Shown one piece after another: positions 1 to 64,000 of a stretch of 64,000 nucleotides of DNA. The notes below the pieces were generated by a model. That model had not been told where the DNA came from. It saw nothing but the letters and a program-made list of their open reading frames with translations, and did not search any database. Origin of the DNA: Trypanosoma brucei (taxonomy: Eukaryota); NCBI GenBank assembly GCA_000002445.1, contig CH464491.1, positions 3,808,001-3,872,000 of the forward strand, in the 5' to 3' direction. Positions within the stretch are counted from its first letter, which is position 1, and every line of letters begins with the position of its first letter. Both the position numbers and the translations under genes were made by a program.

Positions 1-636
1 CGAACAGGCTAACCGCACTGCGTTGTGGGTTACACGTCGTTTACAGATAGACCTTCCTTGTGAGGCGGGACTGACACCACGCATGTTTCTCAGCCTTAAT
101 CAAAGGTCCCCGCGGAACTCACTACGCGGGAAGGAAATGCTTGTACCGGCTCCGCTGCTTCGGGGACTTTTTTCTCTCGACCTTCGTTCCCGGAAGGCTA
201 TTGCGAGGGCCGCATACACGCAATTGGACCGCGTAGCAAATATTGTTGCGCTTGTGCATGAAGAATGTGGTTTGTTTTGACGTTTTGTTACTCAGGCATT
301 GACGCTGATGTTTTAATGGTTTCGTTCATCAATAATAATGTGTTGTCGAAGGGGGAAAAAGCCACAGTAGCGGTACTATTTCGACTCATACTCTGGTTGG
401 CTCTAGTAACTTTTTTTTTTTAAAAAAGGGAACGCAATTATTCGTCCGGACTGCGCCCATTTCCTCCTCCCTGTGCCAAACATCATCTCACCAGCGCGAT
501 GTGACACTCTTCCGTTTTTCTACTTTGTAAACACGTTATATTTCCAAACGTATTTGTACTGTATTTGTGATTTCATACGGCAAAAGTACAAAACAAATCC
601 ACCACACAAGGGGTGAAGCGATTAATACAATAATCG

Positions 637-1923
637 TTGGCGGAGGTAGGGTGCAGACGTGGAATAGACATATTTCCGATGAGTTATAGCTGGCGCGGCT
701 GCCGTGTTCTGCTTGGTTCCATGCCCTCCTTCCGACCGCATATTCACAGACACCCATGCACAATATGCAGCAGCGCAGTGACGCAGTATCAAGATGCAAC
801 TGAGACAACTAGTGCGGATATTTGTGACGACAAAAACATTCGCAACGATATTCATTCTGCCTCCCACGTTAGTTGTTTCAATTACCTTAGCAGCGATAAA
901 GCCGCGACTGCTACGCCAGCATCGCTTCATTTTAGAGATCGACAGCCTTCAGGATGGAGTGGTAGGGCACTTGGCGCCACAGTATGCGAGAGTCGCAGGG
1001 CCGCTCTTAACGAGTGGCTCGGGATGATGCAGAATGCAGCAAAAACGACACAATCGCAACCTGAGGATGCATACCTTCAACAATGTTGGCAGGCGTTCCG
1101 TGATCCATCACGGGCTTTAACTGATCGTGAGATGGAAGGTGCTATCGAACTTCTCGACCGGCAATGTGAGTTTCAGAAGAGTTGTACAACAAGTGACAAG
1201 TGTTTGGTGGGGGAAAGTGCAAATTCGTTTTTGATGCGTCTGAGAGGTGGCGATGTCCATTCCGTGGATGAAGAGCGACAATTGTCGTTTCAGCGGACGC
1301 TCCTCGAGTTTCGTGATTTAGCCAATACCATAAAATTACCCTTCTTCCTTTGCTGTGGCACGGCGCTTGCAGCTCACCGTGAGGGTTATTTTATTCCGCA
1401 TGATGTTGATATCGACGTAGGTGTATTCTACGAAGACCTTCAGGACTTAGGTGATCCACAGAAGGCTGTCGTGGGTTTATTGTCACATGCCGCCCTTGGT
1501 GGGCGTTTTGTTCTTTTCGATGTATGTGGTACGGTGGAAAAAGGTCTCGAGTTGCGTTTCCTCCACAGTGAAACGCAAGTGCCAATAGACTTGAACGTGT
1601 ATTATCAACCGCTCCCACAGGATGACAAAATTGTAGCAGAGTTCGGCCCGTTTGTGTGGACGGCAACATATTATGAATCCTCTGCCGCGCGCCGTCACGG
1701 CATGTATCGTTACAGGCATGCGCCATTCCGTGCGGCCATGAAACACATGTCGTTCTGCGACACCATGGCGTCTTCATCTGATCCTACAAATACGGTGGGG
1801 TTTCTTGTTCCTCCGGAATCTTACGTGGAGGAATGTTATGGTAAGGATTGGCGCACCCCGCGGCGGTTCACGTATGCAGAGGGGTTACAAAATGGAGGCT
1901 TTGCAAATATCATTGACGAGTAG
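637..1923 (+). CDS. LicD/fukutin-family (phosphotransferase-like) protein
   Basis: 428-aa ORF. Internal motif 'FFLCCGTALAAHREGYFIPHDVDIDVGVF' matches the LicD/fukutin signature G-T-x-L-x-A-x-R-x-x-G-FIP-x-D-D-D-I-D. ATG 637 is the first in-frame ATG after a poly-T tract at 410-422 with AG acceptors. The N-terminal 130 aa are unconserved-looking and overlap antisense ORFs, so the true start may be the internal Met at 1024. Confidence 0.5.
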   Translation: MAEVGCRRGIDIFPMSYSWRGCRVLLGSMPSFRPHIHRHPCTICSSAVTQYQDATETTSADICDDKNIRNDIHSASHVSCFNYLSSDKAATATPASLHFRDRQPSGWSGRALGATVCESRRAALNEWLGMMQNAAKTTQSQPEDAYLQQCWQAFRDPSRALTDREMEGAIELLDRQCEFQKSCTTSDKCLVGESANSFLMRLRGGDVHSVDEERQLSFQRTLLEFRDLANTIKLPFFLCCGTALAAHREGYFIPHDVDIDVGVFYEDLQDLGDPQKAVVGLLSHAALGGRFVLFDVCGTVEKGLELRFLHSETQVPIDLNVYYQPLPQDDKIVAEFGPFVWTATYYESSAARRHGMYRYRHAPFRAAMKHMSFCDTMASSSDPTNTVGFLVPPESYVEECYGKDWRTPRRFTYAEGLQNGGFANIIDE

Positions 1924-2472
1924 CATCACGATAATGCGGTGCTAGGTGCACCAAGTAGTTTAACCAGAAGCGGCACTAAGCTAACAGGCAAGAAAAAGTA
2001 GAAAAAAAAAAAGAAACATTTCTTCACCGCTTTTTTTTTGATAGTGCTTCATGATAAACAAGACGTGGCGCATTTACCACGCTGTTATCAGGTTAGACTT
2101 TGTGGCTTACGAATCCATTCCTTTGCCCGCAGACTCATTGTGTATGTTCATGTGTACACGAGTTAGAAACAAATTTCTTTGTGACCTTCCTTCCTCCTTC
2201 CTCTTCCTCTTCCTTTCCCTTTTTCGATTTTCCTTTTTGTTGCGCAGCTGTGCTCTCCTTTGATAATAAAATAACCTCCTTTATTTTCGCACCTTTGCAA
2301 AAGCCGACATTCTCGGGACCACATCGCGGGATCGAAAAGCGGGGAGGGAAGGGAGCCACGCCGGAAAGTGAAGGTAGGCGGTAGATCAGCCGTAGAATTG
2401 CACGACACATAACGATATTAGTGAGGCATTGCGTCACAACCTACTGCTCATACAAGCGGATCGCTCTGTCAC

Positions 2473-4233
2473 ATGTCAGCTACTGATGTCGCATCTGAAC
2501 TGAGATCAGGCGCACCGGAGTATGTTCCCACTTTCCTACGTTGTAAGCAGTCCGAAAATGTTACGGCGTTTGAATCACCTGTTGTCTTTCTTATGTTCGG
2601 GTGCCGGGGTGCGGGAAAAAGTACTCAGTCCACGCTTCTTTCCAAAACATATAATTTACTCTACCTGTCTTCTGGTGACATATACAAGAGTGGAAAGCAA
2701 CCATTTGTAGAGTTGCGCAAAATATTGAATGAACACTTTGGCGATGGTAAGGAAAGGGTTTACAATGGCGTCGTGCTGGATCGATTCATTGCAAACTCCG
2801 AGTTTGAAGCGTTCTACGTGCAGACAGCGCTGCGGTCGGTAGGACTTCCGGTTCCGTTTGTTTTCATGCTGGCAATCGATCAAGGACTTGCAGCGAAACG
2901 GGCGGAGGAGCGTGGTGACAATAAAGGTGGTAACCAGCGGTGGCGGGCTGTGGAACAAAAGGCACAGGCAATCACTGCCAATACCGTATATGCCCCGATT
3001 CAGTGCCTCAAAACCATCCGTGTGGAAAGTGACATGACAATCGATGATGTGTTCAATGAGATCAAGACAACCATTGCGAATCAACTTCCTCCAGATCTTT
3101 TCAACCTTCAACTTCCTCGCGAAGCACGGCGAGAGGTGGAAGGGACGGTATTGGTTGAAGACTATGAGCTATATATGGAGCTCGCAAACGATGTGCACAC
3201 CGTCGTTGGAAACCTCCGCGGCCGCCGTGACAGCGCTCCACTCTCCAACGTGGGGGCTCATTTGGATAAGGAATATTTTTCCTTCGCCAATAAGAGACTC
3301 CGCTCACAGCTCACAACAATGCATGTGACACTAAAGGCAGACGGCTTACGATTCCTAGTGATGAAGCATAAGACGCGTGGTTACATTGGCTTTCCCTCAG
3401 CTTTTACGCATTGCTACGAGCTCAATGATCTCTTCGAAGGTGTAGAGATGGCCCCAAAACCCTACACGGAACTTAAGAAATGGATGAATGATAAATCATG
3501 TGAACTCCCAGCAGATTTTCTTCTCGACACGGAGGTTGTTGTGCACGAGAAGAAGCCAACATTGTACATTATTGACTTTATTTACTTCTGGGGTCTGGAT
3601 GGAAGGCGGATGCAGTTCGAGCAGCGACTAAAGGTATTGCGAGAATACTTTGGAGATATGAAGCCACAGGGTCAGGTTATTGCAATGAAGGATTACGTGC
3701 CCATAAACAAGATACGAACTCTGGTGGAGGAGATGAAGAGGAGAACTGAGCTTCCAGTTGATGGTTTAATATTCCAGCACAATGGCTCGTACAGATTTGG
3801 GTCCGACAAGTTTCTAATCAAATGGAAGCCCGTGCATTTGTGCACTGTCGACTTTCGTCTAGCCAACGGAAGGGTGGAAAATGGTGTTTGGACGTTTGAC
3901 CTTTTTGTTACAGACGACTTCATTGAAGAGAACGGATTTAGAGAAGTTGCTTACCCTGGCGCTACGGCATTAATACCGGCATCAGTGGTTGAGGAAAATG
4001 GCTTGCAGAACGGAATGATTATTGAAATGGCTCTTTCTGAAAAGGAATCCGTGAAAAAAACGTCACCAAATGCACCTTCTGAGAAAACAAGATGGACCTT
4101 TCGGAATGCGCGCAATGACAAACCGTCCCCAAATAAGTACAGTATAGTGACCAGGATTTGTGAACTTATGCACGTTGATCTAGACGAGCTCGTGAGCTTG
4201 TGCGAGAAAGTTCCCTTTTACAGAAATGTGTGA
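2473..4233 (+). CDS. CE1: mRNA capping enzyme guanylyltransferase with N-terminal P-loop kinase-like domain (TbCe1-type)
   Basis: 586 aa. Walker A 'GCRGAGKST' sits near the N-terminus. The C-terminal half carries covalent nucleotidyltransferase motifs: motif I 'LKADGLRFLV' (KxDG), motif IV 'DGLIF', motif V 'LIKWKP', then 'GVWTFDLF'. Length and architecture match the trypanosome guanylyltransferase, which has a P-loop extension. Confidence 0.85.
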   Translation: MSATDVASELRSGAPEYVPTFLRCKQSENVTAFESPVVFLMFGCRGAGKSTQSTLLSKTYNLLYLSSGDIYKSGKQPFVELRKILNEHFGDGKERVYNGVVLDRFIANSEFEAFYVQTALRSVGLPVPFVFMLAIDQGLAAKRAEERGDNKGGNQRWRAVEQKAQAITANTVYAPIQCLKTIRVESDMTIDDVFNEIKTTIANQLPPDLFNLQLPREARREVEGTVLVEDYELYMELANDVHTVVGNLRGRRDSAPLSNVGAHLDKEYFSFANKRLRSQLTTMHVTLKADGLRFLVMKHKTRGYIGFPSAFTHCYELNDLFEGVEMAPKPYTELKKWMNDKSCELPADFLLDTEVVVHEKKPTLYIIDFIYFWGLDGRRMQFEQRLKVLREYFGDMKPQGQVIAMKDYVPINKIRTLVEEMKRRTELPVDGLIFQHNGSYRFGSDKFLIKWKPVHLCTVDFRLANGRVENGVWTFDLFVTDDFIEENGFREVAYPGATALIPASVVEENGLQNGMIIEMALSEKESVKKTSPNAPSEKTRWTFRNARNDKPSPNKYSIVTRICELMHVDLDELVSLCEKVPFYRNV

Positions 4234-5070
4234 AGGAGTTAACCGCCAATATGTGGGGTATACAAGTGGATAAACACACCTTCGCTGGTTGTGGACGTGT
4301 GATCGCTAACAAAAAAAAACATCTAACGAATATTATCAATGTTTCTATCGTATACTTGTATGAGTGGTTACGGTTTTGATACCGACGGCTGCGTGCATTC
4401 CTCAATACCCACGTAATACACTTGGCTTCCCTACTTCTTTCTCCTCTTGTCTTGCTTTAAAAAAAAAAAAAACGTTCTTAACTTCGTCTTACAACTCATA
4501 ACAGAAGCTTATCCTAGTTGAAGGTACCCGGCACTCCTCTTTTATTTTTTTTTTGTGGCCCTTAGCGATACACGGGACGCATTGCTGGTGAGGCTGCACC
4601 GTATTACGAATACCTCGTTATTACATCGCCAACAATCAATTAATTAGTAGTGAAAAGGGGCTCAGGAAGGTGGAGAGGGAAAAATATATAAAAGAACGCT
4701 ATATTTCTTCTGCAGTCGCGCGTCAGAAGTATTTCGTGAAATAAAAATATTGTGCCCGGACAAGTAGGAGAGAGGGAAAGATAACATATATCCTTAGCTC
4801 CAGGGTTGGCGTATACATATATATATATATATAATAACGTGTAATAGCAACAGCTACCTTCTGTGGTGGCAGTGTGAAAGGATTGCGCACAAATAACAGA
4901 AAAGTGGGAACGGTACAACTGCGCAAGGGAAAGAATATCAAAAAAAATAGAGGAAGCGATATCAAGTGCCTGGAGTAGAAACTATCCCACCTTTTAAATA
5001 GTGGAAGTGATTAGAGGAGATCTCAAAGGGAAGGGACCTTTCTTGTTCTCTTACTTCCTGTTACTTTCTA

Positions 5071-6960
5071 ATGTCACTAAACCCTAACGCTCCTCCATGG
5101 AATGTTCCTGATCACAATATGGACCACGGCATGGACCCGCATGGTCGTCACGGGCACCAAGACCCCCGGTTTCACAATTTCAGCGGTTACTATCCTCAGC
5201 ACATGCCCATGCACCAAATGCAAAGTGTGCAAAATATGGGAATGCCACGGTCTATGATGAATCACGGCTACAACCATCCAGCTGCTCATATACATCCCAT
5301 GCAACATAGTGCGCCACCCGGTCAGGCGTTCCACCAGGGGCGAGCGCGAGGTCAGGCTTATCTTGGTGGACACGTGAACGCAATGCCCGCCGTTCCCGCG
5401 CCATCATATAGGAAACAGCACATTGTGGTGGTGGTGGTGCTCGGTTACAGGTGCGTAGGGAAAACAACTGTTGCCCGACAAATAGCAAAGGTACGCAACT
5501 ATCGGTACGTCTCCCTGAAACCTAGTGAAGATGCCGGTAGCGTTTCGCCAGAGGCATTCGTGGCGCCGGTGGTGGAACTTTTGGCCAGTAAGAATTCATA
5601 TGAAGGTATAGTCATTGATGACATTGTGTCACAGAATAAGTACGACCCCTACTACGTACAGTCTGTGTTGCAGAAACACGGACTCAAGCTGGATGTTGTG
5701 GTTTTATTGGACAGTGAGTTGGACAATGCAAAGGAAGGCGTGGATTATGAAGATCCGCAGCAGCGGAAGCTGCATCCAGAGAGCTACGAGTTCTGTGCGT
5801 GTCACCTCAATGGTGGAAATGCCGTTGTAGTGGAATGTCGCGGGAAGGATCTCGACGAAACAGTTGCTGAAGCAATGCGACAACTGAATGATGTGAACAT
5901 TGTGAAGGAATCAACTATTACGCTAAAGGAGGTTGCGCTAATGCCCAACTGCCCACTGGTGTGCAACCCATCAATGGTGACAGAGGTATTGGCGGCGCAA
6001 AGTGGAGTGTTAGGCCTTGCTGAGTCTGCTTCCTTTCCCTTCTCGGAACCTAATTACCTGTTAGAGTATACCATATTCGCGCGTCAGGCGCACGCGTTCC
6101 GAAGCTATATGATCATTCCATGGATCAAAGGCGATAAGGTGTCACTCATTGGTTACAAAGATGCTATTTATTTGCACCTTCCAGCATATAATATACTATT
6201 TCAACTTAATGATAGCCCAACTGCACTAACGCACCTACTCAAAGAGACAACTGCAACGGGCGGATTGGCCTTCATATTCGAGGCCACTTTTGCCGCAAAT
6301 AAACTACACGTATCCGACTTACTCCTGTTGGGTGGCATGAAAGGATCCGAAATGCTGGTAAATGAACGTGTGGATTTGTTGAAGGAGAAACTTGGTGAAT
6401 TGAGGGAAGGTGCTGTGCAGCTGCTTCCCTGGTACCCTGTAAAGGATATGGAGATGTGCAAGAAGGAAAATCCAGAAGCAGATGGCATACTTTTCGTAAA
6501 TCCTGACGGTATTCAAGTTGGAGAGTACGACAGTCGAAACTATCTGTACCCGCTGCACAGGAAGAAAACAGTAGAACTTCGCATATGGAATGGTAATTTC
6601 ACTGGAGGGGTGTGGACATTCGATGCATACTGTGAGGAGGTGGGTACTGAGAAACTTGTCGAAGGCATTCCTGTGCACATCAATGATGATGTTGTGACTG
6701 AATACTGCATCAATGATGGTAACATTTTGGAGTGCACTCGAGAAGAGCAAAGTGTCGGAACAAATAAAGCACGCAAAGGGGGGAAACACTACGTGTTCAA
6801 GAGCCGTTGTCAGTGGGCTTCCAAGCCAACGACAACATACAAACAGGAATGCTTTGTTAATGAACCCAAGTGGCCATCAGACCGGCTAGCACAGGCGTGT
6901 GCTGCGATTACTTACACTCCCGCTGTGCGACGGGAAGTGCAGAATGAAGCTTCTGGGTAA
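5071..6960 (+). CDS. Capping-enzyme (CE1) paralogue with P-loop domain and degenerate guanylyltransferase motif I; His/Met-rich N-terminus
   Basis: 629 aa. P-loop 'GYRCVGKTT' and downstream block 'YEGIVIDDIVSQNKYDPYYVQSVLQKHGLKLDVVVLLD' parallel CE1 'YNGVVLDRFIANSEFEAFYVQTALRSVGLPVPFVFMLAID'. C-terminal 'EADGILFVNPDG', 'LHRKKT' and 'GGVWTFDAY' parallel CE1 motifs IV and V and 'NGVWTFDLF'. The motif I position reads 'KLHVSDLLLLGG' rather than KxDG. Confidence 0.6.
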   Translation: MSLNPNAPPWNVPDHNMDHGMDPHGRHGHQDPRFHNFSGYYPQHMPMHQMQSVQNMGMPRSMMNHGYNHPAAHIHPMQHSAPPGQAFHQGRARGQAYLGGHVNAMPAVPAPSYRKQHIVVVVVLGYRCVGKTTVARQIAKVRNYRYVSLKPSEDAGSVSPEAFVAPVVELLASKNSYEGIVIDDIVSQNKYDPYYVQSVLQKHGLKLDVVVLLDSELDNAKEGVDYEDPQQRKLHPESYEFCACHLNGGNAVVVECRGKDLDETVAEAMRQLNDVNIVKESTITLKEVALMPNCPLVCNPSMVTEVLAAQSGVLGLAESASFPFSEPNYLLEYTIFARQAHAFRSYMIIPWIKGDKVSLIGYKDAIYLHLPAYNILFQLNDSPTALTHLLKETTATGGLAFIFEATFAANKLHVSDLLLLGGMKGSEMLVNERVDLLKEKLGELREGAVQLLPWYPVKDMEMCKKENPEADGILFVNPDGIQVGEYDSRNYLYPLHRKKTVELRIWNGNFTGGVWTFDAYCEEVGTEKLVEGIPVHINDDVVTEYCINDGNILECTREEQSVGTNKARKGGKHYVFKSRCQWASKPTTTYKQECFVNEPKWPSDRLAQACAAITYTPAVRREVQNEASG

Positions 6961-7884
6961 TAGACGCTGGTATGAACATGAAAAGAAGAAAAAGGTGGGG
7001 AAGGGAGAGAAGGAAGAAAGGGAATGTCAGGGAGAAAATACGGAAAAGAAAAAGGAAAAGAAGGAGAGTCAGACTAACAAAGAAGAGGAGTAAGGGAAAG
7101 AAGGACCGCGTATTTGAGGCATTCCCCGTTATTTTTAAATGTTGTTATTACTATTATCTGTTCTGACCTTCAAGTTGGGTTGTGCAGGTGGCGAATCTTT
7201 GGCGTTACTGTTTCTTCACGATGGTGGTACAGGGAGCATGTGCCTCCTTTCAGTGTCATCTCGTTTTCTTTTTTTTTTTGTCTTTCGTCCAGAAACGATC
7301 AGACCAAAGCATTTATAGCAACCAGTGAACTAATGGTGCTTGCGTTAACATCACCTGCGGAGAAATGTGCATCTACTCGTGTAAATCTGAGTTTACATCA
7401 CGGAGACAAAATCCGACTGCCAGAAGCAGCAGCATACAAAACAGTGCACTGTACAAAATCGTGCAATGGGAGAAGTCTTCAAGTTGTACCGCGCACGCGG
7501 TGGTGTAACTCCATTCAGAATTGGAGCAAATTTCGGTGGTGGGCACGCTGATAATTTCAATCGACTTCCACTGTTCCTCATAAATGGCGTGAAAATTTTA
7601 TTTAACGAAGTGGAGTGGTGAAAAAGAGGCTACGTAGCCACTTGCAACAGATGGTGTTCCGGTAAGAGAAACAAGGTTAAGGTAAAACCGTTGCCAAAAC
7701 TGGCGAACCGAAATTTGACCGCTTCTTCCTTCTCGTTGGCGCTCAATAGTGGTAACAAGGTGCTTGGTACTGGAGCGCAGGGGAAAGCGGGTTTTGCGGT
7801 TTAACTCCCGTGGCACATGTACCAAAATAATGATAACAATAATAATAATAATAGTCGTGAGCTCTGCGCGGAAAGGCCACTGTT

Positions 7885-7922
7885 GTGTGTGAGTGAGTGA
7901 GTGAGTGTGTGTGTGTGTGTGT
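7885..7922. repeat. (GAGT)n and (GT)n compound microsatellite
   Basis: 'gtgtgtgagtgagtgagtgagtgtgtgtgtgtgtgtgt' in the gene-free gap. A similar (GT)n followed by a G10 run lies at 9361-9390. Confidence 0.9.
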
Positions 7923-10900
7923 AATAACTGTCAATGAAGCTTCCAAATGAGCAACGTACTCATGGCAGGTCCGTCAGTTGCACCGATGCATTAATCTTGG
8001 GAAGTTCGGGTACACTATAGGTGCGAAACTCCAGGTTCCCGGCGCATAAAAATTCAAATGCAATGTAATCCACATGGCGTCTACGGCTCCTGGACGACAC
8101 ATAAGCAGTTGCGTTTGTGAAAGTTGCACTTGAGGTCATATGTGGAAATTTGGGGTTCTATGGGCATTCTCCGTTAATGGAATTCGAATTAATAAAAATG
8201 ATGCTTTTGAACGTCGTTTCCAAGCGGAGGCCTCAAAGGCGAGGACAAAAAGAAAAAAACAGTGGAAAAACATAACGTTGGACTGAGGGTTGGTTCTGTT
8301 GATTTAAAAAAAATCGGTCAAACGCTTCATTTCGGACCAACAGCTGTCATAGGCCTTCCGGAAGGAGCCGCATCGTGGCTGGTGAGAACAAACGGGTTTG
8401 GCGTGTGTTCCTCCGCTGTAACTCCAAATGTTAGCGCTTCGTTAAGTAACATGGGGGGAATATGCATTTTCAGGTGCGTAAATTAACTTACGTGGAACTT
8501 GCTGTTTTTTGTTACTACATATCTCAGTTATTTGCAGTATGTCCAACACAATACATGTCTTCACAGTGGCGAATAGTCTGCCCAGACACGCTGACAGTTG
8601 ACGCTGAAGGTAAGGCGCGTAAAGGTATGGCAGTATTGTGTGAATTCATGCAACATCAACATTGATACGTTGTGCCGGATGGCTCTGTTATCTACCGAAG
8701 TCCGCGTATGGTTCACAAAAAAAAATATTGGGAGTAGTTTTGTGGAAAGACATTTCAAGCTGCTTGATTTCCCACTTCCTCGTGACTGTGAAGGTGGCGG
8801 TAATTCAAAAGAAAATCATACTGCGGAGGCACTGGAGATTACAATTATTTTGCTGCGTTTAAACACCTGCACAGAGCATGTGCATAAGTTTATTTTCATT
8901 GAGAACAGCGACTTTGGGTGCAAGGGGATCGCTGCGTTGGTTACCGTTGGCTAACCCACTGCGTCTCTTCCTCCACATCTTTTTCAATGAATTCTTTTAC
9001 GTTTTCAGCACTTGCTTTTGCTCTTATTGTTTTCGCTGCGTTTCCGAAATCCAAAAGGAGTGCCGCCGACGCTACGAAGAAAAAATTATATCAAAAAAGA
9101 CATCTTGAATAATGTCTAATGATAATGGGGGTACAATTTTCAGGCATATTTATGAGAGAACTTCCCGTTTGCACCTATTCTCGTTTCGTTACTTTCCACC
9201 GCGGCCGGCATAGCACAGAGGGCAACCTCTCGTCGTGCCTTCATTTTCTCTCTTCAATATTTCATGGAAACAATTGTTTCGTTAAACTGTCGGTACAAAT
9301 AGTTCGTTGGCGTCACCGAACAATGAGCACATGAATTTAAAAAATAAATAAACTATCGGTGTGCGTGTGTGTGTGTGTGTGGGGGGGGGGAAGTGCCTAA
9401 TGTAGAAATCGTTACCTTCTGTCGGTCAGTGAATGTGTAAGTGCTCTGTGCCATAATACCTCGTTGCACATTTTTAAGAGTCAAAGTAAATATTGTATTG
9501 GCGTGGGGGGGAACGTGTAAATTAACGGAGAGACAACACAACGAAGTCTCCGCTGCTAACGACTTTGGAAGCAAACGTATTATCGTAAAATTGCGGTAAC
9601 GCTATACTGCAGGTGAGAGAAATGTAAAGGATATGCGCGCTGGTCGAGTGTCCAACATGGGTGGAATACAAGTTACGTGTACGAAATAAACAAAAACACA
9701 TGTGACCTAAATTATATAGATTAAGAGGATGAAGTACAGGAAAGTCTTGAAGGAAACAATAACTCGTGGTCCTAACTCCCTTTCTTTTGAGATGCAGCAG
9801 GAAGACAATTACCTGTGTGTTGTTTGTGTAAAGGTGGAATGGGAAAGAGTTATGAGGGAAGAGCTGTGGATGCTGAGCAAGAGGAGTCGTGATGTAAAGC
9901 TAAGAGGAATGGTTGGAATTGAAATGGGATCGAGTGTGAATAAGGTGATGGTTGCGTTTTGTCTGGTACGGATCTCAGATGGCAATGACATATTTTGTAA
10001 TGTGGTTGAATATGAATAAATAAGCAAAAGGAAAGTTGGACAGAAACTCCCCCTTTAACATCTTCCATTAAAGGATGGAAGAATGTGGTTTTCAATCGTT
10101 AATTTTTAATAATGCTAGTTTCGTGGAGAAAGGGTAATGATTTCTCGGATGCAAAGGCCGATATTTTCAGACGGAGGAGAACAGAAATTGATGGAGTGTT
10201 ATATCGCATGAATGAGTAACAAAATATTTATCTTTACTACGGGGATGCAATATTTGTGTGTATTTATTCAAATTCTTATTTACTACACACACCGAGAAGT
10301 GGAGAACATCTCATTACAAATAGTTGGGTGCTCTACAGGGACTCATCTTCTGGAGTCTCAAAGTGGTTTGGGTTCGCCAGTATGAGTGAGCAATGGGAAG
10401 GTAAAGGTAAGTTGAAGAAATAGGTTCATTTATCGGCAAACAGGATGTAAAGGGACACTGTAAGCGTACGAATAGCTGTTTATTTGATTGTCTTTGGTAA
10501 TGTGTATATTTTATGATGACTGACAAAAAGGTTGTGTGTCACCCCTTGTGACTGCGGCGGGAGGGGCGCAAGGGGTAATCTATTGTTTTTGGTTGAGTGC
10601 TAACTGATGGTAGTGTGATGTTTCTCGCTGCGGTGCGGGGGGTAATATCCAGGTTAATGAGTGTGGGTCCACAACATCGAAGGCAGAACCTATTCCTACG
10701 CTGCTTTCCAATGCGTCAAAGCTCTGCAAACAAAACCGGCAATCCTCTCCCACCCAACCTCGCGGAGCCGCATGCTGTAATCAAATCCGCTTGCAAACTG
10801 CAGCAACCACTTTGTACAATTTTTTTTTTCCTGCGTCCCATGTGATAACTGTCGCATAAACGAGGGGTAGCGGCCAGCGCTACACATACCCACATTATGT

Positions 10901-10942
10901 ATGCATTTGCCTACCGTTTCAGTCATTTGTATTTCTATAGAC

Positions 10943-12154
10943 ATGCTTGCAACAGTAGTTTTGTTTGTTGTGGCATTGGGAGTTAGCGTCGGTGATATAA
11001 ACGCCGAGAGGGCGGCGCTGAAGTTGAAGGTAGCTCAAGGGGTTTGTGCAGCAACGAAGGCGCTGAAGTCAGTTCACAGATACACGGTAGAAAAGGTGAA
11101 GGAGGCTGAGGGAAAATTGGAAGATGTACAGAATATGGTGAAACTGGCGAAACTCAAGGTGCTGAGGGAAAAAAAGGCTGGTAGTGTCGATTGCAGAACG
11201 ATGGCGTTTTTCCTCAACTATACAGTGAAGAAGGTGTCCGGTATGATAGAGTTACTTCCGAAAATTAGGGAGCAGGGTTTAAATCTCACGGCGTCAGCGG
11301 GTATAGCTGCAGGGAGATTGGAAGAAATGATAAATGTATTTCACCAACCATCTGACAGGCAGGAGAGTGATATCTTTTTCTGCATTGCAGGTAAACAAGG
11401 TGAAGGAGTTACAAAAAGCGAATTGGCTGACTGCTTCAAGGGTGGGAGGGATGCGATTGACTCTTCCCATTTTGTGGCCTTTGGTGATGCCGAGGCAACG
11501 AAGGGTTGGCAAGATATTTTCAAGGAGAAGGACGGGCTGGAGGGAGCATTGAAGAAACATCTAACAGTGGACGACAACGACCCTAGGTTTACGAGGGGGG
11601 AGGGACGCGGATGTCAGTTGGTACACGGAATGCAGGGAGGGGGATATATCAAGGATGCGAACTTCACGGAGCACATGCTATGGGGGGATGGTATACTTGG
11701 GGTGAAGAAAGATGGAAATGGAACGACTGGATATGTAGGAAGCACGAGGGGTAGCGACTACGATCACGATATTCTTTGGGAGAAGGATCCAACGGCGAGT
11801 GTCCCCAGTCTTCACGCAACCGTAAGTGATTACCACTCTTTCAGTGGTTTGCTGCACAAGTATGACACCATTTACCGCAGTGTTACAGAGGAGTGGACTG
11901 CAGATTTAATCCAGAGAGATCCCGAGGCTACTGATTTGCTAACCGCATCGGAGCTCACCGTCGAGGACGTTGCTGCACTCAACAGCCGCACGAAGCAGGA
12001 GTGGCTTTCCCAGAAACACGCCAAGGAAGCGGACAAGGAGTTTCTAATGACAGAGATACGATTTTGCGGGAAACTGAAACGAAGGGGATTCATCAGACGA
12101 ATGGTGAAGAAGATCCTTGGCGGACTTCGTATAAGTTGGACATCGGAGGGTTAG
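10943..12154 (+). CDS. Secreted/GPI-anchored surface glycoprotein, ESAG6/7-PAG-like (VSG a-type-like), array member 1
   Basis: Signal peptide 'MLATVVLFVVALGVSVG' (ORF opens at 10901; the Met at 10943 starts the hydrophobic leader). Many NxS/T sequons and long heptad helices. Motifs 'AGIAAGRLEEMINVF' and 'WGDGILGVKKDGNGTTG'. Hydrophobic C-terminal GPI-type signal. Confidence 0.6.
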   Translation: MLATVVLFVVALGVSVGDINAERAALKLKVAQGVCAATKALKSVHRYTVEKVKEAEGKLEDVQNMVKLAKLKVLREKKAGSVDCRTMAFFLNYTVKKVSGMIELLPKIREQGLNLTASAGIAAGRLEEMINVFHQPSDRQESDIFFCIAGKQGEGVTKSELADCFKGGRDAIDSSHFVAFGDAEATKGWQDIFKEKDGLEGALKKHLTVDDNDPRFTRGEGRGCQLVHGMQGGGYIKDANFTEHMLWGDGILGVKKDGNGTTGYVGSTRGSDYDHDILWEKDPTASVPSLHATVSDYHSFSGLLHKYDTIYRSVTEEWTADLIQRDPEATDLLTASELTVEDVAALNSRTKQEWLSQKHAKEADKEFLMTEIRFCGKLKRRGFIRRMVKKILGGLRISWTSEG

Positions 12155-12284
12155 CAGTTTGTTTTGTGTGTGTCAACAGTTCTTTATTTGCAAATACGGA
12201 GGTTTGTACTGACTTCTTTGTCAATGGGTATTCGTGCAGGTGTACGTGTAGTGCTGTCTCTTTATTCCTGAAGTTATTGCCATT

Positions 12285-13394
12285 ATGAGGTTCATGCTAA
12301 GGTTAGTTATGTTGCTTGGTGTCCCCGTTGTATTTGCGGATGTGGCTACTATTGATAACAAACCACTGTCTAACAAAACAGTAGAGAGCATTTGTGATTT
12401 GTCAAAGATGTTGAAATTTGGGGTTCGTGCTTATGTCCTCAGTAAGACAAGGGAAGTGGAAGAGAAGTTGAAAGAGGTGACAATAGTAGGGAATTATGCG
12501 AAGCTGAAGATGCTGACGGGTAATTTAAGTGGCTTTGAGTGCGCCCAAAAGAAAATATACGTTACACATACACTGGAAACGAAAAGGGCAAGGATCAGTG
12601 ATTTGTTTAGGGACATGTGGAGCACAGGGGCGAAGCTGGTAGGCTCGTCAGGTCTTGTAGCAGGGAGGTTGGACGAGTTGGTAAATGTGTTTGCAAGTGC
12701 ATGGGCGAACGAAAGTCATTACTGTGCCCAAGGCTTTAAAAAAATTGTTACTTGCAATACATCAAAAGATAGTAGTGTGTCCTTAGAAGATTTTGACCGC
12801 AAGGGTCTAGCAAGTATTGTGGATGAAACACTCAGCATTAACAGCGATGAAGTGTTAGAAAACAAGAGCACTAGTTGCCTGCTAACTCAGGGGTTCAATG
12901 GGGGAGGATATCTGAAATACTCAAACAGCCAAGATCAAACTAAGAGTTCCGGACTGAAAAGGAATCTTGTTTGGGGTGACGGAATATTTGGTATCAGGAG
13001 AGACGGAAATGGTAGTACCTCGTCTCAAGGTATTGTTTCTAGTGCAGAGTATCCGACGGATGTCATGTGGGAGCACCAGCCATCAAAAATGATTCCCATT
13101 ATCAAATCGACAGTGAAAGATTTTGTAGACTTTCAAAAAGGCTTTAAGGAAATTGGCGTTGAGTTGAGGGCCCTTTTTAAGGAGTTGAAAGCGAAGGGTA
13201 TGATGACCACTGTGGCTGACAGTGATATTGCCGACAGTGATCAGCAGCTACTGAACCACAATTTCAAGATGTGCGGGAAGTTTTCTGTTGGAAAGGGAGA
13301 TTATTTTAAAGGGAGTGGGGTAGTGGGTCATACCACGTTGGGTGGAAACTGCATGCGTGCTGTTTTTTTTGTATTCTCTGTGGTATTGTGGTAA
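12285..13394 (+). CDS. Secreted/GPI-anchored surface glycoprotein, same sub-family as member 1, array member 2
   Basis: Signal peptide 'MRFMLRLVMLLGVPVVFA'. Motifs 'GLVAGRLDELVNVF' and 'WGDGIFGIRRDGNGSTS' are paralogous to member 1. C-terminal 'GGNCMRAVFFVFSVVLW' is a GPI-signal-like tail. Confidence 0.6.
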   Translation: MRFMLRLVMLLGVPVVFADVATIDNKPLSNKTVESICDLSKMLKFGVRAYVLSKTREVEEKLKEVTIVGNYAKLKMLTGNLSGFECAQKKIYVTHTLETKRARISDLFRDMWSTGAKLVGSSGLVAGRLDELVNVFASAWANESHYCAQGFKKIVTCNTSKDSSVSLEDFDRKGLASIVDETLSINSDEVLENKSTSCLLTQGFNGGGYLKYSNSQDQTKSSGLKRNLVWGDGIFGIRRDGNGSTSSQGIVSSAEYPTDVMWEHQPSKMIPIIKSTVKDFVDFQKGFKEIGVELRALFKELKAKGMMTTVADSDIADSDQQLLNHNFKMCGKFSVGKGDYFKGSGVVGHTTLGGNCMRAVFFVFSVVLW

Positions 13395-13495
13395 CTGCAA
13401 TTCTAATGAGTGCTCTCCTTTTTGTTGTATGGAAACACTTATTCTGCTTACGCGATCCAAATATTTCTCATAAACTTTTAATTTTTAAAGTGAGA

Positions 13496-14872
13496 ATGGA
13501 AAAGCTTGGAATATTGCTTTTGGCTACCACTACGTTTGTAGTTGGGACAACTACGGAAAATAAGGAAAACCTCCGCAATCAGCAAGAATTTAATCAACTA
13601 TGCAGGATTTTGAGACTTGTGGAAGGGGATCCAGGACAAGTCGTTAAGGAGCCTCCAAACTTGGGAATCCTCATAGAAGTGCTCCAAAAAATGGTGAAGG
13701 CAACCTTTGTAAAGGAGTCGTCTTACCAAGAAGCAGTTGATGCAAGGGAAAAATGGAAGAGCACAGACAGTACGGTCGAAACAAAGAATATTATGGATAA
13801 GCAACGTGCGGATGATTTGGTGAGGTATAAGATTACACACGAGAAACTCAAGAAACTCCTCGCGAAAGCCAAGATGCTGGTGAGCAGGATCAAGGAGGAA
13901 AGGTACTTGGCATATGTATCGAGGAATGCTGCACTAGAGAAGATGGCGAAAGTTGTATATGGAAGCAGCGCAGAAAAAATGTTCAGGAATGAAACTGAAT
14001 TTGAAAAGTTTTTGGCCAATTCACAAGGCACAATAGTGGGTAAAACGGCCAAGGAGACATGTGGGATGTCAAATGATAAAATGAAGAATGTAAGTTTTGC
14101 GGGTTACTCACTGGTTGGAGACTTTTTCTGCTTGTGTGTTGGTGAAAATAATAATGCCACGCTATGCGACAAAAGCTTCAGTGGACCCAGGGAGGAGCAT
14201 AAGTGGACAAAAGTGATGTTTGAGGACAAACTTGTTGACTTTGCTGCTGGTTGGTTTAAGATAAGAGGTTTGTGTTATGTCAATGCCACGAGTGGAATAA
14301 AGGATGTGGTAACTCCAGAAAATATTAGCACGGAGATTGTAGCCTTCAACAAGATGCTTGGAAGACAGCGGGATGATGTTCAAATTTATCGAAGAGAAGC
14401 CGAATCATATCGACAGTACATTCTTGGGAGGGTTGAGCAAGTAGGATTTACTGACAGTGCAATATGCACTGGAGAGCACCAGCATATGTGTGTAAATTAC
14501 GCACAATGCTTGGTCTCGAATAAAGGTATTCCATGGCAACTCAAGCTAATGGAGGCAGAGGAGGATCTAGAGGATGTGGAAAAACATAACATGGAGGTGC
14601 ATGTGCTAATTGGGAGGTTGGATAAACTCATTGAGAAAATCAAGAAAGCAGCAGAGCAACTCAGTCAAGAGATGGAAGGAATTGATGTTGCAGTTGAGAA
14701 GGTTCAGTTGCTGGAGGAAGAGATCGAAGAAAATGAAACCACGGGAAAAAGTGAGGCAACCGCAGGAGAGTTTAATGATAATGCGCAACCTGAGGAGGGG
14801 AGTTTAGATAAATGTGAATATTGGGGTATGTTTTCTATTTTGTTCGGGGTTGTAGCATTTAGCCTCGTGTAA
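13496..14872 (+). CDS. Secreted/GPI-anchored surface glycoprotein, second sub-family, array member 3
   Basis: ORF opens at 13388 overlapping the previous gene. The Met at 13496 begins signal peptide 'MEKLGILLLATTTFVVG'. Motifs 'DFFCLCVGE' and 'CTGEHQHMCVNYAQCLVSNKGIPWQ', then an acidic coiled-coil stalk. C-terminal 'WGMFSILFGVVAFSLV'. Confidence 0.6.
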   Translation: MEKLGILLLATTTFVVGTTTENKENLRNQQEFNQLCRILRLVEGDPGQVVKEPPNLGILIEVLQKMVKATFVKESSYQEAVDAREKWKSTDSTVETKNIMDKQRADDLVRYKITHEKLKKLLAKAKMLVSRIKEERYLAYVSRNAALEKMAKVVYGSSAEKMFRNETEFEKFLANSQGTIVGKTAKETCGMSNDKMKNVSFAGYSLVGDFFCLCVGENNNATLCDKSFSGPREEHKWTKVMFEDKLVDFAAGWFKIRGLCYVNATSGIKDVVTPENISTEIVAFNKMLGRQRDDVQIYRREAESYRQYILGRVEQVGFTDSAICTGEHQHMCVNYAQCLVSNKGIPWQLKLMEAEEDLEDVEKHNMEVHVLIGRLDKLIEKIKKAAEQLSQEMEGIDVAVEKVQLLEEEIEENETTGKSEATAGEFNDNAQPEEGSLDKCEYWGMFSILFGVVAFSLV

Positions 14873-15006
14873 TGTTTTTGTTTGACGTTGGTGTTATGGT
14901 GATGAATCTCTTTGTTTGACCTGACTGATTAAGGCGAAAATAACGCTGCTGATAACTTTGTACCTCCCTTTTCCACCTTTTACCTCTTAAGATATAAACA
15001 ACAACA

Positions 15007-16374
15007 ATGAGGAGTGAAATAGTGCTTGTTGTTGGGTTGTTTTTAACTGTTTTATTCTCTTCTCCACAGGGTGATTTGGCTGGATATAAATGGAGCACAG
15101 AATCTATTAACTGGAGTGCGATTACGAAACTCATTGGAGTCAATGACGAGTACCATAACGCTGGCGAGTTCGAAGCTCTTTGCAAGATTTACAGAATCAC
15201 GCAGGCAGAAGCCCCGCAGCCTTTCTTTAAGAATCGTGAGAGGGAAGGTGAGATTGTGAAGAAGTTGCAGGAAATGATCAGTGAGACGGAGGCTGCGGGT
15301 GGTAATAAAGTTTTGAATAAATCAGCTAACAGCACAACAGCATATCAGGAGATAAAGAAACTTCTTGAAAAGGCGAAAAAGCTGAAGGAAGAAATAGAAG
15401 TCAACAGGACAAAAGCCTTGAATGCAAGTCGCTCTGCTGAAGAAAATATGCTGAGGGCTGTGTATGGCGATGCTGTGGATGTGGCAAGAAATGGGAATAA
15501 AACATTGGAGGAGGCCATGAGGGGAAACAAGTCACTGCTGTTCAATAGTGTTGATGATGCAGGTACAAGTTGTGGTTCTTACGGAGAGAAGCTGGTTGGC
15601 AAGACACTAATCAATGACTTTTTCTGCCTATGTGTGGGAGAGGCTAAGAACGTGAAAATAAAGCAAAATCTTCTGCACCCCGGGCATGTCACACCTTATG
15701 ACGGTGTGTATAATGGATACAATTGTCCCTGCAAGGATGAAATAAGGAGACCGAAAAGCGGCAGTTGGACTATGATGGCTGAATATTGTAAAGGTGGCGA
15801 AGACATTTGTAACCCTGACAACGTAACATATGACCATACTGAAGCATGGGACGTGATCAGTAAAGCTTGTGTATACAAAAATGTTGCATCTAATGTAAAA
15901 ACCTTGAAGAGTGCACTGGCTCAGTTTGATGCGTTGTTGAATTTGGAACAGGATGAGTATCAAGTCAGGGGTATTTTTGGTTATGTTAGAACGGAAAATA
16001 ACGAAAATCGCACGTGCACAGGTCACACTGCTGGGTTTACATGTGTCAGTTACAATCACACACTTGAAAATGGTGGAATTCCTTGGTACAACCGCCTTAC
16101 TAATGCTACCGAGCAACTACAAGAAATGGCAAAGTATGCCAAAGAAGCTGACAGTCATCTTCATGAATTGGAAGAGTACCAACATGAGGCAGAGGAAATA
16201 TTTCTTGAGGTGAAACTTGGTGGTGATGCAGAGCTGTGGAAAAATAGCCGAGCTCAAGGTGAAAGTGACAGTGAAGGTTATGATACTGGGGTAAATAATG
16301 ATGGACTTACTCATTTGAATGTGGAAACTGGGGGGTTTACATTATTAATTTTATCTCTTATTTGTATCTTTTAG
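15007..16374 (+). CDS. Secreted/GPI-anchored surface glycoprotein, second sub-family, array member 4
   Basis: Signal peptide 'MRSEIVLVVGLFLTVLFSS'. Shares 'NDFFCLCVGEAKN' and 'CTGHTAGFTCVSYNHTLENGGIPWY' with member 3. C-terminal 'GGFTLLILSLICIF'. Confidence 0.6.
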   Translation: MRSEIVLVVGLFLTVLFSSPQGDLAGYKWSTESINWSAITKLIGVNDEYHNAGEFEALCKIYRITQAEAPQPFFKNREREGEIVKKLQEMISETEAAGGNKVLNKSANSTTAYQEIKKLLEKAKKLKEEIEVNRTKALNASRSAEENMLRAVYGDAVDVARNGNKTLEEAMRGNKSLLFNSVDDAGTSCGSYGEKLVGKTLINDFFCLCVGEAKNVKIKQNLLHPGHVTPYDGVYNGYNCPCKDEIRRPKSGSWTMMAEYCKGGEDICNPDNVTYDHTEAWDVISKACVYKNVASNVKTLKSALAQFDALLNLEQDEYQVRGIFGYVRTENNENRTCTGHTAGFTCVSYNHTLENGGIPWYNRLTNATEQLQEMAKYAKEADSHLHELEEYQHEAEEIFLEVKLGGDAELWKNSRAQGESDSEGYDTGVNNDGLTHLNVETGGFTLLILSLICIF

Positions 16375-16576
16375 TTTGATTCTATGCCACCAACTATATT
16401 ATGTTATGCCATGTTTTTTTATTTCGTTTCTTTGTTGTGTTTGAAATGATATGGTGCATGCATATATGCATATACATGACTGCATCACTGTGTATTTGTG
16501 TTTTTCTCACGATATGAAACTGTATTAATTACCCTTTAGATATTTTCTTCTCTCATTTAGATAAACAATAAAGGAA

Positions 16577-17707
16577 ATGTCTCTGTTTATTGCAGCGGTG
16601 TATTTGACAGCGTTGACCGTGGTTGAGGTGGTCATGGGGAAGCATGCTGGTAAGGCCATGACTGAGAAGGATGCCGAGACATTGTGTAATCTTAGCTATG
16701 CTTTGAGGGTTGTGAGCGCTGACATTCAAAGAAAGCAAAAAGATGCGACTGCAAAGGTGGATGAAGTGCGAGAGTGGCGGCACCGGCATGGTGTAAAGGG
16801 GAGGACATGGAAAGCAATAGTACAGGGTTTGGAGAAGATAAGGGTTGTTAATGAAAGTTACATGGAAGGTATAAAGAAAACATATGGGGAAATGGAAAAG
16901 ATAATGAACGGTACGGATAGTGCCCTTTTGATAATGGATACTAGTTTTTTAAGCATTGTGAGAGTGTCCTATCATGTTGTGAATGCGTCAGAATCTATTG
17001 GACAGGTATTGAGGGATCTGGTGGTGATGTTTGAGAAAACGAAGGATGAAAAAGATAGTTGGTGCTGTTTGGTGAAAGGTAAAGAAGCGTTGAGTGGCGA
17101 AGGATGTGGAAATGGTGGGGATGGTAATGATCAGAAATACAAAGTGGTTGGTATACCCGAAAAATGTAAGACATCTGTTACTGTGAATACAACGAGCGAA
17201 GGAATAATGACATTACTAAAAGAACATGAGAGAAGTCAAGAAATCGAATTTACAACTAATGAGAGACCGAATTGCTGGATCATGGGTACGGAAAAAGTTG
17301 CTAATGGAGGAGCTGGATCTTTCATAGTGGGAGCTACTGGAGGCTTTGTTACGTACCGTAACGGCGATGCTGTTACTCTGAGATCTCAGAATATGATACC
17401 CGAACTCATCAAGAACTACACCTTAGTTAGAAAGGGATATGAAAGTATCAAGGACAAATACAATAAGTTAAAACCAAATTTTGGACCTTTTGATGAACAC
17501 GAAAACCAACTAAAAGAATTGTTAACTCAGAGCCCGATGGTACGTAGGTATTTCAAGGAGAGTGGGAAGAAGCGCAAGGGAGGTGAGGATGATGATGATG
17601 TAATAGATGATGAAGGATCCTCCATGAGAAAACAATGGGCGGCAGCAGGCGTAATCTCTCGCTGCAGTTCTAGTTTTGTAGCTTTATCATTTTGCACGGT
17701 ATTGTAG
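16577..17707 (+). CDS. Secreted/GPI-anchored surface glycoprotein, divergent array member 5
   Basis: Signal peptide 'MSLFIAAVYLTALTVVEVV'. N-glycosylation sequons. Cys pair 'WCCLVKG' at a position analogous to 'FFCIAGK' in member 1. Acidic stretch, then hydrophobic tail 'SSFVALSFCTVL'. Confidence 0.55.
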   Translation: MSLFIAAVYLTALTVVEVVMGKHAGKAMTEKDAETLCNLSYALRVVSADIQRKQKDATAKVDEVREWRHRHGVKGRTWKAIVQGLEKIRVVNESYMEGIKKTYGEMEKIMNGTDSALLIMDTSFLSIVRVSYHVVNASESIGQVLRDLVVMFEKTKDEKDSWCCLVKGKEALSGEGCGNGGDGNDQKYKVVGIPEKCKTSVTVNTTSEGIMTLLKEHERSQEIEFTTNERPNCWIMGTEKVANGGAGSFIVGATGGFVTYRNGDAVTLRSQNMIPELIKNYTLVRKGYESIKDKYNKLKPNFGPFDEHENQLKELLTQSPMVRRYFKESGKKRKGGEDDDDVIDDEGSSMRKQWAAAGVISRCSSSFVALSFCTVL

Positions 17708-19772
17708 GCAACAGTTTTATTATTGGGATTATTCACTTTTTGTATATTATGTTTGTGTGTGATGAAATTGTGGCTCTTCCTCCGCTTGATAAACTGATGT
17801 AGCGTAGTGCAGATGATGATGCACCTCGCGGTGAAGTTAGCAATCTTAACCCGTTTTTTTTTTGCAGTATTGAGGCAGAATACGTTGAGTGCTTTTCTAT
17901 TAATGTTGAAGAAGTTGATAGAGTGCTCGAGTCCATATGTTATCTTAGTTGCCTTTCGAGCACATTAAACAGGTTGTACACCGATGGTGAGCAGGAGCTG
18001 TTTGTGAACGAGGAGGTGCACGCAAATGTGTCTCGTATAGTAGGGGCGATATGGAAGGGGAAAGCAAGTTCGAGCACGGAACAGCGTGGTGTTATTAGCG
18101 GTGCAGTGGAAGAACGTACCGAAATAAGCTGGAATACCTCACATCATATGGGAATGGAATGGGAAATCTTTCGGAGAAAATTGGTGGATTATTCGCTAAA
18201 GTTAGTGACGGTGTAGGTGAGTGGGGAATCTACTACCTTGCACCTCCTGCACGCAATTAAATGTTATACGGCCATTGCGGATGTAGTTAGTACGATATGG
18301 AATGATGTTGTGGTGAAGCATGGATCCTCAATATGGATAAATGCAAACATCAAGTTTGAAGGACGAGTGTGATTACCAAACGTGTCCATTAGGATGTGGC
18401 GTCAGGAAAAGTGCTCTTAGAAAAAAAAAGGAAGGGAGGCTGCTCTTGTGTGGTGCAAGCAAGTGCCCGATGCCACGGATAAATTTAGACGCTTGTGGGG
18501 TTATGAACAACCCAAGTAATGTTCTGAAATGGAAAGACAGTCGTTTCTTCTTTCCAACGACGGATGTCCGTGATGTCTTCACTCCCCTCATCGTTTCTTC
18601 TGCTAGTCAACTACCTTCGAGACTCTCGGATATGATCGCAAATGTAACTTCCTTCCACTCACACTTCAACGAAACCCGCAGTAAGTTTATGTCACGTACC
18701 CACGACACTCTCCTTGTCACCGCGGGTAGAGATTCCGCTTTTAACAATCACGCATGTACGAGTTATCTCCTCTGCTCGTAACATTCCCACATTGATACCT
18801 CTGCGTGCGTGTTTTCTTTTTCTACTGTTATGTCCTCATGAGCCCCTTTTAATTCTGTGGTAAGGGCAATATTTCAAACACGTATGTGTGGCCGTGGGTG
18901 TTACTTTTTGTGTCAGGAATCACGATTGCTACGCGTTGCATTTGCTCCGAGACCGCCGACGCGGTTAATAACTTGTGCGACCAACTTGAGTTCGGGTGTG
19001 AGCGCTCGCTTTTGTGACGAGTGCGCGGCGGCCTTAATGTTGCAATCGTGATGTGATTCGGGTTAAAATGAGGTATCGAGTGGCGTGAGATGCAGCGATA
19101 CCGCATGCTATCGGTAATGGTGCAAGAGATAGAGGTTACTTAAGCTTATACTTGAGCCTAAACAATGCACTTGACGGTTTGTCAAACGCGTCACCACGCG
19201 TGCGCCTATCGTTGTGCTTTTTTTTTTTTTAGTAGAAGGGCGCGCATGTCATGAATGACTCACGCGATTTTTTTCTTCATAAAAAGAGGGTGGACGATAC
19301 CGCAACGGCCGGTTGGGAAAAGCCGCTCATTGCAGAGTGCGGCTCTATAATAAGTTCACGCATGTGAATGTTGCGTGTTGTGAGGAGGAACCCAACTCCC
19401 TCTCGTGTCGTTGTGGCCCCGTTTCTATGAGAAATTCATCCCCTGAAAGTGTGTTTGTGTGTGGGAAAAGCAAGCAATGACTGGGAGTTGATCAGTAAAC
19501 AAGCTGTGGCTAACTGAGCCCCAAAGTTCCACTTCGTTGCGCGGTTAACCCCAGTGAAAGGAAAGCAGCGGGCAACAATCGTCGGAAAACGGGATGCATC
19601 TGCAGAACGCGATAACTGGCGAGAAAACGTTTTTTTTTTTTAAATCCAAGCTCGCAGGCAGTTAATGTAAAAGCAACTTAAAAAGAACTAAGAGCCCAAA
19701 GTAAGGATTATAACAGGACGGGTAAAAAAATAAATAAATAAATAAACGCGTTAAAGTTAACCGGTAAAAGGG
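17708..19772. other. Convergent strand-switch region between plus- and minus-strand gene clusters (probable Pol II termination zone)
   Basis: All supported genes upstream are on the plus strand and all downstream ones on the minus strand. Only short unsupported ORFs fall in this 2 kb interval. T-runs at about 19210-19230 and 19621-19635, and (AAAT)n at 19725-19750. Confidence 0.6.
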
Positions 19773-22700
19773 TTACCACCATCCTCTGTGTACCGTAGTG
19801 TGGCGGACAACACCTCTCCTAATGGATGGATCAACGACTCCGTTATGTGATGTATATCCTCCAAACTCTGTGGGACGTGCCCTCCGGAGTGGCGAGGGTT
19901 CAGCTCGCGGCACTTCCCCAAAACATGCCACGCTCCCTCCAAGCGGCAACTGAGGTGCGCTGCCATGAGCAAATGCCCCGGACGCATTTGCGACACACCG
20001 CGGGCCCCACGTGAAGGGGGCGAAGCACTCGGCTTTTGAGAAAGTGCTTTGGCGATAGGCATCAACGCCGACGTGTGACAACTGGCGGCCGGAAGTGGCA
20101 GCATTTGTTGTCACCCGAAGTTGGTGCACGACTCCCGTGCGGTGCGGAGGGGTGCTGGCGTGTGGACATTCAAAAATGCTCCGCTGAAAAGTGGGATGGC
20201 CAGTGGAATACGTAGCAGGAGGCGTTGTGTGAGGAAAGAGTGGCGAGACACCAGACTCTATTGTGTTAACTATGGGATGTGTCGCTGCTGCGCGTGTATC
20301 CCCATAGCATCCTTGGTAATGGGCGTGCCTTCCAACCGTTGTATAAGGGGAAACGCCTTGTACATTAAAACGAAACCGTTTTGATGGGCGCGCGCCGCCA
20401 CGTCCAACATCTGTTACGGGGTTTGGAGGAGGCGACAGGGTTTTGGGAAGGACGACTTCCATTCCACCAAGCAGCATGTCGTCCCCTTCCTTGCACGATA
20501 TTTGTGGGCTCCACCGTGTTTCTGGTGAGTCACCAGATCCGTTTTCTTTGTTCTCCCGACGTCTCTTGTAGCCAAATGGAGATGACACTACCCTGATTCC
20601 CATGGAAGACGCTATCTGAGCCTTCCGCTCTAACAAATACTTGAATGCCTCGTCCGTTTGACCAGCTTCAGTATCCCGTCGCCTACTGCTTTCCGAGTCC
20701 GCCATTTTCGTCTTGACGACAGTTGCCTCGTCATCGCAGCCGACAGCGGCCGAATGAGCCCCCCGTTCAGCACTGGTTGTGCCAATCTCCCCTCCTTCAA
20801 GATCCGAAGCGCACTGATCGGCAATAACACTCGTGTCCCCTCTCACTTGATGCGGTGTCGTGACGAAGGGTTCGGTTGATCGCCGGTTGTGTGGCACGGG
20901 CTCATTTATGCTGTCGCGGTCGGCGTTCCGATCGGTAACCTTCACGTCGTCTGGCGTCTTCTTCAGGGTGCCTTGCATTTTTTCCGCAGTGGTTCGATGC
21001 TTTGGCTGCTGCGCGAATCCGGTCGCTGTTTGCAGCTTTACCGAATCGCCCGCTTCGACGCCGCCCACCTTCAGTGTGGCGTTGCAGTCGTTCCCGAGAA
21101 AGTTCCCGTTGGTGAGGCTCCCCATAATTTGTCCCCGATACCCGGGGGAAACCTGGAAGGTGAAAACGAGCGGCCTCCGATTGGCGGTCCTGCAATCGAT
21201 CTGACGAAGAAGGTGTGTACGATCAAGTTCGAGATCCCCAACAAGCAGTATCATATGGCACTGCTCTAGTGGAGGATCTCTTCGTGTGGAGACGCCCGCC
21301 TTATAGGAGACTACGACACGCACGGTGCCGGCTTCCGTAACATGCTCAAGCGCTAAGTTGTACATTGGACGCGAGTGGCACTTTTCCTGGAGATCTGTCC
21401 CGAATGGGGGATTCTTACCGCATAGAGCCTCCAACTTTCTTGGGTTGGCTTGCAGCACGTCAGAAAAGTTCTTTATTCCACCTTCATGGAGCGCCTTCGC
21501 CATGTTTTCACCAATTCCCTCAATTTGCTTAATGATGAGTCCATCCCACCAAGTGCCCTGTTCAATACACCTGCAAAGAAGTGAGCTCTGTTGGATGAGG
21601 GAAAAGCATGGATGGGTTGTGGCGTAGTCGACGACAAAGCGAGCGACGCGTGGGGCTACCGTCCACAGGCGCACGCAATCGTTCCTGAGCGAAAAATCCG
21701 ATACCGCCACTCGATCAAGATGGGCCTGGATGAGCACATACACTTTGTGCCAATCTTCCCTCACCTCACGCCCGCCGCGCATTCCACAGTTGAGCGGGAA
21801 TCGGATAACTTTGTTGAGCTCGTTAAGGTGCTTCTTATCCCCTTGCCGCAGTCGAAGACCGTCAAATTCGCTGGAGTGGCAAAAAACACGGAGGACTTGG
21901 TGCAGAGTGAAGGACTCACCTGTTTTTTGTTGAATTTGCCCTTCCTCCTCTGCCATTGCCGCGCCCATTATTTGAGGTGCTCCCTGCCGACCGCTCTGAT
22001 GGGAAAACCGGTGCAGTAACTCTCTGTTGAGTGTTTCAACCGTTTTGAAGAGAATATACCGACGTGCCATGGCGCGTCCTACGCGAGTACTCTCTACGGC
22101 GCAATTCACATCGCTTACATCACGGCAGCCGGTGCTGCTGGGTGACCTGTCCTGGAGGGTTTGTGTAGCTGACTCATTCAAAATGACATCCCCTGCCTTT
22201 AGTGCATCGCGGCCGATCGCGACACAGCCTTGTTTTTCAAGTTCGGCTAACATCCTCCGCATCAGTTGATCCGCGAACTGTTCTCGGTCAAAATCGTCTT
22301 CCTCTTGTTTGGTAGAGAAAATAATGCCGTAGCGGCGTGGGCAGCGTCGAAGCCGGATCCAAAAAAAAGTTGTTTTGATCCACTCCACACCAAGTGATAA
22401 GTTGTGAATAGTTCGCAGGGCCACCTCTGCATTCACATGTTCAATCATGTTCTGGTGCAGGCGACTCTCTACGGTTGTGCACGTGTCTCCGTGTTGCAAT
22501 GGTTTGTACAGGTACGCCTTGTCATCCGTTGTGAGCACAAGTGCGACGCCGTGCGTGTCGAGTCCTGGTCGTCCAGCGCGACCGCTCATTTGTGCAATTT
22601 CCGAAAGGGGAAGGTCGTCACGGTTACCATTCTTGAAGAACGTTGTGCCCTTGACGATCACAAGGTGTGCGGGAAGGTTGACGCCCAGTGCCAGGGTTGT

Positions 22701-23864
22701 AGTTGTGCAGATGACTGAAACGTAGTGCCCCATGAACATGCGCTCCACGAGGGTCCTGTCATTTGCTGTCATGGCGGCGTGGTGGTATGCGATACCCAGC
22801 AGAAGCATCGTTCGCAGCTGTTTATCATTTGCGGAGGATGCCAATCGCTGGACCTCCTCACTGGCGCACAACTGCCGTTCGCAACCTTCCCGTGCTGCCG
22901 CCTCGTTCAGTTCTTCCGTAATACGCCTCGCGGAATTCATGGTTTCTCCGCGTGACGCGCAAAACACCAGTGTCGGACGGCCCTCGCTGTACCGCCGAAT
23001 CAATCCAAACAGTTTGAGGGTGAGGAAACGGTCGAACGCGAAGGGATTGCTTGAAGTGCTGGGATACGACACCACCCGCAGTGTTAGTGGCAGAGGGCGG
23101 TCTGCTGATGTAAACGAAAATACCCCTGCAGGGGGAACCTGAAGCCACTCAGCGAAATCTTCAATATTGGGGAGAGTTCCGCTGATGGCAACAAAACGGG
23201 TTCGACAAACCTGCGGCCCGCGGGTCGTCATAGATAATTTTATTGCCTTCATGCGACTCACTACTGCCTCCAACGCTGCGCCGCGCTCCTCACTGACAGT
23301 GTGAACCTCGTCTAGCATCAAAAGTGCTACGGAGGCCACAAGGTTCCACACAACACCTTCTTTCCATCGCCGTGTAATGCCGTCCCAGCGCTCAGGCGTT
23401 GTGATGATGATATCCGTTTGGAACACTTCATCCATAATTGCATCAACCGTTCGCATGGCTTCCTGATCCCCCGTCTCCATTACAACTGAAAGCGCGGGGA
23501 ACCGCTCGCGCCACTGCGTGTACTTTTCAAATGCGAGGGCCTTCATTGGGCATATGTACACTGCCTTTCTATTCGTAGGGCTATTTGCATATTCCTTGTT
23601 CCCGGAAGCGGCATCAACCTCATCATCAGCATTTGGGGGAAGCGCCGCATCGGAACCCACTGTGTTCAGTGTTAAACGGTCCTTGAACAGTCGAAGCATT
23701 GCCGCCTCCAGCAACGCTGTCTTTCCGCTCCCTGTGGGGGCAGCAACCACAACGTTAAAATCGTTCTGAATTATTGCTGGTATAACTCGCTCTTGCACGC
23801 GCGTAAAGTTTGTGTGAGGAAAATACGATGCGAGGGGCCCTAGGCAATCGCACAAGATTGGCAT
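19773..23864 (-). CDS. Ski2-family DExH helicase with winged-helix and Sec63 module (Mer3/HFM1-like) and long low-complexity C-terminal tail
   Basis: Motif I 'AAPTGSGKT' and motif II 'DEVH'. 'QMSGRAGRPG' is motif VI. A winged-helix segment follows, then a Sec63-like HhH 'IKQIEGIGENMAKAL'. A single helicase cassette is present. The ORF runs to 23999, but the first 45 residues are low-complexity, so the Met at 23864 is the likely start. Confidence 0.65.
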   Translation of the reverse strand: MPILCDCLGPLASYFPHTNFTRVQERVIPAIIQNDFNVVVAAPTGSGKTALLEAAMLRLFKDRLTLNTVGSDAALPPNADDEVDAASGNKEYANSPTNRKAVYICPMKALAFEKYTQWRERFPALSVVMETGDQEAMRTVDAIMDEVFQTDIIITTPERWDGITRRWKEGVVWNLVASVALLMLDEVHTVSEERGAALEAVVSRMKAIKLSMTTRGPQVCRTRFVAISGTLPNIEDFAEWLQVPPAGVFSFTSADRPLPLTLRVVSYPSTSSNPFAFDRFLTLKLFGLIRRYSEGRPTLVFCASRGETMNSARRITEELNEAAAREGCERQLCASEEVQRLASSANDKQLRTMLLLGIAYHHAAMTANDRTLVERMFMGHYVSVICTTTTLALGVNLPAHLVIVKGTTFFKNGNRDDLPLSEIAQMSGRAGRPGLDTHGVALVLTTDDKAYLYKPLQHGDTCTTVESRLHQNMIEHVNAEVALRTIHNLSLGVEWIKTTFFWIRLRRCPRRYGIIFSTKQEEDDFDREQFADQLMRRMLAELEKQGCVAIGRDALKAGDVILNESATQTLQDRSPSSTGCRDVSDVNCAVESTRVGRAMARRYILFKTVETLNRELLHRFSHQSGRQGAPQIMGAAMAEEEGQIQQKTGESFTLHQVLRVFCHSSEFDGLRLRQGDKKHLNELNKVIRFPLNCGMRGGREVREDWHKVYVLIQAHLDRVAVSDFSLRNDCVRLWTVAPRVARFVVDYATTHPCFSLIQQSSLLCRCIEQGTWWDGLIIKQIEGIGENMAKALHEGGIKNFSDVLQANPRKLEALCGKNPPFGTDLQEKCHSRPMYNLALEHVTEAGTVRVVVSYKAGVSTRRDPPLEQCHMILLVGDLELDRTHLLRQIDCRTANRRPLVFTFQVSPGYRGQIMGSLTNGNFLGNDCNATLKVGGVEAGDSVKLQTATGFAQQPKHRTTAEKMQGTLKKTPDDVKVTDRNADRDSINEPVPHNRRSTEPFVTTPHQVRGDTSVIADQCASDLEGGEIGTTSAERGAHSAAVGCDDEATVVKTKMADSESSRRRDTEAGQTDEAFKYLLERKAQIASSMGIRVVSSPFGYKRRRENKENGSGDSPETRWSPQISCKEGDDMLLGGMEVVLPKTLSPPPNPVTDVGRGGARPSKRFRFNVQGVSPYTTVGRHAHYQGCYGDTRAAATHPIVNTIESGVSPLFPHTTPPATYSTGHPTFQRSIFECPHASTPPHRTGVVHQLRVTTNAATSGRQLSHVGVDAYRQSTFSKAECFAPFTWGPRCVANASGAFAHGSAPQLPLGGSVACFGEVPRAEPSPLRRARPTEFGGYTSHNGVVDPSIRRGVVRHTTVHRGWW

Positions 23865-24288
23865 CAGCACAACCGCCTGAGGGGTGTTTGTGGGAAGGCG
23901 GCTATTCAACACAAATCCAAGAAGTGAATAAATGAAAAGTGAGCAATAAAATTTTAGAAGGATATACTCCACTGGAACACAGAGAGAGCGATAAACCATT
24001 AGGTCGTAATTGTATCAACAGCAGTGGGCATCGTGATGCCGCCCATGGCTTCCGCGGCAGACCACATGAAACCAAATATGCATTCCTGCATATTTTTTTT
24101 TACTACCACCAGAGCCACCACGTTTATTCGTACACCGCGCCAACTGTTGTAATACTGGCAGTTGGGGAATAAGCACTTTTCCATCACGCGCAAACATTTC
24201 CCTCTGCAGTGGAGGCAGATGCAATAGGATTGGCACAGGCAGTCAAGGGCGTCAAAACCAGCAAACACAATCTTTCCATCGTGCATCT

Positions 24289-26106
24289 TTAGGGAGTCCA
24301 AAAAACATTACCGGTTGCGCAAACAACATGCAGCGCTTTCTCCACCTGTCCCTGTGCCCCGACAGACTCGAGGACGTCGAGGATCGCATCTGAGGAGGGG
24401 ACGCCCTCTGCTTCATGCATGGCGGTTACCGCTCGTAGGGCTGAAACCCACGGGGAACGGCTCGCCGCAGCTAACGCATCGTTGTACACGCCTGCCTCTA
24501 GTTTTACACCACCAGTGTGAGCACGCTCCATCCAGAATAATGCGCTGCGCCAACGACCGGCGTACACCGACGACTGTACACACAACTGTAAATTATTTGT
24601 AGTAAAAGGGCCCCTATTTGACAAACAAACCGCCATGGCCTTAGCTGCAAGCGCCCAGCGGCCTTGATGGGCAACGTAGGATGAAAGTAATGGTAGCGCA
24701 TGAAATTGCTTCCGCGCCACCATAGCGGACATAAACCGTGCGGCAAGCTGCCAATGACCGGGCCGATTGGATACGGTGCGGGCCAACACATACGCGTCTG
24801 TGTCTGCCATCGTCGCGTCACAAAGTTGTTGATACAACCGGTCACCAACATGTGATGGTAGTGAAGCTGGATTTTGGTGGGCCAACACATTTAGCAGTGA
24901 GTTCAGGTTCATGGTGGTGGGTTTCTTGCTGTACAACGCGTTGGCTACGGCCACCACATCGTCAGAGCAGGGTAGGGAGGGCACATCAGAGGTACTTGCT
25001 TGTGTGGATTCGCGCAGCCAATGTAGAGCTAGTTGCCTTCCATTATTCGTGTGGAGACACCTAAGCAGCACGTCCACCGCAGATTCTGGTTCATCTGCCA
25101 TCATGGTACGGTAGAACTGTTCAAGTTTTTCTGGTTGCCGATCAGCGACAAGCGGCACAAGGATGTGATAAAGAAATTTCAATGGCTTTGTTACTGGCGG
25201 AGCCAAAGTACCTCCAACGTGCACTTCACGGGGTCTAAGAATCACCCCTCCACGTTCCGCTACTTGTGATAGTAGTCGAGCCATCCTCGACTGTTGCAAC
25301 TGGCAGCCCCTTTTTGTGTAGTCATGATAAACAACCAATGCCTCCTGCCACTTAAACCGTGCGGCTACGGTCAGACAGCACGCGTATACAACTGGTGTCC
25401 ACTCAGACTTGAAGGGTTGAACACTCCCGTAGAGGTCCAAACTTTCCTTCTCTGAGTTCCTGCAAACATCAAATAATGAGACAAGCACGTCATCGGAAAG
25501 AAGCACCTCTTGTGCGTATTTCACGCAGTAGTCAACCGCCATTTTAGTATGTCCTGTTGCGAGAAGCGTCCGCACGACACTCTCTAAGTTTCTTTTGATG
25601 AGGTACGCAAAGTGGCCGCCACTTTTCGCCCCCTCTGTTATTGTAAGAGCAGCTTCCCAATCACCCTCTAACTCAATTGCTTCGTGGAGTCGGCAAACTT
25701 CAGCTACGGAGTATCTGTTCAATGTCGCCGCAATCTCTTCGGAGGAGCACGTCAGAAGCTCAGTGGCCGAGGTTCGGTTGTGTCTTGCGTAATGAACACG
25801 GCGGTGCGGGACGCACGGGTACTCGTGAATAATCTCTTTGCTGTATTTTTCCACAACACTGCTGGACACGAGCGTCTCTTCCGCTCCATTTTTAATCCCT
25901 CGTGTGCGGTCCGACTTGATGCCAGGAAGTAAAATACAGGGGGTTGTTTGGCTCCTTCGCACTGGTGTTTGTGGGGACGATACGCCTCCGCTTGCAGTTA
26001 ACGTCCTCCTCGGAACACTCGAGGAAAATAAATCTCGGCGTTTTAGCCAAAGCAGTGGTGAAGCAGATGCGACGACTAGAATGATGTCATCCAAGCCCAA
26101 CGGCAT
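24289..26106 (-). CDS. Hypothetical protein with PPR/TPR-like helical repeats and Arg/Ser-rich presequence (possibly mitochondrial)
   Basis: 605-aa ORF with a basic hydroxylated N-terminus. Repeated roughly 35-aa helical hairpin units such as 'WQEALVVYHDYTKRGCQLQQSRMARLLSQV' and 'WRSALFWMERAHTGGVKLEAGVYNDALAAA'. Confidence 0.45.
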   Translation of the reverse strand: MPLGLDDIILVVASASPLLWLKRRDLFSSSVPRRTLTASGGVSSPQTPVRRSQTTPCILLPGIKSDRTRGIKNGAEETLVSSSVVEKYSKEIIHEYPCVPHRRVHYARHNRTSATELLTCSSEEIAATLNRYSVAEVCRLHEAIELEGDWEAALTITEGAKSGGHFAYLIKRNLESVVRTLLATGHTKMAVDYCVKYAQEVLLSDDVLVSLFDVCRNSEKESLDLYGSVQPFKSEWTPVVYACCLTVAARFKWQEALVVYHDYTKRGCQLQQSRMARLLSQVAERGGVILRPREVHVGGTLAPPVTKPLKFLYHILVPLVADRQPEKLEQFYRTMMADEPESAVDVLLRCLHTNNGRQLALHWLRESTQASTSDVPSLPCSDDVVAVANALYSKKPTTMNLNSLLNVLAHQNPASLPSHVGDRLYQQLCDATMADTDAYVLARTVSNRPGHWQLAARFMSAMVARKQFHALPLLSSYVAHQGRWALAAKAMAVCLSNRGPFTTNNLQLCVQSSVYAGRWRSALFWMERAHTGGVKLEAGVYNDALAAASRSPWVSALRAVTAMHEAEGVPSSDAILDVLESVGAQGQVEKALHVVCATGNVFWTP

Positions 26107-26601
26107 TAAAATGCCAGCAGCGCCCCTTTATTCCACGGCATGCTTCAATTTATTTTGTTAACGAAAATTTTTGTGGAGAAGGAAGAAGTTCCATCAGCAA
26201 CTACGTCAGAAAAAAAAAACATAAGACAACTGGAGGGTCCATACTGAATGAACAACCCTACAAAACAAAAGATATAATAATAGCCTTTTTTTGCCGTCCG
26301 TGCACCACCATTCAACTTGTAGCCTTCTCCGCTTTTGGATTGACAATACAAACGACACTAAGAGAAAGTACAATACCTGTTTCCGTTTTTTTTCTTTTTC
26401 ATTTTTTTAAACGATACGACCTCATGTGGGCATCTATGTTCTCTCTATGCACATTCACCGTTGTCAAAGCTTCCATTGCCGCTGATATCTATGAATGTTC
26501 TTCTCGTTCCATGCCATCAGCGTGTGGTCCTCCCACCAACCTGCATTTCAATATCCGTCTTCATCTCTCACCATTCATTTTTTCGGCATCGCACTTTTTT
26601 A

Positions 26602-29600
26602 TCATGTTGTCAACAACTGGGGGCCGTCAATTAACCTGACGTCACCAATGCGTCCACCAAATGTTATTTGTGGGTAACAGCTCCTTGCTGCCCTCCACTG
26701 TGGGATATGACCGTCATCCAGTTGCTTCCCATTCGTGTTGTGGACGGTTAGTTTTGCGTGACCAACTCGTGGGGCTAAGGTTACTCTCAAGTTAAAGTGC
26801 TGACGTCTCGCACCCTCAGGTACAACCCACAGGTGGCCAAGATCGGGCGTATGGTTTTCACTCCATGTTGTTAAATTACCTCCTACGCCCACGCCAATGC
26901 CAACCCATTCACCCGGGTCGTCTACACGAAGAGTCCATTGGAGTGCAATTGGCCGCGTCGACAGGTTTCTACCCTCTCGACATGCCTTGATAATCTTGTG
27001 AATAGGGGCATTGAAAATGCATGTCCCCCGGCACCCAGGGACAGTAATCCACTGCCCTAGGCGACGCACTCTCTTGATGTTCTCGTCATCTCCCAGTATA
27101 TCACTATCTTCAAATACCTCGTGAGGCAACAGCGGTGCAGCTCGTCGGCCGGTTGGGGATCCTCTCCCAACTGAACGTCTGCGACGTACGCTTGTGAGAG
27201 GCCGTTTATGTGGGTGGGTAGACAGATTCAAATGGTCATCGAGGGTTAACTCTTTTGTGGGAACGCTTTTCTGGGAAGTCCTTCTTTTGCTTTCGTAATC
27301 ATCCGTCTGCGTAACCTCTTCCTGTCTATCATCCCCCATTCTGCGGCGTCTGGAACTAGGAGGACGCGTGTATGGGACCACGGAAACAAGCTGCAACTCC
27401 GCCATAACACCCTCCAAATTAACCGATAACCCCGAATTCAGAAGTGAGATGTCAGTTGCATCCGTCGAAGTGCCCCACGGGGTTTCTTCCCCTACGTGAA
27501 GCGCGCTGGCCACCGTAGCAACCTGAAGGGAATACAGTGGCTTGAGGGCGTCCGAGCGCAAATGGTCTATTGCCGCTTTCATTAGTGCAACTTTTTCTTC
27601 GGCCAGTAGTATTTCTTTGGCTACGCTGCTCAATGTCGATGCGAAGGAAGCATCACAGTGCTCCAAAAATTCGTCCCGCTTCGATTTCACCGCAGATATG
27701 AGCATGTCGAATTGCCGAATAACGGCCTCCTTTTTGTGCTTCGCCACCGATATTATCCGCTGATGATGGCCCATCCACTCAGCAGTTTTATCGATGCTCC
27801 TTTTCAAATGCTCGCCCAGGGTTTCCGTGACGCGCCTTCGTGAATCACCTTCGAGAGCTTCAGGGACGACAATTAATTTCGATGTGTCAACCCCACTTTT
27901 CGACAGACAAAGAGAGCAACAAAGTTCTCTCGTTGAGCTGTCATACAGTTGAAGCTCCTTGTGATGAACGGGGCAAAGAGGTTCGGAGCCTTGAACAGAA
28001 TACGGGATCCATCGGACATCCAACATGGCCTTTGGGAGCACATACCTTACGGGGTCGCGGAAAATAATTGCGGATTTATCCAAAGTAAAGCAGCTGGTGA
28101 CGGTAGAGTCGTTTTCAAATATATGTTCAGCCTCAACTTCAGTGCCAGCAAACACCATATTGCCTGGCGCCGCCTCACATAGAACTATGGAGGTGTCCAA
28201 CTGCCCCGGAATATCGGCAGATGTCGCTTCCACCCCATCGCATTGCGCGAGACGCAACTGTGGATAAAATAACTGGTTCGGCAATACACCCTTGGATGCA
28301 ACTAAAATGGTGGCGTGCTCTTTCAACCCAGGAGCTCGCGAGCGTTCAGAGTTTATTAGGCGGATGCGGTGTAGCTTAGTAACCTTCCCGTAAAACTGTT
28401 GAGGGCACAGAATCGACAGAAACTGTTCAGCAATATGCTTGCGACTAGCTTCTTGAAGTTTGTTAGACGTTTCCAGTGACGGAGCCGTTCTCCTGCTAAC
28501 ACCATTGGAACTCTGATCTTGTAATGTAGACATCATTGCGTTCCACTGATTTTTGGGATTCTCGGCAACAGGTAGCGAAGGCTCATGTTTACCCTCTGCA
28601 GGTGTCGCTTCTTCTATTTTTTCCTCCTCATCCACTTCCATCACTGATGCTTTCTGCACCCCTTCTACGGAAGGTAACCCAAAACGAGATCGGGATTTGC
28701 TCGATATCCCGGACCCCTTGCTCTTGGGTGTCTCTGGCGCCGATATTCTATGTGAATTATGACGTTGTGTGCGGCTTGCACTTCGTGGTGACTCAACGTC
28801 CATCGGCTTCGCACACTTTTCATTCACAACACTTTTTTCTTCCGGGGTCGGTGTAGTCTCCTCCTCCTTACACTGGCCCTCAGGGGGATTCGTATCGGTA
28901 AATTGGAACGAAACCGAGGAGTCACTAGAGGAAGAAGAGGACTTTCTTGCGTCCCCTGAACGCTGCTTTGCTTCAGTGTTCGCGCCCTCCTTTCCTTCTT
29001 CCTCTGCGACAAACGCAATTTCATCACCATTATCGCCATTAACAACAGGGTTTTCTGGAGTCGGGGGAACGTCCTTCGATGCTTTTTCTCCGGCGAGGGC
29101 TGATGATGAGCGTCGTGCAGTTGTACGTCGGCTGAGACGATGATGTCGACGGTGACGTGATTGCTCCGCCGGTAAACTCCCTTCAGTCGCAGCTGCCAAT
29201 CCCTCCATACATTCCATTTCGTTCGTGCGTGACCGGTGTTTCTGTGGAGTGTCAACAATTTTCCCCTCCGATCGTCTTCGCCGCCGCCGACTCCGTTCTC
29301 CCGGACTCACATGGTCGCTGGACTTCCTTGCCAATCCCGGAGTCAGTGCAGGTGCTGGAGACGCCGGAGACGGTAGGGCCACGGACTGCATGGGGGATGA
29401 AACACTGGTTTGACTTCTGTTAAAATGGGGCGATAGTCCTGGCGATTTTATCGCCGAAGGTGAAACGGGGATCTTAACCATCCCTGGAGGTGGTGGCCCC
29501 GCCATGACTTTAACAAAACCAATCGGTGGGCTCTTGGCCGGGCCTACAAGTGGGGTCCGACCCCCAGGGGGAGTGAACCGCTTCGAAGCTACCATATCCG

Positions 29601-30000
29601 CCGGTATGACGGCTGCAGATGACAACATGAGAGAGGATGATCTCGATCTTGGCAGAAGGATCCGTTCTTGTGTTTGTGAACTGCTCATTGATCTCAAATT
29701 AATTGCCCTTTGTTGTTGTGCACGGAGTGGAACAGGGAGACCCCGTGGAGGTAGCCGTCCTATTGAAGCCGCTCGCGGTGACTCGGACCGACTTCGTGAC
29801 TCTAAAGCCCCGCTTCCTGCGCTCGGTGATCGCTGGATGGAAATCATGGGCGGTGCCTCCACACTTGGCCTTCGAGCCCTTATCACATTATTCGGAGAAA
29901 CACCAGCAAAAACCGAAGAGCCGCTCCGCACACCTTCCGCCAACTCCATCATGGCCACTAACAAACCTTTTACGATCCAACCCGTATGGGTGGAAGACAA
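26602..30000 (-). CDS. Large Ser/Pro-rich protein with TRIM-like layout: B-box zinc finger, coiled-coil, C-terminal SPRY domain
   Basis: 1132-aa ORF. About 600 aa of S/P/R-rich low-complexity sequence at the N-terminus. Cys/His cluster 'CPVHHKELQLYDSSTRELCCSLCLS' looks like a B-box. Heptad region follows. C-terminal SPRY-like 'WVGIGVGVGG...HAKLTVHNTNGKQLDDGHIPQ...ITFGGRIGDVRLIDG'. Confidence 0.55.
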   Translation of the reverse strand: MSSTHTGWIVKGLLVAMMELAEGVRSGSSVFAGVSPNNVIRARRPSVEAPPMISIQRSPSAGSGALESRSRSESPRAASIGRLPPRGLPVPLRAQQQRAINLRSMSSSQTQERILLPRSRSSSLMLSSAAVIPADMVASKRFTPPGGRTPLVGPAKSPPIGFVKVMAGPPPPGMVKIPVSPSAIKSPGLSPHFNRSQTSVSSPMQSVALPSPASPAPALTPGLARKSSDHVSPGERSRRRRRRSEGKIVDTPQKHRSRTNEMECMEGLAAATEGSLPAEQSRHRRHHRLSRRTTARRSSSALAGEKASKDVPPTPENPVVNGDNGDEIAFVAEEEGKEGANTEAKQRSGDARKSSSSSSDSSVSFQFTDTNPPEGQCKEEETTPTPEEKSVVNEKCAKPMDVESPRSASRTQRHNSHRISAPETPKSKGSGISSKSRSRFGLPSVEGVQKASVMEVDEEEKIEEATPAEGKHEPSLPVAENPKNQWNAMMSTLQDQSSNGVSRRTAPSLETSNKLQEASRKHIAEQFLSILCPQQFYGKVTKLHRIRLINSERSRAPGLKEHATILVASKGVLPNQLFYPQLRLAQCDGVEATSADIPGQLDTSIVLCEAAPGNMVFAGTEVEAEHIFENDSTVTSCFTLDKSAIIFRDPVRYVLPKAMLDVRWIPYSVQGSEPLCPVHHKELQLYDSSTRELCCSLCLSKSGVDTSKLIVVPEALEGDSRRRVTETLGEHLKRSIDKTAEWMGHHQRIISVAKHKKEAVIRQFDMLISAVKSKRDEFLEHCDASFASTLSSVAKEILLAEEKVALMKAAIDHLRSDALKPLYSLQVATVASALHVGEETPWGTSTDATDISLLNSGLSVNLEGVMAELQLVSVVPYTRPPSSRRRRMGDDRQEEVTQTDDYESKRRTSQKSVPTKELTLDDHLNLSTHPHKRPLTSVRRRRSVGRGSPTGRRAAPLLPHEVFEDSDILGDDENIKRVRRLGQWITVPGCRGTCIFNAPIHKIIKACREGRNLSTRPIALQWTLRVDDPGEWVGIGVGVGGNLTTWSENHTPDLGHLWVVPEGARRQHFNLRVTLAPRVGHAKLTVHNTNGKQLDDGHIPQWRAARSCYPQITFGGRIGDVRLIDGPQLLTT

Positions 30001-30222
30001 AGTAGTGGATTTTTAAAATAAAAAAATAGATATAATAATCATCATCATAACGGAGGTAAGCGCAGGCAAATAAATATTACCACATAAAGCACTGTAACAA
30101 ATGCCATCTTGTCGATTCATGGATAAGTAATATGGCAACGGTCTTTTTTCCGTCATTTATATACTCGCCGCGTGGTGTATATGCCGGAAGACCACCGCCA
30201 CAACGTGAGCGGCTGCGCCCTA

Positions 30223-30657
30223 TTACTCACCTTCGATAAGAGGTTCTTCCTCAAAGGAGCTAATTCCTTCCATGCAGGAAATTTGTTCGTTAAAAAGATT
30301 CTGCACTGTTGACGCTGTCTTTACCTGGTGAATTGTTTCTGCCATCCTACCCAGCGCGGCGACACGTTGCGATAGTGGTGTTTGCCTCTGGACTGCCAGG
30401 GCCCGCGCGCTCTCACCCCACGCACAATGTTCCGATAAGTGACTCAAATGCAACTGGTGGAGATTCTCATTTGCGGCAGCGCCAAGGAGAAGTGGCATTG
30501 CCCGGCGTCCATTCACTCGCATGAATTCCTCTCGTATGAAATTGTAATCCATCTGTTCTTTCGTCACCTGTGTCGCTGCCCACAGGGTCCCATGGCAACG
30601 CATAAGTTGATGAAACATTGTTGCTTGCGCCAACCGCCGTGCGTAAATATCGTTCAT
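30223..30657 (-). CDS. Hypothetical small protein
   Basis: 144-aa ORF on the same strand as its neighbours, non-repetitive. No recognisable domain. Confidence 0.3.
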   Translation of the reverse strand: MNDIYARRLAQATMFHQLMRCHGTLWAATQVTKEQMDYNFIREEFMRVNGRRAMPLLLGAAANENLHQLHLSHLSEHCAWGESARALAVQRQTPLSQRVAALGRMAETIHQVKTASTVQNLFNEQISCMEGISSFEEEPLIEGE

Positions 30658-30996
30658 TTTAGGGATTTCTCACTACAAGCGTTCCACACAACGGTTTCTG
30701 TCTAGTACACGGGGTGGTGAAGGTATTTGCATACACCGAGTAAAGGAGGAGTAGACACATGATAATTTTCTTTTTTTTTTGCGTGTGTGTGTGTGTGTGT
30801 GTGCGAAAACACAACGATAATGTTACTCCTAAAGTAGACACATTCAGAATATACACGTGTATATAGGTGTTAAAAGATGAGGCGATTACAAAGCGAATTC
30901 ATCGGGGAATGGGGGAAGATCAGTGACAACAAAACGATCCCTCCACACCATTCAAGTGGATGCTGAACTGTAACAATACACACACCACCACATTAT

Positions 30997-31485
30997 CTAT
31001 TTTTTCCTTTCCTGGGCATCGGCCTCCGCCACGAGACCGAGGTGGTCTAACTTCTTTACTCCGACATATGCAAACCCAGCGGCTCGCAACTCCTCCTCGG
31101 TAGCCTTCTCATCTCTGGCGTAATCCGGTACTGGAGAAACCGTTGTTGTACTCGTAATTCGTGGAGGAGCATCTTTCAAACACATCATCGACCGCATTTC
31201 CCAATAAAATATAAGCACAAATATTAGCAAGGACAGTTTGAAGAGTGACCAACTCCAGTCTCTATTAAAGCCCCACACATCAAAAAAAGGAACACTTTCC
31301 CGTGACTCAAAGCGCGGGTCCTGCCAGTGGGGCTTTTCCGGGTCCACATGTTTTAAATCGTTGGGGTCATACATTCTAATGTCTGACATATGCTTAGAGG
31401 AGGATGCGGTATCGACATAAGGTTTTGGTGGGATTGGTGTCTTTTTTTTTCCACGCCGCCCAACGAGCCTAAGGAGCCATTTCAT
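30997..31485 (-). CDS. Hypothetical small single-pass membrane protein
   Basis: ORF extends to 31671, but the upstream part translates a pyrimidine tract (FFFCF...). The likely start is the Met at 31485, 'MKWLLRLVGRRGKKK'. One TM segment 'WSWSLFKLSLLIFVLIFYW'. Confidence 0.35.
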   Translation of the reverse strand: MKWLLRLVGRRGKKKTPIPPKPYVDTASSSKHMSDIRMYDPNDLKHVDPEKPHWQDPRFESRESVPFFDVWGFNRDWSWSLFKLSLLIFVLIFYWEMRSMMCLKDAPPRITSTTTVSPVPDYARDEKATEEELRAAGFAYVGVKKLDHLGLVAEADAQERKK

Positions 31486-31893
31486 AGGTCTGGAATACAC
31501 AATGTTTCGGTTGTGTCCCGTTGTGGAACAGCAAAAAAAAAAGCAAACGAAACGAAAGCAAAAAAAAAAGGAAAAGTACAAGTATTGTTTAAAAGGAGAA
31601 AACCAACAATGCCAGAATCTGCTAACAGTAACTTGCAGTACGGTAATTATGTGTGCCATTTGCCTCCCCACTTGTAAAGATGAGAAAAAATGTCACCGTG
31701 TGTATATTACGTTTGTTCCAACAGCCTCCCCTATTCGGAGTTCACGTTGCATTACCTACAACACCCTGTCATGATTACTTTTAAAATCCACATTACAGTT
31801 TCGCGCAGAGTTTGAAAAAGAAAAAAAAATCAAGTATTTTGTGAACCCTTATCTTTCTCTTTTTTTTTTCCTATCCGCAGTGGTGGCAGCACA

Positions 31894-34800
31894 TCACAAC
31901 CACGCCATCCACCAAATGTACATTTCAGATATGTTTTCGATGGCGGATGAGTGACTGATCAACCGGGAGACCTGACCTTCACAACCCAATGCGAGTGTAT
32001 CTTTTTCTTTGGAGGGATTGTAGAGGTCCAAAAATCCATCGAGGCGCCGTGAGACGCGACCAATCAATTGCTTTGGATCAAAAGACCTCTGCCGCTTCGA
32101 CTGTTCGCGCATCCATTCCACTAATGGATCATGAAGTAAAGTTTCCACAACACTCATAACTGCAGTTTTGTTCTTCATTTGACAGCGCAACGCAGCCTGA
32201 CAACAGGCACGGAAGGGACCATCGACACCCAAAACCCCCATTCCATCAACAACGTTTTGTGTGAGACGAAACCGCACTCGTTCCGGAACCTCCAGCGTTT
32301 CTCCCTTGTCGAACATACACGCAAAATCAACATGCATTAATTCCCCAGTGCGAACGTCAATCATAAGGTTTTCACCGTGTCTATCCCCCAACCCAACGAT
32401 GTGTCCCGCAATGCTCCACAGCGCAGTTGCTTGTGTGTAAATTGTACGTGCGTGATACCAGTCTTGGTGACTGCGAAAGTTACTGTAGAACCAAATATGA
32501 AACACCGGTGGGGCCCTGGGGAAAATAAACCTTTCAAACATGTCCAACTTCTTCATAATCCCACTGTCAACCTTTGCTTTCCATGCCCTGACGTTGGAGA
32601 TACAAACGCCCGTACCATCGATCGCATAGCACTCCTCCACTCCTTTACGAAAAGGGACGAGATTGTTCACCCACTCAATTATGGCACAGTCGTCGTTGAG
32701 AGCTGAAACAGCGTATCGGCGTAATGCAAAACGCTTGCGCCTCGCCTCCGGGTCTGAGAGAAAAAATGTATTCATCAGTGTTGCAATCTCCATCATTCGC
32801 ATATCTTTCCGCGGTTCGTCCCTCGATTTACACAGAAAGGATACAGGTTCCCCCTCGCTACTGACGACCGTAATGCGCTTCGGTTTTTGCAGAGAACTCA
32901 TGATGTTAACCTTTGGTATGAATTCTTGGAAGGTTGCAGAACCCGCAAAGACGCCGCTCTTACTTGGTATGTGAAGCACGTTTGGTGAGAGATTTGCTGT
33001 AGTAGGTAGCAATACCTTCGTTGTGGTAAATATCTTTTCCATTCGCTGAATAAATGGTCTCCCTGCTAGTGATGGCTCACTTGAACGGTTACCATTGGTG
33101 AGTTCCCCCACGGAACAATTGCACAAATCAATCAGCGACTTGAAGACAATAATCATGTTGTCCACAAGTTTCTTTTCATTGGCGGATAATCTTGAATAGG
33201 GTTCTAAAATACCGCGCCGCGCCACCTCGCCACGGCTTGCTTGTTTACTACGGTCAATAGGTAAAACCTGCCACAGACACTGTTGCGGGAATGTTTTCAT
33301 CAAGTTAACGACGGTTTTTGTTATAATGTTCACTACATGTTTGCTTTCATGCCCAATGCGGGAGAGTAGCTGGGGAAGCGCCGTAATAAGGAGTTGTGGA
33401 GAGAGTTTGGTCTCTTCCACAAGAAGAAAGCGCTCAATCATATCGGCCATTTTCTGCAAGGAGGGCGCTACAATATTCGAATCAGGATAGGCTTCGGCAG
33501 CACTACTTGCAAGGGAGGAAGAGCAATTCAGCCACAAGTTGAGCATACGGGGCAGCGAAATTAACACGGTTTTGCATCCCAACTGCAGGGCCATTCCGAA
33601 ATGCTTGATAGCTAGTAGTACGTAAGTTTCCACTGCTTCTACTTCCTTCCTCTCAAAAGTTTCCCTCGTGCTTTTGGCGGCGTCGCTGCTTGATTGAAGA
33701 AGAGAACTGTGCACGGAGTGGTAAACCGTTTCATAGAATAGTGCAAGGTGATGATGCGCCTTTTCCGATGGATGCATGACCAGGGCGAGCTCATAGGAGT
33801 CGACAACCTCCTGAGGTGTTTGATAACTTATGTCTTGTTTCCACCGAGTTAGAAGAACGCGCAGCTTGGCACGAATTTCTGGTGGGATACTTTCGTCACT
33901 GGCTGCATCCTCCGCAAACTCAATGGCTTGTTTCGACATATTCATTTCATAGAGAAGCTTCGCTGGCGTTGTCCAGTACGATGGAGAAGTGAATTTGTTG
34001 TTTAAACTTGCTTGCTTCACAGCACTAAGGGCGGGTTCAAGAAATCCCTCGTTGCGAAGTAGTTTCACATGACTCATCCACGTTTTGCTCACTTCTTCTT
34101 CCATGCTGAACGCGCGGAAGATGGAACGGTGCAGCGATAGTAGAAGCTCTTGTGTGTCCAAGGTCGTCTCAGTTAAGGATGCCCGACGCTGCAACGTTGG
34201 CCCCAGTTCCTGCATCTTCTTTGTATCCCGCAAACCTGTTGCCCGAAATGATACCACGGGATCACTTGGATCAGGTGAAACTTGTGCCATGCTGGTAGCG
34301 ACGGCCACGGCGGCAGATTCGATGTCAGTCAAGGCGTGAAGGAAAACTACATGCGGATACACTTGTGCATAGCTCTCGCGGCACGCCGCACGTATTATGG
34401 GGGCGATTTTCATCCGCTGAAATAGGCAAGCTGCGAAAACATCGTGTAGCGTCCCTCGCCTCTTGAGCATTTTGTTCAGCGCCACCATTGGCAAAGCCAA
34501 ACTCACAGGGAGGTCTTGGCGGGCCTGGACGCTGTCCCACTCCCCTAAGCGCCATGCGGCTTCATTAGCGTAGTTTTGCAGAGCAGCCAACTGTGTCTGG
34601 CGACACCACGTGGCGCTTTGGAGAGTGCTCGGACGCGGCGAATCCTTCAGGAGTGCCTGACTGTACCTGGACATGAGGTGCAGCTGTCCCAGCTGCTGCA
34701 TGCATCGCAAGGCTGTGAACTGGTGGTTTATGCTCTGTGGTCGTTGCTGAAGGACCAATTCACATGCCTGAAGGGCCTGTACCCACTCTCCATTGTTCTC

Positions 34801-37800
34801 GTGGGAAAAAGCAGCGTCTTCGGGATTGTGATCTTGCATCCTGTGGAGGCTTCTGGAGGAGTCCCTGTCGTTGAGAGCCGCAAATATGCGTTGCAACGAA
34901 ATACCCTTCCCAACCACGTCCTGTACCTTTGGGAGATATCGTTGACCCTCCAAGCAGCGTAACGCACGCATGCTGCTACCAATACCTATTGCTGCTTCCA
35001 CTTTCGATGTCCACGGGACGCGTTCGAAAAAATCCCGAATCACTTTGACAACCAAGTCGGCCTTTTCATTATCGATTCCTCCCTCATGTCCTGTCCTGCT
35101 CTTCCGTGGAGTGCGACGCAGTTCAAACAACAGGTGCTCAACACCCTCTAATACGTTGAATATTTGTTGAACGTGCTCTTCTAAAGAGGTTACGTTAGCC
35201 ATGTGTGTATTCACTTCCATCATGAGATTCTGCGAGTGCAGCGACGCTGCCTTGCAACTTTCCTGCACACCAGTTCTTGACGCCGCTTCAAGCAACAAAT
35301 TTACCTCGGTAACTATGGCGTCTGTATCTTCTTCATCCCCTTTGCTAATTATGTGAATAATCATGTGAGGTAACAAGTAACTTATAAGGGTCTGTTCACC
35401 CTTTGCCATGTTTCGTAGTGCCTTCATCATTTGTCCGAAAACTCCCCTACATCGCAGCACTAGATCGCAAAACCACACGTTGAGCCACGTGTTAATCTCC
35501 ATGCCAGACACATATACGGGGCTTCGGAGTTCCGTTCGCTGCAGTACACAAGCAGTGTACTTAGTCGTGGTATATCCTTCAATCATCTGCCGACAGGAGG
35601 GCTCCAGTTCCATCCACCATGAATAGCGTTGCAACTCCTCTATATGCAGTGCCTCATCATTCTGCAACGTAGGGTAACATTTGGACTCTCGCTCAGCGTT
35701 AGCGAATACGCGCAGCAACTCTTGCACCGCAAACGCGGCACGATCGTGCATTGTTGGGTCGGCAGTGTTAGCAAGAGCGCGCGGGCAATGAACGCTCAGC
35801 AACTCCACGGCGAATTCCCTCCAATGAAGAACTTCAGTCGGATGCGATAGTAATAACTTTCGTGTGGAGGATGACACGCGACCACTTAAGTGAAGAGACA
35901 CCGGCGACAAATTGTTCGAGCCTGTGTGCTGACAGCCGTGACGTAGCATCGATCCGTTTGAGTGTCCAACCGCACCAATCATGCCCACGCAAGCGAGGAC
36001 GTACTGAACATACTCATCGTGCAGCTCGAAGACGCAGTTCAACAAGGTTGGTATAAGTTGAGGATGCTGTCTTGCCGCACAAGTGAGTTCCATCCGACCC
36101 GCAACGTCTGTCGTTGAAAGATACTGGTAAAGGGCACGGACAAATACCTTTTTGCACTTTGTTGAACTACTCTGTACGACTGAAAACAAACCAGTTACAA
36201 TAACGTCTACACTTCCTTTTGCACTTAAGGGAGCGTTTCCCGATTCGTACGTTTGGCATTTGGCGGATGATCCATTGCTTCTTAGCCGACGAATAAGAAT
36301 ATTTGAGCGGCTCATAATTTTAAAGTACAACTCCCAAAAGGGTTCAGACTTTGAACGCTCATACACCACTCGCATCGCCTCATCCAAATGAAGAAGGGCC
36401 TCAATATCGCCTGGCTCCGTTAACGCCTCCATACTTAGTAAGTCAACGACAATAGAGGGTGAGTGTTCACTAAGGTACCTAGGTGTGCATCGACTGAGCA
36501 ACTCACGCCACACGGAACAGACAACACGCACCAACTGGGGTCGGAAGCTGCAGAAGTCTAGTATCGCCGGCAGCTTCGACGCTATCACTGTTGTGTGACT
36601 GCCAAGGCACCGGATAAGGGAGATCAGGCCATACAGCCAACGTTGCACTGTGTGGACCGACACATCGACAGTTTCTGCGGTTACGCGGTTGTTTATGCCA
36701 ACGCACTGTGATACTGTGTCAAGTACGGAGAATACATGCTTGGTTAGTGACCCTCCGTCCACTGTGTCATTGGTAACTTGCATTTCCAACACCAGCTTTA
36801 TGTCAGTAACAGAGGGTCCACATTCTCCAATACACAGAGCCATTTCGACAGCAAGGTCAAACTCTGACAGCCCCCCAACATCATCTTCACGCTTCTCTGC
36901 TTCAATATTGTTTCCTACCGCTACTCGTTTTTGTTCGGTGAGGCTGCCCCTATCCCTTGACAAAACTTCCCGGCCGCCATGAAGGTACATCAGACTTGCT
37001 ATTATAGACCCTAGTGAGCGGTTAACCATGTCGGGTAGATCACTTAACCGCTTTGACAAAAACTGGAGGACCTTCTTGACGTTGTCCAGTCTCTCCGAAG
37101 CACCATTCGCCGCATCACAAAGTAAAATATATGCCATTATCATGGGGAACTTAGACATGAGCGAAAGTGGCTCTCCCAATAGTTCATTGATGCGCAGCAA
37201 CTGCTCTGCACCATCGTCGGCAAGTAAAGAACGCGGAAGAATGTCGTCAAGGCCCCGCATGACAACTTCCCGGACGTTTTTACCCAGAAGGTAACACATA
37301 GCCCTGAAGAAAACGGTGTGAATGATATCGGGATCACATGAAAACAGATAGTCCATAGACCACGAAAAGCGAGACATCACGCCATGAGCCACTTCGAGAG
37401 CCGTCGCCTTTGTAGCATACATGTCCCCATCAAGTTCACAAATGGCTCTGCACACGTTGATAACATCACGGCACACTTTAGTATTGCAGTGATCTCGAAG
37501 TGATGAAATGGTGGTTAAGGAAAGGGAGGACGGTGAGAAATCACGTAGCGTGCCGCTGCGCGGCCCCTGCTGAACAAAACCTTCCCACTCCTCCGTGAAA
37601 GCCGCCCGAAGCGTTTCCAGTTGCCTTAACAGTAGTGAAGGCCCAGTACGCTCATCTGCATTTGAATGTTTAGAGATGGTATCCTTTAAAACAGCGGCCA
37701 CATCAACATTGCCGCTGCGCTCAAGAAGAACACGTAAAGATAACGCCGCGTAGCCAAGACGTATTACCTCGTTCCTGTGGCCGAATGCATGTGCCAGCAC

Positions 37801-40503
37801 AAAGTCTGTCGAGGAAGACTTACGTGCACTCAAAAGAACGTTACATAAACACATCAAAGATATGAATGCATCCTGAACGGCTCCGTTATTTGTTGCGCAT
37901 TTATCGGGTACGAGTTGCTGAACCGCGCAAGCTAGATCGTACACTACCGTATCTGTTCTGCCTGTAAGTTCCATTACTGCGGCAACCGGCTGCTTTAACA
38001 CGAATGGATTTACCTCGTGCTCATTAAGCAACTCACTGCACTGTGCTTTTGGTTTTTCTCCATCATACGGTTTTACTTCAACGACATCGTCATTGGTAGA
38101 AGACGAGGAAACCACTTCCACGCCCGTCGTTGCTGTTTCATCCGATGAAGGCTCAACCTCACAATAATCCGCCTGAGTTGCCCGCATCCTCTCAAAAATA
38201 GCAAAAAGTTCGGTCGTGATACCTAACAACTGATTGAGAAAATGCAGCAACGCGTCATTACCGTACGTGGCACCAGACTTGGCCAAACTTACCGCAAAAG
38301 ACGTAGACCAACCCAGTGCATCAAGCAACTTTTGTGATGCAATGACAGTAGCACTGACTCTGGCGGTATCAAGTGGCCCATCTAACGGGGAAGGAGTAAC
38401 GTCGTTTCCGCTCTGCTGGTAGTTGCGAGTCACATGTTCTCGCCACCCACGAAGTACGCCACTGATTCGCCACATCGCAACGTCTTGCTCACCAGCACGC
38501 ACATTGATCACCTCTACGATGAGGCGAGCGATATTGTTGGTGTAGCTAAAGTCCGTTATGGGAAGTCTACGCACAAGTTCAGCGTACAGTAGTGAATACC
38601 GAAGCGGTGAATCACCGATACGAACTGTAACTTTCCCGGAGGTGAGATCCCGCAGCGAATCCAACACTACCGACTGCATTGTTTCTTTTTCACACCCGAA
38701 ACGGAGAATTATTATAGCAGCGTCCAATATACTACTGTCATACTCTGTTACCAGCTGTTTCCACACACAACGGAAAGTTGCTGCCTCTTCGCACAGTATT
38801 GCAGAAGCATTTGCTTTAGCTAAGAGGTAATCGTTGTTCCCCATAACCGCGCGACGGCGTTGTAATATTTTACGCAGCAATGACGATACAGCATCACGTG
38901 GGAAGAAACACAAAAGTTGGTGTACCACACTTGCCTCCACTGACATATCGTGGAAATAGATGGATTCGGGCGTCACCCGCCTGGTGACCAACGCATCCAA
39001 CACATTTTCCCCAATCCTGTAGAAGGTTTCCTCAAAACGCGGCAACAAATCTTGTTTGCATGAGAGAGCCCTTTTGAGCAACGCCAACAGCAACAAAGCT
39101 GCCTCGCGCTTTTCCGCGTCCACCTGTCCAGTTGAACAGCAAGTAATCGCAGAAACTGTGTCATCGCACATGTTTGTATTGAATAATGAATTTGTCAACC
39201 ACTCACTTTGACAAAAGGGGGACTCCCTCTGACCAACTTTCCTTGTTTGTCCAGTGTTTTGCTGAGTAAAACTCTTCCCTACGTGGGGAGGAAACAATTC
39301 TTGTCGAACTTCGCACTGCCTCTCCCTCTTCTGATCAACTAACCAACGGAGTAGAGCTAGTTCTTTACTCCACCCCTTCTTCACGTGCGCACGTGACATC
39401 TCGTACACATGTTGCACAAGTGTGTAAAGGATCATCGGCGCATGAAGTTCCTTCACGAGTAAGTCACTCATCAACATCGCGTGAAGTAGTGATGCAGCGG
39501 TGGTGTGAAGCGCGAAGGCCAGGTTTACTCCCTCTTCACCGTTGCGGCGTTCTCCATTACCGACCGTCTCCTTCCACGATTCATACATTGAAGTGGACAA
39601 GCCAGCAGCCACATTGACGGAAAGAAGACTGCAGGCCAAACGAAGGATACTTTTGCGTTCCCTCCACGTCGGCAAAAGAGGAAAGTTTCCTGTTAGCAAC
39701 ATATTTATTACCGTGCAAAAACATTGAGCAACACTAACCACTTCGTAGAGGCTTTCCGCGACAATTGTAGTCCTGAAGAGCTGTCTCGTGTCTCCCCTAA
39801 ATCCCAAAACTTCAGGCAGCCTAAGAACCTGTATCGTACACCGTCCATACCCGCTTCGTCGGCCAGGAACAGTTGTGAATACGAACGCTCCGATGACCTC
39901 CTCCTGGACGATGACTTTAAACAGCTGCAGTAGAAGCGGCTGATAACAATTGTACAAAACGTCAAAAGCGTGGTGAAGTACCTTAAACAAAATATCGCCT
40001 ATGGCGCATGTCTTTGAAGGTATACCCAAGATGGGAAACAGTGAAAAGAGTGTCAAAATGCAGTGAATGAGGATAGCCGGGGCAGCTACGACTATGCGGG
40101 TTACTGTGGCATACATGCGAAGAGTGAGCACCGAATACCTTGCCACACGCTGCGGGTTCCCCAGCATCAATTCGCGCACCTCCCCGGGGAGCTGTGCTAC
40201 ATTTGGTGAAGCAAACCCAACAACATAGGGCCTCAAGTCAAGAACAAGGTTCCACATCTTCCCTTGCAGGGCTTCGCTTGGTTTGTCTGCACCAGCTGCA
40301 ACCTCATCCCTGAGCGCTGCCGCACGTTGCCCAAACTCCTTTAGGCGAAGCCTAAAGGTAGACGAGTCCTCTGTAGAGTCACGAGGCCGCTTCGACGCGG
40401 TGGAAAATCGATTATGTTCGGTCACGTTACCCGGCGATGTGACAATGGTAACAACGTTTTCCGCATCTATCTCCATCCACTTGCAGCTGAAAATCGAATG
40501 CAA
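31894..40503 (-). CDS. ATR: PIKK-family protein kinase ATR (ataxia telangiectasia and Rad3-related)
   Basis: 2869 aa. C-terminal PI3K-like kinase domain with catalytic loop 'GLGDRHGENLMID' and 'HVDFACMFDKG'. FATC-like tail '...YIWWMAWL'. 'DEPRKDMRMMEI' and 'RRYAVSALNDDCAIIEWVNN' match the ATR-specific block ('DDLRKDCRLMEF', 'IPLNEECGIIEWVNN') rather than ATM, TOR or DNA-PKcs. Confidence 0.85.
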   Translation of the reverse strand: MHSIFSCKWMEIDAENVVTIVTSPGNVTEHNRFSTASKRPRDSTEDSSTFRLRLKEFGQRAAALRDEVAAGADKPSEALQGKMWNLVLDLRPYVVGFASPNVAQLPGEVRELMLGNPQRVARYSVLTLRMYATVTRIVVAAPAILIHCILTLFSLFPILGIPSKTCAIGDILFKVLHHAFDVLYNCYQPLLLQLFKVIVQEEVIGAFVFTTVPGRRSGYGRCTIQVLRLPEVLGFRGDTRQLFRTTIVAESLYEVVSVAQCFCTVINMLLTGNFPLLPTWRERKSILRLACSLLSVNVAAGLSTSMYESWKETVGNGERRNGEEGVNLAFALHTTAASLLHAMLMSDLLVKELHAPMILYTLVQHVYEMSRAHVKKGWSKELALLRWLVDQKRERQCEVRQELFPPHVGKSFTQQNTGQTRKVGQRESPFCQSEWLTNSLFNTNMCDDTVSAITCCSTGQVDAEKREAALLLLALLKRALSCKQDLLPRFEETFYRIGENVLDALVTRRVTPESIYFHDMSVEASVVHQLLCFFPRDAVSSLLRKILQRRRAVMGNNDYLLAKANASAILCEEAATFRCVWKQLVTEYDSSILDAAIIILRFGCEKETMQSVVLDSLRDLTSGKVTVRIGDSPLRYSLLYAELVRRLPITDFSYTNNIARLIVEVINVRAGEQDVAMWRISGVLRGWREHVTRNYQQSGNDVTPSPLDGPLDTARVSATVIASQKLLDALGWSTSFAVSLAKSGATYGNDALLHFLNQLLGITTELFAIFERMRATQADYCEVEPSSDETATTGVEVVSSSSTNDDVVEVKPYDGEKPKAQCSELLNEHEVNPFVLKQPVAAVMELTGRTDTVVYDLACAVQQLVPDKCATNNGAVQDAFISLMCLCNVLLSARKSSSTDFVLAHAFGHRNEVIRLGYAALSLRVLLERSGNVDVAAVLKDTISKHSNADERTGPSLLLRQLETLRAAFTEEWEGFVQQGPRSGTLRDFSPSSLSLTTISSLRDHCNTKVCRDVINVCRAICELDGDMYATKATALEVAHGVMSRFSWSMDYLFSCDPDIIHTVFFRAMCYLLGKNVREVVMRGLDDILPRSLLADDGAEQLLRINELLGEPLSLMSKFPMIMAYILLCDAANGASERLDNVKKVLQFLSKRLSDLPDMVNRSLGSIIASLMYLHGGREVLSRDRGSLTEQKRVAVGNNIEAEKREDDVGGLSEFDLAVEMALCIGECGPSVTDIKLVLEMQVTNDTVDGGSLTKHVFSVLDTVSQCVGINNRVTAETVDVSVHTVQRWLYGLISLIRCLGSHTTVIASKLPAILDFCSFRPQLVRVVCSVWRELLSRCTPRYLSEHSPSIVVDLLSMEALTEPGDIEALLHLDEAMRVVYERSKSEPFWELYFKIMSRSNILIRRLRSNGSSAKCQTYESGNAPLSAKGSVDVIVTGLFSVVQSSSTKCKKVFVRALYQYLSTTDVAGRMELTCAARQHPQLIPTLLNCVFELHDEYVQYVLACVGMIGAVGHSNGSMLRHGCQHTGSNNLSPVSLHLSGRVSSSTRKLLLSHPTEVLHWREFAVELLSVHCPRALANTADPTMHDRAAFAVQELLRVFANAERESKCYPTLQNDEALHIEELQRYSWWMELEPSCRQMIEGYTTTKYTACVLQRTELRSPVYVSGMEINTWLNVWFCDLVLRCRGVFGQMMKALRNMAKGEQTLISYLLPHMIIHIISKGDEEDTDAIVTEVNLLLEAASRTGVQESCKAASLHSQNLMMEVNTHMANVTSLEEHVQQIFNVLEGVEHLLFELRRTPRKSRTGHEGGIDNEKADLVVKVIRDFFERVPWTSKVEAAIGIGSSMRALRCLEGQRYLPKVQDVVGKGISLQRIFAALNDRDSSRSLHRMQDHNPEDAAFSHENNGEWVQALQACELVLQQRPQSINHQFTALRCMQQLGQLHLMSRYSQALLKDSPRPSTLQSATWCRQTQLAALQNYANEAAWRLGEWDSVQARQDLPVSLALPMVALNKMLKRRGTLHDVFAACLFQRMKIAPIIRAACRESYAQVYPHVVFLHALTDIESAAVAVATSMAQVSPDPSDPVVSFRATGLRDTKKMQELGPTLQRRASLTETTLDTQELLLSLHRSIFRAFSMEEEVSKTWMSHVKLLRNEGFLEPALSAVKQASLNNKFTSPSYWTTPAKLLYEMNMSKQAIEFAEDAASDESIPPEIRAKLRVLLTRWKQDISYQTPQEVVDSYELALVMHPSEKAHHHLALFYETVYHSVHSSLLQSSSDAAKSTRETFERKEVEAVETYVLLAIKHFGMALQLGCKTVLISLPRMLNLWLNCSSSLASSAAEAYPDSNIVAPSLQKMADMIERFLLVEETKLSPQLLITALPQLLSRIGHESKHVVNIITKTVVNLMKTFPQQCLWQVLPIDRSKQASRGEVARRGILEPYSRLSANEKKLVDNMIIVFKSLIDLCNCSVGELTNGNRSSEPSLAGRPFIQRMEKIFTTTKVLLPTTANLSPNVLHIPSKSGVFAGSATFQEFIPKVNIMSSLQKPKRITVVSSEGEPVSFLCKSRDEPRKDMRMMEIATLMNTFFLSDPEARRKRFALRRYAVSALNDDCAIIEWVNNLVPFRKGVEECYAIDGTGVCISNVRAWKAKVDSGIMKKLDMFERFIFPRAPPVFHIWFYSNFRSHQDWYHARTIYTQATALWSIAGHIVGLGDRHGENLMIDVRTGELMHVDFACMFDKGETLEVPERVRFRLTQNVVDGMGVLGVDGPFRACCQAALRCQMKNKTAVMSVVETLLHDPLVEWMREQSKRQRSFDPKQLIGRVSRRLDGFLDLYNPSKEKDTLALGCEGQVSRLISHSSAIENISEMYIWWMAWL

Positions 40504-40860
40504 AACAGCCTATAACGCTTTGGGCAACTTCCTTACAGTTATTTACCCTCCTGTTCATGGTAGAAAGATTGACGTTAAAGGTAATTAAAATGACGAGAGT
40601 AATAAGTGATAAGGACAGACATAATATCCACTTGTACCACGATGCGAAAATCAGGGTGGGTAGCAAAACTGATTAATATTTGCCAAAACTGCGGTGTCCT
40701 CTCCCCTTCCTCATATGCAACTTCCCGTGACCATTAGTATTTGTATGCTCTAACGCGCAACCGCAATCACGGTGCTGCACATTCTTCGCACTGTAGACAT
40801 GCAACCGAAAGGGATACGGAAGAATGTATAGCGCAGAGGCTGTGCATACGCAAAAAGGGT

Positions 40861-41673
40861 TCAGGTAAGCAGCACCATCAGTTTATTCAATATTTCCCTG
40901 TTTTCTTCCTCTAGTGCTTGGAGTTTCTGAACAGATTCCAATTGCCGCTTGATGGCTGTTTCTAGAGCTTCTTGCGGCAGTGGTGTTGGCTGTGTTTCGG
41001 CTGTGTCGTTTTGAAGCTCCTTGTACATTGCTACAATGCTCTCCCCCATATCCTTCACTGAGGTCTGTTCGTCCAAATGAAACTGCCCAAAAGCACTTAA
41101 CTTCTCGAAGAAATTAGTCGATTCCTGGGAAAGTTTAACCTTTTCTAGCGCCCTTTCCGAATCCTCCCACTTCTGCTCCGACGAAGTCGTATCCACAAGC
41201 ACCTTTTCCCTTGTTGACGCCCGTGCACCTTTCCCATCAGCAGTCTGTTGACGTGAACTTTCCGCTGATTGTGCGCCTTGGTTTTTCTTTGCCTTGTCCT
41301 GCTGAGCGTAACCGACAGCCATCGCAAGGCATTGCAAGAAAGTATTTGTCCTCTCTGGCTCGCTTCCCGAAACTATTTTCTTCACGTTTACGTCCACTTT
41401 CTTTCCTAGCAAGGAGCTTATATATTCAACTAAGGTTGTGAGGTACTCAATTTTCTTCTCCTTTGAGTCTATGCATGAAGCGTCTAGTTGATCCGGGCGA
41501 AATATATGATCGTACGCCGCGAAACGAGCGTTGATTGAAGTGACGATGTCATGAATGAACCGGAAGGGCGGGCGCTTCAACAATTTTGGCGTAAGTTCTG
41601 GATTTCCCAACTGAAGCGGAGCGAAAGCTTGCACAGTAGCCGACCAAAAGTCCACTTCTCCTTCAGTGGCCAT
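40861..41673 (-). CDS. IFT54/TRAF3IP1 (MIP-T3)-like protein: N-terminal CH-like domain plus C-terminal coiled coil
   Basis: 'LTPKLLKRPPFRFIHDIVTSI' and 'KKIVSGSEPERTNTFLQCLAMAV' match the MIP-T3 N-terminal domain ('KPPFRYLHDII', 'AGHEPERTNELLQ'). ORF opens at 41880, but the first 69 residues look like UTR, so the Met at 41673 ('MATEGEVDF') is the likely start. Confidence 0.55.
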   Translation of the reverse strand: MATEGEVDFWSATVQAFAPLQLGNPELTPKLLKRPPFRFIHDIVTSINARFAAYDHIFRPDQLDASCIDSKEKKIEYLTTLVEYISSLLGKKVDVNVKKIVSGSEPERTNTFLQCLAMAVGYAQQDKAKKNQGAQSAESSRQQTADGKGARASTREKVLVDTTSSEQKWEDSERALEKVKLSQESTNFFEKLSAFGQFHLDEQTSVKDMGESIVAMYKELQNDTAETQPTPLPQEALETAIKRQLESVQKLQALEEENREILNKLMVLLT

Positions 41674-41711
41674 CGTCACGAAATAGGCAGAGGATGAACA
41701 AGGCACAAACG

Positions 41712-41716
<5 letters not shown>

Positions 41717-41744
<28 letters not shown>
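41717..41744. repeat. (AT)14 microsatellite
   Basis: Perfect AT run about 45 nt upstream of the putative IFT54-like start codon. Confidence 0.95.
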
Positions 41745-41748
<4 letters not shown>

Positions 41749-42039
41749 GGATACGCGTGGATGCTTGTCCCGCTCCTCACTAGTGTATTCACTGTTGATT
41801 TTTAAGGATGAGAAGGATGAGGGCATTATAAGATAACGAGAGCAATACAAGAGAGTTAAGCAACGGAGCCGACATTTCATCTAGGTTTGTGCACACAAGA
41901 GTAGATTGTGCTTGGTGCACAAATACTGTCAATTAGAGGCGTCTGTAATACGCATTCTTCCTACATGCACATATACTTATGTACATATATTATTCGTCTG
42001 AAAACATTTGTGTGTGTGTCGTTACTCGTAAACTTATAC

Positions 42040-43683
42040 TTACTTTTCGATAGTGTCCTTTTTTTCAGTACTGCTCTTGGTATCCCCGATTTCGTTAGTA
42101 CACTCACATCCAGTAATCTTCTTGAACTCATCGATTTGTCGCGTTTCGTCGGGCATGCCAAGAACAGCATTAAGCGAGAAACTACTTTCCAGTCGTCGCT
42201 GTTGTGACCTCGGAAGGAGGCGGTTCACCGTGGGGTTATGTGATACAGGTAGGAAGAGTGAGCTTGCGCCAACTCCTAACATTTTCACCTTCAGGTTTCG
42301 TATAGCGGTATGTGTGTCATAATGGCGTACAGAGAGCCAAGAACGGAGCTCTGGATTCTCCTTCTTCAGGTAAGTCATTTCACGTAACTTATTGATGATG
42401 GCGACAATACTAAATGGTGCATCCTTTCCAAGCCAATGTTCCTGTATTGCTTCGACAGGTGTGTAGTGTGGATAAATCAATTCCTCAATGCCCATCCATC
42501 CCTTCACGGCGTGACTAACACCAACAGTATCGTGCATCCGCACCTTTGCTGTGCGCATCAGCTGGGAAGGCCGATAGAAATCTTTCATTGGTCTTTCCAG
42601 CAGACGATTTATGCATATTAGAATTATGTAGCTAAAGGCATGAGCCGAAAGAGCAATGACATAGGTTCCAGACGGATCTTCGTAGTCGAGAGCGGTGTAA
42701 TCACGATCCATAAGTGCCGGATGGAATCCCCAAGTGCTCCTATCCTCCACTGTTGCACTTTGCTCGTACTCGTCCCTTTCAGATTTACGAGCGTATTTGT
42801 TGTACTTTTCTGGTGGTCGGAAGGCGACTGTAACGTCGGAAGTGTAACGTGATAGTTTGCGAATGGAAATATCTCGTGTAACTCCCATGCCATCGTCGAA
42901 TCGGATGGTTCGATGAACGTCAGCACGACCCAGGCACGCACCAATGGCGGCAAGTAAGTCGGTTAATCCTTCCGAATGCGATACGTCGTTACGAGCCGTC
43001 CAGACCACATCCCGAGTTCCAGTTTTTTTGTCTGTGAAGTAAAAAGATATGGTGAACACCTCTTCGGGCCTGTGCTTGTCCATATCGATGATACAATCCA
43101 TGCATTCAATCTCCTCTCCAAGTTGTCGCCATGTCAAATGTTTTGGACTTTTCCTGAACTTGTGCACAAACATAAGTTTGTGTTTCCACTGCTCCTCTTC
43201 ATCATACGGCACCAGGGAACTATCTGACTGGGAAATAGCCTCCACGACTTCACTTTCCACTTCGTCAATACGCCTGAAGTCAACCGTAGCCTTCGTAGCG
43301 TCCACAACTTCCTCCACCTTCCAAAGACCGGTGGGTCGGAGGGGACCGTGGTCTGGTACAGTTGATTCGCCATCGGCTGCAACAGTAGAAACGTCTTGTG
43401 AACGACTTCCTATACTCTCGCGGTGTCTGGTAGGGAGTGTGTTGGGGACGGGTGCCTCTTTGACGCAGTTTCCCCTGCCACTGTGGAGCACTATCGGCGT
43501 GACCTGCGCCGCGCTGCGCCAAGTGCCTGAATCGGTTTCATCAGGACTCCCACAGGGGCTCACACTACCGCCTGTGTTTCCCTTCACACCAGCGTCGCCG
43601 GAATTCGTTAGCTTCCGGCATTGATGCAGAAGTGGAGAAATGCATACAGGGATGTAGCGCGTCAGAGATGGCTTGAAATACAT
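42040..43683 (-). CDS. Conserved-looking hypothetical protein
   Basis: 547-aa non-repetitive ORF in register with the minus-strand cluster. No motif I can name with confidence. Confidence 0.5.
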   Translation of the reverse strand: MYFKPSLTRYIPVCISPLLHQCRKLTNSGDAGVKGNTGGSVSPCGSPDETDSGTWRSAAQVTPIVLHSGRGNCVKEAPVPNTLPTRHRESIGSRSQDVSTVAADGESTVPDHGPLRPTGLWKVEEVVDATKATVDFRRIDEVESEVVEAISQSDSSLVPYDEEEQWKHKLMFVHKFRKSPKHLTWRQLGEEIECMDCIIDMDKHRPEEVFTISFYFTDKKTGTRDVVWTARNDVSHSEGLTDLLAAIGACLGRADVHRTIRFDDGMGVTRDISIRKLSRYTSDVTVAFRPPEKYNKYARKSERDEYEQSATVEDRSTWGFHPALMDRDYTALDYEDPSGTYVIALSAHAFSYIILICINRLLERPMKDFYRPSQLMRTAKVRMHDTVGVSHAVKGWMGIEELIYPHYTPVEAIQEHWLGKDAPFSIVAIINKLREMTYLKKENPELRSWLSVRHYDTHTAIRNLKVKMLGVGASSLFLPVSHNPTVNRLLPRSQQRRLESSFSLNAVLGMPDETRQIDEFKKITGCECTNEIGDTKSSTEKKDTIEK

Positions 43684-43858
43684 CCATAAGCAACCCCTAA
43701 GGTATCTCGACGACCGCCTACCAGGATGTCAAATTCTTCGCGTCAGCGCTAGCAGCAAGAGTGACGCGAGTAGGTGGGAAAAAGTCGGTGTAAAAAACAA
43801 TGTATAGGAGAGGGGAAATGAATACACAACAGAAAATTCAGTGCCCAGAGCAACACAG

Positions 43859-43860
<2 letters not shown>

Positions 43861-43900
<40 letters not shown>
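43861..43900. repeat. (AT)20 microsatellite
   Basis: Perfect AT dinucleotide run, intergenic, about 180 nt upstream of the minus-strand gene starting at 43683. Confidence 0.95.
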
Positions 43901-43902
<2 letters not shown>

Positions 43903-44618
43903 AAGTTGTACGTACAACGCACCATATTGAAAAGTATGGGAAATTCAAACATGGTGAGTAACACCTTCTCGTGTTGCGGGCAGCCATATTGCCGCGGAAC
44001 CGATCCCAACGGACATCAAGCGCACAATGGTTTCTGTGTCTCTGAAAAAGAGATGCATCACCCTTCACTGTATCATTGACTGTGGTCGAAGTCCTCTTCT
44101 GCGAAATACGGATCGTGAACGCAGTCCCATAACTGCAAGCGGGAAGAGAATACCCGCGCACACTAGCACCATCCCCATTATGTATCCTACAATTGAGAGC
44201 TCTAGAGTCGCCCCTGCCATGGCGGCAATCTGCGGTCCTCGTCAACTTCACGATGAGCCTGAGGGCGGAGGGAAGGGAATGTGCCAAATCTACGAACCAC
44301 AACTTTCAGCTACTTACAGGATAGAATGGAAAAAAAAGATAAGTGTCCGAGTGCTCGAAGAAGTTCACTAGTTAATACAGAATGCAAAAGAAGTCATCAC
44401 GAATTCTTTCCCCTTCCCACCTTTCTTCTTTCTTTCTTTGAGACATTTTTTAAAAGATCCCTCGGCATACATCGGCAGGTGTCATTTTCTGAAATCCAAA
44501 TTACACACTTAAACTGGGTTAATTGCTGATTACTCGTTATTGCACAGAAATAGTGATGAACCGACAGTGCGGAGAACCCAAAATAGTGGCGAAGACGCCA
44601 CTAATCGCCTCTCTTCAC

Positions 44619-45227
44619 TCATTGTTGCTGATTTCGTTGAATTTTGTTCAACAATGCCTCGACTCTGCCACTCATGACAGGTTGGCCCTTACGGGTTCTT
44701 TGCGCATACAAGGCGTTCTGCGCCATACGCTCCTTTATTCGCTTCACCTTCATTTCATCGCGTTCCCTTTTCGCCACCCTCGCTGCTTCGATTTCCTCCT
44801 GTCGCTTCTTTCGTATTTTTTCTACTTTTGTCAAGGCGTTGTGATGTTTTTCTTGTTTCTGCACGAGATCCATCACCGTCTGCCCGGCATAATTCCGCTT
44901 GAGGTTATACCTCCGCTTCCTCTTTTCGGCGTTCGTGAGGCTCTGATCATATTCAATATGATTTAGCTTCTCACCTAGTTTATTTGCCGCTTCCTCACGC
45001 ATTGCGTCGTACTCCTGCAAACGCTTGGATTGAATACCTTCCGCTTTACATAGCCGTCGGAACTCTTCCATCCGCTGCCTCTCTGCATCCTTCCGTTCGC
45101 GACCGCTGAGCAGCAGCTCGTTCCGCACTTTGCGCCTAAAAGCTGCCTGCCGCTCTGCCTTTAACATCGGTGGAGGACGTCGCTCCACACCAGCCCTAGC
45201 TTCGTCTCTACCCATTTTCTTGACCAT
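44619..45227 (-). CDS. Basic, charged coiled-coil protein (nucleolar/ribosome-biogenesis-like)
   Basis: 202 aa, K/R/E-rich with heptad periodicity ('RQRMEEFRRLCKAEGIQSKRLQEYDAMREEAANKL'). Domain identity uncertain. Confidence 0.45.
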   Translation of the reverse strand: MVKKMGRDEARAGVERRPPPMLKAERQAAFRRKVRNELLLSGRERKDAERQRMEEFRRLCKAEGIQSKRLQEYDAMREEAANKLGEKLNHIEYDQSLTNAEKRKRRYNLKRNYAGQTVMDLVQKQEKHHNALTKVEKIRKKRQEEIEAARVAKRERDEMKVKRIKERMAQNALYAQRTRKGQPVMSGRVEALLNKIQRNQQQ

Positions 45228-45612
45228 AATTCTGGGGATTGGCTAAGGAAGAAATTTCATGCAAACCCAACAGCGGAGCGGTAAATAAACACATATATGA
45301 GGAAACGTATCGTGTTAAACACGAATATTCAAATTTGTGCATTTGATGTGCGATTTTTTTATTTTTGACACAAACAGTAGGAAACTCTGTTTTGACGAGC
45401 AATGACACCGAATATCTTAATAAAGTAAAACATATAACAGAGAGATAAAAGCGAATTCATTACCGAGCAATGTAGTGCACAAGTGCGTGACATCTAGAAG
45501 TGACTGAAATAACTAGCATCGTTGTTCATCGTAATGGTACACACGACGTGCTGAACGGAAGAAATACGATGGAGAGGATGACACAAATCAGCGCATGGAA
45601 AGAATCCTGCGC

Positions 45613-46743
45613 TCACGAAGACGCCGCTTTCCCAGGAGGCGTTCCACATTCCATGAGTTTTGCCTTCGCTGACCAAATAAGTTCCCGCAGCAGCGCTTCC
45701 GGTATATTTTCGCGACGGTACAATGCCCCTCCCGGGTATATTAGATAGTGATGCTCCGGCAGTAACTGCTTCACCGAACAAACAGGGCGTCCGTGAGGCT
45801 CGTACAACACACGTGGAGCTGGACGGCACTTGGTGGCTGCAGCAGCTCTCTCAATCACGTCCTCTACATAAAAAAAGTTTCCATATACAGCAATACGACT
45901 GGGCACACACGACCGTACCGAAAAACTTCCGAAACACGGCCACACATTGATCCAAAAGGTTTGGTCGGGTGACGTTCGGCATGGAGAGTAGGAGGGACCA
46001 CTGGGTGATATCATACGGTCCACACGTGTTTGCGCGGCACGACGGGGTCGGCGAGATTGACAATTGACGGCAGACACCTTTTTCCTATTGGATGGTTGTG
46101 TCGTTGGTGTTTTCTTGGAAAGACTTTGAGGGACGCAAAAAGTCCCCTTTTCAAAAAGGCACCGACTGCCCTTCTTGTGTACGTGTGGCCTCGTGCACGC
46201 CTCAATCACGTGCACGCACGGAATTGAGGCATAAACAGTTTGAAGCTTTCCGCTGCGCTTTCCAACATCGAAATGGGTTTCCTCTGGAATGTGACTCGCG
46301 TCCTCTTGTTGCTCACTAACTTCTCCCATAATAGAAGCATCCGACCCCCCGCTACCGTTACCCATAAATGTCTTCTTTGGTAACTCCGAAGATGGAGCAG
46401 CGTCGTCACGTCCTACGTTCTCAACCTCTCCGTGCGAATTATCTGACGCACTATCCTCAGAAATGCACATGTCATTCATCGACTCTCCATCCTCCATTGT
46501 GGACAACTCCACGTCCTCTGGCAAAATGGTTCCCCGATCACGCGGTGAATGTACTGAGGGTGAATCGATATTAGTCCCTAGAAATCCTTTCATTATTGTT
46601 TCTCTCGCTTTCCTAAGTTTATCCCAACCTTCCCGAACGACTTGCAAATCACTTTCAAGCACCCCCGACACCTCACGAATCATTTCACGTATCTGGTGTA
46701 TCTGAGGGTATACACCACTGGACGCATCAGGTGTCTCAATCAT
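45613..46743 (-). CDS. Hypothetical protein, possible C-terminal DCX/ubiquitin-like fold
   Basis: ORF opens at 46851, but the first 36 aa translate a pyrimidine tract, so the Met at 46743 ('MIETPDASS') is the likely start. C-terminal 'RVLYEPHGRPVCSVKQLLPEHHYLIYPGGALY' resembles a doublecortin-type beta-grasp. Confidence 0.4.
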   Translation of the reverse strand: MIETPDASSGVYPQIHQIREMIREVSGVLESDLQVVREGWDKLRKARETIMKGFLGTNIDSPSVHSPRDRGTILPEDVELSTMEDGESMNDMCISEDSASDNSHGEVENVGRDDAAPSSELPKKTFMGNGSGGSDASIMGEVSEQQEDASHIPEETHFDVGKRSGKLQTVYASIPCVHVIEACTRPHVHKKGSRCLFEKGTFCVPQSLSKKTPTTQPSNRKKVSAVNCQSRRPRRAAQTRVDRMISPSGPSYSPCRTSPDQTFWINVWPCFGSFSVRSCVPSRIAVYGNFFYVEDVIERAAAATKCRPAPRVLYEPHGRPVCSVKQLLPEHHYLIYPGGALYRRENIPEALLRELIWSAKAKLMECGTPPGKAASS

Positions 46744-47569
46744 GTCTAAATGCTTAGGTACAGCAGCATGAATTTGACGAGACAGCGGTGAAAAAAAAAA
46801 AAGAAAAGAATAGAAAGGGAGGAATAGAATGAAAGGAGTGAGGCGCAACACAACAACGGCAACATCATCAAAAAAGCGTCACATCCGCAGTTTAAGTGGG
46901 ATGTTTATTTTAAGGTGCGCATGTGCCCACTTACACACCCAGGTAGATTATCAACCATAATGGTAACTACAGTTAGGGTAACACTGCCGCACAGAAACGG
47001 CCAGATACCCTTGACATGCACTACCACATACGCACACACACAAATACAAGTTCCTCCGTCGTCCCCCATTAACTACTTACTTCTAATCATCATATTCCCA
47101 CAAACGTAAACCGCTCGCAAAAATTTCACCAGTAACTCAACAACCTGCGACGACCATGCGTGACATCTCAGGAAGCGAGAAAATCATACAGCATAATATG
47201 AACCACCTGCACCACCATGCGCACGAACGTAATAAATAAAAGGATACTGCTGCTTCCCTCACACCCCCTCTTCCAAACGTTCCGGTGTTTGCTCTTCCCG
47301 TTATGTTGTCATTCTCATCAGGTGTTTTTCTTCTGTTTGTTTACAAGAAAAAAAAAGACGTAGCAACAACAACAGTCCAAACAATAATAACGACGAGAGT
47401 TGCAACCACAATATATTTTTGAGAATTATCGGCTCGTGGCTTCCTGCTGGAACGCCAGCGACGGAACAACAATTAAATGAATTGGCAACCAACTCTGTGA
47501 GCAGATAAAAGTAAAAGAATGAAAACAAACAAGCAACACCTTAAGAACATGAAATAAAATTCACCAGCT

Positions 47570-49603
47570 CTAGCTGGTATCAGTGACTATTGGACGAGGA
47601 CCGAGGATCTGCTCAATGTCGGCTTTCGTTAGCTCCTTCTTTTCCAGTAAAAGTTTCGTAAGCTTTTCATGAAGCTCACGTTTCTCCAAGAGAACCTTCT
47701 CTGTATGTTTATAAGCCGAAGCGACGAGATGCCGCGCTTCCTCTTCCACTTTCGCATGTAGTTCTTCTGAAAAGTTCATCCAACCGCGGCCCTCATTTCT
47801 TTCGTTCGCTTTGAAGGCAAGCTGACCAATGGACTTAGACATTCCATAAAGAAGAAGCTTCTCCATGGCAATACGCGTCGCACGTTGGAGATCATCCATA
47901 GCACCTGTTGATATGTCCTTCATGAAAATACGCTCGGCCACACGACCGCCCATCAGCACACAAAGTTGAGAAAACAAAAAGGCATCTGTGCGAGGCTCCA
48001 TCGCTTCGTCCTGCATTTGTTGCGTGTATCCACCAGCTCTACCTCGAGGAATGATTGATATCTTTAAAACATCCTTCTGTAGTGGTGATGTCCACGCCAT
48101 AATCGCATGGCCAACTTCGTGGTAGGCGGTCCGTTCCAATGAGCTGTCACTCATACGCTGCCGGTGTTTTTTTCCGATGAGGACATCGTCGATGCTTTCC
48201 TGAAGGGTTTTCAACGGGACCACCTCACATTCCGCAACTGCAGAGGTGAGTGCAGCCTCGTTAACAATTGTAGCGATTTGAGCTGGCGATACACCGGGAG
48301 TGCGATCCGCAAGAGCTATGGCGTATTCTTTATTGCTCACCCCGGGAATCACTTTGACTTCGGGTGCCTCCTCCTCCGCGGTAAGCGAAGCTACTTTCTC
48401 TTTTCCATCGTTTGCCTTTGGGGAAGCTGCGGATTCTGTTTTAATGTTGTCCCCGTCTTCGCTTTCCTTACGAGTTCGGAAGCGCTGTATCTTTGGTTTA
48501 CACTCCGCGTCACCAGTTATGATGCGCTTCAAGTAGTATTCAAATAACTCAACTCGCGCCGATCTGTCAGGCATTGGGACATTCACCTTGCGATCAAAGC
48601 GACCCTCGCGTAGAAGAGCCTTGTCAATGACTTCGGGGTAGTTTGTCGCCGCAATAACTACAATTGCCTCCTTACTCGTCAAACCGTCCAACTCTGCAAG
48701 AAGTTGGTTAATAGTACGGTTTTCTTCACTACCTCCACCTCCCATACTCCGACCACTTTGGTTACGAGAGCCAATGGCGTCAATTTCGTCAATGAAAACA
48801 ATGCAGGGTGCAGCCTCTCGTGCTTGTGCAAAAAGTTCACGAACGCGCTTTGGTCCGCTTCCACCAAAAATTTCGATAAAGTCAGCCCCTGAGCAACTGA
48901 GAAAGGGCGCATTCGCCTCACCAGCAACGGCTCGGGCGAGTAATGTTTTTCCCGTACCGGGGCTTCCCGTTAGCAGGCACCCCTTTGGAAGCCGAGCGCC
49001 AAGCCTTGTAAATTTTTTTGGGTCCTTGATGAAGTCAACATATTGCTTCAAATCCTCTTTCGCCTCAGGAATGCCGATAATATCTGCGAAGGTGGTACCC
49101 TTCACATCAACACGAAAATTCTTTGGTTTCATGGGGTTCATCATTTCCATCAAATTCCCCATTCCAGGTTTCTTCCCTGCCCCACCAGCTGCGCCTTGGG
49201 CCATAGCCTGCGTGTATTTCCGTCGCACATACCACAATGGACCAACGAATATGGCAATATTAACAATCAGCGGTGCCACCCAACTGACTATATTACCGAC
49301 GACAGGTCCCGATGGTTTCACTACGCCGTCGTAAAATCCCTTGTAGTAATCACTGTCCTGCTGGGGAGAAATAAAAGGTGGTGGCTGGAGCGGAGCCCCT
49401 GGTGGATAATACGAATTATTTGGTTGGTTGTACGTTTGGCCACCATGCGGTTGGGTAAATGAGGTTTGAGGTGGTACATAATGTGCTGGTTGAGGAATTT
49501 GATGCTGTTGGGGCGAAAACCCCTGCGGCTGCGCGAAATGCTGCTGATGCATTTGTTCAAACAGCGACTGCCCACTGGGCGCACCACGCGGTTCTCCCTG
49601 CAT
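47570..49603 (-). CDS. ATP-dependent zinc metalloprotease, FtsH/AFG3/YME1 family (mitochondrial AAA protease)
   Basis: Walker A 'GSPGTGKT'. Walker B 'IVFIDEIDAIG'. Second region of homology present. HEXXH zinc site 'HEVGHAIMAW'. One hydrophobic TM segment after a Gln/Pro-rich N-terminus. Lineage-specific insertion inside the AAA module. Confidence 0.9.
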   Translation of the reverse strand: MQGEPRGAPSGQSLFEQMHQQHFAQPQGFSPQQHQIPQPAHYVPPQTSFTQPHGGQTYNQPNNSYYPPGAPLQPPPFISPQQDSDYYKGFYDGVVKPSGPVVGNIVSWVAPLIVNIAIFVGPLWYVRRKYTQAMAQGAAGGAGKKPGMGNLMEMMNPMKPKNFRVDVKGTTFADIIGIPEAKEDLKQYVDFIKDPKKFTRLGARLPKGCLLTGSPGTGKTLLARAVAGEANAPFLSCSGADFIEIFGGSGPKRVRELFAQAREAAPCIVFIDEIDAIGSRNQSGRSMGGGGSEENRTINQLLAELDGLTSKEAIVVIAATNYPEVIDKALLREGRFDRKVNVPMPDRSARVELFEYYLKRIITGDAECKPKIQRFRTRKESEDGDNIKTESAASPKANDGKEKVASLTAEEEAPEVKVIPGVSNKEYAIALADRTPGVSPAQIATIVNEAALTSAVAECEVVPLKTLQESIDDVLIGKKHRQRMSDSSLERTAYHEVGHAIMAWTSPLQKDVLKISIIPRGRAGGYTQQMQDEAMEPRTDAFLFSQLCVLMGGRVAERIFMKDISTGAMDDLQRATRIAMEKLLLYGMSKSIGQLAFKANERNEGRGWMNFSEELHAKVEEEARHLVASAYKHTEKVLLEKRELHEKLTKLLLEKKELTKADIEQILGPRPIVTDTS

Positions 49604-50427
49604 TTACTTTCTTCTGTGAATAACGAACAAACCAAGAAGTACTGTAAAAGACAGGAAACACAAATTAAAAAACAAAACAGGAAGAAACAAATAGTTATAA
49701 AAGAAACCAGGGGCACTGTTAAAATTACTAACGACCATTTGCTATCGAACAGTAACGAAACTTACCACCTACCCCTTAGGATCCAATTTAAATAAACGCT
49801 TCTCTCTGTCGGCTGGACAGAGTCATGAAAAAACAATATATATATATATTTTCCATCTCCAACTGACACAATTAATGTCTGGATCCTGTCGCTAATTCAA
49901 ACTGTGAAACCAATTTTATGGTATAATAGTACACGGCGAATATTAGCGGCATTCTTCCGTCTTCTGAGGCTCTAATTTACCATTGTACCTAACCTCCATG
50001 CTAGTTTTGAAAACATAAAAAAAAAGAGCATGTCACAAACCGAGTTGACACGCGTAAAAAATGTGCAAAAATGTGCCTTTAGATATGAAAGAAGAACAAA
50101 AAGAGAGTAAGAGAAAGATATGCAAGGGCGTTTTTTTAAAGCAAAGAACAAAAATAGCTCAGTTTTACTGGGACAATGAAACACACAAACGCTAATAGGG
50201 GTAAAAATTGGGGCGAAAAACGAAAGGAACCAATAAAGTATATATTTAGTCATGAAAGTTTTTTCTTAAAGGAAAAGAAGAAAGAAAGGAAGGGGTTCAC
50301 GTGAAGTAAAACACATTCAGTATATAAGAATCCTTCACATCTTCCTATAGCGCACAAAAAGTAAAGTACTTCGGAAGAAAAGAGAAAAAAGATGAAAGAA
50401 AAGTTTCCAGTATGAAGAAGGTCCTTC

Positions 50428-51969
50428 TCAGCTAATAACCTCAACAGAAGAACATGATGACGTCCCCCCGTCTTCGACGACAATAATTGGGTCATTATCG
50501 CTCTCAATCGGATCGCTTTGACTTACAGATAATACGGCGCCCTCAGGCTGTGAACAGAGAGGTGTGGTTAATTGCCTGATATCTGGTGGGGACGCTAATG
50601 GATTGAGCCTGGAGAATAACTTCCTTTCACAGAACCTTAACCTCCTTAAACAAATGCCGCATCCTTGACTGCTATCACAGCATGCCGGTTCACCTGGAGT
50701 ATATACGCGGCACGTTACTCGATAATCACTAAAATCAACTGGTTTTAATAACGCCAGAGCCTCCCCTCCTCCGGCCGCTGCCCCATTGGGAGCACCACCG
50801 CACCACCGACTTGCAAGCGAGTTTCTACAGCGGCTGATGCTACCGGTGCTATCTGCAGTGGCACAACACCACATCATCGCCTCTTCACCGTATTCAACAC
50901 CTTCCGACTTAATGAGTCCATGGTTATTGTCGAAAAGAAATCGTGTCACTGGGCTCGATAGCATCCGCAGGATCTCCTCTTGCTCACGGCTACGCCGGGG
51001 GTCCATGTAAGGGTTCACAAACTTTGCAAAAAAGGGGAAACGTCGATTGTCGCAAATTGGTTTGGAGTTAGATATATCATACGGAAAAATCAGTGGCTCC
51101 ACGTTAATCCTTGAATAGTCGAACTCGCCAAACTTAAAGTCTTTTGTAAGTGACTTTGGTGGACCATCGCGGATCCACTCCACTACTTGGAGAAGTTTCG
51201 GGTGTGCCCATCTCCAAAACTCGTCACTGCGGTAAACTCGCCATGCAACAACTTGGCAAACTGGTTTATCCAGATAGACAAAGAAGTCGCATACATCCAC
51301 ATCGGCAATCGCCATCTGACCTTGCATTTGACAAAGGTACTGTTGAGGTATTCCAAAGGGGTGACATAAGCGTTTGGTGCTGTCGTATAATGCGTAATAG
51401 GGGGATTTGATTTCCAACAATCTTGCCAAGCGTTTCGATGTGGAAGCCGTGGGTGAATCGGGAGACGGTGTGGTGGCTAAAGAATCATCCCTTACACTCT
51501 TTGACCTGAACGGAATTCGGATAGATATTGGATTCTCTTGATGTTTCCCATTCTTTACACCCATCAACTTGGTTTCATTTCCCTTTCGCGATGGCGACAT
51601 TAACTGCGAAGATACCGGTGGCGCGTCCTCAAAGACACGTCCATCAGGAGAGCAACCAAGAAGCCTTCCTTCCAAAAGATAGAAGCCACCGTCACTAACA
51701 GCTGTAGAGGTTAATAATTCATACAGCGCACGCGACTTTGGCTCAGTGTTTATACCGTGATCAGTAATTGCGTTGCCTGTAAATTCCAACTCCGTGCCAA
51801 CGATATTTCGGACATAATCCACAAAGTGAACAATGTGTCCGCTAAGCCCGAGAGCCATGCCAAATTGCGATGCGGTGAGCCCAAAAGGCACCTCTTTTTT
51901 CCATTCTAGTTTCTTCCTGGGTTGGGCCATTTGGTGTTCAGCTAACGCCGCCACTGGCACGTGTATCAC
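50428..51969 (-). CDS. YqaJ/lambda-exonuclease-like PD-(D/E)XK nuclease domain protein with C-terminal Cys-rich region
   Basis: 'FGLTASQFGMALGLSG' matches the YqaJ N-terminal motif, 'LLGCSPDGRV' the SPDG motif, 'LEIKSPYY' the (L)EIKxP catalytic motif, and 'QYLCQMQGQMAIADV' the QMQ motif. The C-terminal 130 aa hold more than 12 Cys ('CCATADSTGSISRC...CCDSSQGCGICLRRLRFC'). Confidence 0.55.
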   Translation of the reverse strand: MIHVPVAALAEHQMAQPRKKLEWKKEVPFGLTASQFGMALGLSGHIVHFVDYVRNIVGTELEFTGNAITDHGINTEPKSRALYELLTSTAVSDGGFYLLEGRLLGCSPDGRVFEDAPPVSSQLMSPSRKGNETKLMGVKNGKHQENPISIRIPFRSKSVRDDSLATTPSPDSPTASTSKRLARLLEIKSPYYALYDSTKRLCHPFGIPQQYLCQMQGQMAIADVDVCDFFVYLDKPVCQVVAWRVYRSDEFWRWAHPKLLQVVEWIRDGPPKSLTKDFKFGEFDYSRINVEPLIFPYDISNSKPICDNRRFPFFAKFVNPYMDPRRSREQEEILRMLSSPVTRFLFDNNHGLIKSEGVEYGEEAMMWCCATADSTGSISRCRNSLASRWCGGAPNGAAAGGGEALALLKPVDFSDYRVTCRVYTPGEPACCDSSQGCGICLRRLRFCERKLFSRLNPLASPPDIRQLTTPLCSQPEGAVLSVSQSDPIESDNDPIIVVEDGGTSSCSSVEVIS

Positions 51970-52211
51970 AAAAAAGAAAAGAAAAGAAGATGCTGTTCAT
52001 TCAACAAACAACACCTTTGGCACCGAGCCTTAGGATAATACTGACCAATCACCATCAGAAAGGAAACTAATCACAACTGTAAGACGTGTTTACTAATAAA
52101 AGAGATTAATGGCCAAACGATAATCAGTAGACTGTTTTCCTCTTCAACTACTTCCGAACGCCTCCACGACTAATCGTTGTAAAACCGTAATTAAAGACTA
52201 GACACGCCACA

Positions 52212-52237
<26 letters not shown>
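52212..52237. repeat. (AT)n microsatellite in low-complexity gene desert
   Basis: 'atatatatatatatatatatatatat'. Further (AT)n runs at 53209-53230 and 4815-4833. Confidence 0.9.
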
Positions 52238-52242
<5 letters not shown>

Positions 52243-55224
52243 TACGAATAAGTAGTATAAATATATATTGTGTGGAATATGTGTAACATTTTCCCCTAAA
52301 CGGTTGCACGGTATCGTTGGCGCGTCATCAAAATGAAATATTCCGCTCTGGCAGTACACGGCATTGCCTTTTTTTGTTATGTTTCCACAGATACAAACAT
52401 GAGCATGTGTCGTCATTAATTCCTCCTCAACTAAACTATGGAGTAACACATTGTTTTGAACATAATAACAGTAGGAGGAGGAAGTAGGAGGAGAACCAAA
52501 ACTACGGATGCAAATATATATATATATAATAAAAGATGTATGAGAAAATAAACACTAAAAGAATAATTTTTTTTTAAAAAAAAGAAGAAAAGGAAGAGGA
52601 AAAAAGACATAATGAGAGGATGGGCTCCGAATTGGAGTGGCATATTGAGATAGATGATGAAAAACATGAGGACAACAGCCTCTACAAGGATTGGAAAAGG
52701 AAACAAAAAAGAAAAAAAGAAACAACAACAACAACAGCGACGCCAAAAGGGGGAAAAAAAAATGATATAGTAACGGAGAGAAGGGAATGGAAAGTGAACC
52801 ATTCCATAAGGTAGTGCAAAGTCGTTGTGAAAAAATACAAAAGGTTAAGAGGGAGGGGAGAAGAAAAAAAAGAGAGAGAAAACAACAACAACTACCGACC
52901 TTCACCCGTGCCGTCTGAAGTACAAGATTAAACCAATCAAAAAGAAAAAAAGAGGGATTGTCGGGTCTCCACAAAGTGGAAAAGACAAACTTTTATTCTC
53001 CTGCGTATATTTATTTTTTTTTCGGAATATTTTCAGTATTCGTCTTTTTTTTTTTCGTTTACCCCCAAAAAATTTTTTTCCTTTTATTCTTTTCTTTACC
53101 TGCTTCATTCCTATCCTCCTAATTTGATCAAAAGATGTCCCTTTAGATCACCTTTTTTTTGTTTTCTTTTGCATATGTATGTAAATAAATATATTTAAAT
53201 AAATATAAATATATATATATATATATATATCATTTGTCTTTCATTTCCATTACTTCTTTTTTCTTTTTTTATAAAAAAAAGGGGGTTGCGTCACTGCTCC
53301 ATTTCTTCACGTTCTTGCGGTCCTCCTCTTGAGGTGATACGAAATAAAAAAGAGTTCATATCTGAAGGAGGAATTGCTGCGTGGACAATCAAATGAAGAA
53401 AATACGGGGAATCCACACGATACGCAGAAATGACAAAAAATGAATTAAAAAAAAAAAAGAAAACACTCCAACACTACAAAAAGTGAAGAAAGTTAAAAAA
53501 ATGATAAAAAAAACAACAAAAACTCCCACATGTTCACATCAGGCCGCAGAAATTCGAGTCGAGTTCAGTTAACTGTAGTCGAATATGTGTCTGTATGTCT
53601 GTAAATATGTCTGTAAGTATGCTGTTCTTTTTTTTTCCTCTTTGGGATTCCGTTGTGCCTTATTCGGATATCATGAATCCAACACATTCCGTCACTACTC
53701 CACTCCTTTAGAATCAAGTGGCGGTCAAAATAAATTATTTATATATTATAATAATTATTATTATTAAAGAAAAAAAGGAGGAGTTGAGGAATGACACGAG
53801 AGTAAAGAAACGGAAAACATGAAATAATGACGCCGTTTTTCCCCCCCCCCCCATCAGATGTGTGACTGATGCACTCCCGTATTGACCTCAAACAGAAGAA
53901 GTGGAGGAAAAGAGAAGAGGGGAGAAAAGAAAAAAAGATCAAAAATCAAAAAACAAAAGGAAAAGGAAATGAAAATAGAAATGGGAAAAGAAGAAGAAAG
54001 GAAAGGGAATAGTGTAAAGGGTGCTTCACGCGCACTCTTTTGCGATCCTTTCCTTTCCTTTACTTTTTCTTTTCCCATTTCTTTTTTCTTCTATGCGACA
54101 AACAGCAATGAATTTATAAATTATAGGCTGCTCTGTTATAAAATGGTGGGAATGAAGGGGGAGTGGGGGAAAAAAAAAGAACCGATAGAAAGTGGAGGGT
54201 AAAAGGGTTTTAAAAAAAAAAATGTGGCCATAATAAATACAGAGGGAAGAGAAGGGTAAAAATGTAATAAATAAGTAAAATATTTTTATTAAAAAAAAGC
54301 CAAAGCAAAACAAACCATAAAGAAACTAACAGAAAAGAAAAGAACAAAAGAATGACATATACCGAAATAAGTCTAAAGGAAAATGAAATCAAAATAGAAA
54401 AAAAAACAAAAAAATTTTTTTTGAAAAAAAAATTACTGGCCACAATTCAAAATTTTTTTTTCTTTTTTGTTTACCCCCCCCCACTTCTTTGGCACCTTCA
54501 TGACTCTATCGAAACCTTGTGAGCAGAAATTCTCACATTTTTTGTTTTATTTTCCTTCTCTAAACGTGCGGAAGATGTGAGTGAAAGGAGTAACGAAGAG
54601 GGTGGACGGAAGTTTCTTATTATTGTTATTACAACTTTCCTCTCCTATTTTTAAGGTATTTTTTTTTTAATAATCTCATTTTCTTTAAAAATAAAAAAAA
54701 ATCGATTACCACCGCATTTGCTTTCATCATGTTTCTGTCTTTGTTTCTTTTACTTTTTTATTTGCGTATGAGAGTATGCATGTATTATTTTCTCCTCTAT
54801 CATATTTTTCTTCTTTCTTTCTTTGCTTTAGTTTTGGTTCTATGGTAATTCCGTTTTCGCTCGACTCACTTTAAGTCCCTGTTTCCCTTACCCTCCGGCA
54901 ACTTGGAGGGGAACGAAGCAAGAAACATAAAACCAATTATTTGATATTTATTTGTTCCGTCTCCATACGCACCCCCCTCTGCTCCACATTCTAACCGCTA
55001 TCGTTGTCTATTTATTTATTTTTGTTTTTTTTGTTTTTCATTAATCATCATTCACTCTTTTATCCATTCAATGTTGTTTTCTTGGAGGGAGGAAAGGTAG
55101 AAAGAAGGAAAGAAGGAGGGAAATTTTTACTTGTTTTTTTTTCCTCTTTTTTGTCAAGTAAACTCCAACGCCACCAGTCAGCAGCGTGAGAATGTGAGTA
55201 AAACACTGTTGAATTGTTGCGACC

Positions 55225-56343
55225 TTATTTGTACGTTGGAGGGCGGAGGCCACTCTTCTGGTACTGCGTTTTCTCCTCCCGTGACATGGCTCCAGCTGGA
55301 ACAACATTCTTCACGGAATTGTTCACGTTCTGAAGCCATATGCGGACACCGAAGATGCGGAACAACTCACTGTTCAGCTGCCGGAAATCAATAGAGCGGG
55401 ATGCCTCGTAGTAGAAACTGATCTTCTGTTGATCGAATTGATACTCGCAATCAACGACATCCATGTCGAGCCCAAGGCGCGCTACAATCTCGCGGCATGT
55501 CTTTAAGGCCAGATTCTCATTGCGCGAGATCTCCCCGAAAAGGCGCTCCACTTCCTCCTCCGTTGCCACGCGCAATACTCGACCCATTTCACCCTTCATC
55601 CGCACCACATTCGTCACATTGCCGTCAAAACTCTCTTCACGGACGATGCAGCCCTTCTCAGCATTCCATTCACTGCATTGGTTGACAACACCACAATCGT
55701 GGCCGCGGTCTCCCTGTACAATAGCGTACTGTCCGGGTGTGATGAAGGAACTGCTCACGCACCGCTTCATGCGTTGGCATTTGAATTCGACCAACAAAAT
55801 GAAGCAGTCGTGTCTCTTCCAGCTGTTGTGATCATCTCCACGAGTGGCACTCGAGGACTGTGGGTTTGATAGGGCCCTCTTGTTATCGGTAGCTTTTATG
55901 TGCTCCTCCTCCTTGTCCCTTGTGGAAACCATCGGAGTCGTAACGGTGTCTATCGTCCCACTGGTAAGTGGATCATGGGTAGGAGATTCAAAGAACTGAG
56001 GGGCAGAGTGCGTAGCGTGTGGCATGGCACTACTCAGCATCGAAACAAAGTTGGGCTCCTCTTCAGGAAAGGCGGGATGCACAGCTTCGATTGTTGAGGT
56101 TTGTGATGTAGAGGTTAGTAACTCAGGTGCGGTGGGTAATTGCCTTTGCTGAACCAGGTGCAGCATAAGTCCATAAATAGCATCCACTTTACGGGAGAGT
56201 TGGTCCAACTTTTCTGCGATGCCTTCATCAGTAGTAAATACCGGTGCCGTCATTCGCGCCGCTACCTCCATGTCAGATTCATGCATGTGATGAGGATGCA
56301 CCTGACGCTTGCTTTGGGTCACGTTAGTCAGATCGTGGAACAT
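55225..56343 (-). CDS. PSP1 C-terminal domain protein
   Basis: C-terminal 'AIVQGDRGHDCGVVN...VLRVATEEEVERL...DCEYQFDQQKISFYYEASRSIDFRQLNSELFRIFGVRIWLQ' matches the PSP1 C-terminal conserved region. ORF opens at 56472, but the upstream part is low-complexity, so the Met at 56343 ('MFHDLTNV') is a plausible start. Confidence 0.65.
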   Translation of the reverse strand: MFHDLTNVTQSKRQVHPHHMHESDMEVAARMTAPVFTTDEGIAEKLDQLSRKVDAIYGLMLHLVQQRQLPTAPELLTSTSQTSTIEAVHPAFPEEEPNFVSMLSSAMPHATHSAPQFFESPTHDPLTSGTIDTVTTPMVSTRDKEEEHIKATDNKRALSNPQSSSATRGDDHNSWKRHDCFILLVEFKCQRMKRCVSSSFITPGQYAIVQGDRGHDCGVVNQCSEWNAEKGCIVREESFDGNVTNVVRMKGEMGRVLRVATEEEVERLFGEISRNENLALKTCREIVARLGLDMDVVDCEYQFDQQKISFYYEASRSIDFRQLNSELFRIFGVRIWLQNVNNSVKNVVPAGAMSREEKTQYQKSGLRPPTYK

Positions 56344-56845
56344 TGCAAATAGTGGAGCTAACTTAAATAGTGATGTTGTGCTACACAGTGGAAACTGGTG
56401 GAATCGCTTATAATAAATATACTTATTTTGAAAATGTAAAAATAATAATAATAATAAAACAACAACAGTCAAAACAGTGAAGTAAGTTATACCAACAATA
56501 CCGAAAAGAAGTGGTGAGGGACAGATTCTGTGAATTTACACTAACCGCAGCACAACTCACAATAACCTCCATCTACCCCACTAGTAGTATATGCGGCTGT
56601 CGTTACCGAATAACCAGAAGAAAGGGTAATACCAGTTAACGGGAATAAACAAATAGGAAAGTGAACCCACAGTTTTACACCCGAATAAAGAAATCAATAT
56701 GGACTTCTCGATGTATAGGGCACTACGTACAGATTAAATACAAACTGATCTTCAAGTTGAAACAAAAACGAAAACGATGAGTTACATGTATCGAAACGTA
56801 AGTAGTTCGGAGGTGTTGCGAACTACTTCGCAGAATATCTCATCC

Positions 56846-59194
56846 TTAGATTGGTTGCTCAGTAAGGTAGAATGGCTCGTGGGGGAGTTTGCCGCCACTT
56901 GTGCTTCCTTCCACACCATCTGTGAAGGCGCCAATCCAAAATAGCAGTGTCTCACCCAAACTGTCGTATAGCCCCCTTCGGAGTTCTTCCTGTGCTTCTT
57001 CATCTGCAACATACGGGGGAACCACAACTTTTACAACGGGTTCAACACTTTCCAACTGAAGAAACGGTCGCTCTTCACCATATAGCGACTCTACGCTTGA
57101 ACTGCTGAGCACAATACCAGAGAGGTCCGCTACGCGATGGTACAAAAGCTCAACATCCATCTTTTCTGTATTGAATGGCTCTAGTGGCCCATACATTTTC
57201 TCTATAGTGGGGCCGATTTCGTCTGCCCAGAACCGCTCTGGCACGTGACCAGACGATTGCAAGAGCCCTAAAAAGAGGTCCTGGGAGATCTGCCTCACCT
57301 CGTCTATGACTTGCGAAGTAGAGCGTAACTTATTGCGGAACACGCGGACCGCTGCCCGCGCAACCATTTCAATTTCACAGTAGTGTCCCACAACGGGTTT
57401 TGCACCCGCCGGTATGGCATGATATACAAAAGGCAAAAACCGCATATTCAGTCCATTCGCATGAAAAATTGACGATAGCGAGGGCTGCATCAGTAGACCT
57501 TTGGGTCCACGAAAGCCTGCACCACACTTAACGGCATCACAGAAAATATCACGAGTCGAGTCTCCTTGCTCGGACAGTCGCCTGGCGTAGCAATGGGAGC
57601 ATATATGGCAACACTTTTCATTGCTCCGACACACGACAAACCGCAGCTCATTTGTTAGGGTATTACCACATAAAGTACACTCTACGGCATCCTGGCGTGG
57701 TATGTCGATGGGTTCATGTAAACCTACCATCGCTGCCACCGTTGGTATTAACTTCGCTCGTATGTATTCCGTGGCCTCAACGATGGTGGCGTTATCCTCC
57801 GGGGTTGCAGTGGATTCCACGAAGGCATCCGGGTTCAGTGGAGCACTCCACCTAAGAAGGAACTCTGGTCGAAAACGTAAAGTCGTCAAGGTATCATCCC
57901 ACAGATTACATTTGGTGGGGTCCTTCATGTTTTCTTCATTACCGAGAAGCGCAAGCTCTGGAAGCAGGCGACCGGAACCTATGATATAGAGTCGCTTATC
58001 ATATCCTTTAATCAGAGCGACATCAGCGGACATTGCCACATCAACACTTTTTCCCTCAGCCCCTTTGAGGACATGTCCCTTCAATGATATTGCAGCGCCG
58101 AGTTCACCAAGTCGCCTCTGGACAAAGTTAGGTGTTTCCAAGTTTCCGCGCTCGAGTTCCTGTATCGGTAAGTACACAACGTTCTGCAATTCAATCGGCG
58201 CAATAGCGAAAACACAAACCCGGACGCCACAAAATGTAACGAGCGCCGTCGGAAGGGTGTGAAACAGTTGCTTTGGTGCCTCTAACGATAACACTTGCTG
58301 CGCAAGAAAAAACTGTGTGGCAACCTGCCACGCTTGTTCACTGCCTTTGTTCTCTTCGTCGTCGCAGTCATCCAGCATAACTCGAACGAGGAGGCCATTA
58401 CGTGCGAAGTAGTTTCGTTCCCCGGTGACTCCCCTTCCTGATCGTAACTCTGCTGGAAGTACTAACTCTGCTACAACGCCCAGTGCCGCCTCCTCAGCAG
58501 CTGCTTTGAACTCCTCCATAAAGCAACGAAGCTGATCTCTGGCCGAAGTGCTCGCCTCTCGCTCTGCAAAAAGGTTCTGCTCCACCAACTGTTGGTACTG
58601 TGTGTTCCAATCGCGCGTATGCGCCGCGGGATTCGAAGTCATCGCTCGCCAAGATTTACCCAAAACACGAATGAACTGATGTACATCATCCAGTGAAGGA
58701 AGCTCCTTTGTGCTCACTTCAGGTGGAATGGAATAACTGCCAAGTACGGCAACCTCCTCAGTGCGGGGACTGCTTGGTATATCTTGGTCCTGCTGGTCGT
58801 ATACCCTGCGCCACTGACCAACTTCACCATCTGAGGAAGGCGGCGATGAGAACAGTAACCACAACAGCGAATCATCTACTGAGCGCGAAGCCACCCACCA
58901 ATTCCCAAATGGATCCCTGTACCGGCGAGTTTCACGTATAACTGTACCCTCTTCAACTTCACCAACCACTTCACCCAGTGGACCACAATACAGAGGAGCT
59001 GAAGCACCAAAAAGTTTCCAGTAAATAAGTGATTTCTTGAAACGTATGCTGCCACGACGGGCCGCGCTTCTCGCAGCCGGTGCAGTTGCAACAGACTGAC
59101 GACGTTGGATACCATCCGCTTGGGACCCCTGTACTATTGGTGGTAGTCGCACCATTCCAGATCGTTGAGGTCGGAATATGTATAATATGTGCAA
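56846..59194 (-). CDS. CLU-domain (clustered-mitochondria-like) protein
   Basis: Central 'LHTLPTALVTFCGVRVCVFAIAPI' and 'KGYDKRLYIIGSGRLLPE' resemble the CLU central domain ('[25 protein letters not shown]', 'GNDGRHYILDLLRTFPPD'). 782 aa, with a Cys/His cluster 'CCHICSHCY'. Confidence 0.5.
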   Translation of the reverse strand: MHILYIFRPQRSGMVRLPPIVQGSQADGIQRRQSVATAPAARSAARRGSIRFKKSLIYWKLFGASAPLYCGPLGEVVGEVEEGTVIRETRRYRDPFGNWWVASRSVDDSLLWLLFSSPPSSDGEVGQWRRVYDQQDQDIPSSPRTEEVAVLGSYSIPPEVSTKELPSLDDVHQFIRVLGKSWRAMTSNPAAHTRDWNTQYQQLVEQNLFAEREASTSARDQLRCFMEEFKAAAEEAALGVVAELVLPAELRSGRGVTGERNYFARNGLLVRVMLDDCDDEENKGSEQAWQVATQFFLAQQVLSLEAPKQLFHTLPTALVTFCGVRVCVFAIAPIELQNVVYLPIQELERGNLETPNFVQRRLGELGAAISLKGHVLKGAEGKSVDVAMSADVALIKGYDKRLYIIGSGRLLPELALLGNEENMKDPTKCNLWDDTLTTLRFRPEFLLRWSAPLNPDAFVESTATPEDNATIVEATEYIRAKLIPTVAAMVGLHEPIDIPRQDAVECTLCGNTLTNELRFVVCRSNEKCCHICSHCYARRLSEQGDSTRDIFCDAVKCGAGFRGPKGLLMQPSLSSIFHANGLNMRFLPFVYHAIPAGAKPVVGHYCEIEMVARAAVRVFRNKLRSTSQVIDEVRQISQDLFLGLLQSSGHVPERFWADEIGPTIEKMYGPLEPFNTEKMDVELLYHRVADLSGIVLSSSSVESLYGEERPFLQLESVEPVVKVVVPPYVADEEAQEELRRGLYDSLGETLLFWIGAFTDGVEGSTSGGKLPHEPFYLTEQPI

Positions 59195-59625
59195 AAGTCC
59201 TTTGCCCCGCGATTGGCGCTATGAAGAAGTTGAGAGAAAATTAAATTACCAATTTTTTCATAAACCAAGAAATGAAGACTCGTCGGCGCAAGTACTAACA
59301 GCAGTTGATAACTCAACTACGACAAGTAAAGAATCAGTTCATGATGAAAACAGAACAGCATTGTCGAGGAGGTAAACAAAAGTGACAGCTCCCACCATAA
59401 CACATGGCGGAGGGATTGATTAAAATACCGAACTTTTGGGGGCATCCAATCGCGGCTTTCAGATGATACATATCCAAAAGAAGAAATTTCATGAGCGAAG
59501 TGGGACCAGACATCATTGCGGTGTCACTGTCGCACACACGAAAACAACAGCAGCAACATTTTGATTCATCAAAGAGCCATAATCAAAAACTAATAATAAC
59601 AACACGGTAGTTCACGCCATGCAGC

Positions 59626-59628
<3 letters not shown>

Positions 59629-59667
<39 letters not shown>
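59629..59667. repeat. (CA)19 microsatellite
   Basis: Perfect CA run, intergenic. A matching (TG)11 run lies at 60079-60100 on the other side of a small spacer. Confidence 0.95.
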
Positions 59668-59668
<1 letters not shown>

Positions 59669-60131
59669 CGGTACCACCACTGGTGCGAACAGAACACAAG
59701 GCCTTGCGCTTGCGAGAAACTCACCAAATTAATGGAAAGGTGAAAAAAAATATACAGAGCACGCTACACAAAGAGTATCAAGTACTCTACACCACAATTG
59801 CAGGATAAGCACCGGTCCGATCATCACGACGTGCACCCTGTTCCCGTCGCTCATTTCCATATCTGGCTCGAAAAAGGAAGAAAAATGCAACGAAATAAAA
59901 CAAGGTATGCATGTTGACCAAATGGAAAGGGTCATACACAAGATATTCAAAGGAAGAAAGAAAGGATGAAAGATCGCTGTCGTGTATGGCCTCAACGCAC
60001 ATAATAAAAAAACGCTTTGCGTAATTGAGGTAAGAATAGCAGCACAAAGTTGAGGAGAGTAACTGAACACAGCGTACTTGTGTGTGTGTGTGTGTGTGTG
60101 ATACAAAATCACTTACACATAGAGACGGGTA

Positions 60132-60932
60132 TTACATAACACCACACGTTTGCGCCATACCTGCGGGTTTGGAAAGTTGGTTGAGAAATTCCTCCTCCGA
60201 CACTTTTCCCGTCAGAAGCTCCTTGTAGTATTCATCACGTACTGCCCCTGTCGTGTGGAGGCCATCGCCAAGCACCTTCTGCACATCCACACCGTACTCC
60301 AGAAGTAACTGTAAACGCAGTTGCTGCTTCGTCATTCGAACAGACGGGGACGGTTCCACACCGCCAGTTTTTTTGTGTTTCCGTGCCAATGCAAGCGCCT
60401 CTTCTTGAGATTTCAGCATTTTGGTGGTGAACTGCCACAAGAAACAGTACATTGCTACGGCGTCCTGCTCACGTGACGTAAAGGAGGTTGTGTTGTTTGA
60501 CGGCTGCTCGCCGGACGTCGCGGTTGTATTCGATTCCGAGGAATTTGTGGAATTTCCACCATGCTGCCTTTTTTCCGGTGCACCAGCTGTACTTCCCTTT
60601 CTGATGTTAGTTTTTCGGGTTGCTCCCTTCCACAGACGATCCTTCAGCACCCCGAATGCCATCTGCATAAAGACGTGGTGAGACAACTTCACTGGAATAG
60701 GTTCTCCAACACATAAGAAATTTGGGCATTGCCCTGGTATAGATTCTGGGTCCCGTTTGTACCACAGCAGAACATAATCACAGTGGAGTTTTTGTTGCAA
60801 CTCTTGTTGTGAGCGGAGAAATGGCGACACACCAGTTACAGCACCCTTTGGTGCCTTTACACTAGGTGAAATTGAGGATTTAGTACTCATCCCTCCAGCG
60901 CCTCCTTTACATACACTTCTCTTTTTCTGCAC
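60132..60932 (-). CDS. Hypothetical protein
   Basis: 266-aa ORF on the cluster strand. N/S/T-rich central linker. No recognisable domain. Confidence 0.4.
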   Translation of the reverse strand: MQKKRSVCKGGAGGMSTKSSISPSVKAPKGAVTGVSPFLRSQQELQQKLHCDYVLLWYKRDPESIPGQCPNFLCVGEPIPVKLSHHVFMQMAFGVLKDRLWKGATRKTNIRKGSTAGAPEKRQHGGNSTNSSESNTTATSGEQPSNNTTSFTSREQDAVAMYCFLWQFTTKMLKSQEEALALARKHKKTGGVEPSPSVRMTKQQLRLQLLLEYGVDVQKVLGDGLHTTGAVRDEYYKELLTGKVSEEEFLNQLSKPAGMAQTCGVM

Positions 60933-62352
60933 TTATCGGCCTACTACGCGAATGGTAACTGTGCAACAGCTACTATTAACAACCACCTGTTTAGGCGGTT
61001 ACATGTGTATACGTGCACGTATAAGTAAGTGAAATTAAATGAAGGATAAGTTCTGACCAATTTAGAAAGAAAAATCTTTTTTGCGATAGCAATCATGGGA
61101 GGCAAATACATTAGCAGCTCTACGTATGCGGAGATACGAAACTCGCACAACCGTCACCGTGAATAATCGATATGATGTAAATGGGTTCTTAACAGTCGAA
61201 AGTGTGCGTGTGTGTGAGAAATAATAGTACCAGAAGAAGGAAGCGTTGGTTATGTTTCTCAGGAAATGATTTCGTAACAGCTCTTGTGCATATATATATA
61301 TATATATATATTCCACGGAATGAAATAACTGCCCTTGCCGCGGTCACCTCACCACTCTGCACCTACCGCCACTTCCATGAATATATTATAAACAAATTCG
61401 CGCTTCACACACTTATATTACGGTGCCTCATTAACGAGCACAGTGGGTTAGCACCCGTGTGCAGGTTGGGGAAGAGGACGAGGTCCAAACCATCTCTCCT
61501 CATAACAAAACTGATCATGTCTTTCTTTTTATTCTTACTTTTCCACTTTTCTTTCCTATCTTCCTTCCTCGATCCAATATGGGAGAGATAGCAGAATAAA
61601 AAAAAGTCTGTCACGCAGTCACAACGACAATACAGCACAACCAACCAAACCCGACAAAAAATGTAAATAAATAAAGGAACGCTATCCATACGGGTACCTG
61701 ATATGCTGAAGGAAAAGGTAATCCACAAGTAACAGCACACACACAAAAAAAAACGATAAAAAAAAGAGAACATTGCAGCATAGATAAGTAAAAAAAGGGG
61801 GGAGAAACATTCAGTGTTGAAAGATCCTAATCAACACGTGGTTACCACAACCTATTGCAACTCTGATGCAACATCGCACCTCCCCTCTCGCTAAAATAGA
61901 AAATATACCGTAAATTATCGTAATGAAGAATATTTCCGCCAGGCACATCGCCTTCATCCAAACTCGACAATTTGTGCATCCCTTTACTTTGTCGTTGCAC
62001 GCATTCAACAAATTTTCTCATTTTAGACGAGTGGAAGGACAGAGGAGGGAGGCGACATTAGTTGATGGTGCCTTTCCATCCAAAACTATACTCACCCCCT
62101 TTCCTACCAGTTCTATATCACAAAATGTTGCATTATTAATTGAGCCCCTTTCACCTTATTGTACATATTGCAACTGTTTACACAGCAGCATGGTCCGAAC
62201 ACTAAGTATAATAAAAAGCGTTACCTACTGCATTCCCCTTATTATTATTATTTTTCTCTTTTACTTTTGCTGATATTCTGCTAACTTGTCTTTGCCGTCC
62301 GCATCTACAAATTTTTATTTTGATAATCTGCGTTGCACCAACACACCGAGTC

Positions 62353-63582
62353 TCACATATGCGATGCCGAATGGAGAGAGTAATTCATGGATGCCACAAA
62401 GATCTGAAAATCGCCAAACGCCTCAATCTTTAGGTCACCATAAGGGACGAGAAAACATTCACCCAAACGCACTCTTTCCCCGTTTACAATGCCACATCCT
62501 TCCACGCAAAATCCCAACCCAACCGTTGGAAGTTTTATGTGTGTTTGTCCCTGCCTTTCCACACGATGTTCAATGCGGTAAAGAGAAAAGTCTTGAAACT
62601 CTCTGGGTGGGGAATAATGTTGCAATTCCCATTCTGATCCCTCGGGGGCTCGATAGCGCTCGAATTTTGCACGCTCAAGACCATCAGTGCCGTAACGCAA
62701 CATCCTCAACAGGGTGGGCACATCTTTCCATTTTGGAGTGAGCCCCGCCCGCACAACATTATCGCTGCATGCCATTATTTCAACACTATCTCCAAACAGA
62801 TAGGCATGAGGCTCACTGTCAGCCAAAAAAAGACCCTCACCTGGTGCTAATTGCACATAGTTGAGGAAGTACACCATCCAACAACCCATATCGTCGGGAT
62901 ATTGATAAAGGACACGTAAGAAAACACTATCTTCTTTAGTCATTTCTCCACCCCTACTTCGCAGCTCCTCCGCATGTTCTTGTAGTGCCTCTGCATGCTT
63001 CTTTGCATCGGTATTGTAAACAATATCCATCATATGTTTGATCGCTTCACTATCTTCGACCTCTCCGGGTAGCACATCGGCAGCGGGCCCCAAAAGAGTT
63101 TTCAACGGGGACGCGGATTCCAAGAACTCGAGAATGTCTTTTAACGGGCGAAAGCAACACAGTGCTTCGAAAGGCGTCAGTGCCACCACTAACTCTGGTT
63201 TATGGTTGGGGTCTTTGTATTTCTCGGGATTCTCCCTGTGGAGTTTCTCCGCCAATTGTTTGTTTGGGTGTGCTTGAATAGACAAAGCCGTTTGCACTGA
63301 CAGTAACTTGAGTAGGAATGGCACAGTATCACGGAAACGTGGATCTGCTTGCTGTTTGGGATGGACAAATCGTGACATGTTGTTGTCATTCTTTAGAAAG
63401 TCATCCAAATTTTGTCCAGAAAACGTTTTCGATGGGCAATTTGGGTGCGTTCCAACCCAAAGTTCCGCATACTTACCCTCCTTATTTCCCTCACCTTTCA
63501 TTTTAGCGACATAACTCTCCGCGGCTTCCTTTCCCCACGCATAGTGTTGGACGCCACAATCCAATTTAATTAACTTCGACAT
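62353..63582 (-). CDS. PMI: Mannose-6-phosphate isomerase (phosphomannose isomerase, type I)
   Basis: 'LDCGVQHYAWGK', 'YAELWVGTHP', 'LSIQAHPNKQLAEKLH', 'HKPELVVALTPFEALCCFRP' and 'VRAGLTPK' match type I PMI near-exactly along the whole length. Confidence 0.93.
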   Translation of the reverse strand: MSKLIKLDCGVQHYAWGKEAAESYVAKMKGEGNKEGKYAELWVGTHPNCPSKTFSGQNLDDFLKNDNNMSRFVHPKQQADPRFRDTVPFLLKLLSVQTALSIQAHPNKQLAEKLHRENPEKYKDPNHKPELVVALTPFEALCCFRPLKDILEFLESASPLKTLLGPAADVLPGEVEDSEAIKHMMDIVYNTDAKKHAEALQEHAEELRSRGGEMTKEDSVFLRVLYQYPDDMGCWMVYFLNYVQLAPGEGLFLADSEPHAYLFGDSVEIMACSDNVVRAGLTPKWKDVPTLLRMLRYGTDGLERAKFERYRAPEGSEWELQHYSPPREFQDFSLYRIEHRVERQGQTHIKLPTVGLGFCVEGCGIVNGERVRLGECFLVPYGDLKIEAFGDFQIFVASMNYSLHSASHM

Positions 63583-64000
63583 GTCGGATTCCTTTAAACT
63601 ACCTAGTCTTAAATGGGGAAGGAAGAAAGGGAAGTAATAAATGATTAAATGAATGAATTAAAGCAAGAAAAAAGGCAGATATTTCAATGATCGTACACCT
63701 TCTTCCGTTTCTGTTACGGAAAAGAATTGAATATTTTAGAAAGCCAATAACAGATATGATGGTGGCGACCTCTATCAAGGGAGTCCCGCTTAAAAGAAAA
63801 CAAAAGTACAAACGACTATATATATTAGATGACACATGCACAAAAAAAAAAAAGAGATGGAAGACAAGGTAAGGCAACCGCAGTTCAGGCCATTTAAAAA
63901 ATAAAAAATAAATTCGAGACTGTAGGACCTGTGAGAATAAAAATAAAAAAAACATGGTAACACGACAGTGGAAACTGCCAAGGAGGGGAAGTTTAGCAAA

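Follow-up and report, generated by a model that had tools for sequence, protein, structure and literature searches.

A composite PAG- and ESAG-type surface-protein gene cluster ahead of a convergent strand switch on chromosome 11 of Trypanosoma brucei

Architecture of the cluster

The window analyzed here is a stretch of 64,000 nucleotides from chromosome 11 of Trypanosoma brucei brucei TREU927. ORF calling identifies five consecutive plus-strand ORFs of 369–458 aa at 10943–12154, 12285–13394, 13496–14872, 15007–16374, and 16577–17707, herein numbered ORF1 to ORF5. They are separated by spacers of 130, 101, 134, and 202 nt, which agrees with the row of five ORFs and the gaps of about 100–200 nt given by the first-pass annotation of this DNA. 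All five ORFs have hydrophobic N termini (best 12-residue Kyte–Doolittle window 2.2–3.2) and contain 4–11 N-x-S/T sequons and 6–12 cysteines each, again as annotated. Both kinds of sorting signal, signal peptides and GPI signals, were called from hydropathy and are predicted ones; the five intact genes encode predicted signal-peptide-bearing proteins. A hydrophobic C-terminal tail, ascribed beforehand to all members, is found in four of the five (ORF2–ORF5, mean hydropathy of the last 15 residues +1.3 to +2.3), whereas ORF1 has a basic end (−0.24).

The genes do not form a single array of five related paralogues. In pairwise BLASTP, ORF1 and ORF2 are 26% identical and ORF3 and ORF4 23%, and no likeness is detectable by BLASTP between any other pair among the five. 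By homology, the array can be divided into three families: two PAG-type genes related to the transferrin receptor, two b-VSG-like genes of the ESAG2 type, and one ESAG11. The genes stand far beyond chance, as judged from the Pfam E-values of ORF1–ORF4 and the identity of ORF5 to ESAG11. Sequence homology assigns ORF1–ORF4 to the VSG/three-helix-bundle class of surface proteins.

The five ORFs correspond to the annotated genes Tb11.01.6210–6250 and are, judging by these matches, already described rather than new. The identity of the locus is firm because the protein matches are exact: EAN80404 (ORF1, from the start at 10901), EAN80405 (ORF2), EAN80407 (ORF4), and EAN80408 (ORF5). Old gene identifiers and names follow Table 2 of Veitch et al. 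2010 (PMC2837033); of the current identifiers, Tb927.11.14600 and.14610 are taken from a table in the supplement of Gadelha 2015 (PMC4587319), and.14620–.14640 are inferred. The annotation of the array genes dates from the TREU927 genome, and Veitch et al. published the same locus as "differentially expressed gene cluster 1," in which PAG2-like, PAG4, ESAG2, ESAG2, and ESAG11 lie contiguously, 12–203 bp apart, at a convergent strand switch inside the chromosome (PMC2837033). The novelty implied at first, therefore, does not stand.

The PAG-type pair

ORF1 (10943–12154, plus strand, 403 aa; 417 aa from the annotated start at 10901) is Tb11.01.6210/Tb927.11.14600, named "PAG2-like," and ORF2 (12285–13394, plus strand, 369 aa) is Tb11.01.6220/Tb927.11.14610, named "PAG4, putative." Both match the Pfam family Trypan_glycop of A-type VSGs (E = 8e-13 for ORF1 and 1.2e-9 for ORF2) and the solved subunits of the transferrin receptor in the PDB, ORF1 matching ESAG7 with E = 1e-17 and ORF2 matching ESAG6 with E = 5e-12. 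The closest relatives of ORF1 are PAG2 (49% identical) and a PAG1-type protein (44%), and the closest relative of ORF2 is PAG4 (38–40%). Both proteins belong to the transferrin-receptor-like family Fam14. The motif G(I/L)(A/V)AGRL(E/D)E...NVF, annotated as GIAAGRLEE/GLVAGRLDE...NVF, is present in both and aligns with "GLAAGRLEEWIFVF" of ESAG6. The ESAG6/7–PAG lineage suggested for these two members is, thus, well founded.

The two proteins differ in their C termini. ORF2 combines a predicted signal peptide with a hydrophobic GPI-type tail, whereas the C terminus of ORF1 is basic and reads "...CGKLKRRGFIRRMVKKILGGLRISWTSEG." The same kind of end is seen in PAG2 and in a PAG1-type protein, and the ORF1 tail is therefore a family trait and not the product of a frameshift. 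Hence, ORF1 is predicted to be GPI-minus like ESAG7, a trait of the PAG1/2 type, and the pair appears to run from GPI-minus to GPI-plus—the same type and order as PAG2–PAG4 of the EP procyclin locus. By analogy in tail types, tandem order, and homology, ORF1 and ORF2 may form a heterodimer of the ESAG7/ESAG6 kind, which would be held at the membrane by the GPI anchor of ORF2 and may serve to take up a host ligand as its receptor. Against the analogy, ORF1 is the longer member of its pair, which ESAG7 is not.

The ESAG2, ESAG11, and ESAG1 elements

ORF3 (13496–14872, plus strand, 458 aa; Tb11.01.6230, inferred Tb927.11.14620) is an ESAG2-type b-VSG-like gene with a Pfam VSG_B match of E = 1.5e-51 and is named ESAG2 in Table 2 of Veitch et al. 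(PMC2837033). Its annotated start lies at 13406 (488 aa), and counted from there it contains seven sequons, in agreement with the published table. A pyrimidine tract at 13413–13423 and an AG at 13489 fall within this annotated extension, and 13496 is therefore the more likely start. ORF4 (15007–16374, plus strand, 455 aa; Tb11.01.6240, inferred Tb927.11.14630) is ESAG2-like and b-VSG-like as well (VSG_B, E = 4.8e-27), and it shares 70–80% identity with the ESAG2-like copies that precede ESAG11 on other chromosomes. ORF5 (16577–17707, plus strand, 376 aa; Tb11.01.6250, inferred Tb927.11.14640) is a member of the ESAG11 family and is 60–66% identical to ESAG11 proteins, Q9Y021 included. Its AF2 model has a three-helix bundle core with a mean pLDDT of 59.8, and the best fold matches are TfR, HpHbR, ISG65, FHR, and MISP. 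This moderate-confidence model would place ORF5, too, in the VSG/three-helix-bundle class. All three proteins have a predicted signal peptide and a GPI-type tail and would be GPI-anchored invariant surface proteins.

A sixth element, an ESAG1-like pseudogene, lies on the plus strand at 17923–18781. Pfam ESAG1 matches are found at 18341–18781 (E = 1.9e-22) and 18217–18372 (E = 5.5e-4). Three-frame translation reveals an in-frame stop at 18214–18216, a frameshift near 18340–18370, and neither an ATG nor a signal peptide; the disruptions are identical in T. b. gambiense. The earlier statement that other ESAGs are missing from the locus is, thus, incorrect, since ORF3–ORF5 are ESAG2 and ESAG11 members and the interval from ORF5 to the strand switch contains an ESAG1 pseudogene. 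The switch is convergent, as annotated.

Chromosomal setting and origin

Upstream on the plus strand lie the mRNA capping enzyme (2473–4233), a guanylyltransferase with an N-terminal P-loop domain (Pfam mRNA_cap_enzyme, E = 4e-10, and mRNA_cap_C) that is syntenic in T. vivax and T. cruzi, and G5-IP (5071–6960), the EIF4G5-interacting protein, which is 100% identical to "G5-interacting protein" and has orthologues of 55–60% identity across Trypanosoma. G5-IP is the final conserved gene of the plus-strand transcription unit. It is followed by an ORF-free spacer of 3.9 kb (6961–10900), in which the longest ORF measures 145 aa and a Pfam search of the ORFs gave no match. The spacer contains (TG)n tracts at 7884–7922 and 9361–9389 and is 97.7% identical in T. 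b. gambiense. Near its end, a polypyrimidine tract at 10820–10832 is followed by an AG at 10863, and this 3' end is likely the splice-acceptor region of ORF1. As had been suggested, a housekeeping transcription unit has the array at its 3' end, yet the array is not directly downstream of capping-enzyme genes: the spacer intervenes, the nearest gene is G5-IP, and the capping enzyme is one gene further up.

Beyond the pseudogene, the core of the strand-switch region spans 18782–19772; the sign of the GC skew turns at about 18500, ahead of this core. No tRNA or Rfam RNA genes were found in this core. All ORFs of at least 250 aa from 19773 to the end of the window are on the minus strand, and the switch is therefore convergent. 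The last gene of the opposing unit is a DEAD/Sec63-type helicase on the minus strand (19773–23999; Pfam DEAD, Sec63, and SNRNP200_wHTH), whose T. vivax orthologue occupies the syntenic position. A search for tandem repeats in 1–24000 returned none but one (TG)n tract. With housekeeping genes on both sides, no canonical VSG, no telomere, and only this repeat, the locus is not a telomeric expression site, as the annotation had stated. Identity with the EP procyclin locus was considered and rejected: no procyclin gene is present upstream, the spacer has no similarity to that locus, and no nucleotide likeness to it exists outside the PAG coding regions. Since, in addition, ORF1–ORF4 match the expected families, none of the readings that the first-pass annotation held against itself—no similarity to ESAG, PAG, or VSG families, a lack of signal-peptide and GPI predictions, or the procyclin/PAG locus—applies, and its central description of a chromosome-internal ESAG6/7–PAG-like and VSG-like surface glycoprotein cluster is supported by the family matches. 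Taken as a whole, its ORFs, N termini, sequons, spacers, motif, and convergence are retained, and its tails, adjacency, absence of other ESAGs, and single family are not.

In T. vivax, the corresponding locus runs from LicD over the capping enzyme to G5-IP and then passes at once into the convergent unit with the helicase, G5-IP being the last plus-strand gene ahead of the strand switch. No array homologues were found at E < 1e-3 at the syntenic T. vivax and T. cruzi loci. The cluster is composite and, by comparison with these loci, lineage-specific: it was added to a Pol II-type polycistronic unit behind G5-IP, and a conserved convergent strand switch follows shortly after it. Herein, a PAG-type pair is joined to a dispersed ESAG2–ESAG2–ESAG11–ESAG1 block that is found on other chromosomes too. 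The segment 14988–17635 (2.65 kb) is 75–78% nucleotide-identical to two further loci, L007 and L008, where the ESAG2-like copies are frameshifted, whereas ORF4 is intact; at L008, from T. equiperdum, ESAG1-like sequence also follows ESAG11. The order of families in the array is 7-like, 6-like, 2, 2, 11, 1, which reportedly is the gene order that Hertz-Fowler and co-workers gave for telomeric expression sites in 2008. This match may be the outcome of segments having been transposed between expression sites and the strand-switch regions of chromosome cores.

Between T. b. brucei and T. b. gambiense, the silent-site divergence of the array is 3–9 times that of a flanking gene, and the five ORFs are kept intact despite it. 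With dN/dS values of 0.27–0.37, the array genes are under purifying selection. The ESAG1 pseudogene, the frameshifts in related ESAG2 copies on other chromosomes, and the absence of the array from T. vivax and T. cruzi would fit a locus of little or no function; given the intact ORFs, these dN/dS values, and the detection of three of the proteins in bloodstream forms, such a reading is very unlikely.

Expression and transcription

According to published data, the array genes are coordinately expressed in bloodstream forms, with next to no expression in procyclic forms. The five genes are 41- to 90-fold up in bloodstream forms, as confirmed by RT-PCR (Veitch et al. 2010, PMC2837033); Table S2 of PMC2916883 gives all five as "up" when long slender forms are compared with procyclic ones; and a microarray study finds both PAG-like genes up (PMC2771046). 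At the protein level, mass spectrometry of surface-labelled preparations from bloodstream forms picked up ORF1, ORF2, and ORF3, of which only ORF2 belongs to the high-confidence bloodstream surface set (enrichment 243.9, Fam14) (PMC4587319). In published work, a glycoprotein fraction also yielded the ORF3 protein. Copies elsewhere are bloodstream-up as well, namely ESAG2 and ESAG11 on chromosomes 1 and 3 and PAG on chromosome 10 (PMC2837033, PMC2916883). Hence, the regulation is family-wide and not specific to this locus.

Transcription of the array may come from the upstream Pol II unit by read-through. In that case, bloodstream specificity would arise at the level of the individual mRNAs, as with the other internal ESAG2, ESAG11, and PAG copies, which are also bloodstream-up. 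Intergenic regions of 100–200 nt leave space for very short UTRs only. Veitch et al. argued that for five neighbors regulated 41- to 90-fold with almost no 3' UTR, a transcriptional switch fits at least as naturally as five separate mRNA-stability controls, and they raised Pol I as a candidate (PMC2837033). The cluster would then be a self-contained, miniature expression site in which a stage-specific promoter in the 3.9-kb spacer, either for Pol I or as an unusual Pol II start, drives the six elements in bloodstream forms independently of the upstream unit. The long ORF-free spacer with G/T-rich tracts ahead of the array fits such a promoter, as does the fact that the array families are normally transcribed by Pol I, in expression sites or procyclin loci. 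The gene order, reportedly equal to that of an expression site, fits as well. However, Veitch et al. found no likeness to procyclin or VSG expression-site promoters (PMC2837033), the EP locus upstream region has no similarity, and ESAG2/ESAG11 modules elsewhere share the stage bias without this spacer. In addition, later papers treat PAGs outside the procyclin loci as Pol II-transcribed, and the array genes were not found among the listed genes within 5 kb of Bdf3-bound, start-site-type regions, which is a weak negative. A promoter of its own for the cluster is, thus, improbable.

Somewhat less improbable, though still unlikely, is control at termination. Herein, Pol II would in principle enter the array in both stages, and procyclic elongation would be stopped in the spacer or in the PAG-like genes by chromatin or a PAG-sequence-dependent terminator with H3.V-marked chromatin. 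PAG1 sequences inhibit transcription elongation, PAG-related sequences occur almost exclusively at strand switches or polymerase changes, and H3.V enrichment is reported at all annotated PAG sites; the silencing activity of PAG1 was, however, shown for Pol I and not for Pol II (PMC2731899). Downstream of the PAG-like genes of this very locus, spliced transcripts are present in bloodstream forms and absent in procyclics (PMC2916883), which could reflect stage-specific termination. Against this, the proposed block would lie at ORF1 and ORF2 or downstream of them, and yet the two are regulated as strongly as ORF3–ORF5 (PMC2837033); a stop within the PAG genes thus fails to account for the pattern, and the block would have to sit in the spacer. 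Moreover, Tb427tmp.01.62xx genes are absent from the table of genes altered by H3.V knockout and/or loss of base J in bloodstream forms. Base J is bloodstream-specific, and a stop that depends on it would be expected in bloodstream forms and not in procyclics. The best overall explanation, which we hold with good though not full confidence, is the annotated Tb11.01.6210–6250 cluster plus the ESAG1 pseudogene as a composite, lineage-specific locus that would be transcribed by read-through.

Comparison with known systems

Judged from sequence, the ESAG7/ESAG6 transferrin receptor (Fam15; PDB 6soy) and the ORF1/ORF2 pair are homologous in fold (E = 1e-17 to 5e-12). Each is a tandem pair with a GPI-type tail in the second gene and none in the first (Jackson 2013 for ESAG7/6), each is expressed in bloodstream forms, and the AAGRLEE..VF motif is common to the two. 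However, ORF2 is only about 26% identical to ESAG6, and ORF1 and ORF2 fall into the PAG/Fam14 clade and not into Fam15. ESAG6 and ESAG7 are nearly identical (genetic distance 0.114) and promoter-proximal in the expression site (Jackson 2013), whereas identity between ORF1 and ORF2 is 26%, the longer of the two is the GPI-minus partner, and the pair is neither telomeric nor promoter-proximal.

The closest paralogues are PAG2–PAG4 of the EP procyclin locus on chromosome 10, a Pol I unit, with ORF1 44–49% identical to PAG1/2-type proteins and ORF2 38–40% identical to PAG4. They share the order from GPI-minus to GPI-plus, a spacing of about 115–130 nt, and the position immediately ahead of a convergent strand switch. 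In contrast, the array has no upstream procyclin genes or promoter and no nucleotide likeness outside the coding sequence, and the stages are opposite, the array being expressed in bloodstream forms and PAG2–PAG4 in procyclic forms.

The internal ESAG2–ESAG11(–ESAG1) modules, or GRESAG clusters, on chromosomes 1 and 3 and one other resemble 14988–17635 at 75–78% nucleotide identity, with the same order of ESAG2-like, ESAG11, and ESAG1-like elements and the same bloodstream bias; in the array, the module is fused behind the PAG pair and an extra, divergent ESAG2 (ORF3). Compared with the telomeric VSG expression site, the array lacks ESAG3, 4, 5, and 8, a canonical VSG, and a telomere and lies in the chromosome core amid housekeeping genes; the two reportedly share the relative order of families, and both are expressed in bloodstream forms. 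The cluster of Veitch et al. is the same locus, with no difference in substance. To its description, the present analysis adds the ESAG1 pseudogene, the predicted GPI-minus nature of ORF1, the comparison with the syntenic T. vivax and T. cruzi loci, the gene order reportedly shared with expression sites, the makeup of the 3' half as a dispersed module, and the dN/dS values.

Architecture and annotation of the gene cluster

The cluster comprises five plus-strand ORFs, all of them recovered by an ORF scan where the first-pass annotation had placed them. These five genes are already annotated, and a 2010 publication covers both the cluster and its bloodstream-specific co-expression. The first-pass annotation was largely correct in its observation and right in kind in its interpretation, but the locus it described is not new. 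ORF1, ORF2, ORF4, and ORF5 are exact full-length matches to the T. b. brucei TREU927 chromosome 11 proteins EAN80404 (ORF1 matching from start 10901), EAN80405, EAN80407, and EAN80408. Orthologues of the array with at least 90% identity are found in T. b. gambiense, T. equiperdum, and T. b. equiperdum. The old identifiers Tb11.01.6210–6250 are those of Veitch et al. 2010 (PMC2837033), where the genes are called PAG2-like, PAG4, ESAG2, ESAG2, and ESAG11. The current identifiers Tb927.11.14600 and Tb927.11.14610 are given in a supplementary table of Gadelha et al. 2015 (PMC4587319), and the numbering suggests Tb927.11.14620–.14640 for the remaining three genes. Three surface or glycoprotein proteomics papers mention Tb927.11.14620.

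ORF1 (10943–12154) encodes 403 aa with four N-x-S/T sequons and six cysteines, and ORF2 (12285–13394) encodes 369 aa with six sequons and seven cysteines. ORF3 (13496–14872) and ORF4 (15007–16374) are the longest members, with 458 aa, six sequons, and 10 cysteines, and with 455 aa, 11 sequons, and 12 cysteines, respectively. They are followed by ORF5 (16577–17707), with 376 aa, six sequons, and eight cysteines. The genes are separated by intergenic spacers of 130, 101, 134, and 202 nt. Most start codons have a pyrimidine tract and an AG dinucleotide just 5′ of them; no pyrimidine tract of at least 8 nt was found in the spacer between ORF1 and ORF2. The N terminus is hydrophobic in all five ORFs. 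A GPI anchor had been proposed for all five proteins, and hydrophobic tails are indeed present in ORF2–ORF5, but the last 35 residues of ORF1 are basic and amphipathic. The set is thus better described as four GPI-type proteins plus one GPI-minus protein, the assignment of ORF1 as GPI-minus and of ORF2 as GPI-plus being called from hydropathy only. The basic tail of ORF1 is clearly homologous to the tails of PAG2 and of a PAG1-type protein; since both end alike, a frameshift artefact as the cause of the missing GPI tail is ruled out.

Two of the database models begin further upstream. The model of ORF3 (Tb11.01.6230) starts at 13406, only 11–12 nt past the ORF2 stop, and spans 488 aa. Its extension (13406–13495) contains a pyrimidine tract at 13413–13423 with the next AG at 13489, and a canonical signal peptide starts at the ATG at 13496. 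The annotated start at 13406 is probably an artefact, and so, then, is the published intergenic distance of 12 bp. For ORF1, the annotated start at 10901 adds 14 residues (10901–10942) ahead of the canonical signal peptide; in a comparison by eye, the N terminus of PAG2 aligns with the methionine at 10943.

Among the five proteins, BLASTP links only ORF1 with ORF2 (26% identity) and ORF3 with ORF4 (23%). The cluster, therefore, mixes three families, and a five-member paralogous tandem array is rejected on the same grounds.

Flanking regions and strand switch

Capping-enzyme genes had been placed directly upstream of the array. A spacer of 3.9 kb (6961–10900) and the gene of G5-IP, the EIF4G5-interacting protein, lie in between. 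The G5-IP gene (5071–6960) had itself been taken for a second capping-enzyme gene, and the capping enzyme proper is located one gene further upstream. G5-IP is a paralogue of the adjoining capping enzyme, as both genes cross-match in tblastn with 23–32% identity. The longest ORF of the spacer is not over 145 aa, and ten spacer ORFs gave no Pfam match, so that degenerate ESAG or retroelement remnants were rejected as its content. The spacer includes (TG)n/G-rich tracts at 7884–7922 and 9361–9389, and its strand shows a persistent G-over-C skew. The array is marked by a high G-over-C skew, which runs on to about 18.5 kb.

Downstream, all ORFs of at least 250 aa from 19773 to 64000 are on the minus strand; hence, the strand switch beyond the array is convergent, as first described. 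No tRNA gene was found at the strand switch, and no Rfam family reached the gathering threshold anywhere in the window. Within the intergenic regions and the spacer, shared regulatory repeats are absent beyond chance-level short matches. Among the minus-strand genes, a stretch of about 3 kb (52000–54000) is AT-rich (GC 0.34) and ORF-poor and holds (AT)n and short A/T-rich tandem repeats. The array is bordered by housekeeping genes on either side, the region 1–24000 contains one (TG)n tract as its only tandem repeat, and the VSG 3′UTR 16-mer is absent even when three mismatches are allowed. These features agree with the earlier view that the array does not belong to a telomeric expression site.

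The PAG-type pair ORF1–ORF2

ORF1 and ORF2 carry the a-type VSG domain PF00913 (E = 8.3e-13 and 1.2e-9), both above the Pfam gathering score, and they match ESAG7 and ESAG6, the transferrin-receptor subunits of solved structure, with E = 1e-17 to 2e-10. PAGs, however, give much higher scores with both sequences than ESAG6/7 do. ORF1 shares 49% identity with PAG2 and 44% with the PAG1-type protein, and ORF2 shares 38–40% with PAG4. An exhaustive HMMER scan with ORF2 over 1.84 billion representatives returned 15 proteins only, and the ten that were checked by name are either PAGs of T. brucei or "Transferrin receptor-like, PAG-like" proteins of T. congolense. PAG4 ranks first (40% identity, E = 8e-67), followed by the T. 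congolense "Transferrin receptor-like, PAG-like" proteins and PAG1. Against ESAG6 in the PDB, ORF2 reaches 5e-12; a 399-aa representative without a name (26% identity, 5e-8) is probably ESAG6. Judged by sequence, the nearest kin of ORF1 and ORF2 are PAG1/2/4/5 and the T. congolense "PAG-like" genes rather than ESAG6/7, and this group matches Fam14 as defined by Jackson et al. 2013. In that study, PAGs are placed in Fam14 with the presence or absence of a GPI anchor marked on the tree, GPI+/GPI− tandem pairs are described as the hallmark of the transferrin receptor lineage, and transferrin-binding positions are stated to be conserved in PAGs (Jackson et al. 2013).

By analogy, ORF1 and ORF2 would form an ESAG7/6-like heterodimer that is tethered via the GPI anchor of ORF2. 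The GPI-minus/GPI-plus PAG-type pair may plausibly represent a second heterodimeric receptor.

ESAG2, ESAG11, and ESAG1 elements

ORF3 and ORF4 contain the b-type VSG domain VSG_B (E = 1.5e-51 and 4.8e-27) and no further significant Pfam domain. They exhibit the ESAG2-type layout, meaning a signal peptide and a GPI-type tail without the canonical VSG C-terminal domain. Their assignment to ESAG2 is based on database names and on the 70–80% identity of ORF4 to ESAG2-like genes that adjoin ESAG11 elsewhere.

ORF5 belongs to no Pfam family. Over 96% of its length, it shares 60–66% identity with ten ESAG11 proteins, among them Q9Y021 ("ESAG11 protein"). Its AlphaFold2 model has a mean pLDDT of 59.8, with three long core helices at 70–93. 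All of the top 14 Foldseek matches are helical-bundle surface proteins of trypanosomes, with weak scores (E = 3e-4 to 8e-2; TM 0.26–0.38 query-normalised and 0.29–0.62 target-normalised). The best PDB matches are TfR/ESAG6, the haptoglobin-haemoglobin receptor, ISG65, the factor H receptor, MISP, and GARP. Because of the weak scores, a three-helix-bundle surface-protein fold of ORF5 is graded as likely, not proven, on the basis of the model; an ISG-like three-helix-bundle fold was proposed for ESAG11 by Jackson 2013. ORF3–ORF5 would be GPI-anchored invariant surface proteins.

A sixth element at 17923–18781 is an ESAG1 pseudogene. Its first piece (17923–18213) shares 49% identity with the ESAG1-like sequence found after ESAG11 in T. 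equiperdum. The second piece (18217–18372, in another frame) matches an earlier part of the PF03238 profile (E = 5.5e-4), and the third (18341–18781) matches PF03238 (ESAG1) with E = 1.9e-22. A stop codon and a frameshift split the pieces, which contain neither a start codon nor a signal peptide. T. b. gambiense carries identical disruptions, and a 146-aa gene just past its ESAG11-like gene has a precomputed ESAG1 Pfam match.

Origin and selection

The syntenic loci of other species were compared, as had been suggested at first pass. In T. vivax, LicD, the capping enzyme, and G5-IP are followed after about 1.4 kb by a convergent unit that ends in an unrelated 603-aa gene and a helicase. In T. 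cruzi, the same three genes are followed by nonhomologous sequence, with a GP63 gene in one strain. The array proteins have no match at E < 1e-3 in the syntenic loci of T. vivax and T. cruzi, from which the array is absent. It was, therefore, added in a lineage-specific manner at a strand switch that is itself conserved, in agreement with the statement of Veitch et al. 2010 (PMC2837033) that such clusters are not syntenic with other kinetoplastids. The strand-switch position is occupied by other lineage-specific genes in T. cruzi and T. vivax. The 603-aa gene of T. vivax (13280–15091 of that locus) has no Pfam match and no counterpart in the T. brucei window, and the GP63 gene (Peptidase_M8) of the T. 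cruzi strain lies at 18257–19885 of its locus, downstream of G5-IP.

The addition is composite. Window 14988–17635, which spans ORF4, the spacer, and ORF5, shares 75–78% identity across 2.65 kb with loci that lie on other chromosomes in T. b. gambiense and T. equiperdum. The T. equiperdum locus also contains traces of an ORF3-like gene before ESAG11 and the ESAG1-like sequence after it.

The reading frames of the five genes are intact and constrained. Between T. b. brucei and T. b. gambiense, their dN/dS is 0.27–0.37 with a dS of 0.028–0.085, compared with a dN/dS of 0.56 and a dS of 0.009 for the flanking 605-aa gene. The array genes evolve rapidly yet are under purifying selection. Their dS is 3–9 times that of the flanking gene (10943–17707 against the T. 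b. gambiense counterpart), and one possible cause of this higher silent-site divergence is gene conversion from paralogues. The two subspecies are 97.7% identical in the spacer and 98.2% in the strand-switch region. For the helicase (19773–23999 against 13186–17411 of the T. b. gambiense counterpart), a codon-for-codon alignment of the subspecies fails, and neither neighboring frame of the T. b. gambiense copy is open from end to end, pointing to an indel or frameshift in one of the assemblies.

Expression and regulation

Exactly these five genes were described as "differentially expressed gene cluster 1," located at a chromosome 11 convergent strand switch with intergenic regions of 12–203 bp; in T. 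b. gambiense, they are upregulated 41–90-fold in bloodstream over procyclic forms, as RT-PCR confirmed (Veitch et al. 2010, PMC2837033). All five are robustly upregulated in long slender compared with procyclic T. b. brucei, and spliced transcripts downstream of the two PAG-like genes occur in bloodstream forms only (Nilsson et al. 2010, PMC2916883). The two PAG-like genes are also upregulated in cultured bloodstream forms (Jensen et al. 2009, PMC2771046). At the protein level, ORF1, ORF2, and ORF3 were seen by mass spectrometry and ORF2 belongs to the high-confidence bloodstream surface proteome; ESAG2 was located at the cell body membrane, and an ESAG11 paralogue at the cell body and flagellum (Gadelha et al. 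2015, PMC4587319).

The favored mechanism, which is the weakest part of our account, is that Pol II would read through from the G5-IP unit into the array and that stage control would act on each mRNA. It is favored because the bloodstream bias follows the gene families wherever they are located, as in the ESAG2/ESAG11 pairs on chromosomes 1 and 3 and the PAG copies on chromosome 10. A transcriptional gate for the whole array fits equally well, given the similar fold-changes over five adjacent genes with minimal UTRs. Acting on termination or elongation, such a gate appears unlikely. All annotated PAG-like genes are reported to be located at convergent strand switches, in regions enriched in H3.V, and PAG1 sequences attenuate Pol I transcription (Haenni et al. 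2009, PMC2731899). Control by H3.V or base J is rejected, since none of the array genes is in the published table of genes that respond to H3.V knockout and/or base J loss. A dedicated promoter is less probable still. Transcription by Pol I was speculated upon, and no likeness to procyclin or VSG promoters was reported (Veitch et al. 2010, PMC2837033). Read-through is further preferred because no promoter similarity was found and because the array genes are not listed near Bdf3 sites in the supplementary files of the Bdf3 study, a weak negative that also speaks against a Bdf3-marked start site nearby. The array is a compact test case for an approximately 50-fold stage switch of a gene block that ends a constitutive polycistronic unit, and likewise for the role of invariant non-VSG members of the VSG-fold superfamily at the bloodstream surface.

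Comparison with known systems

To the published description, this analysis adds the ESAG1 pseudogene, the GPI-minus ORF1, the colinearity with expression sites, the dispersed ESAG2–ESAG11–ESAG1 module, the absence from the T. vivax and T. cruzi syntenic loci, and purifying selection; the category of the locus is unchanged.

The EP procyclin locus of T. b. gambiense contains two EP procyclin genes, a PAG1/2-type gene with a basic tail, and PAG4, followed by a convergent strand switch. PAG4 has a hydrophobic tail and starts 116 nt after the PAG1/2-type gene. ORF1–ORF2 represent the same type of pair with matching order and spacing. The window has no nucleotide similarity to this locus outside the PAG coding regions. 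Instead of procyclin genes in a Pol I unit, G5-IP and the ORF-free spacer are found upstream of ORF1. For these reasons and because procyclin ORFs are missing, the alternative of a procyclin/PAG locus, raised by the first-pass annotation, is rejected. ORF1 and ORF2 are, thus, PAGs by sequence only, and "procyclin-associated" is a misnomer here.

Compared with the ESAG6/7 clade (Fam15), ORF1–ORF2 share the arrangement as a tandem GPI-minus and GPI-plus pair, as far as hydropathy indicates. ORF2 is only about 26% identical to ESAG6, which places the pair outside this clade.

Unlike the bloodstream VSG expression site, the array has no telomeric position, no 70-bp repeats, and no terminal VSG. 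Its order is GPI-minus TfR-like, GPI-plus TfR-like, ESAG2, ESAG2, ESAG11, and ESAG1. The canonical order of ESAGs in bloodstream expression sites is reportedly 7, 6, 5, 4, 8, 3, 2, 11, 1. ESAG7/6 are promoter-proximal in the expression site (Jackson 2013). A further reading is improbable as a whole. In it, the cluster would act as a functional "core mini expression site" with a promoter or gate of its own, colinear with telomeric expression sites, and ORF1–ORF2 would encode another invariant heterodimeric receptor of the ESAG7/6-like type, whose host ligand would replace transferrin or come in addition to it. The cluster would then be either the ancestral template of the expression-site order or a stable back-up copy. 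The families shared by both systems do follow the canonical expression-site order in the array, and this colinearity bears on how expression sites were assembled.

What the first reader, a model, noticed from the sequence alone, without database searches (positions are those of the whole stretch)
50428..51969. Eukaryotic YqaJ/lambda-exonuclease-like nuclease fused to a Cys-rich C-terminal module
The N-terminal half reproduces the phage YqaJ-type PD-(D/E)XK exonuclease motifs in the correct order: 'LTASQFGMALG', 'GCSPDGRV', 'LEIKSPYY' and 'CQMQGQMAIADV'. The C-terminal about 130 residues are packed with cysteines in CC, CxxC and CxxxC spacings, suggesting a zinc-binding domain. YqaJ-domain genes in eukaryotes are sporadic and often trace to viral or transposon (Helitron-like or Maverick-associated) origins. 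Here it sits as a single-copy gene inside a housekeeping PTU, suggesting domestication, possibly for DNA-end resection or RNA processing.
Basis: partly seen in the sequence, partly recalled or inferred. Interest (0 to 1): 0.5.

Follow-up and report, generated by a model that had tools for sequence, protein, structure and literature searches.

The report
Conserved kinetoplastid lambda-exonuclease-like nuclease gene
This is an already annotated but unstudied Trypanosoma brucei gene (Tb927.11.14740) for a lambda-exonuclease/YqaJ-type DNA-cutting enzyme that all kinetoplastids inherit vertically; the cysteine-rich "zinc module" proposed for its tail is not conserved and is probably not a real domain.

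Summary
The ORF is real, on the minus strand. The likely CDS is 50428-51930 (500 aa); the 13 extra N-terminal codons from a GTG are probably 5' UTR. It is 100% identical to a T. brucei-group protein already named "YqaJ-like viral recombinase domain containing protein" (Tb927.11.14740).

**Nuclease call: solid.**
- Pfam YqaJ E=1.8e-18, over the whole profile.
- The AlphaFold model has pLDDT >90 for the core.
- Best structural matches are LHK-Exo, mimivirus R354 and lambda exonuclease.
- E63, D96, K175, Y198 and Q201 are invariant in 40 orthologs; E173 is kept in 39.

**Zinc-module idea: not supported.** Of 12 C-terminal cysteines, only C355 and C407 are conserved within Trypanosoma and none across the family. 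The CC/CxxC cluster lies in a variable loop of a small, weakly SH3-like beta domain and is shared only with T. congolense.

**Family features.**
- A disordered insert of variable length (about 12-212 aa) splits the catalytic hairpin.
- The Arg that lambda exonuclease and R354 use near the 5'-phosphate is absent.
- Orthologs span kinetoplastids, with diplonemid relatives.
- The downstream FtsH-like neighbour is the same in Leishmania, and there are no transposon marks.

Most likely it is an active Mg2+-dependent DNA-end nuclease; its cellular role is inferred only. Ordinary to moderately interesting.

The parts
50428..51930 (-). Likely CDS of Tb927.11.14740: 500 aa plus the stop codon at 50428-50430.
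   Evidence: 100% identical to the public 500-aa protein P0001. Ortholog N-termini align at this Met. Translation checked. Gene ID fixed through neighbours PMI Tb927.11.14780, Tb927.11.14730 and Tb927.11.14750, and the name 'Recombinase-like domain protein'.
51931..51969 (-). 13-codon GTG extension included in the finding's coordinates; probably 5' UTR.
   Evidence: A polypyrimidine tract abuts the GTG and AG dinucleotides follow it. No ortholog has this extension.
51607..51930 (-). Nuclease core, first part (aa 1-108). Contains W10, the VGTELEFTGNAITDH loop (aa 44-58, 51757-51801), E63 (51742-51744) and SPDG with catalytic D96 (51643-51645).
   Evidence: pLDDT 85-98. W10, T46, F50, T56, H58, E63 and D96 are invariant in 40/40. 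Aligns to R354 W182, its activation loop C215-H229 and D268, and to lambda exonuclease E85 and D119.
51457..51606 (-). Disordered insert inside the catalytic beta-hairpin (aa 109-158). Carries the short conserved motif ISIRIPFRS (aa 135-143).
   Evidence: pLDDT <50. The SPDG-to-LLEIK distance varies from about 12 to 212 aa among orthologs, 73 aa here. P140 and F141 are invariant in Trypanosoma, and [VI]PF is seen in the Leishmaniinae and other long-insert orthologs.
50926..51456 (-). Nuclease core, second part (aa 159-335). Contains RLLEIK with E173 and K175 (51406-51414), Y198, QMQGQM (51313-51330), the CDFF strand and a family-specific conserved extension (aa 225-335).
   Evidence: pLDDT 93-99. 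R170, K175, Y198, Q201, Q203, Q205, C214 and D215 are 40/40; E173 is 39/40. Aligns to R354 E289, K291, Y313 and Q316.
50593..50883 (-). Small beta domain (aa 350-446), weakly SH3-like, conserved across the family.
50629..50700 (-). It lies in a variable loop of the beta domain.
   Evidence: pLDDT 67-69. C417, C418, C424 and C427 are shared only with T. congolense; C434 is unique to T. brucei. The loop varies in length and composition across the family.
50431..50559 (-). Disordered Ser/acidic C-terminal tail (aa 458-500). Contains two SUMO-interaction-like hydrophobic cores: IIVV (50476-50487) and VEVI (50434-50445).
   Evidence: pLDDT 32-43. The paired motif [VI]I[VILN][VI][DET]...S[VI]E[VI] occurs in 6 of 9 Trypanosoma species; it is absent in T. 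cruzi, T. rangeli and T. conorhini. Reading it as a SUMO-interaction motif is inference only.

Best explanation
The gene (Tb927.11.14740, T. brucei group) encodes a catalytically competent, metal-dependent PD-(D/E)XK nuclease of the YqaJ/lambda-exonuclease family. It is an old, vertically inherited cellular gene of kinetoplastids.

**Shown.**
- Architecture: a lambda-exonuclease-like core (aa 1-108 and 159-335) is split in its catalytic beta-hairpin by a disordered, lineage-variable insert. The core is followed by a small beta domain and a disordered acidic/serine tail.
- The metal-binding and catalytic residues are under strict conservation: E63, D96, E173, K175, plus Y198 and Q201.
- The cysteine richness of the tail is a T. 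brucei/T. congolense peculiarity of variable loops. It is not a conserved zinc domain.

**Inferred mechanism.** Like its nearest solved relatives (mimivirus R354, LHK-Exo, lambda exonuclease), it binds a DNA end, threads one strand past the D96/E173/K175 Mg2+ site and degrades it to leave single-stranded DNA. It therefore acts as an end-processing or resection nuclease.
- It most probably works in the nucleus. There is no room for an N-terminal mitochondrial presequence, and many orthologs carry strongly basic, nuclear-localisation-like runs in the insert.
- It lacks the Arg that lambda exonuclease (R28) and R354 (R186) place near the 5' phosphate. Its closest solved relative is a dimer, not a trimeric ring. 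End preference, polarity and oligomeric state may therefore differ from lambda exonuclease.
- The beta domain may add DNA or partner binding. The tail may recruit the enzyme through short linear motifs.
For: **Family membership and fold.**
- Pfam YqaJ E=1.8e-18, full-length profile match.
- Full-length AlphaFold model: pTM 0.77, 298 residues with pLDDT >=90.
- Foldseek against PDB: 3syy LHK-Exo E=5.9e-8 (target TM 0.72), R354 E=1.4e-7, lambda exonuclease E=1.8e-6 to 7e-5 (target TM about 0.6).
- Viral structure library: top hits are giant-virus and phage YqaJ nucleases.

**Active site.**
- Catalytic residues invariant in 40 orthologs; E173 in 39/40.
- Residue-by-residue correspondence to R354 D268/E289/K291/Y313/Q316/W182. 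Alanine substitution at D268, E289, K291, Y313 and W182 nearly abolished R354 exonuclease activity.

**A real, expressed, vertically inherited gene.**
- Ribosome-profiling evidence of translation, with higher translational efficiency in bloodstream forms.
- About 31 ortholog clusters, then a sharp score drop to diplonemid proteins.
- The same downstream FtsH-like neighbour in L. major.
- Only low-complexity repeats flank the gene.

**Localisation clue.** The N-terminus is part of the fold (helix 5-13, W10), so there is no cleavable presequence.
Against: - No biochemical or genetic data for this protein were found in the searchable library. Supplementary tables of three genome-wide T. brucei studies gave no hit, although at least the localisation tables are stored truncated.
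- Substrate (DNA or RNA), polarity, oligomeric state and localisation are all inferred.
- The residue aligned to the lambda R28/R354 R186 5'-phosphate-side Arg is V14 here, and H/V/F/T/I in the family.
- The stricter phage model TIGR03033 is matched only partially: 35 bits against a cut-off of 68.
- A 73-aa insert sits between the catalytic D and ExK, so the geometry of the active-site hairpin rests on a prediction.
- T. brucei itself has no strong basic nuclear-localisation-like run.
Confidence: 0.6

Rival explanations
1. One reading: the C-terminal about 130 residues form a cysteine-co-ordinated zinc-binding domain fused to the nuclease. At minimum, this would be a zinc knuckle (C417/C418, C424, C427) specific to T. 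brucei and T. congolense.
For: The tail has 7.3% Cys with CC, Cx5C and CxxC spacings. Four of these Cys are kept between T. brucei and T. congolense although the two proteins are only about 52% identical.
Confidence: 0.12
2. It is an RNA-processing or RNA-decay nuclease, acting like the PD-(D/E)XK enzymes DXO/Rai1 or the herpesvirus SOX alkaline exonuclease, rather than a DNA-end nuclease.
For: Some PD-(D/E)XK nucleases work on RNA; the superfamily survey records RNase activity for viral alkaline exonucleases. Two orthologs carry the automated name 'oligoribonuclease'. There are weak Foldseek hits to the DXO-like cap-binding domain of eIF3d, E about 0.2. Kinetoplastid gene expression is largely post-transcriptional (general knowledge).
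Against: All strong sequence and structure matches are to DNA exonucleases of the YqaJ family, with E-values 5-7 orders of magnitude better than the eIF3d hits. No RNA-binding domain is detected. The basis of the 'oligoribonuclease' name is unknown.
Confidence: 0.13
3. It is a mitochondrial nuclease serving kinetoplast DNA replication or repair, a functional analogue of the PD-(D/E)XK enzymes MGME1 or Exo5.
For: The family appears restricted to kinetoplastids plus diplonemid relatives, two groups with unusual mitochondrial genomes. MGME1 appears among the weak structural matches, E about 0.1.
Against: The N-terminus has no presequence. Residues 5-13 form a helix of the fold, W10 is invariant, and acidic residues occur at positions 9 and 13. 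Many orthologs carry nuclear-localisation-like basic runs in the insert. The adjacent FtsH-like gene is mitochondrial, but neighbours in kinetoplastid polycistrons are not functionally linked (general knowledge).
Confidence: 0.12
4. It is a recently acquired or still mobile viral or transposon gene, for example the YqaJ ORF of ISL2EU/Spy-type transposons or a giant-virus insertion.
For: YqaJ ORFs occur in eukaryotic PHIS-superfamily transposons and in giant viruses. Giant-virus YqaJ proteins are among the best structural matches, at 18-21% identity.
Against: Orthologs are present across the kinetoplastids sampled, with one cluster for the T. brucei group. The FtsH-like neighbour is conserved in L. 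major. There are no inverted terminal repeats and no transposase among nine neighbours. The Bodo saltans virus homolog is no closer than other giant-virus homologs.
Confidence: 0.03

Closest known systems
YqaJ / lambda exonuclease family (Pfam PF09588; lambda Exo, PDB 1avq/3sm4)
   Same: The same PD-(D/E)XK fold and motif order. Lambda E85, D119, E129-x-K131 and the Q-rich helix correspond to E63, D96, E173-I-K175 and Q201/Q203/Q205.
   Different: - The 5'-phosphate Arg (R28) is not conserved.
- A 73-aa disordered insert lies between D and ExK, where lambda has 9 intervening residues.
- There are about 165 extra C-terminal residues.
- No single-strand annealing partner gene lies next to it.
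- Trimeric ring formation is untested.
- It is a eukaryotic chromosomal gene.
Mimivirus R354 (PDB 5yet/5yeu), a 'Cas4-like' YqaJ-type dual nuclease
   Same: The best solved relative by sequence, E=1.6e-4 with the family profile. Shared motifs are RLLEIK, CDF, and the loop before HG, which is R354's activation loop. It is also larger than lambda exonuclease, with extra domains around the core.
   Different: R354 has R186 at the position of V14 here. Its accessory dimerisation and C-terminal domains are helical and unrelated in sequence to the beta domain here. R354 is viral and proposed to act in virophage resistance. Identity is only about 19%.
LHK-Exo alkaline exonuclease of Laribacter hongkongensis (PDB 3syy)
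   Same: The best structural match: Foldseek E=5.9e-8, target TM 0.72.
   Different: It is a compact bacterial or prophage enzyme of about 200 aa, without the insert, the beta domain or the tail. Identity is 18%.
Cas4 / MGME1 / Exo5-type PD-(D/E)XK end-processing nucleases
   Same: The same superfamily and the same kind of job, trimming DNA ends. They give weaker structural matches: Cas4 E about 7e-3, MGME1 E about 0.1.
   Different: They belong to a different family within the superfamily. The Fe-S cluster cysteine signature typical of Cas4 and Exo5 (my own knowledge) is not found in conserved positions here.
YqaJ ORFs of eukaryotic ISL2EU/Spy (PHIS) transposons and of giant viruses
   Same: The same Pfam domain within eukaryotic or eukaryote-virus genomes.
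   Different: There is no transposase and no terminal repeats, and the gene keeps its downstream neighbour and is vertically inherited.

Membership tests
YqaJ / lambda-exonuclease family (PF09588) | Profile score above the curated Pfam gathering threshold over most of the domain | tested here: met
   67.7 bits against a cut-off of 22, E=1.8e-18, profile positions 2-149 of 150. All ten distant orthologs and diplonemid relatives tested also pass.
YqaJ / lambda-exonuclease family (PF09588) | Lambda-exonuclease-like PD-(D/E)XK fold | tested here: met
   The AlphaFold core has pLDDT >90. The top 13 Foldseek PDB hits are all LHK-Exo, R354 or lambda exonuclease, at E 6e-8 to 7e-5.
YqaJ / lambda-exonuclease family (PF09588) | Catalytic Asp and Glu-x-Lys plus the upstream Glu and the Q/Y helix | tested here: met
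   E63, D96, K175, Y198 and Q201 are 40/40; E173 is 39/40. They align to R354 D268/E289/K291/Y313/Q316 and to lambda E85/D119.
YqaJ / lambda-exonuclease family (PF09588) | Arg four residues after the conserved Trp (lambda R28, R354 R186), lining the 5'-phosphate/exit pocket | tested here: not met
   The aligned residue is V14, and H/V/F/T/I in the family. K11 (K/R in 39/40) could substitute, but this is untested. The residue bears on lambda-like processivity; it is not part of the Pfam definition.
YqaJ / lambda-exonuclease family (PF09588) | 5'-to-3' exonuclease activity on duplex DNA ends; ring-shaped oligomer | not testable with these tools
   Needs enzyme assays and an oligomer structure. 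The nearest solved relative, R354, is a dimer with exo- and endonuclease activity.
Phage exonuclease/annealase recombination module (Red alpha/beta, YqaJ/YqaK) | Adjacent gene for a single-strand annealing protein (Red beta, RecT, ERF or Rad52-like) | tested here: not met
   Nine neighbouring ORFs give FtsH-like, PSP1, CLU, PMI, MIP-T3 and rRNA-processing domains or no hit; none is an annealase. Trypanosomatids are reported to lack Rad52.
TIGR03033 phage_rel_nuc (NCBIfam subfamily domain) | Score above the curated cut-off | tested here: not met
   35.1 bits against a cut-off of 68.05; only profile positions 101-151 matched.
   Among the 12 tail Cys, C355 is 8/9 and C407 is 9/9 within Trypanosoma, and 12/38 and 9/39 family-wide. 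The rest are present in 2 or fewer of 9 species. There is no zinc-finger Pfam hit, and the cluster lies in a low-confidence variable loop.
SH3-like beta-barrel (C-terminal domain, aa 350-446) | Significant structural match to SH3-like, Tudor or FeoA barrels | tested here: inconclusive
Eukaryotic DNA transposon carrying a YqaJ ORF (ISL2EU/Spy) | Terminal inverted repeats and a DDE transposase next to the YqaJ ORF; multiple copies | tested here: not met
   Only AT-rich or polypurine low-complexity repeats flank the gene. There is no transposase among the neighbours. The T. brucei group gives a single protein cluster, and the downstream neighbour is conserved in L. major.

The most novel reading that the evidence does not exclude
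The kinetoplastid/diplonemid YqaJ nuclease may be a lineage-specific DNA-end resection enzyme. It would feed the single-strand-annealing, microhomology and homologous-recombination repair on which trypanosomatids rely, since they are reported to lack NHEJ and Rad52. That could include the recombination behind VSG switching in bloodstream forms, where its translation efficiency is higher. Under this reading, the variable insert in the catalytic hairpin and the SUMO-interaction-like tail would act as regulatory or recruitment elements.
Probability: 0.15. Interest if true: 0.65.

Novelty: new member of a known kind. Interest (0 to 1): 0.3.

Why it matters
Trypanosomatids repair double-strand breaks without classical end joining and without Rad52. 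African trypanosomes depend on recombination for antigenic variation. A conserved, apparently active lambda-exonuclease-like enzyme with no counterpart in the mammalian host is therefore a reasonable candidate for a missing end-processing activity, and possibly a parasite-specific target.

As it stands, though, the finding mostly re-derives an existing database annotation. What this analysis adds:
- The zinc-module idea is removed.
- The true CDS and architecture are defined: the insert in the catalytic hairpin, the small beta domain and the disordered tail.
- The gene is shown to be ancient in kinetoplastids, with diplonemid relatives, and not a recent mobile-element capture.

Tried and rejected
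- **Zinc finger or Fe-S 'iron staple'.** Rejected because the Cys positions are not conserved and no Pfam family is hit.
- **Transposon or viral insertion.** Rejected: no inverted terminal repeats and only low-complexity repeats, unrelated housekeeping neighbours, and a conserved neighbour in L. major.
- **Pseudo-enzyme.** Rejected because the catalytic residues are invariant. One distant ortholog, P0040, has LLKIK instead of LLEIK.
- **PP1-docking RVxF reading of RIPF in the insert.** Set aside because the consensus, as I recall it, excludes Pro at that position.
- **Literature.** No paper on the kinetoplastid protein was found beyond one table entry.
- **Supplementary tables.** Searches of the TrypTag localisation map, the nuclear proteome and the DNA-damage RNAi screen gave no hit. 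The TrypTag tables are stored truncated, and the other two may be, so this is not evidence of absence.
- **Taxonomic names for distant orthologs and nearest outgroups.** Mostly unavailable because they are metagenomic, so the ultimate origin (phage, giant virus or ancestral eukaryote) stays open.
- **AlphaFold-database fold search.** Not available.
- **hhalign to lambda exonuclease.** It aligned only residues 36-98. The R28 correspondence therefore rests on the R354 alignment and on equal W-to-TAS spacing.
Full report
**1. Observation.**
The window carries an uninterrupted minus-strand ORF at 50428..51969 (513 aa from a GTG) containing all four quoted motifs in the stated order.

- The first ATG is at 51930.
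- All orthologs start at that Met with MAQ(H/Q)P.K..WK, and the public protein is the 500-aa form.
- A polypyrimidine tract followed by AG dinucleotides lies at and just after the GTG.

I therefore take the CDS as 50428..51930 and number residues from that Met. Coordinates were checked by translation. The tail is cysteine-rich: 12 Cys in the last 164 residues, 7.3%, against 0.8-5.3% in orthologs.

**2. Identity of the locus.**
The protein is 100% identical to a Trypanosoma equiperdum/brucei-group entry named 'YqaJ-like viral recombinase domain containing protein, putative'.

- The neighbours are an FtsH-like AAA/M41 protease, a PSP1-domain protein, a CLU protein and phosphomannose isomerase.
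- TbPMI is Tb927.11.14780, Tb927.11.14730 is a mitochondrial protein, and Tb927.11.14750 was studied in a PABP-interaction paper.
- Tb927.11.14740 is listed as 'Recombinase-like domain protein'.
- By gene order and name, the gene is therefore Tb927.11.14740.

That ribosome-profiling study reports higher translational efficiency in bloodstream forms (log2 1.70 and 2.08). This shows the gene is translated. The window has plus-strand genes up to about 17.7 kb and minus-strand genes from 19.8 kb onward, so the gene lies well inside a long minus-strand polycistron.

**3. The nuclease domain.**

- Pfam YqaJ (PF09588) matches at E=1.8e-18, 67.7 bits against a cut-off of 22, over profile positions 2-149 of 150.
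- The stricter phage model TIGR03033 is matched only in part and below its cut-off.
- By sequence, the closest solved proteins are mimivirus R354 and LHK-Exo.
- A full-length AlphaFold model built on 40 orthologs has pTM 0.77. Residues 1-108 and 160-335 have pLDDT above 90.
- Foldseek against the PDB returns LHK-Exo (E=5.9e-8, target TM 0.72), R354 (1.4e-7) and lambda exonuclease (1.8e-6 to 7e-5, target TM about 0.6) as the only hits below 1e-3. Cas4 and MGME1 follow far behind.
- Against predicted viral structures, the best hits are YqaJ proteins of giant viruses (Pithovirus, medusavirus, klosneuviruses, Bodo saltans virus; 18-21% identity) and of phages (10-17%).

**4. Active site.**
In the 40-sequence family alignment, W10, T46, F50, T56, H58, E63, S94-P95-D96-G97, R170, K175, Y198, Q201, Q203, Q205, C214 and D215 are invariant. 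E173 is 39/40.

The HMMER alignments to R354 place:

- D96 on D268
- E173 on E289
- K175 on K291
- Y198 on Y313
- Q201 on Q316
- W10 on W182

In R354, D268, E289 and K291 hold the Mg2+. Alanine substitutions at D268, E289, K291, Y313 and W182 nearly abolish exonuclease activity.

The R354 'activation loop' C215-H229 aligns with V44-H58, one of the most conserved stretches of the kinetoplastid family. hhalign places E63 and D96 on lambda E85 and D119. This pattern argues for an active enzyme.

One difference stands out. The Arg four residues after the Trp (lambda R28, R354 R186), which lines the 5'-phosphate/exit side, is V14 here and H/V/F/T/I in the family.

**5. Unusual architecture.**
Between SPDG and LLEIK, which are nine residues apart in lambda exonuclease, this protein has 73 residues. 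AlphaFold leaves residues 109-158 disordered. Across orthologs this spacer ranges from about 12 to 212 residues.

- It is shortest in the most divergent, probably free-living kinetoplastid sequences and longest in some trypanosomatids.
- A short motif [SF][VIF]x[IV]PF (ISIRIPF here) persists inside it.
- Many orthologs have strongly basic runs just before LLEIK. These look like nuclear localisation signals, but that is inference.

Residues 225-335 are a family-specific, very well conserved extension of the core.

**6. The C-terminal region.**
Two independent models predict a small beta domain at about 350-446, with confident strands and floppy loops.

- The family alignment shows conserved strands (V.V..P.D[FW]..G.V and F..R.FF.SL) separated by a loop of variable length.
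- The T. brucei CCDSSQGCGIC cluster lies in that loop.
- Only C355 (8/9) and C407 (9/9) are conserved within Trypanosoma, and neither is conserved family-wide. C417, C418, C424 and C427 are shared only with T. congolense.
- Pfam finds nothing beyond YqaJ in this protein or in ten long relatives.

The zinc-module interpretation is therefore not supported as a feature of the family. A zinc knuckle specific to T. brucei and T. congolense cannot be excluded.

The last 43 residues are disordered. They carry two hydrophobic cores with acidic or serine flanks, DPIIVVED and SSVEVIS. These recur in six of nine Trypanosoma species and resemble SUMO-interaction motifs. This is a hypothesis only.

Leishmaniinae and more distant relatives have a further C-terminal region of about 200-500 aa that Trypanosoma lacks.

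**7. Distribution and origin.**

- A word-indexed search found 40 relatives. All the named ones are trypanosomatids.
- An exhaustive profile search of 1.84 billion representatives found about 31 ortholog clusters above 250 bits. Scores then drop sharply to proteins at 1e-37 to 1e-21.
- All five of the proteins in that range that carry an organism name are diplonemid (Lacrimia, two Diplonema species and Rhynchopus), and in these the YqaJ domain lies in the C-terminal half.
- Next come generic 'phage-type endonuclease' proteins of about 290 aa from metagenomes, a starfish and a choanoflagellate.
- In L. major the gene is followed by the same FtsH-like gene as in T. brucei.
- Only low-complexity repeats flank the T. 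brucei gene.

The gene is thus an ancient, vertically inherited cellular gene of kinetoplastids, probably shared with diplonemids. It is not a sporadic or recent mobile-element capture. Whether the founder came from a phage, a giant virus or an early eukaryote is unresolved. Earlier trees of this family were also inconclusive.

**8. Mechanism.**
*Shown:* family membership, fold, intact catalytic residues, expression, vertical inheritance, the disordered insert, and non-conservation of the cysteines.

*Inferred:* a Mg2+-dependent nuclease that engages DNA ends and degrades one strand, as lambda exonuclease, LHK-Exo and R354 do. It is probably nuclear, because the N-terminus is part of the fold rather than a presequence.

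The missing Arg, the large hairpin insert and the dimeric nearest relative mean that polarity, 5'-phosphate dependence and oligomeric state cannot be copied from lambda exonuclease.

Trypanosomatids are reported to lack Rad52 and classical end joining, and to show extensive 5'-to-3' resection. That makes a role in break resection attractive but untested. Rivals are scored in the report sections: an RNA nuclease, a kDNA nuclease, and a lineage-specific zinc knuckle.

**9. Novelty and verdict.**
The domain call is already in public annotation. No functional study was found in the library available here.

The finding is a correct recognition of a known kind of enzyme in an uncharacterised, lineage-restricted family. 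One attached claim, the zinc module, does not hold. Interest is modest, at 0.3. It would rise if the enzyme proved to be a parasite-specific resection factor.

Noticed in passing
window 10901-17707 (+): A chromosome-internal run of VSG-related ORFs. 10901-12154 and 12285-13394 hit the A-type VSG N-terminal domain (E 1e-12 and 1e-9). 13388-14872 and 15007-16374 hit VSG_B (2e-51 and 5e-27). They sit just before a convergent strand switch, in a region of strong GC skew of 0.15-0.30.
   Followed up: partly
window about 17700-19800: A convergent strand-switch region between plus-strand genes (1-17.7 kb) and minus-strand genes (19.8-64 kb). No tRNA gene was detected anywhere in the window.
   Followed up: partly
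window 19773-23999 (-): A 1408-aa Ski2/Brr2-like helicase with DEAD, Helicase_C, winged-helix, Sec63 and helix-hairpin-helix domains. It may be a Mer3/HFM1-like DNA helicase.
   Followed up: no
window 52000-55200: A 3.2-kb stretch at 34-40% GC with no ORF of 200 aa or more, between the YqaJ gene and the PSP1 gene. It contains (AT)n tracts at 52212-52237 and 53173-53230 and many polypurine/polypyrimidine runs. It is presumably long UTRs and intergenic sequence.
   Followed up: partly
window 31894-40503 (-): A very long ORF of 2869 aa (TTG start as listed). It was not examined.
   Followed up: no
L001 10001-12658 (L. major ortholog P0023) and other long orthologs: Leishmaniinae orthologs (about 885 aa) and more distant kinetoplastid orthologs (700-1050 aa) carry an additional C-terminal region of a few hundred residues, around the motif ...DCEGVVLVSDS.... 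It has no Pfam match and all Trypanosoma species lack it. The Trypanosoma tail motif IIVVED might be its relic.
   Followed up: partly
window 51502-51528 (aa 135-143, ISIRIPFRS): A short motif [SF][VIF]x[IV]PF is conserved inside the otherwise disordered, highly variable insert of trypanosomatid orthologs. Its function is unknown.
   Followed up: partly
aa 93, 200 and 214 of the protein (window codons 51652-51654, 51331-51333, 51289-51291): Three near-invariant cysteines lie within the nuclease core, next to catalytic motifs: GCSPDG, YMCQMQ and ECDFF (37/40, 39/40 and 40/40). Only the CDF cysteine is shared with R354. A redox or metal role was not examined.
   Followed up: no
protein P0040 (distant ortholog, metagenomic): One ortholog has LLKIK in place of the catalytic LLEIK. 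It could be an inactive variant or a sequencing error.
   Followed up: no
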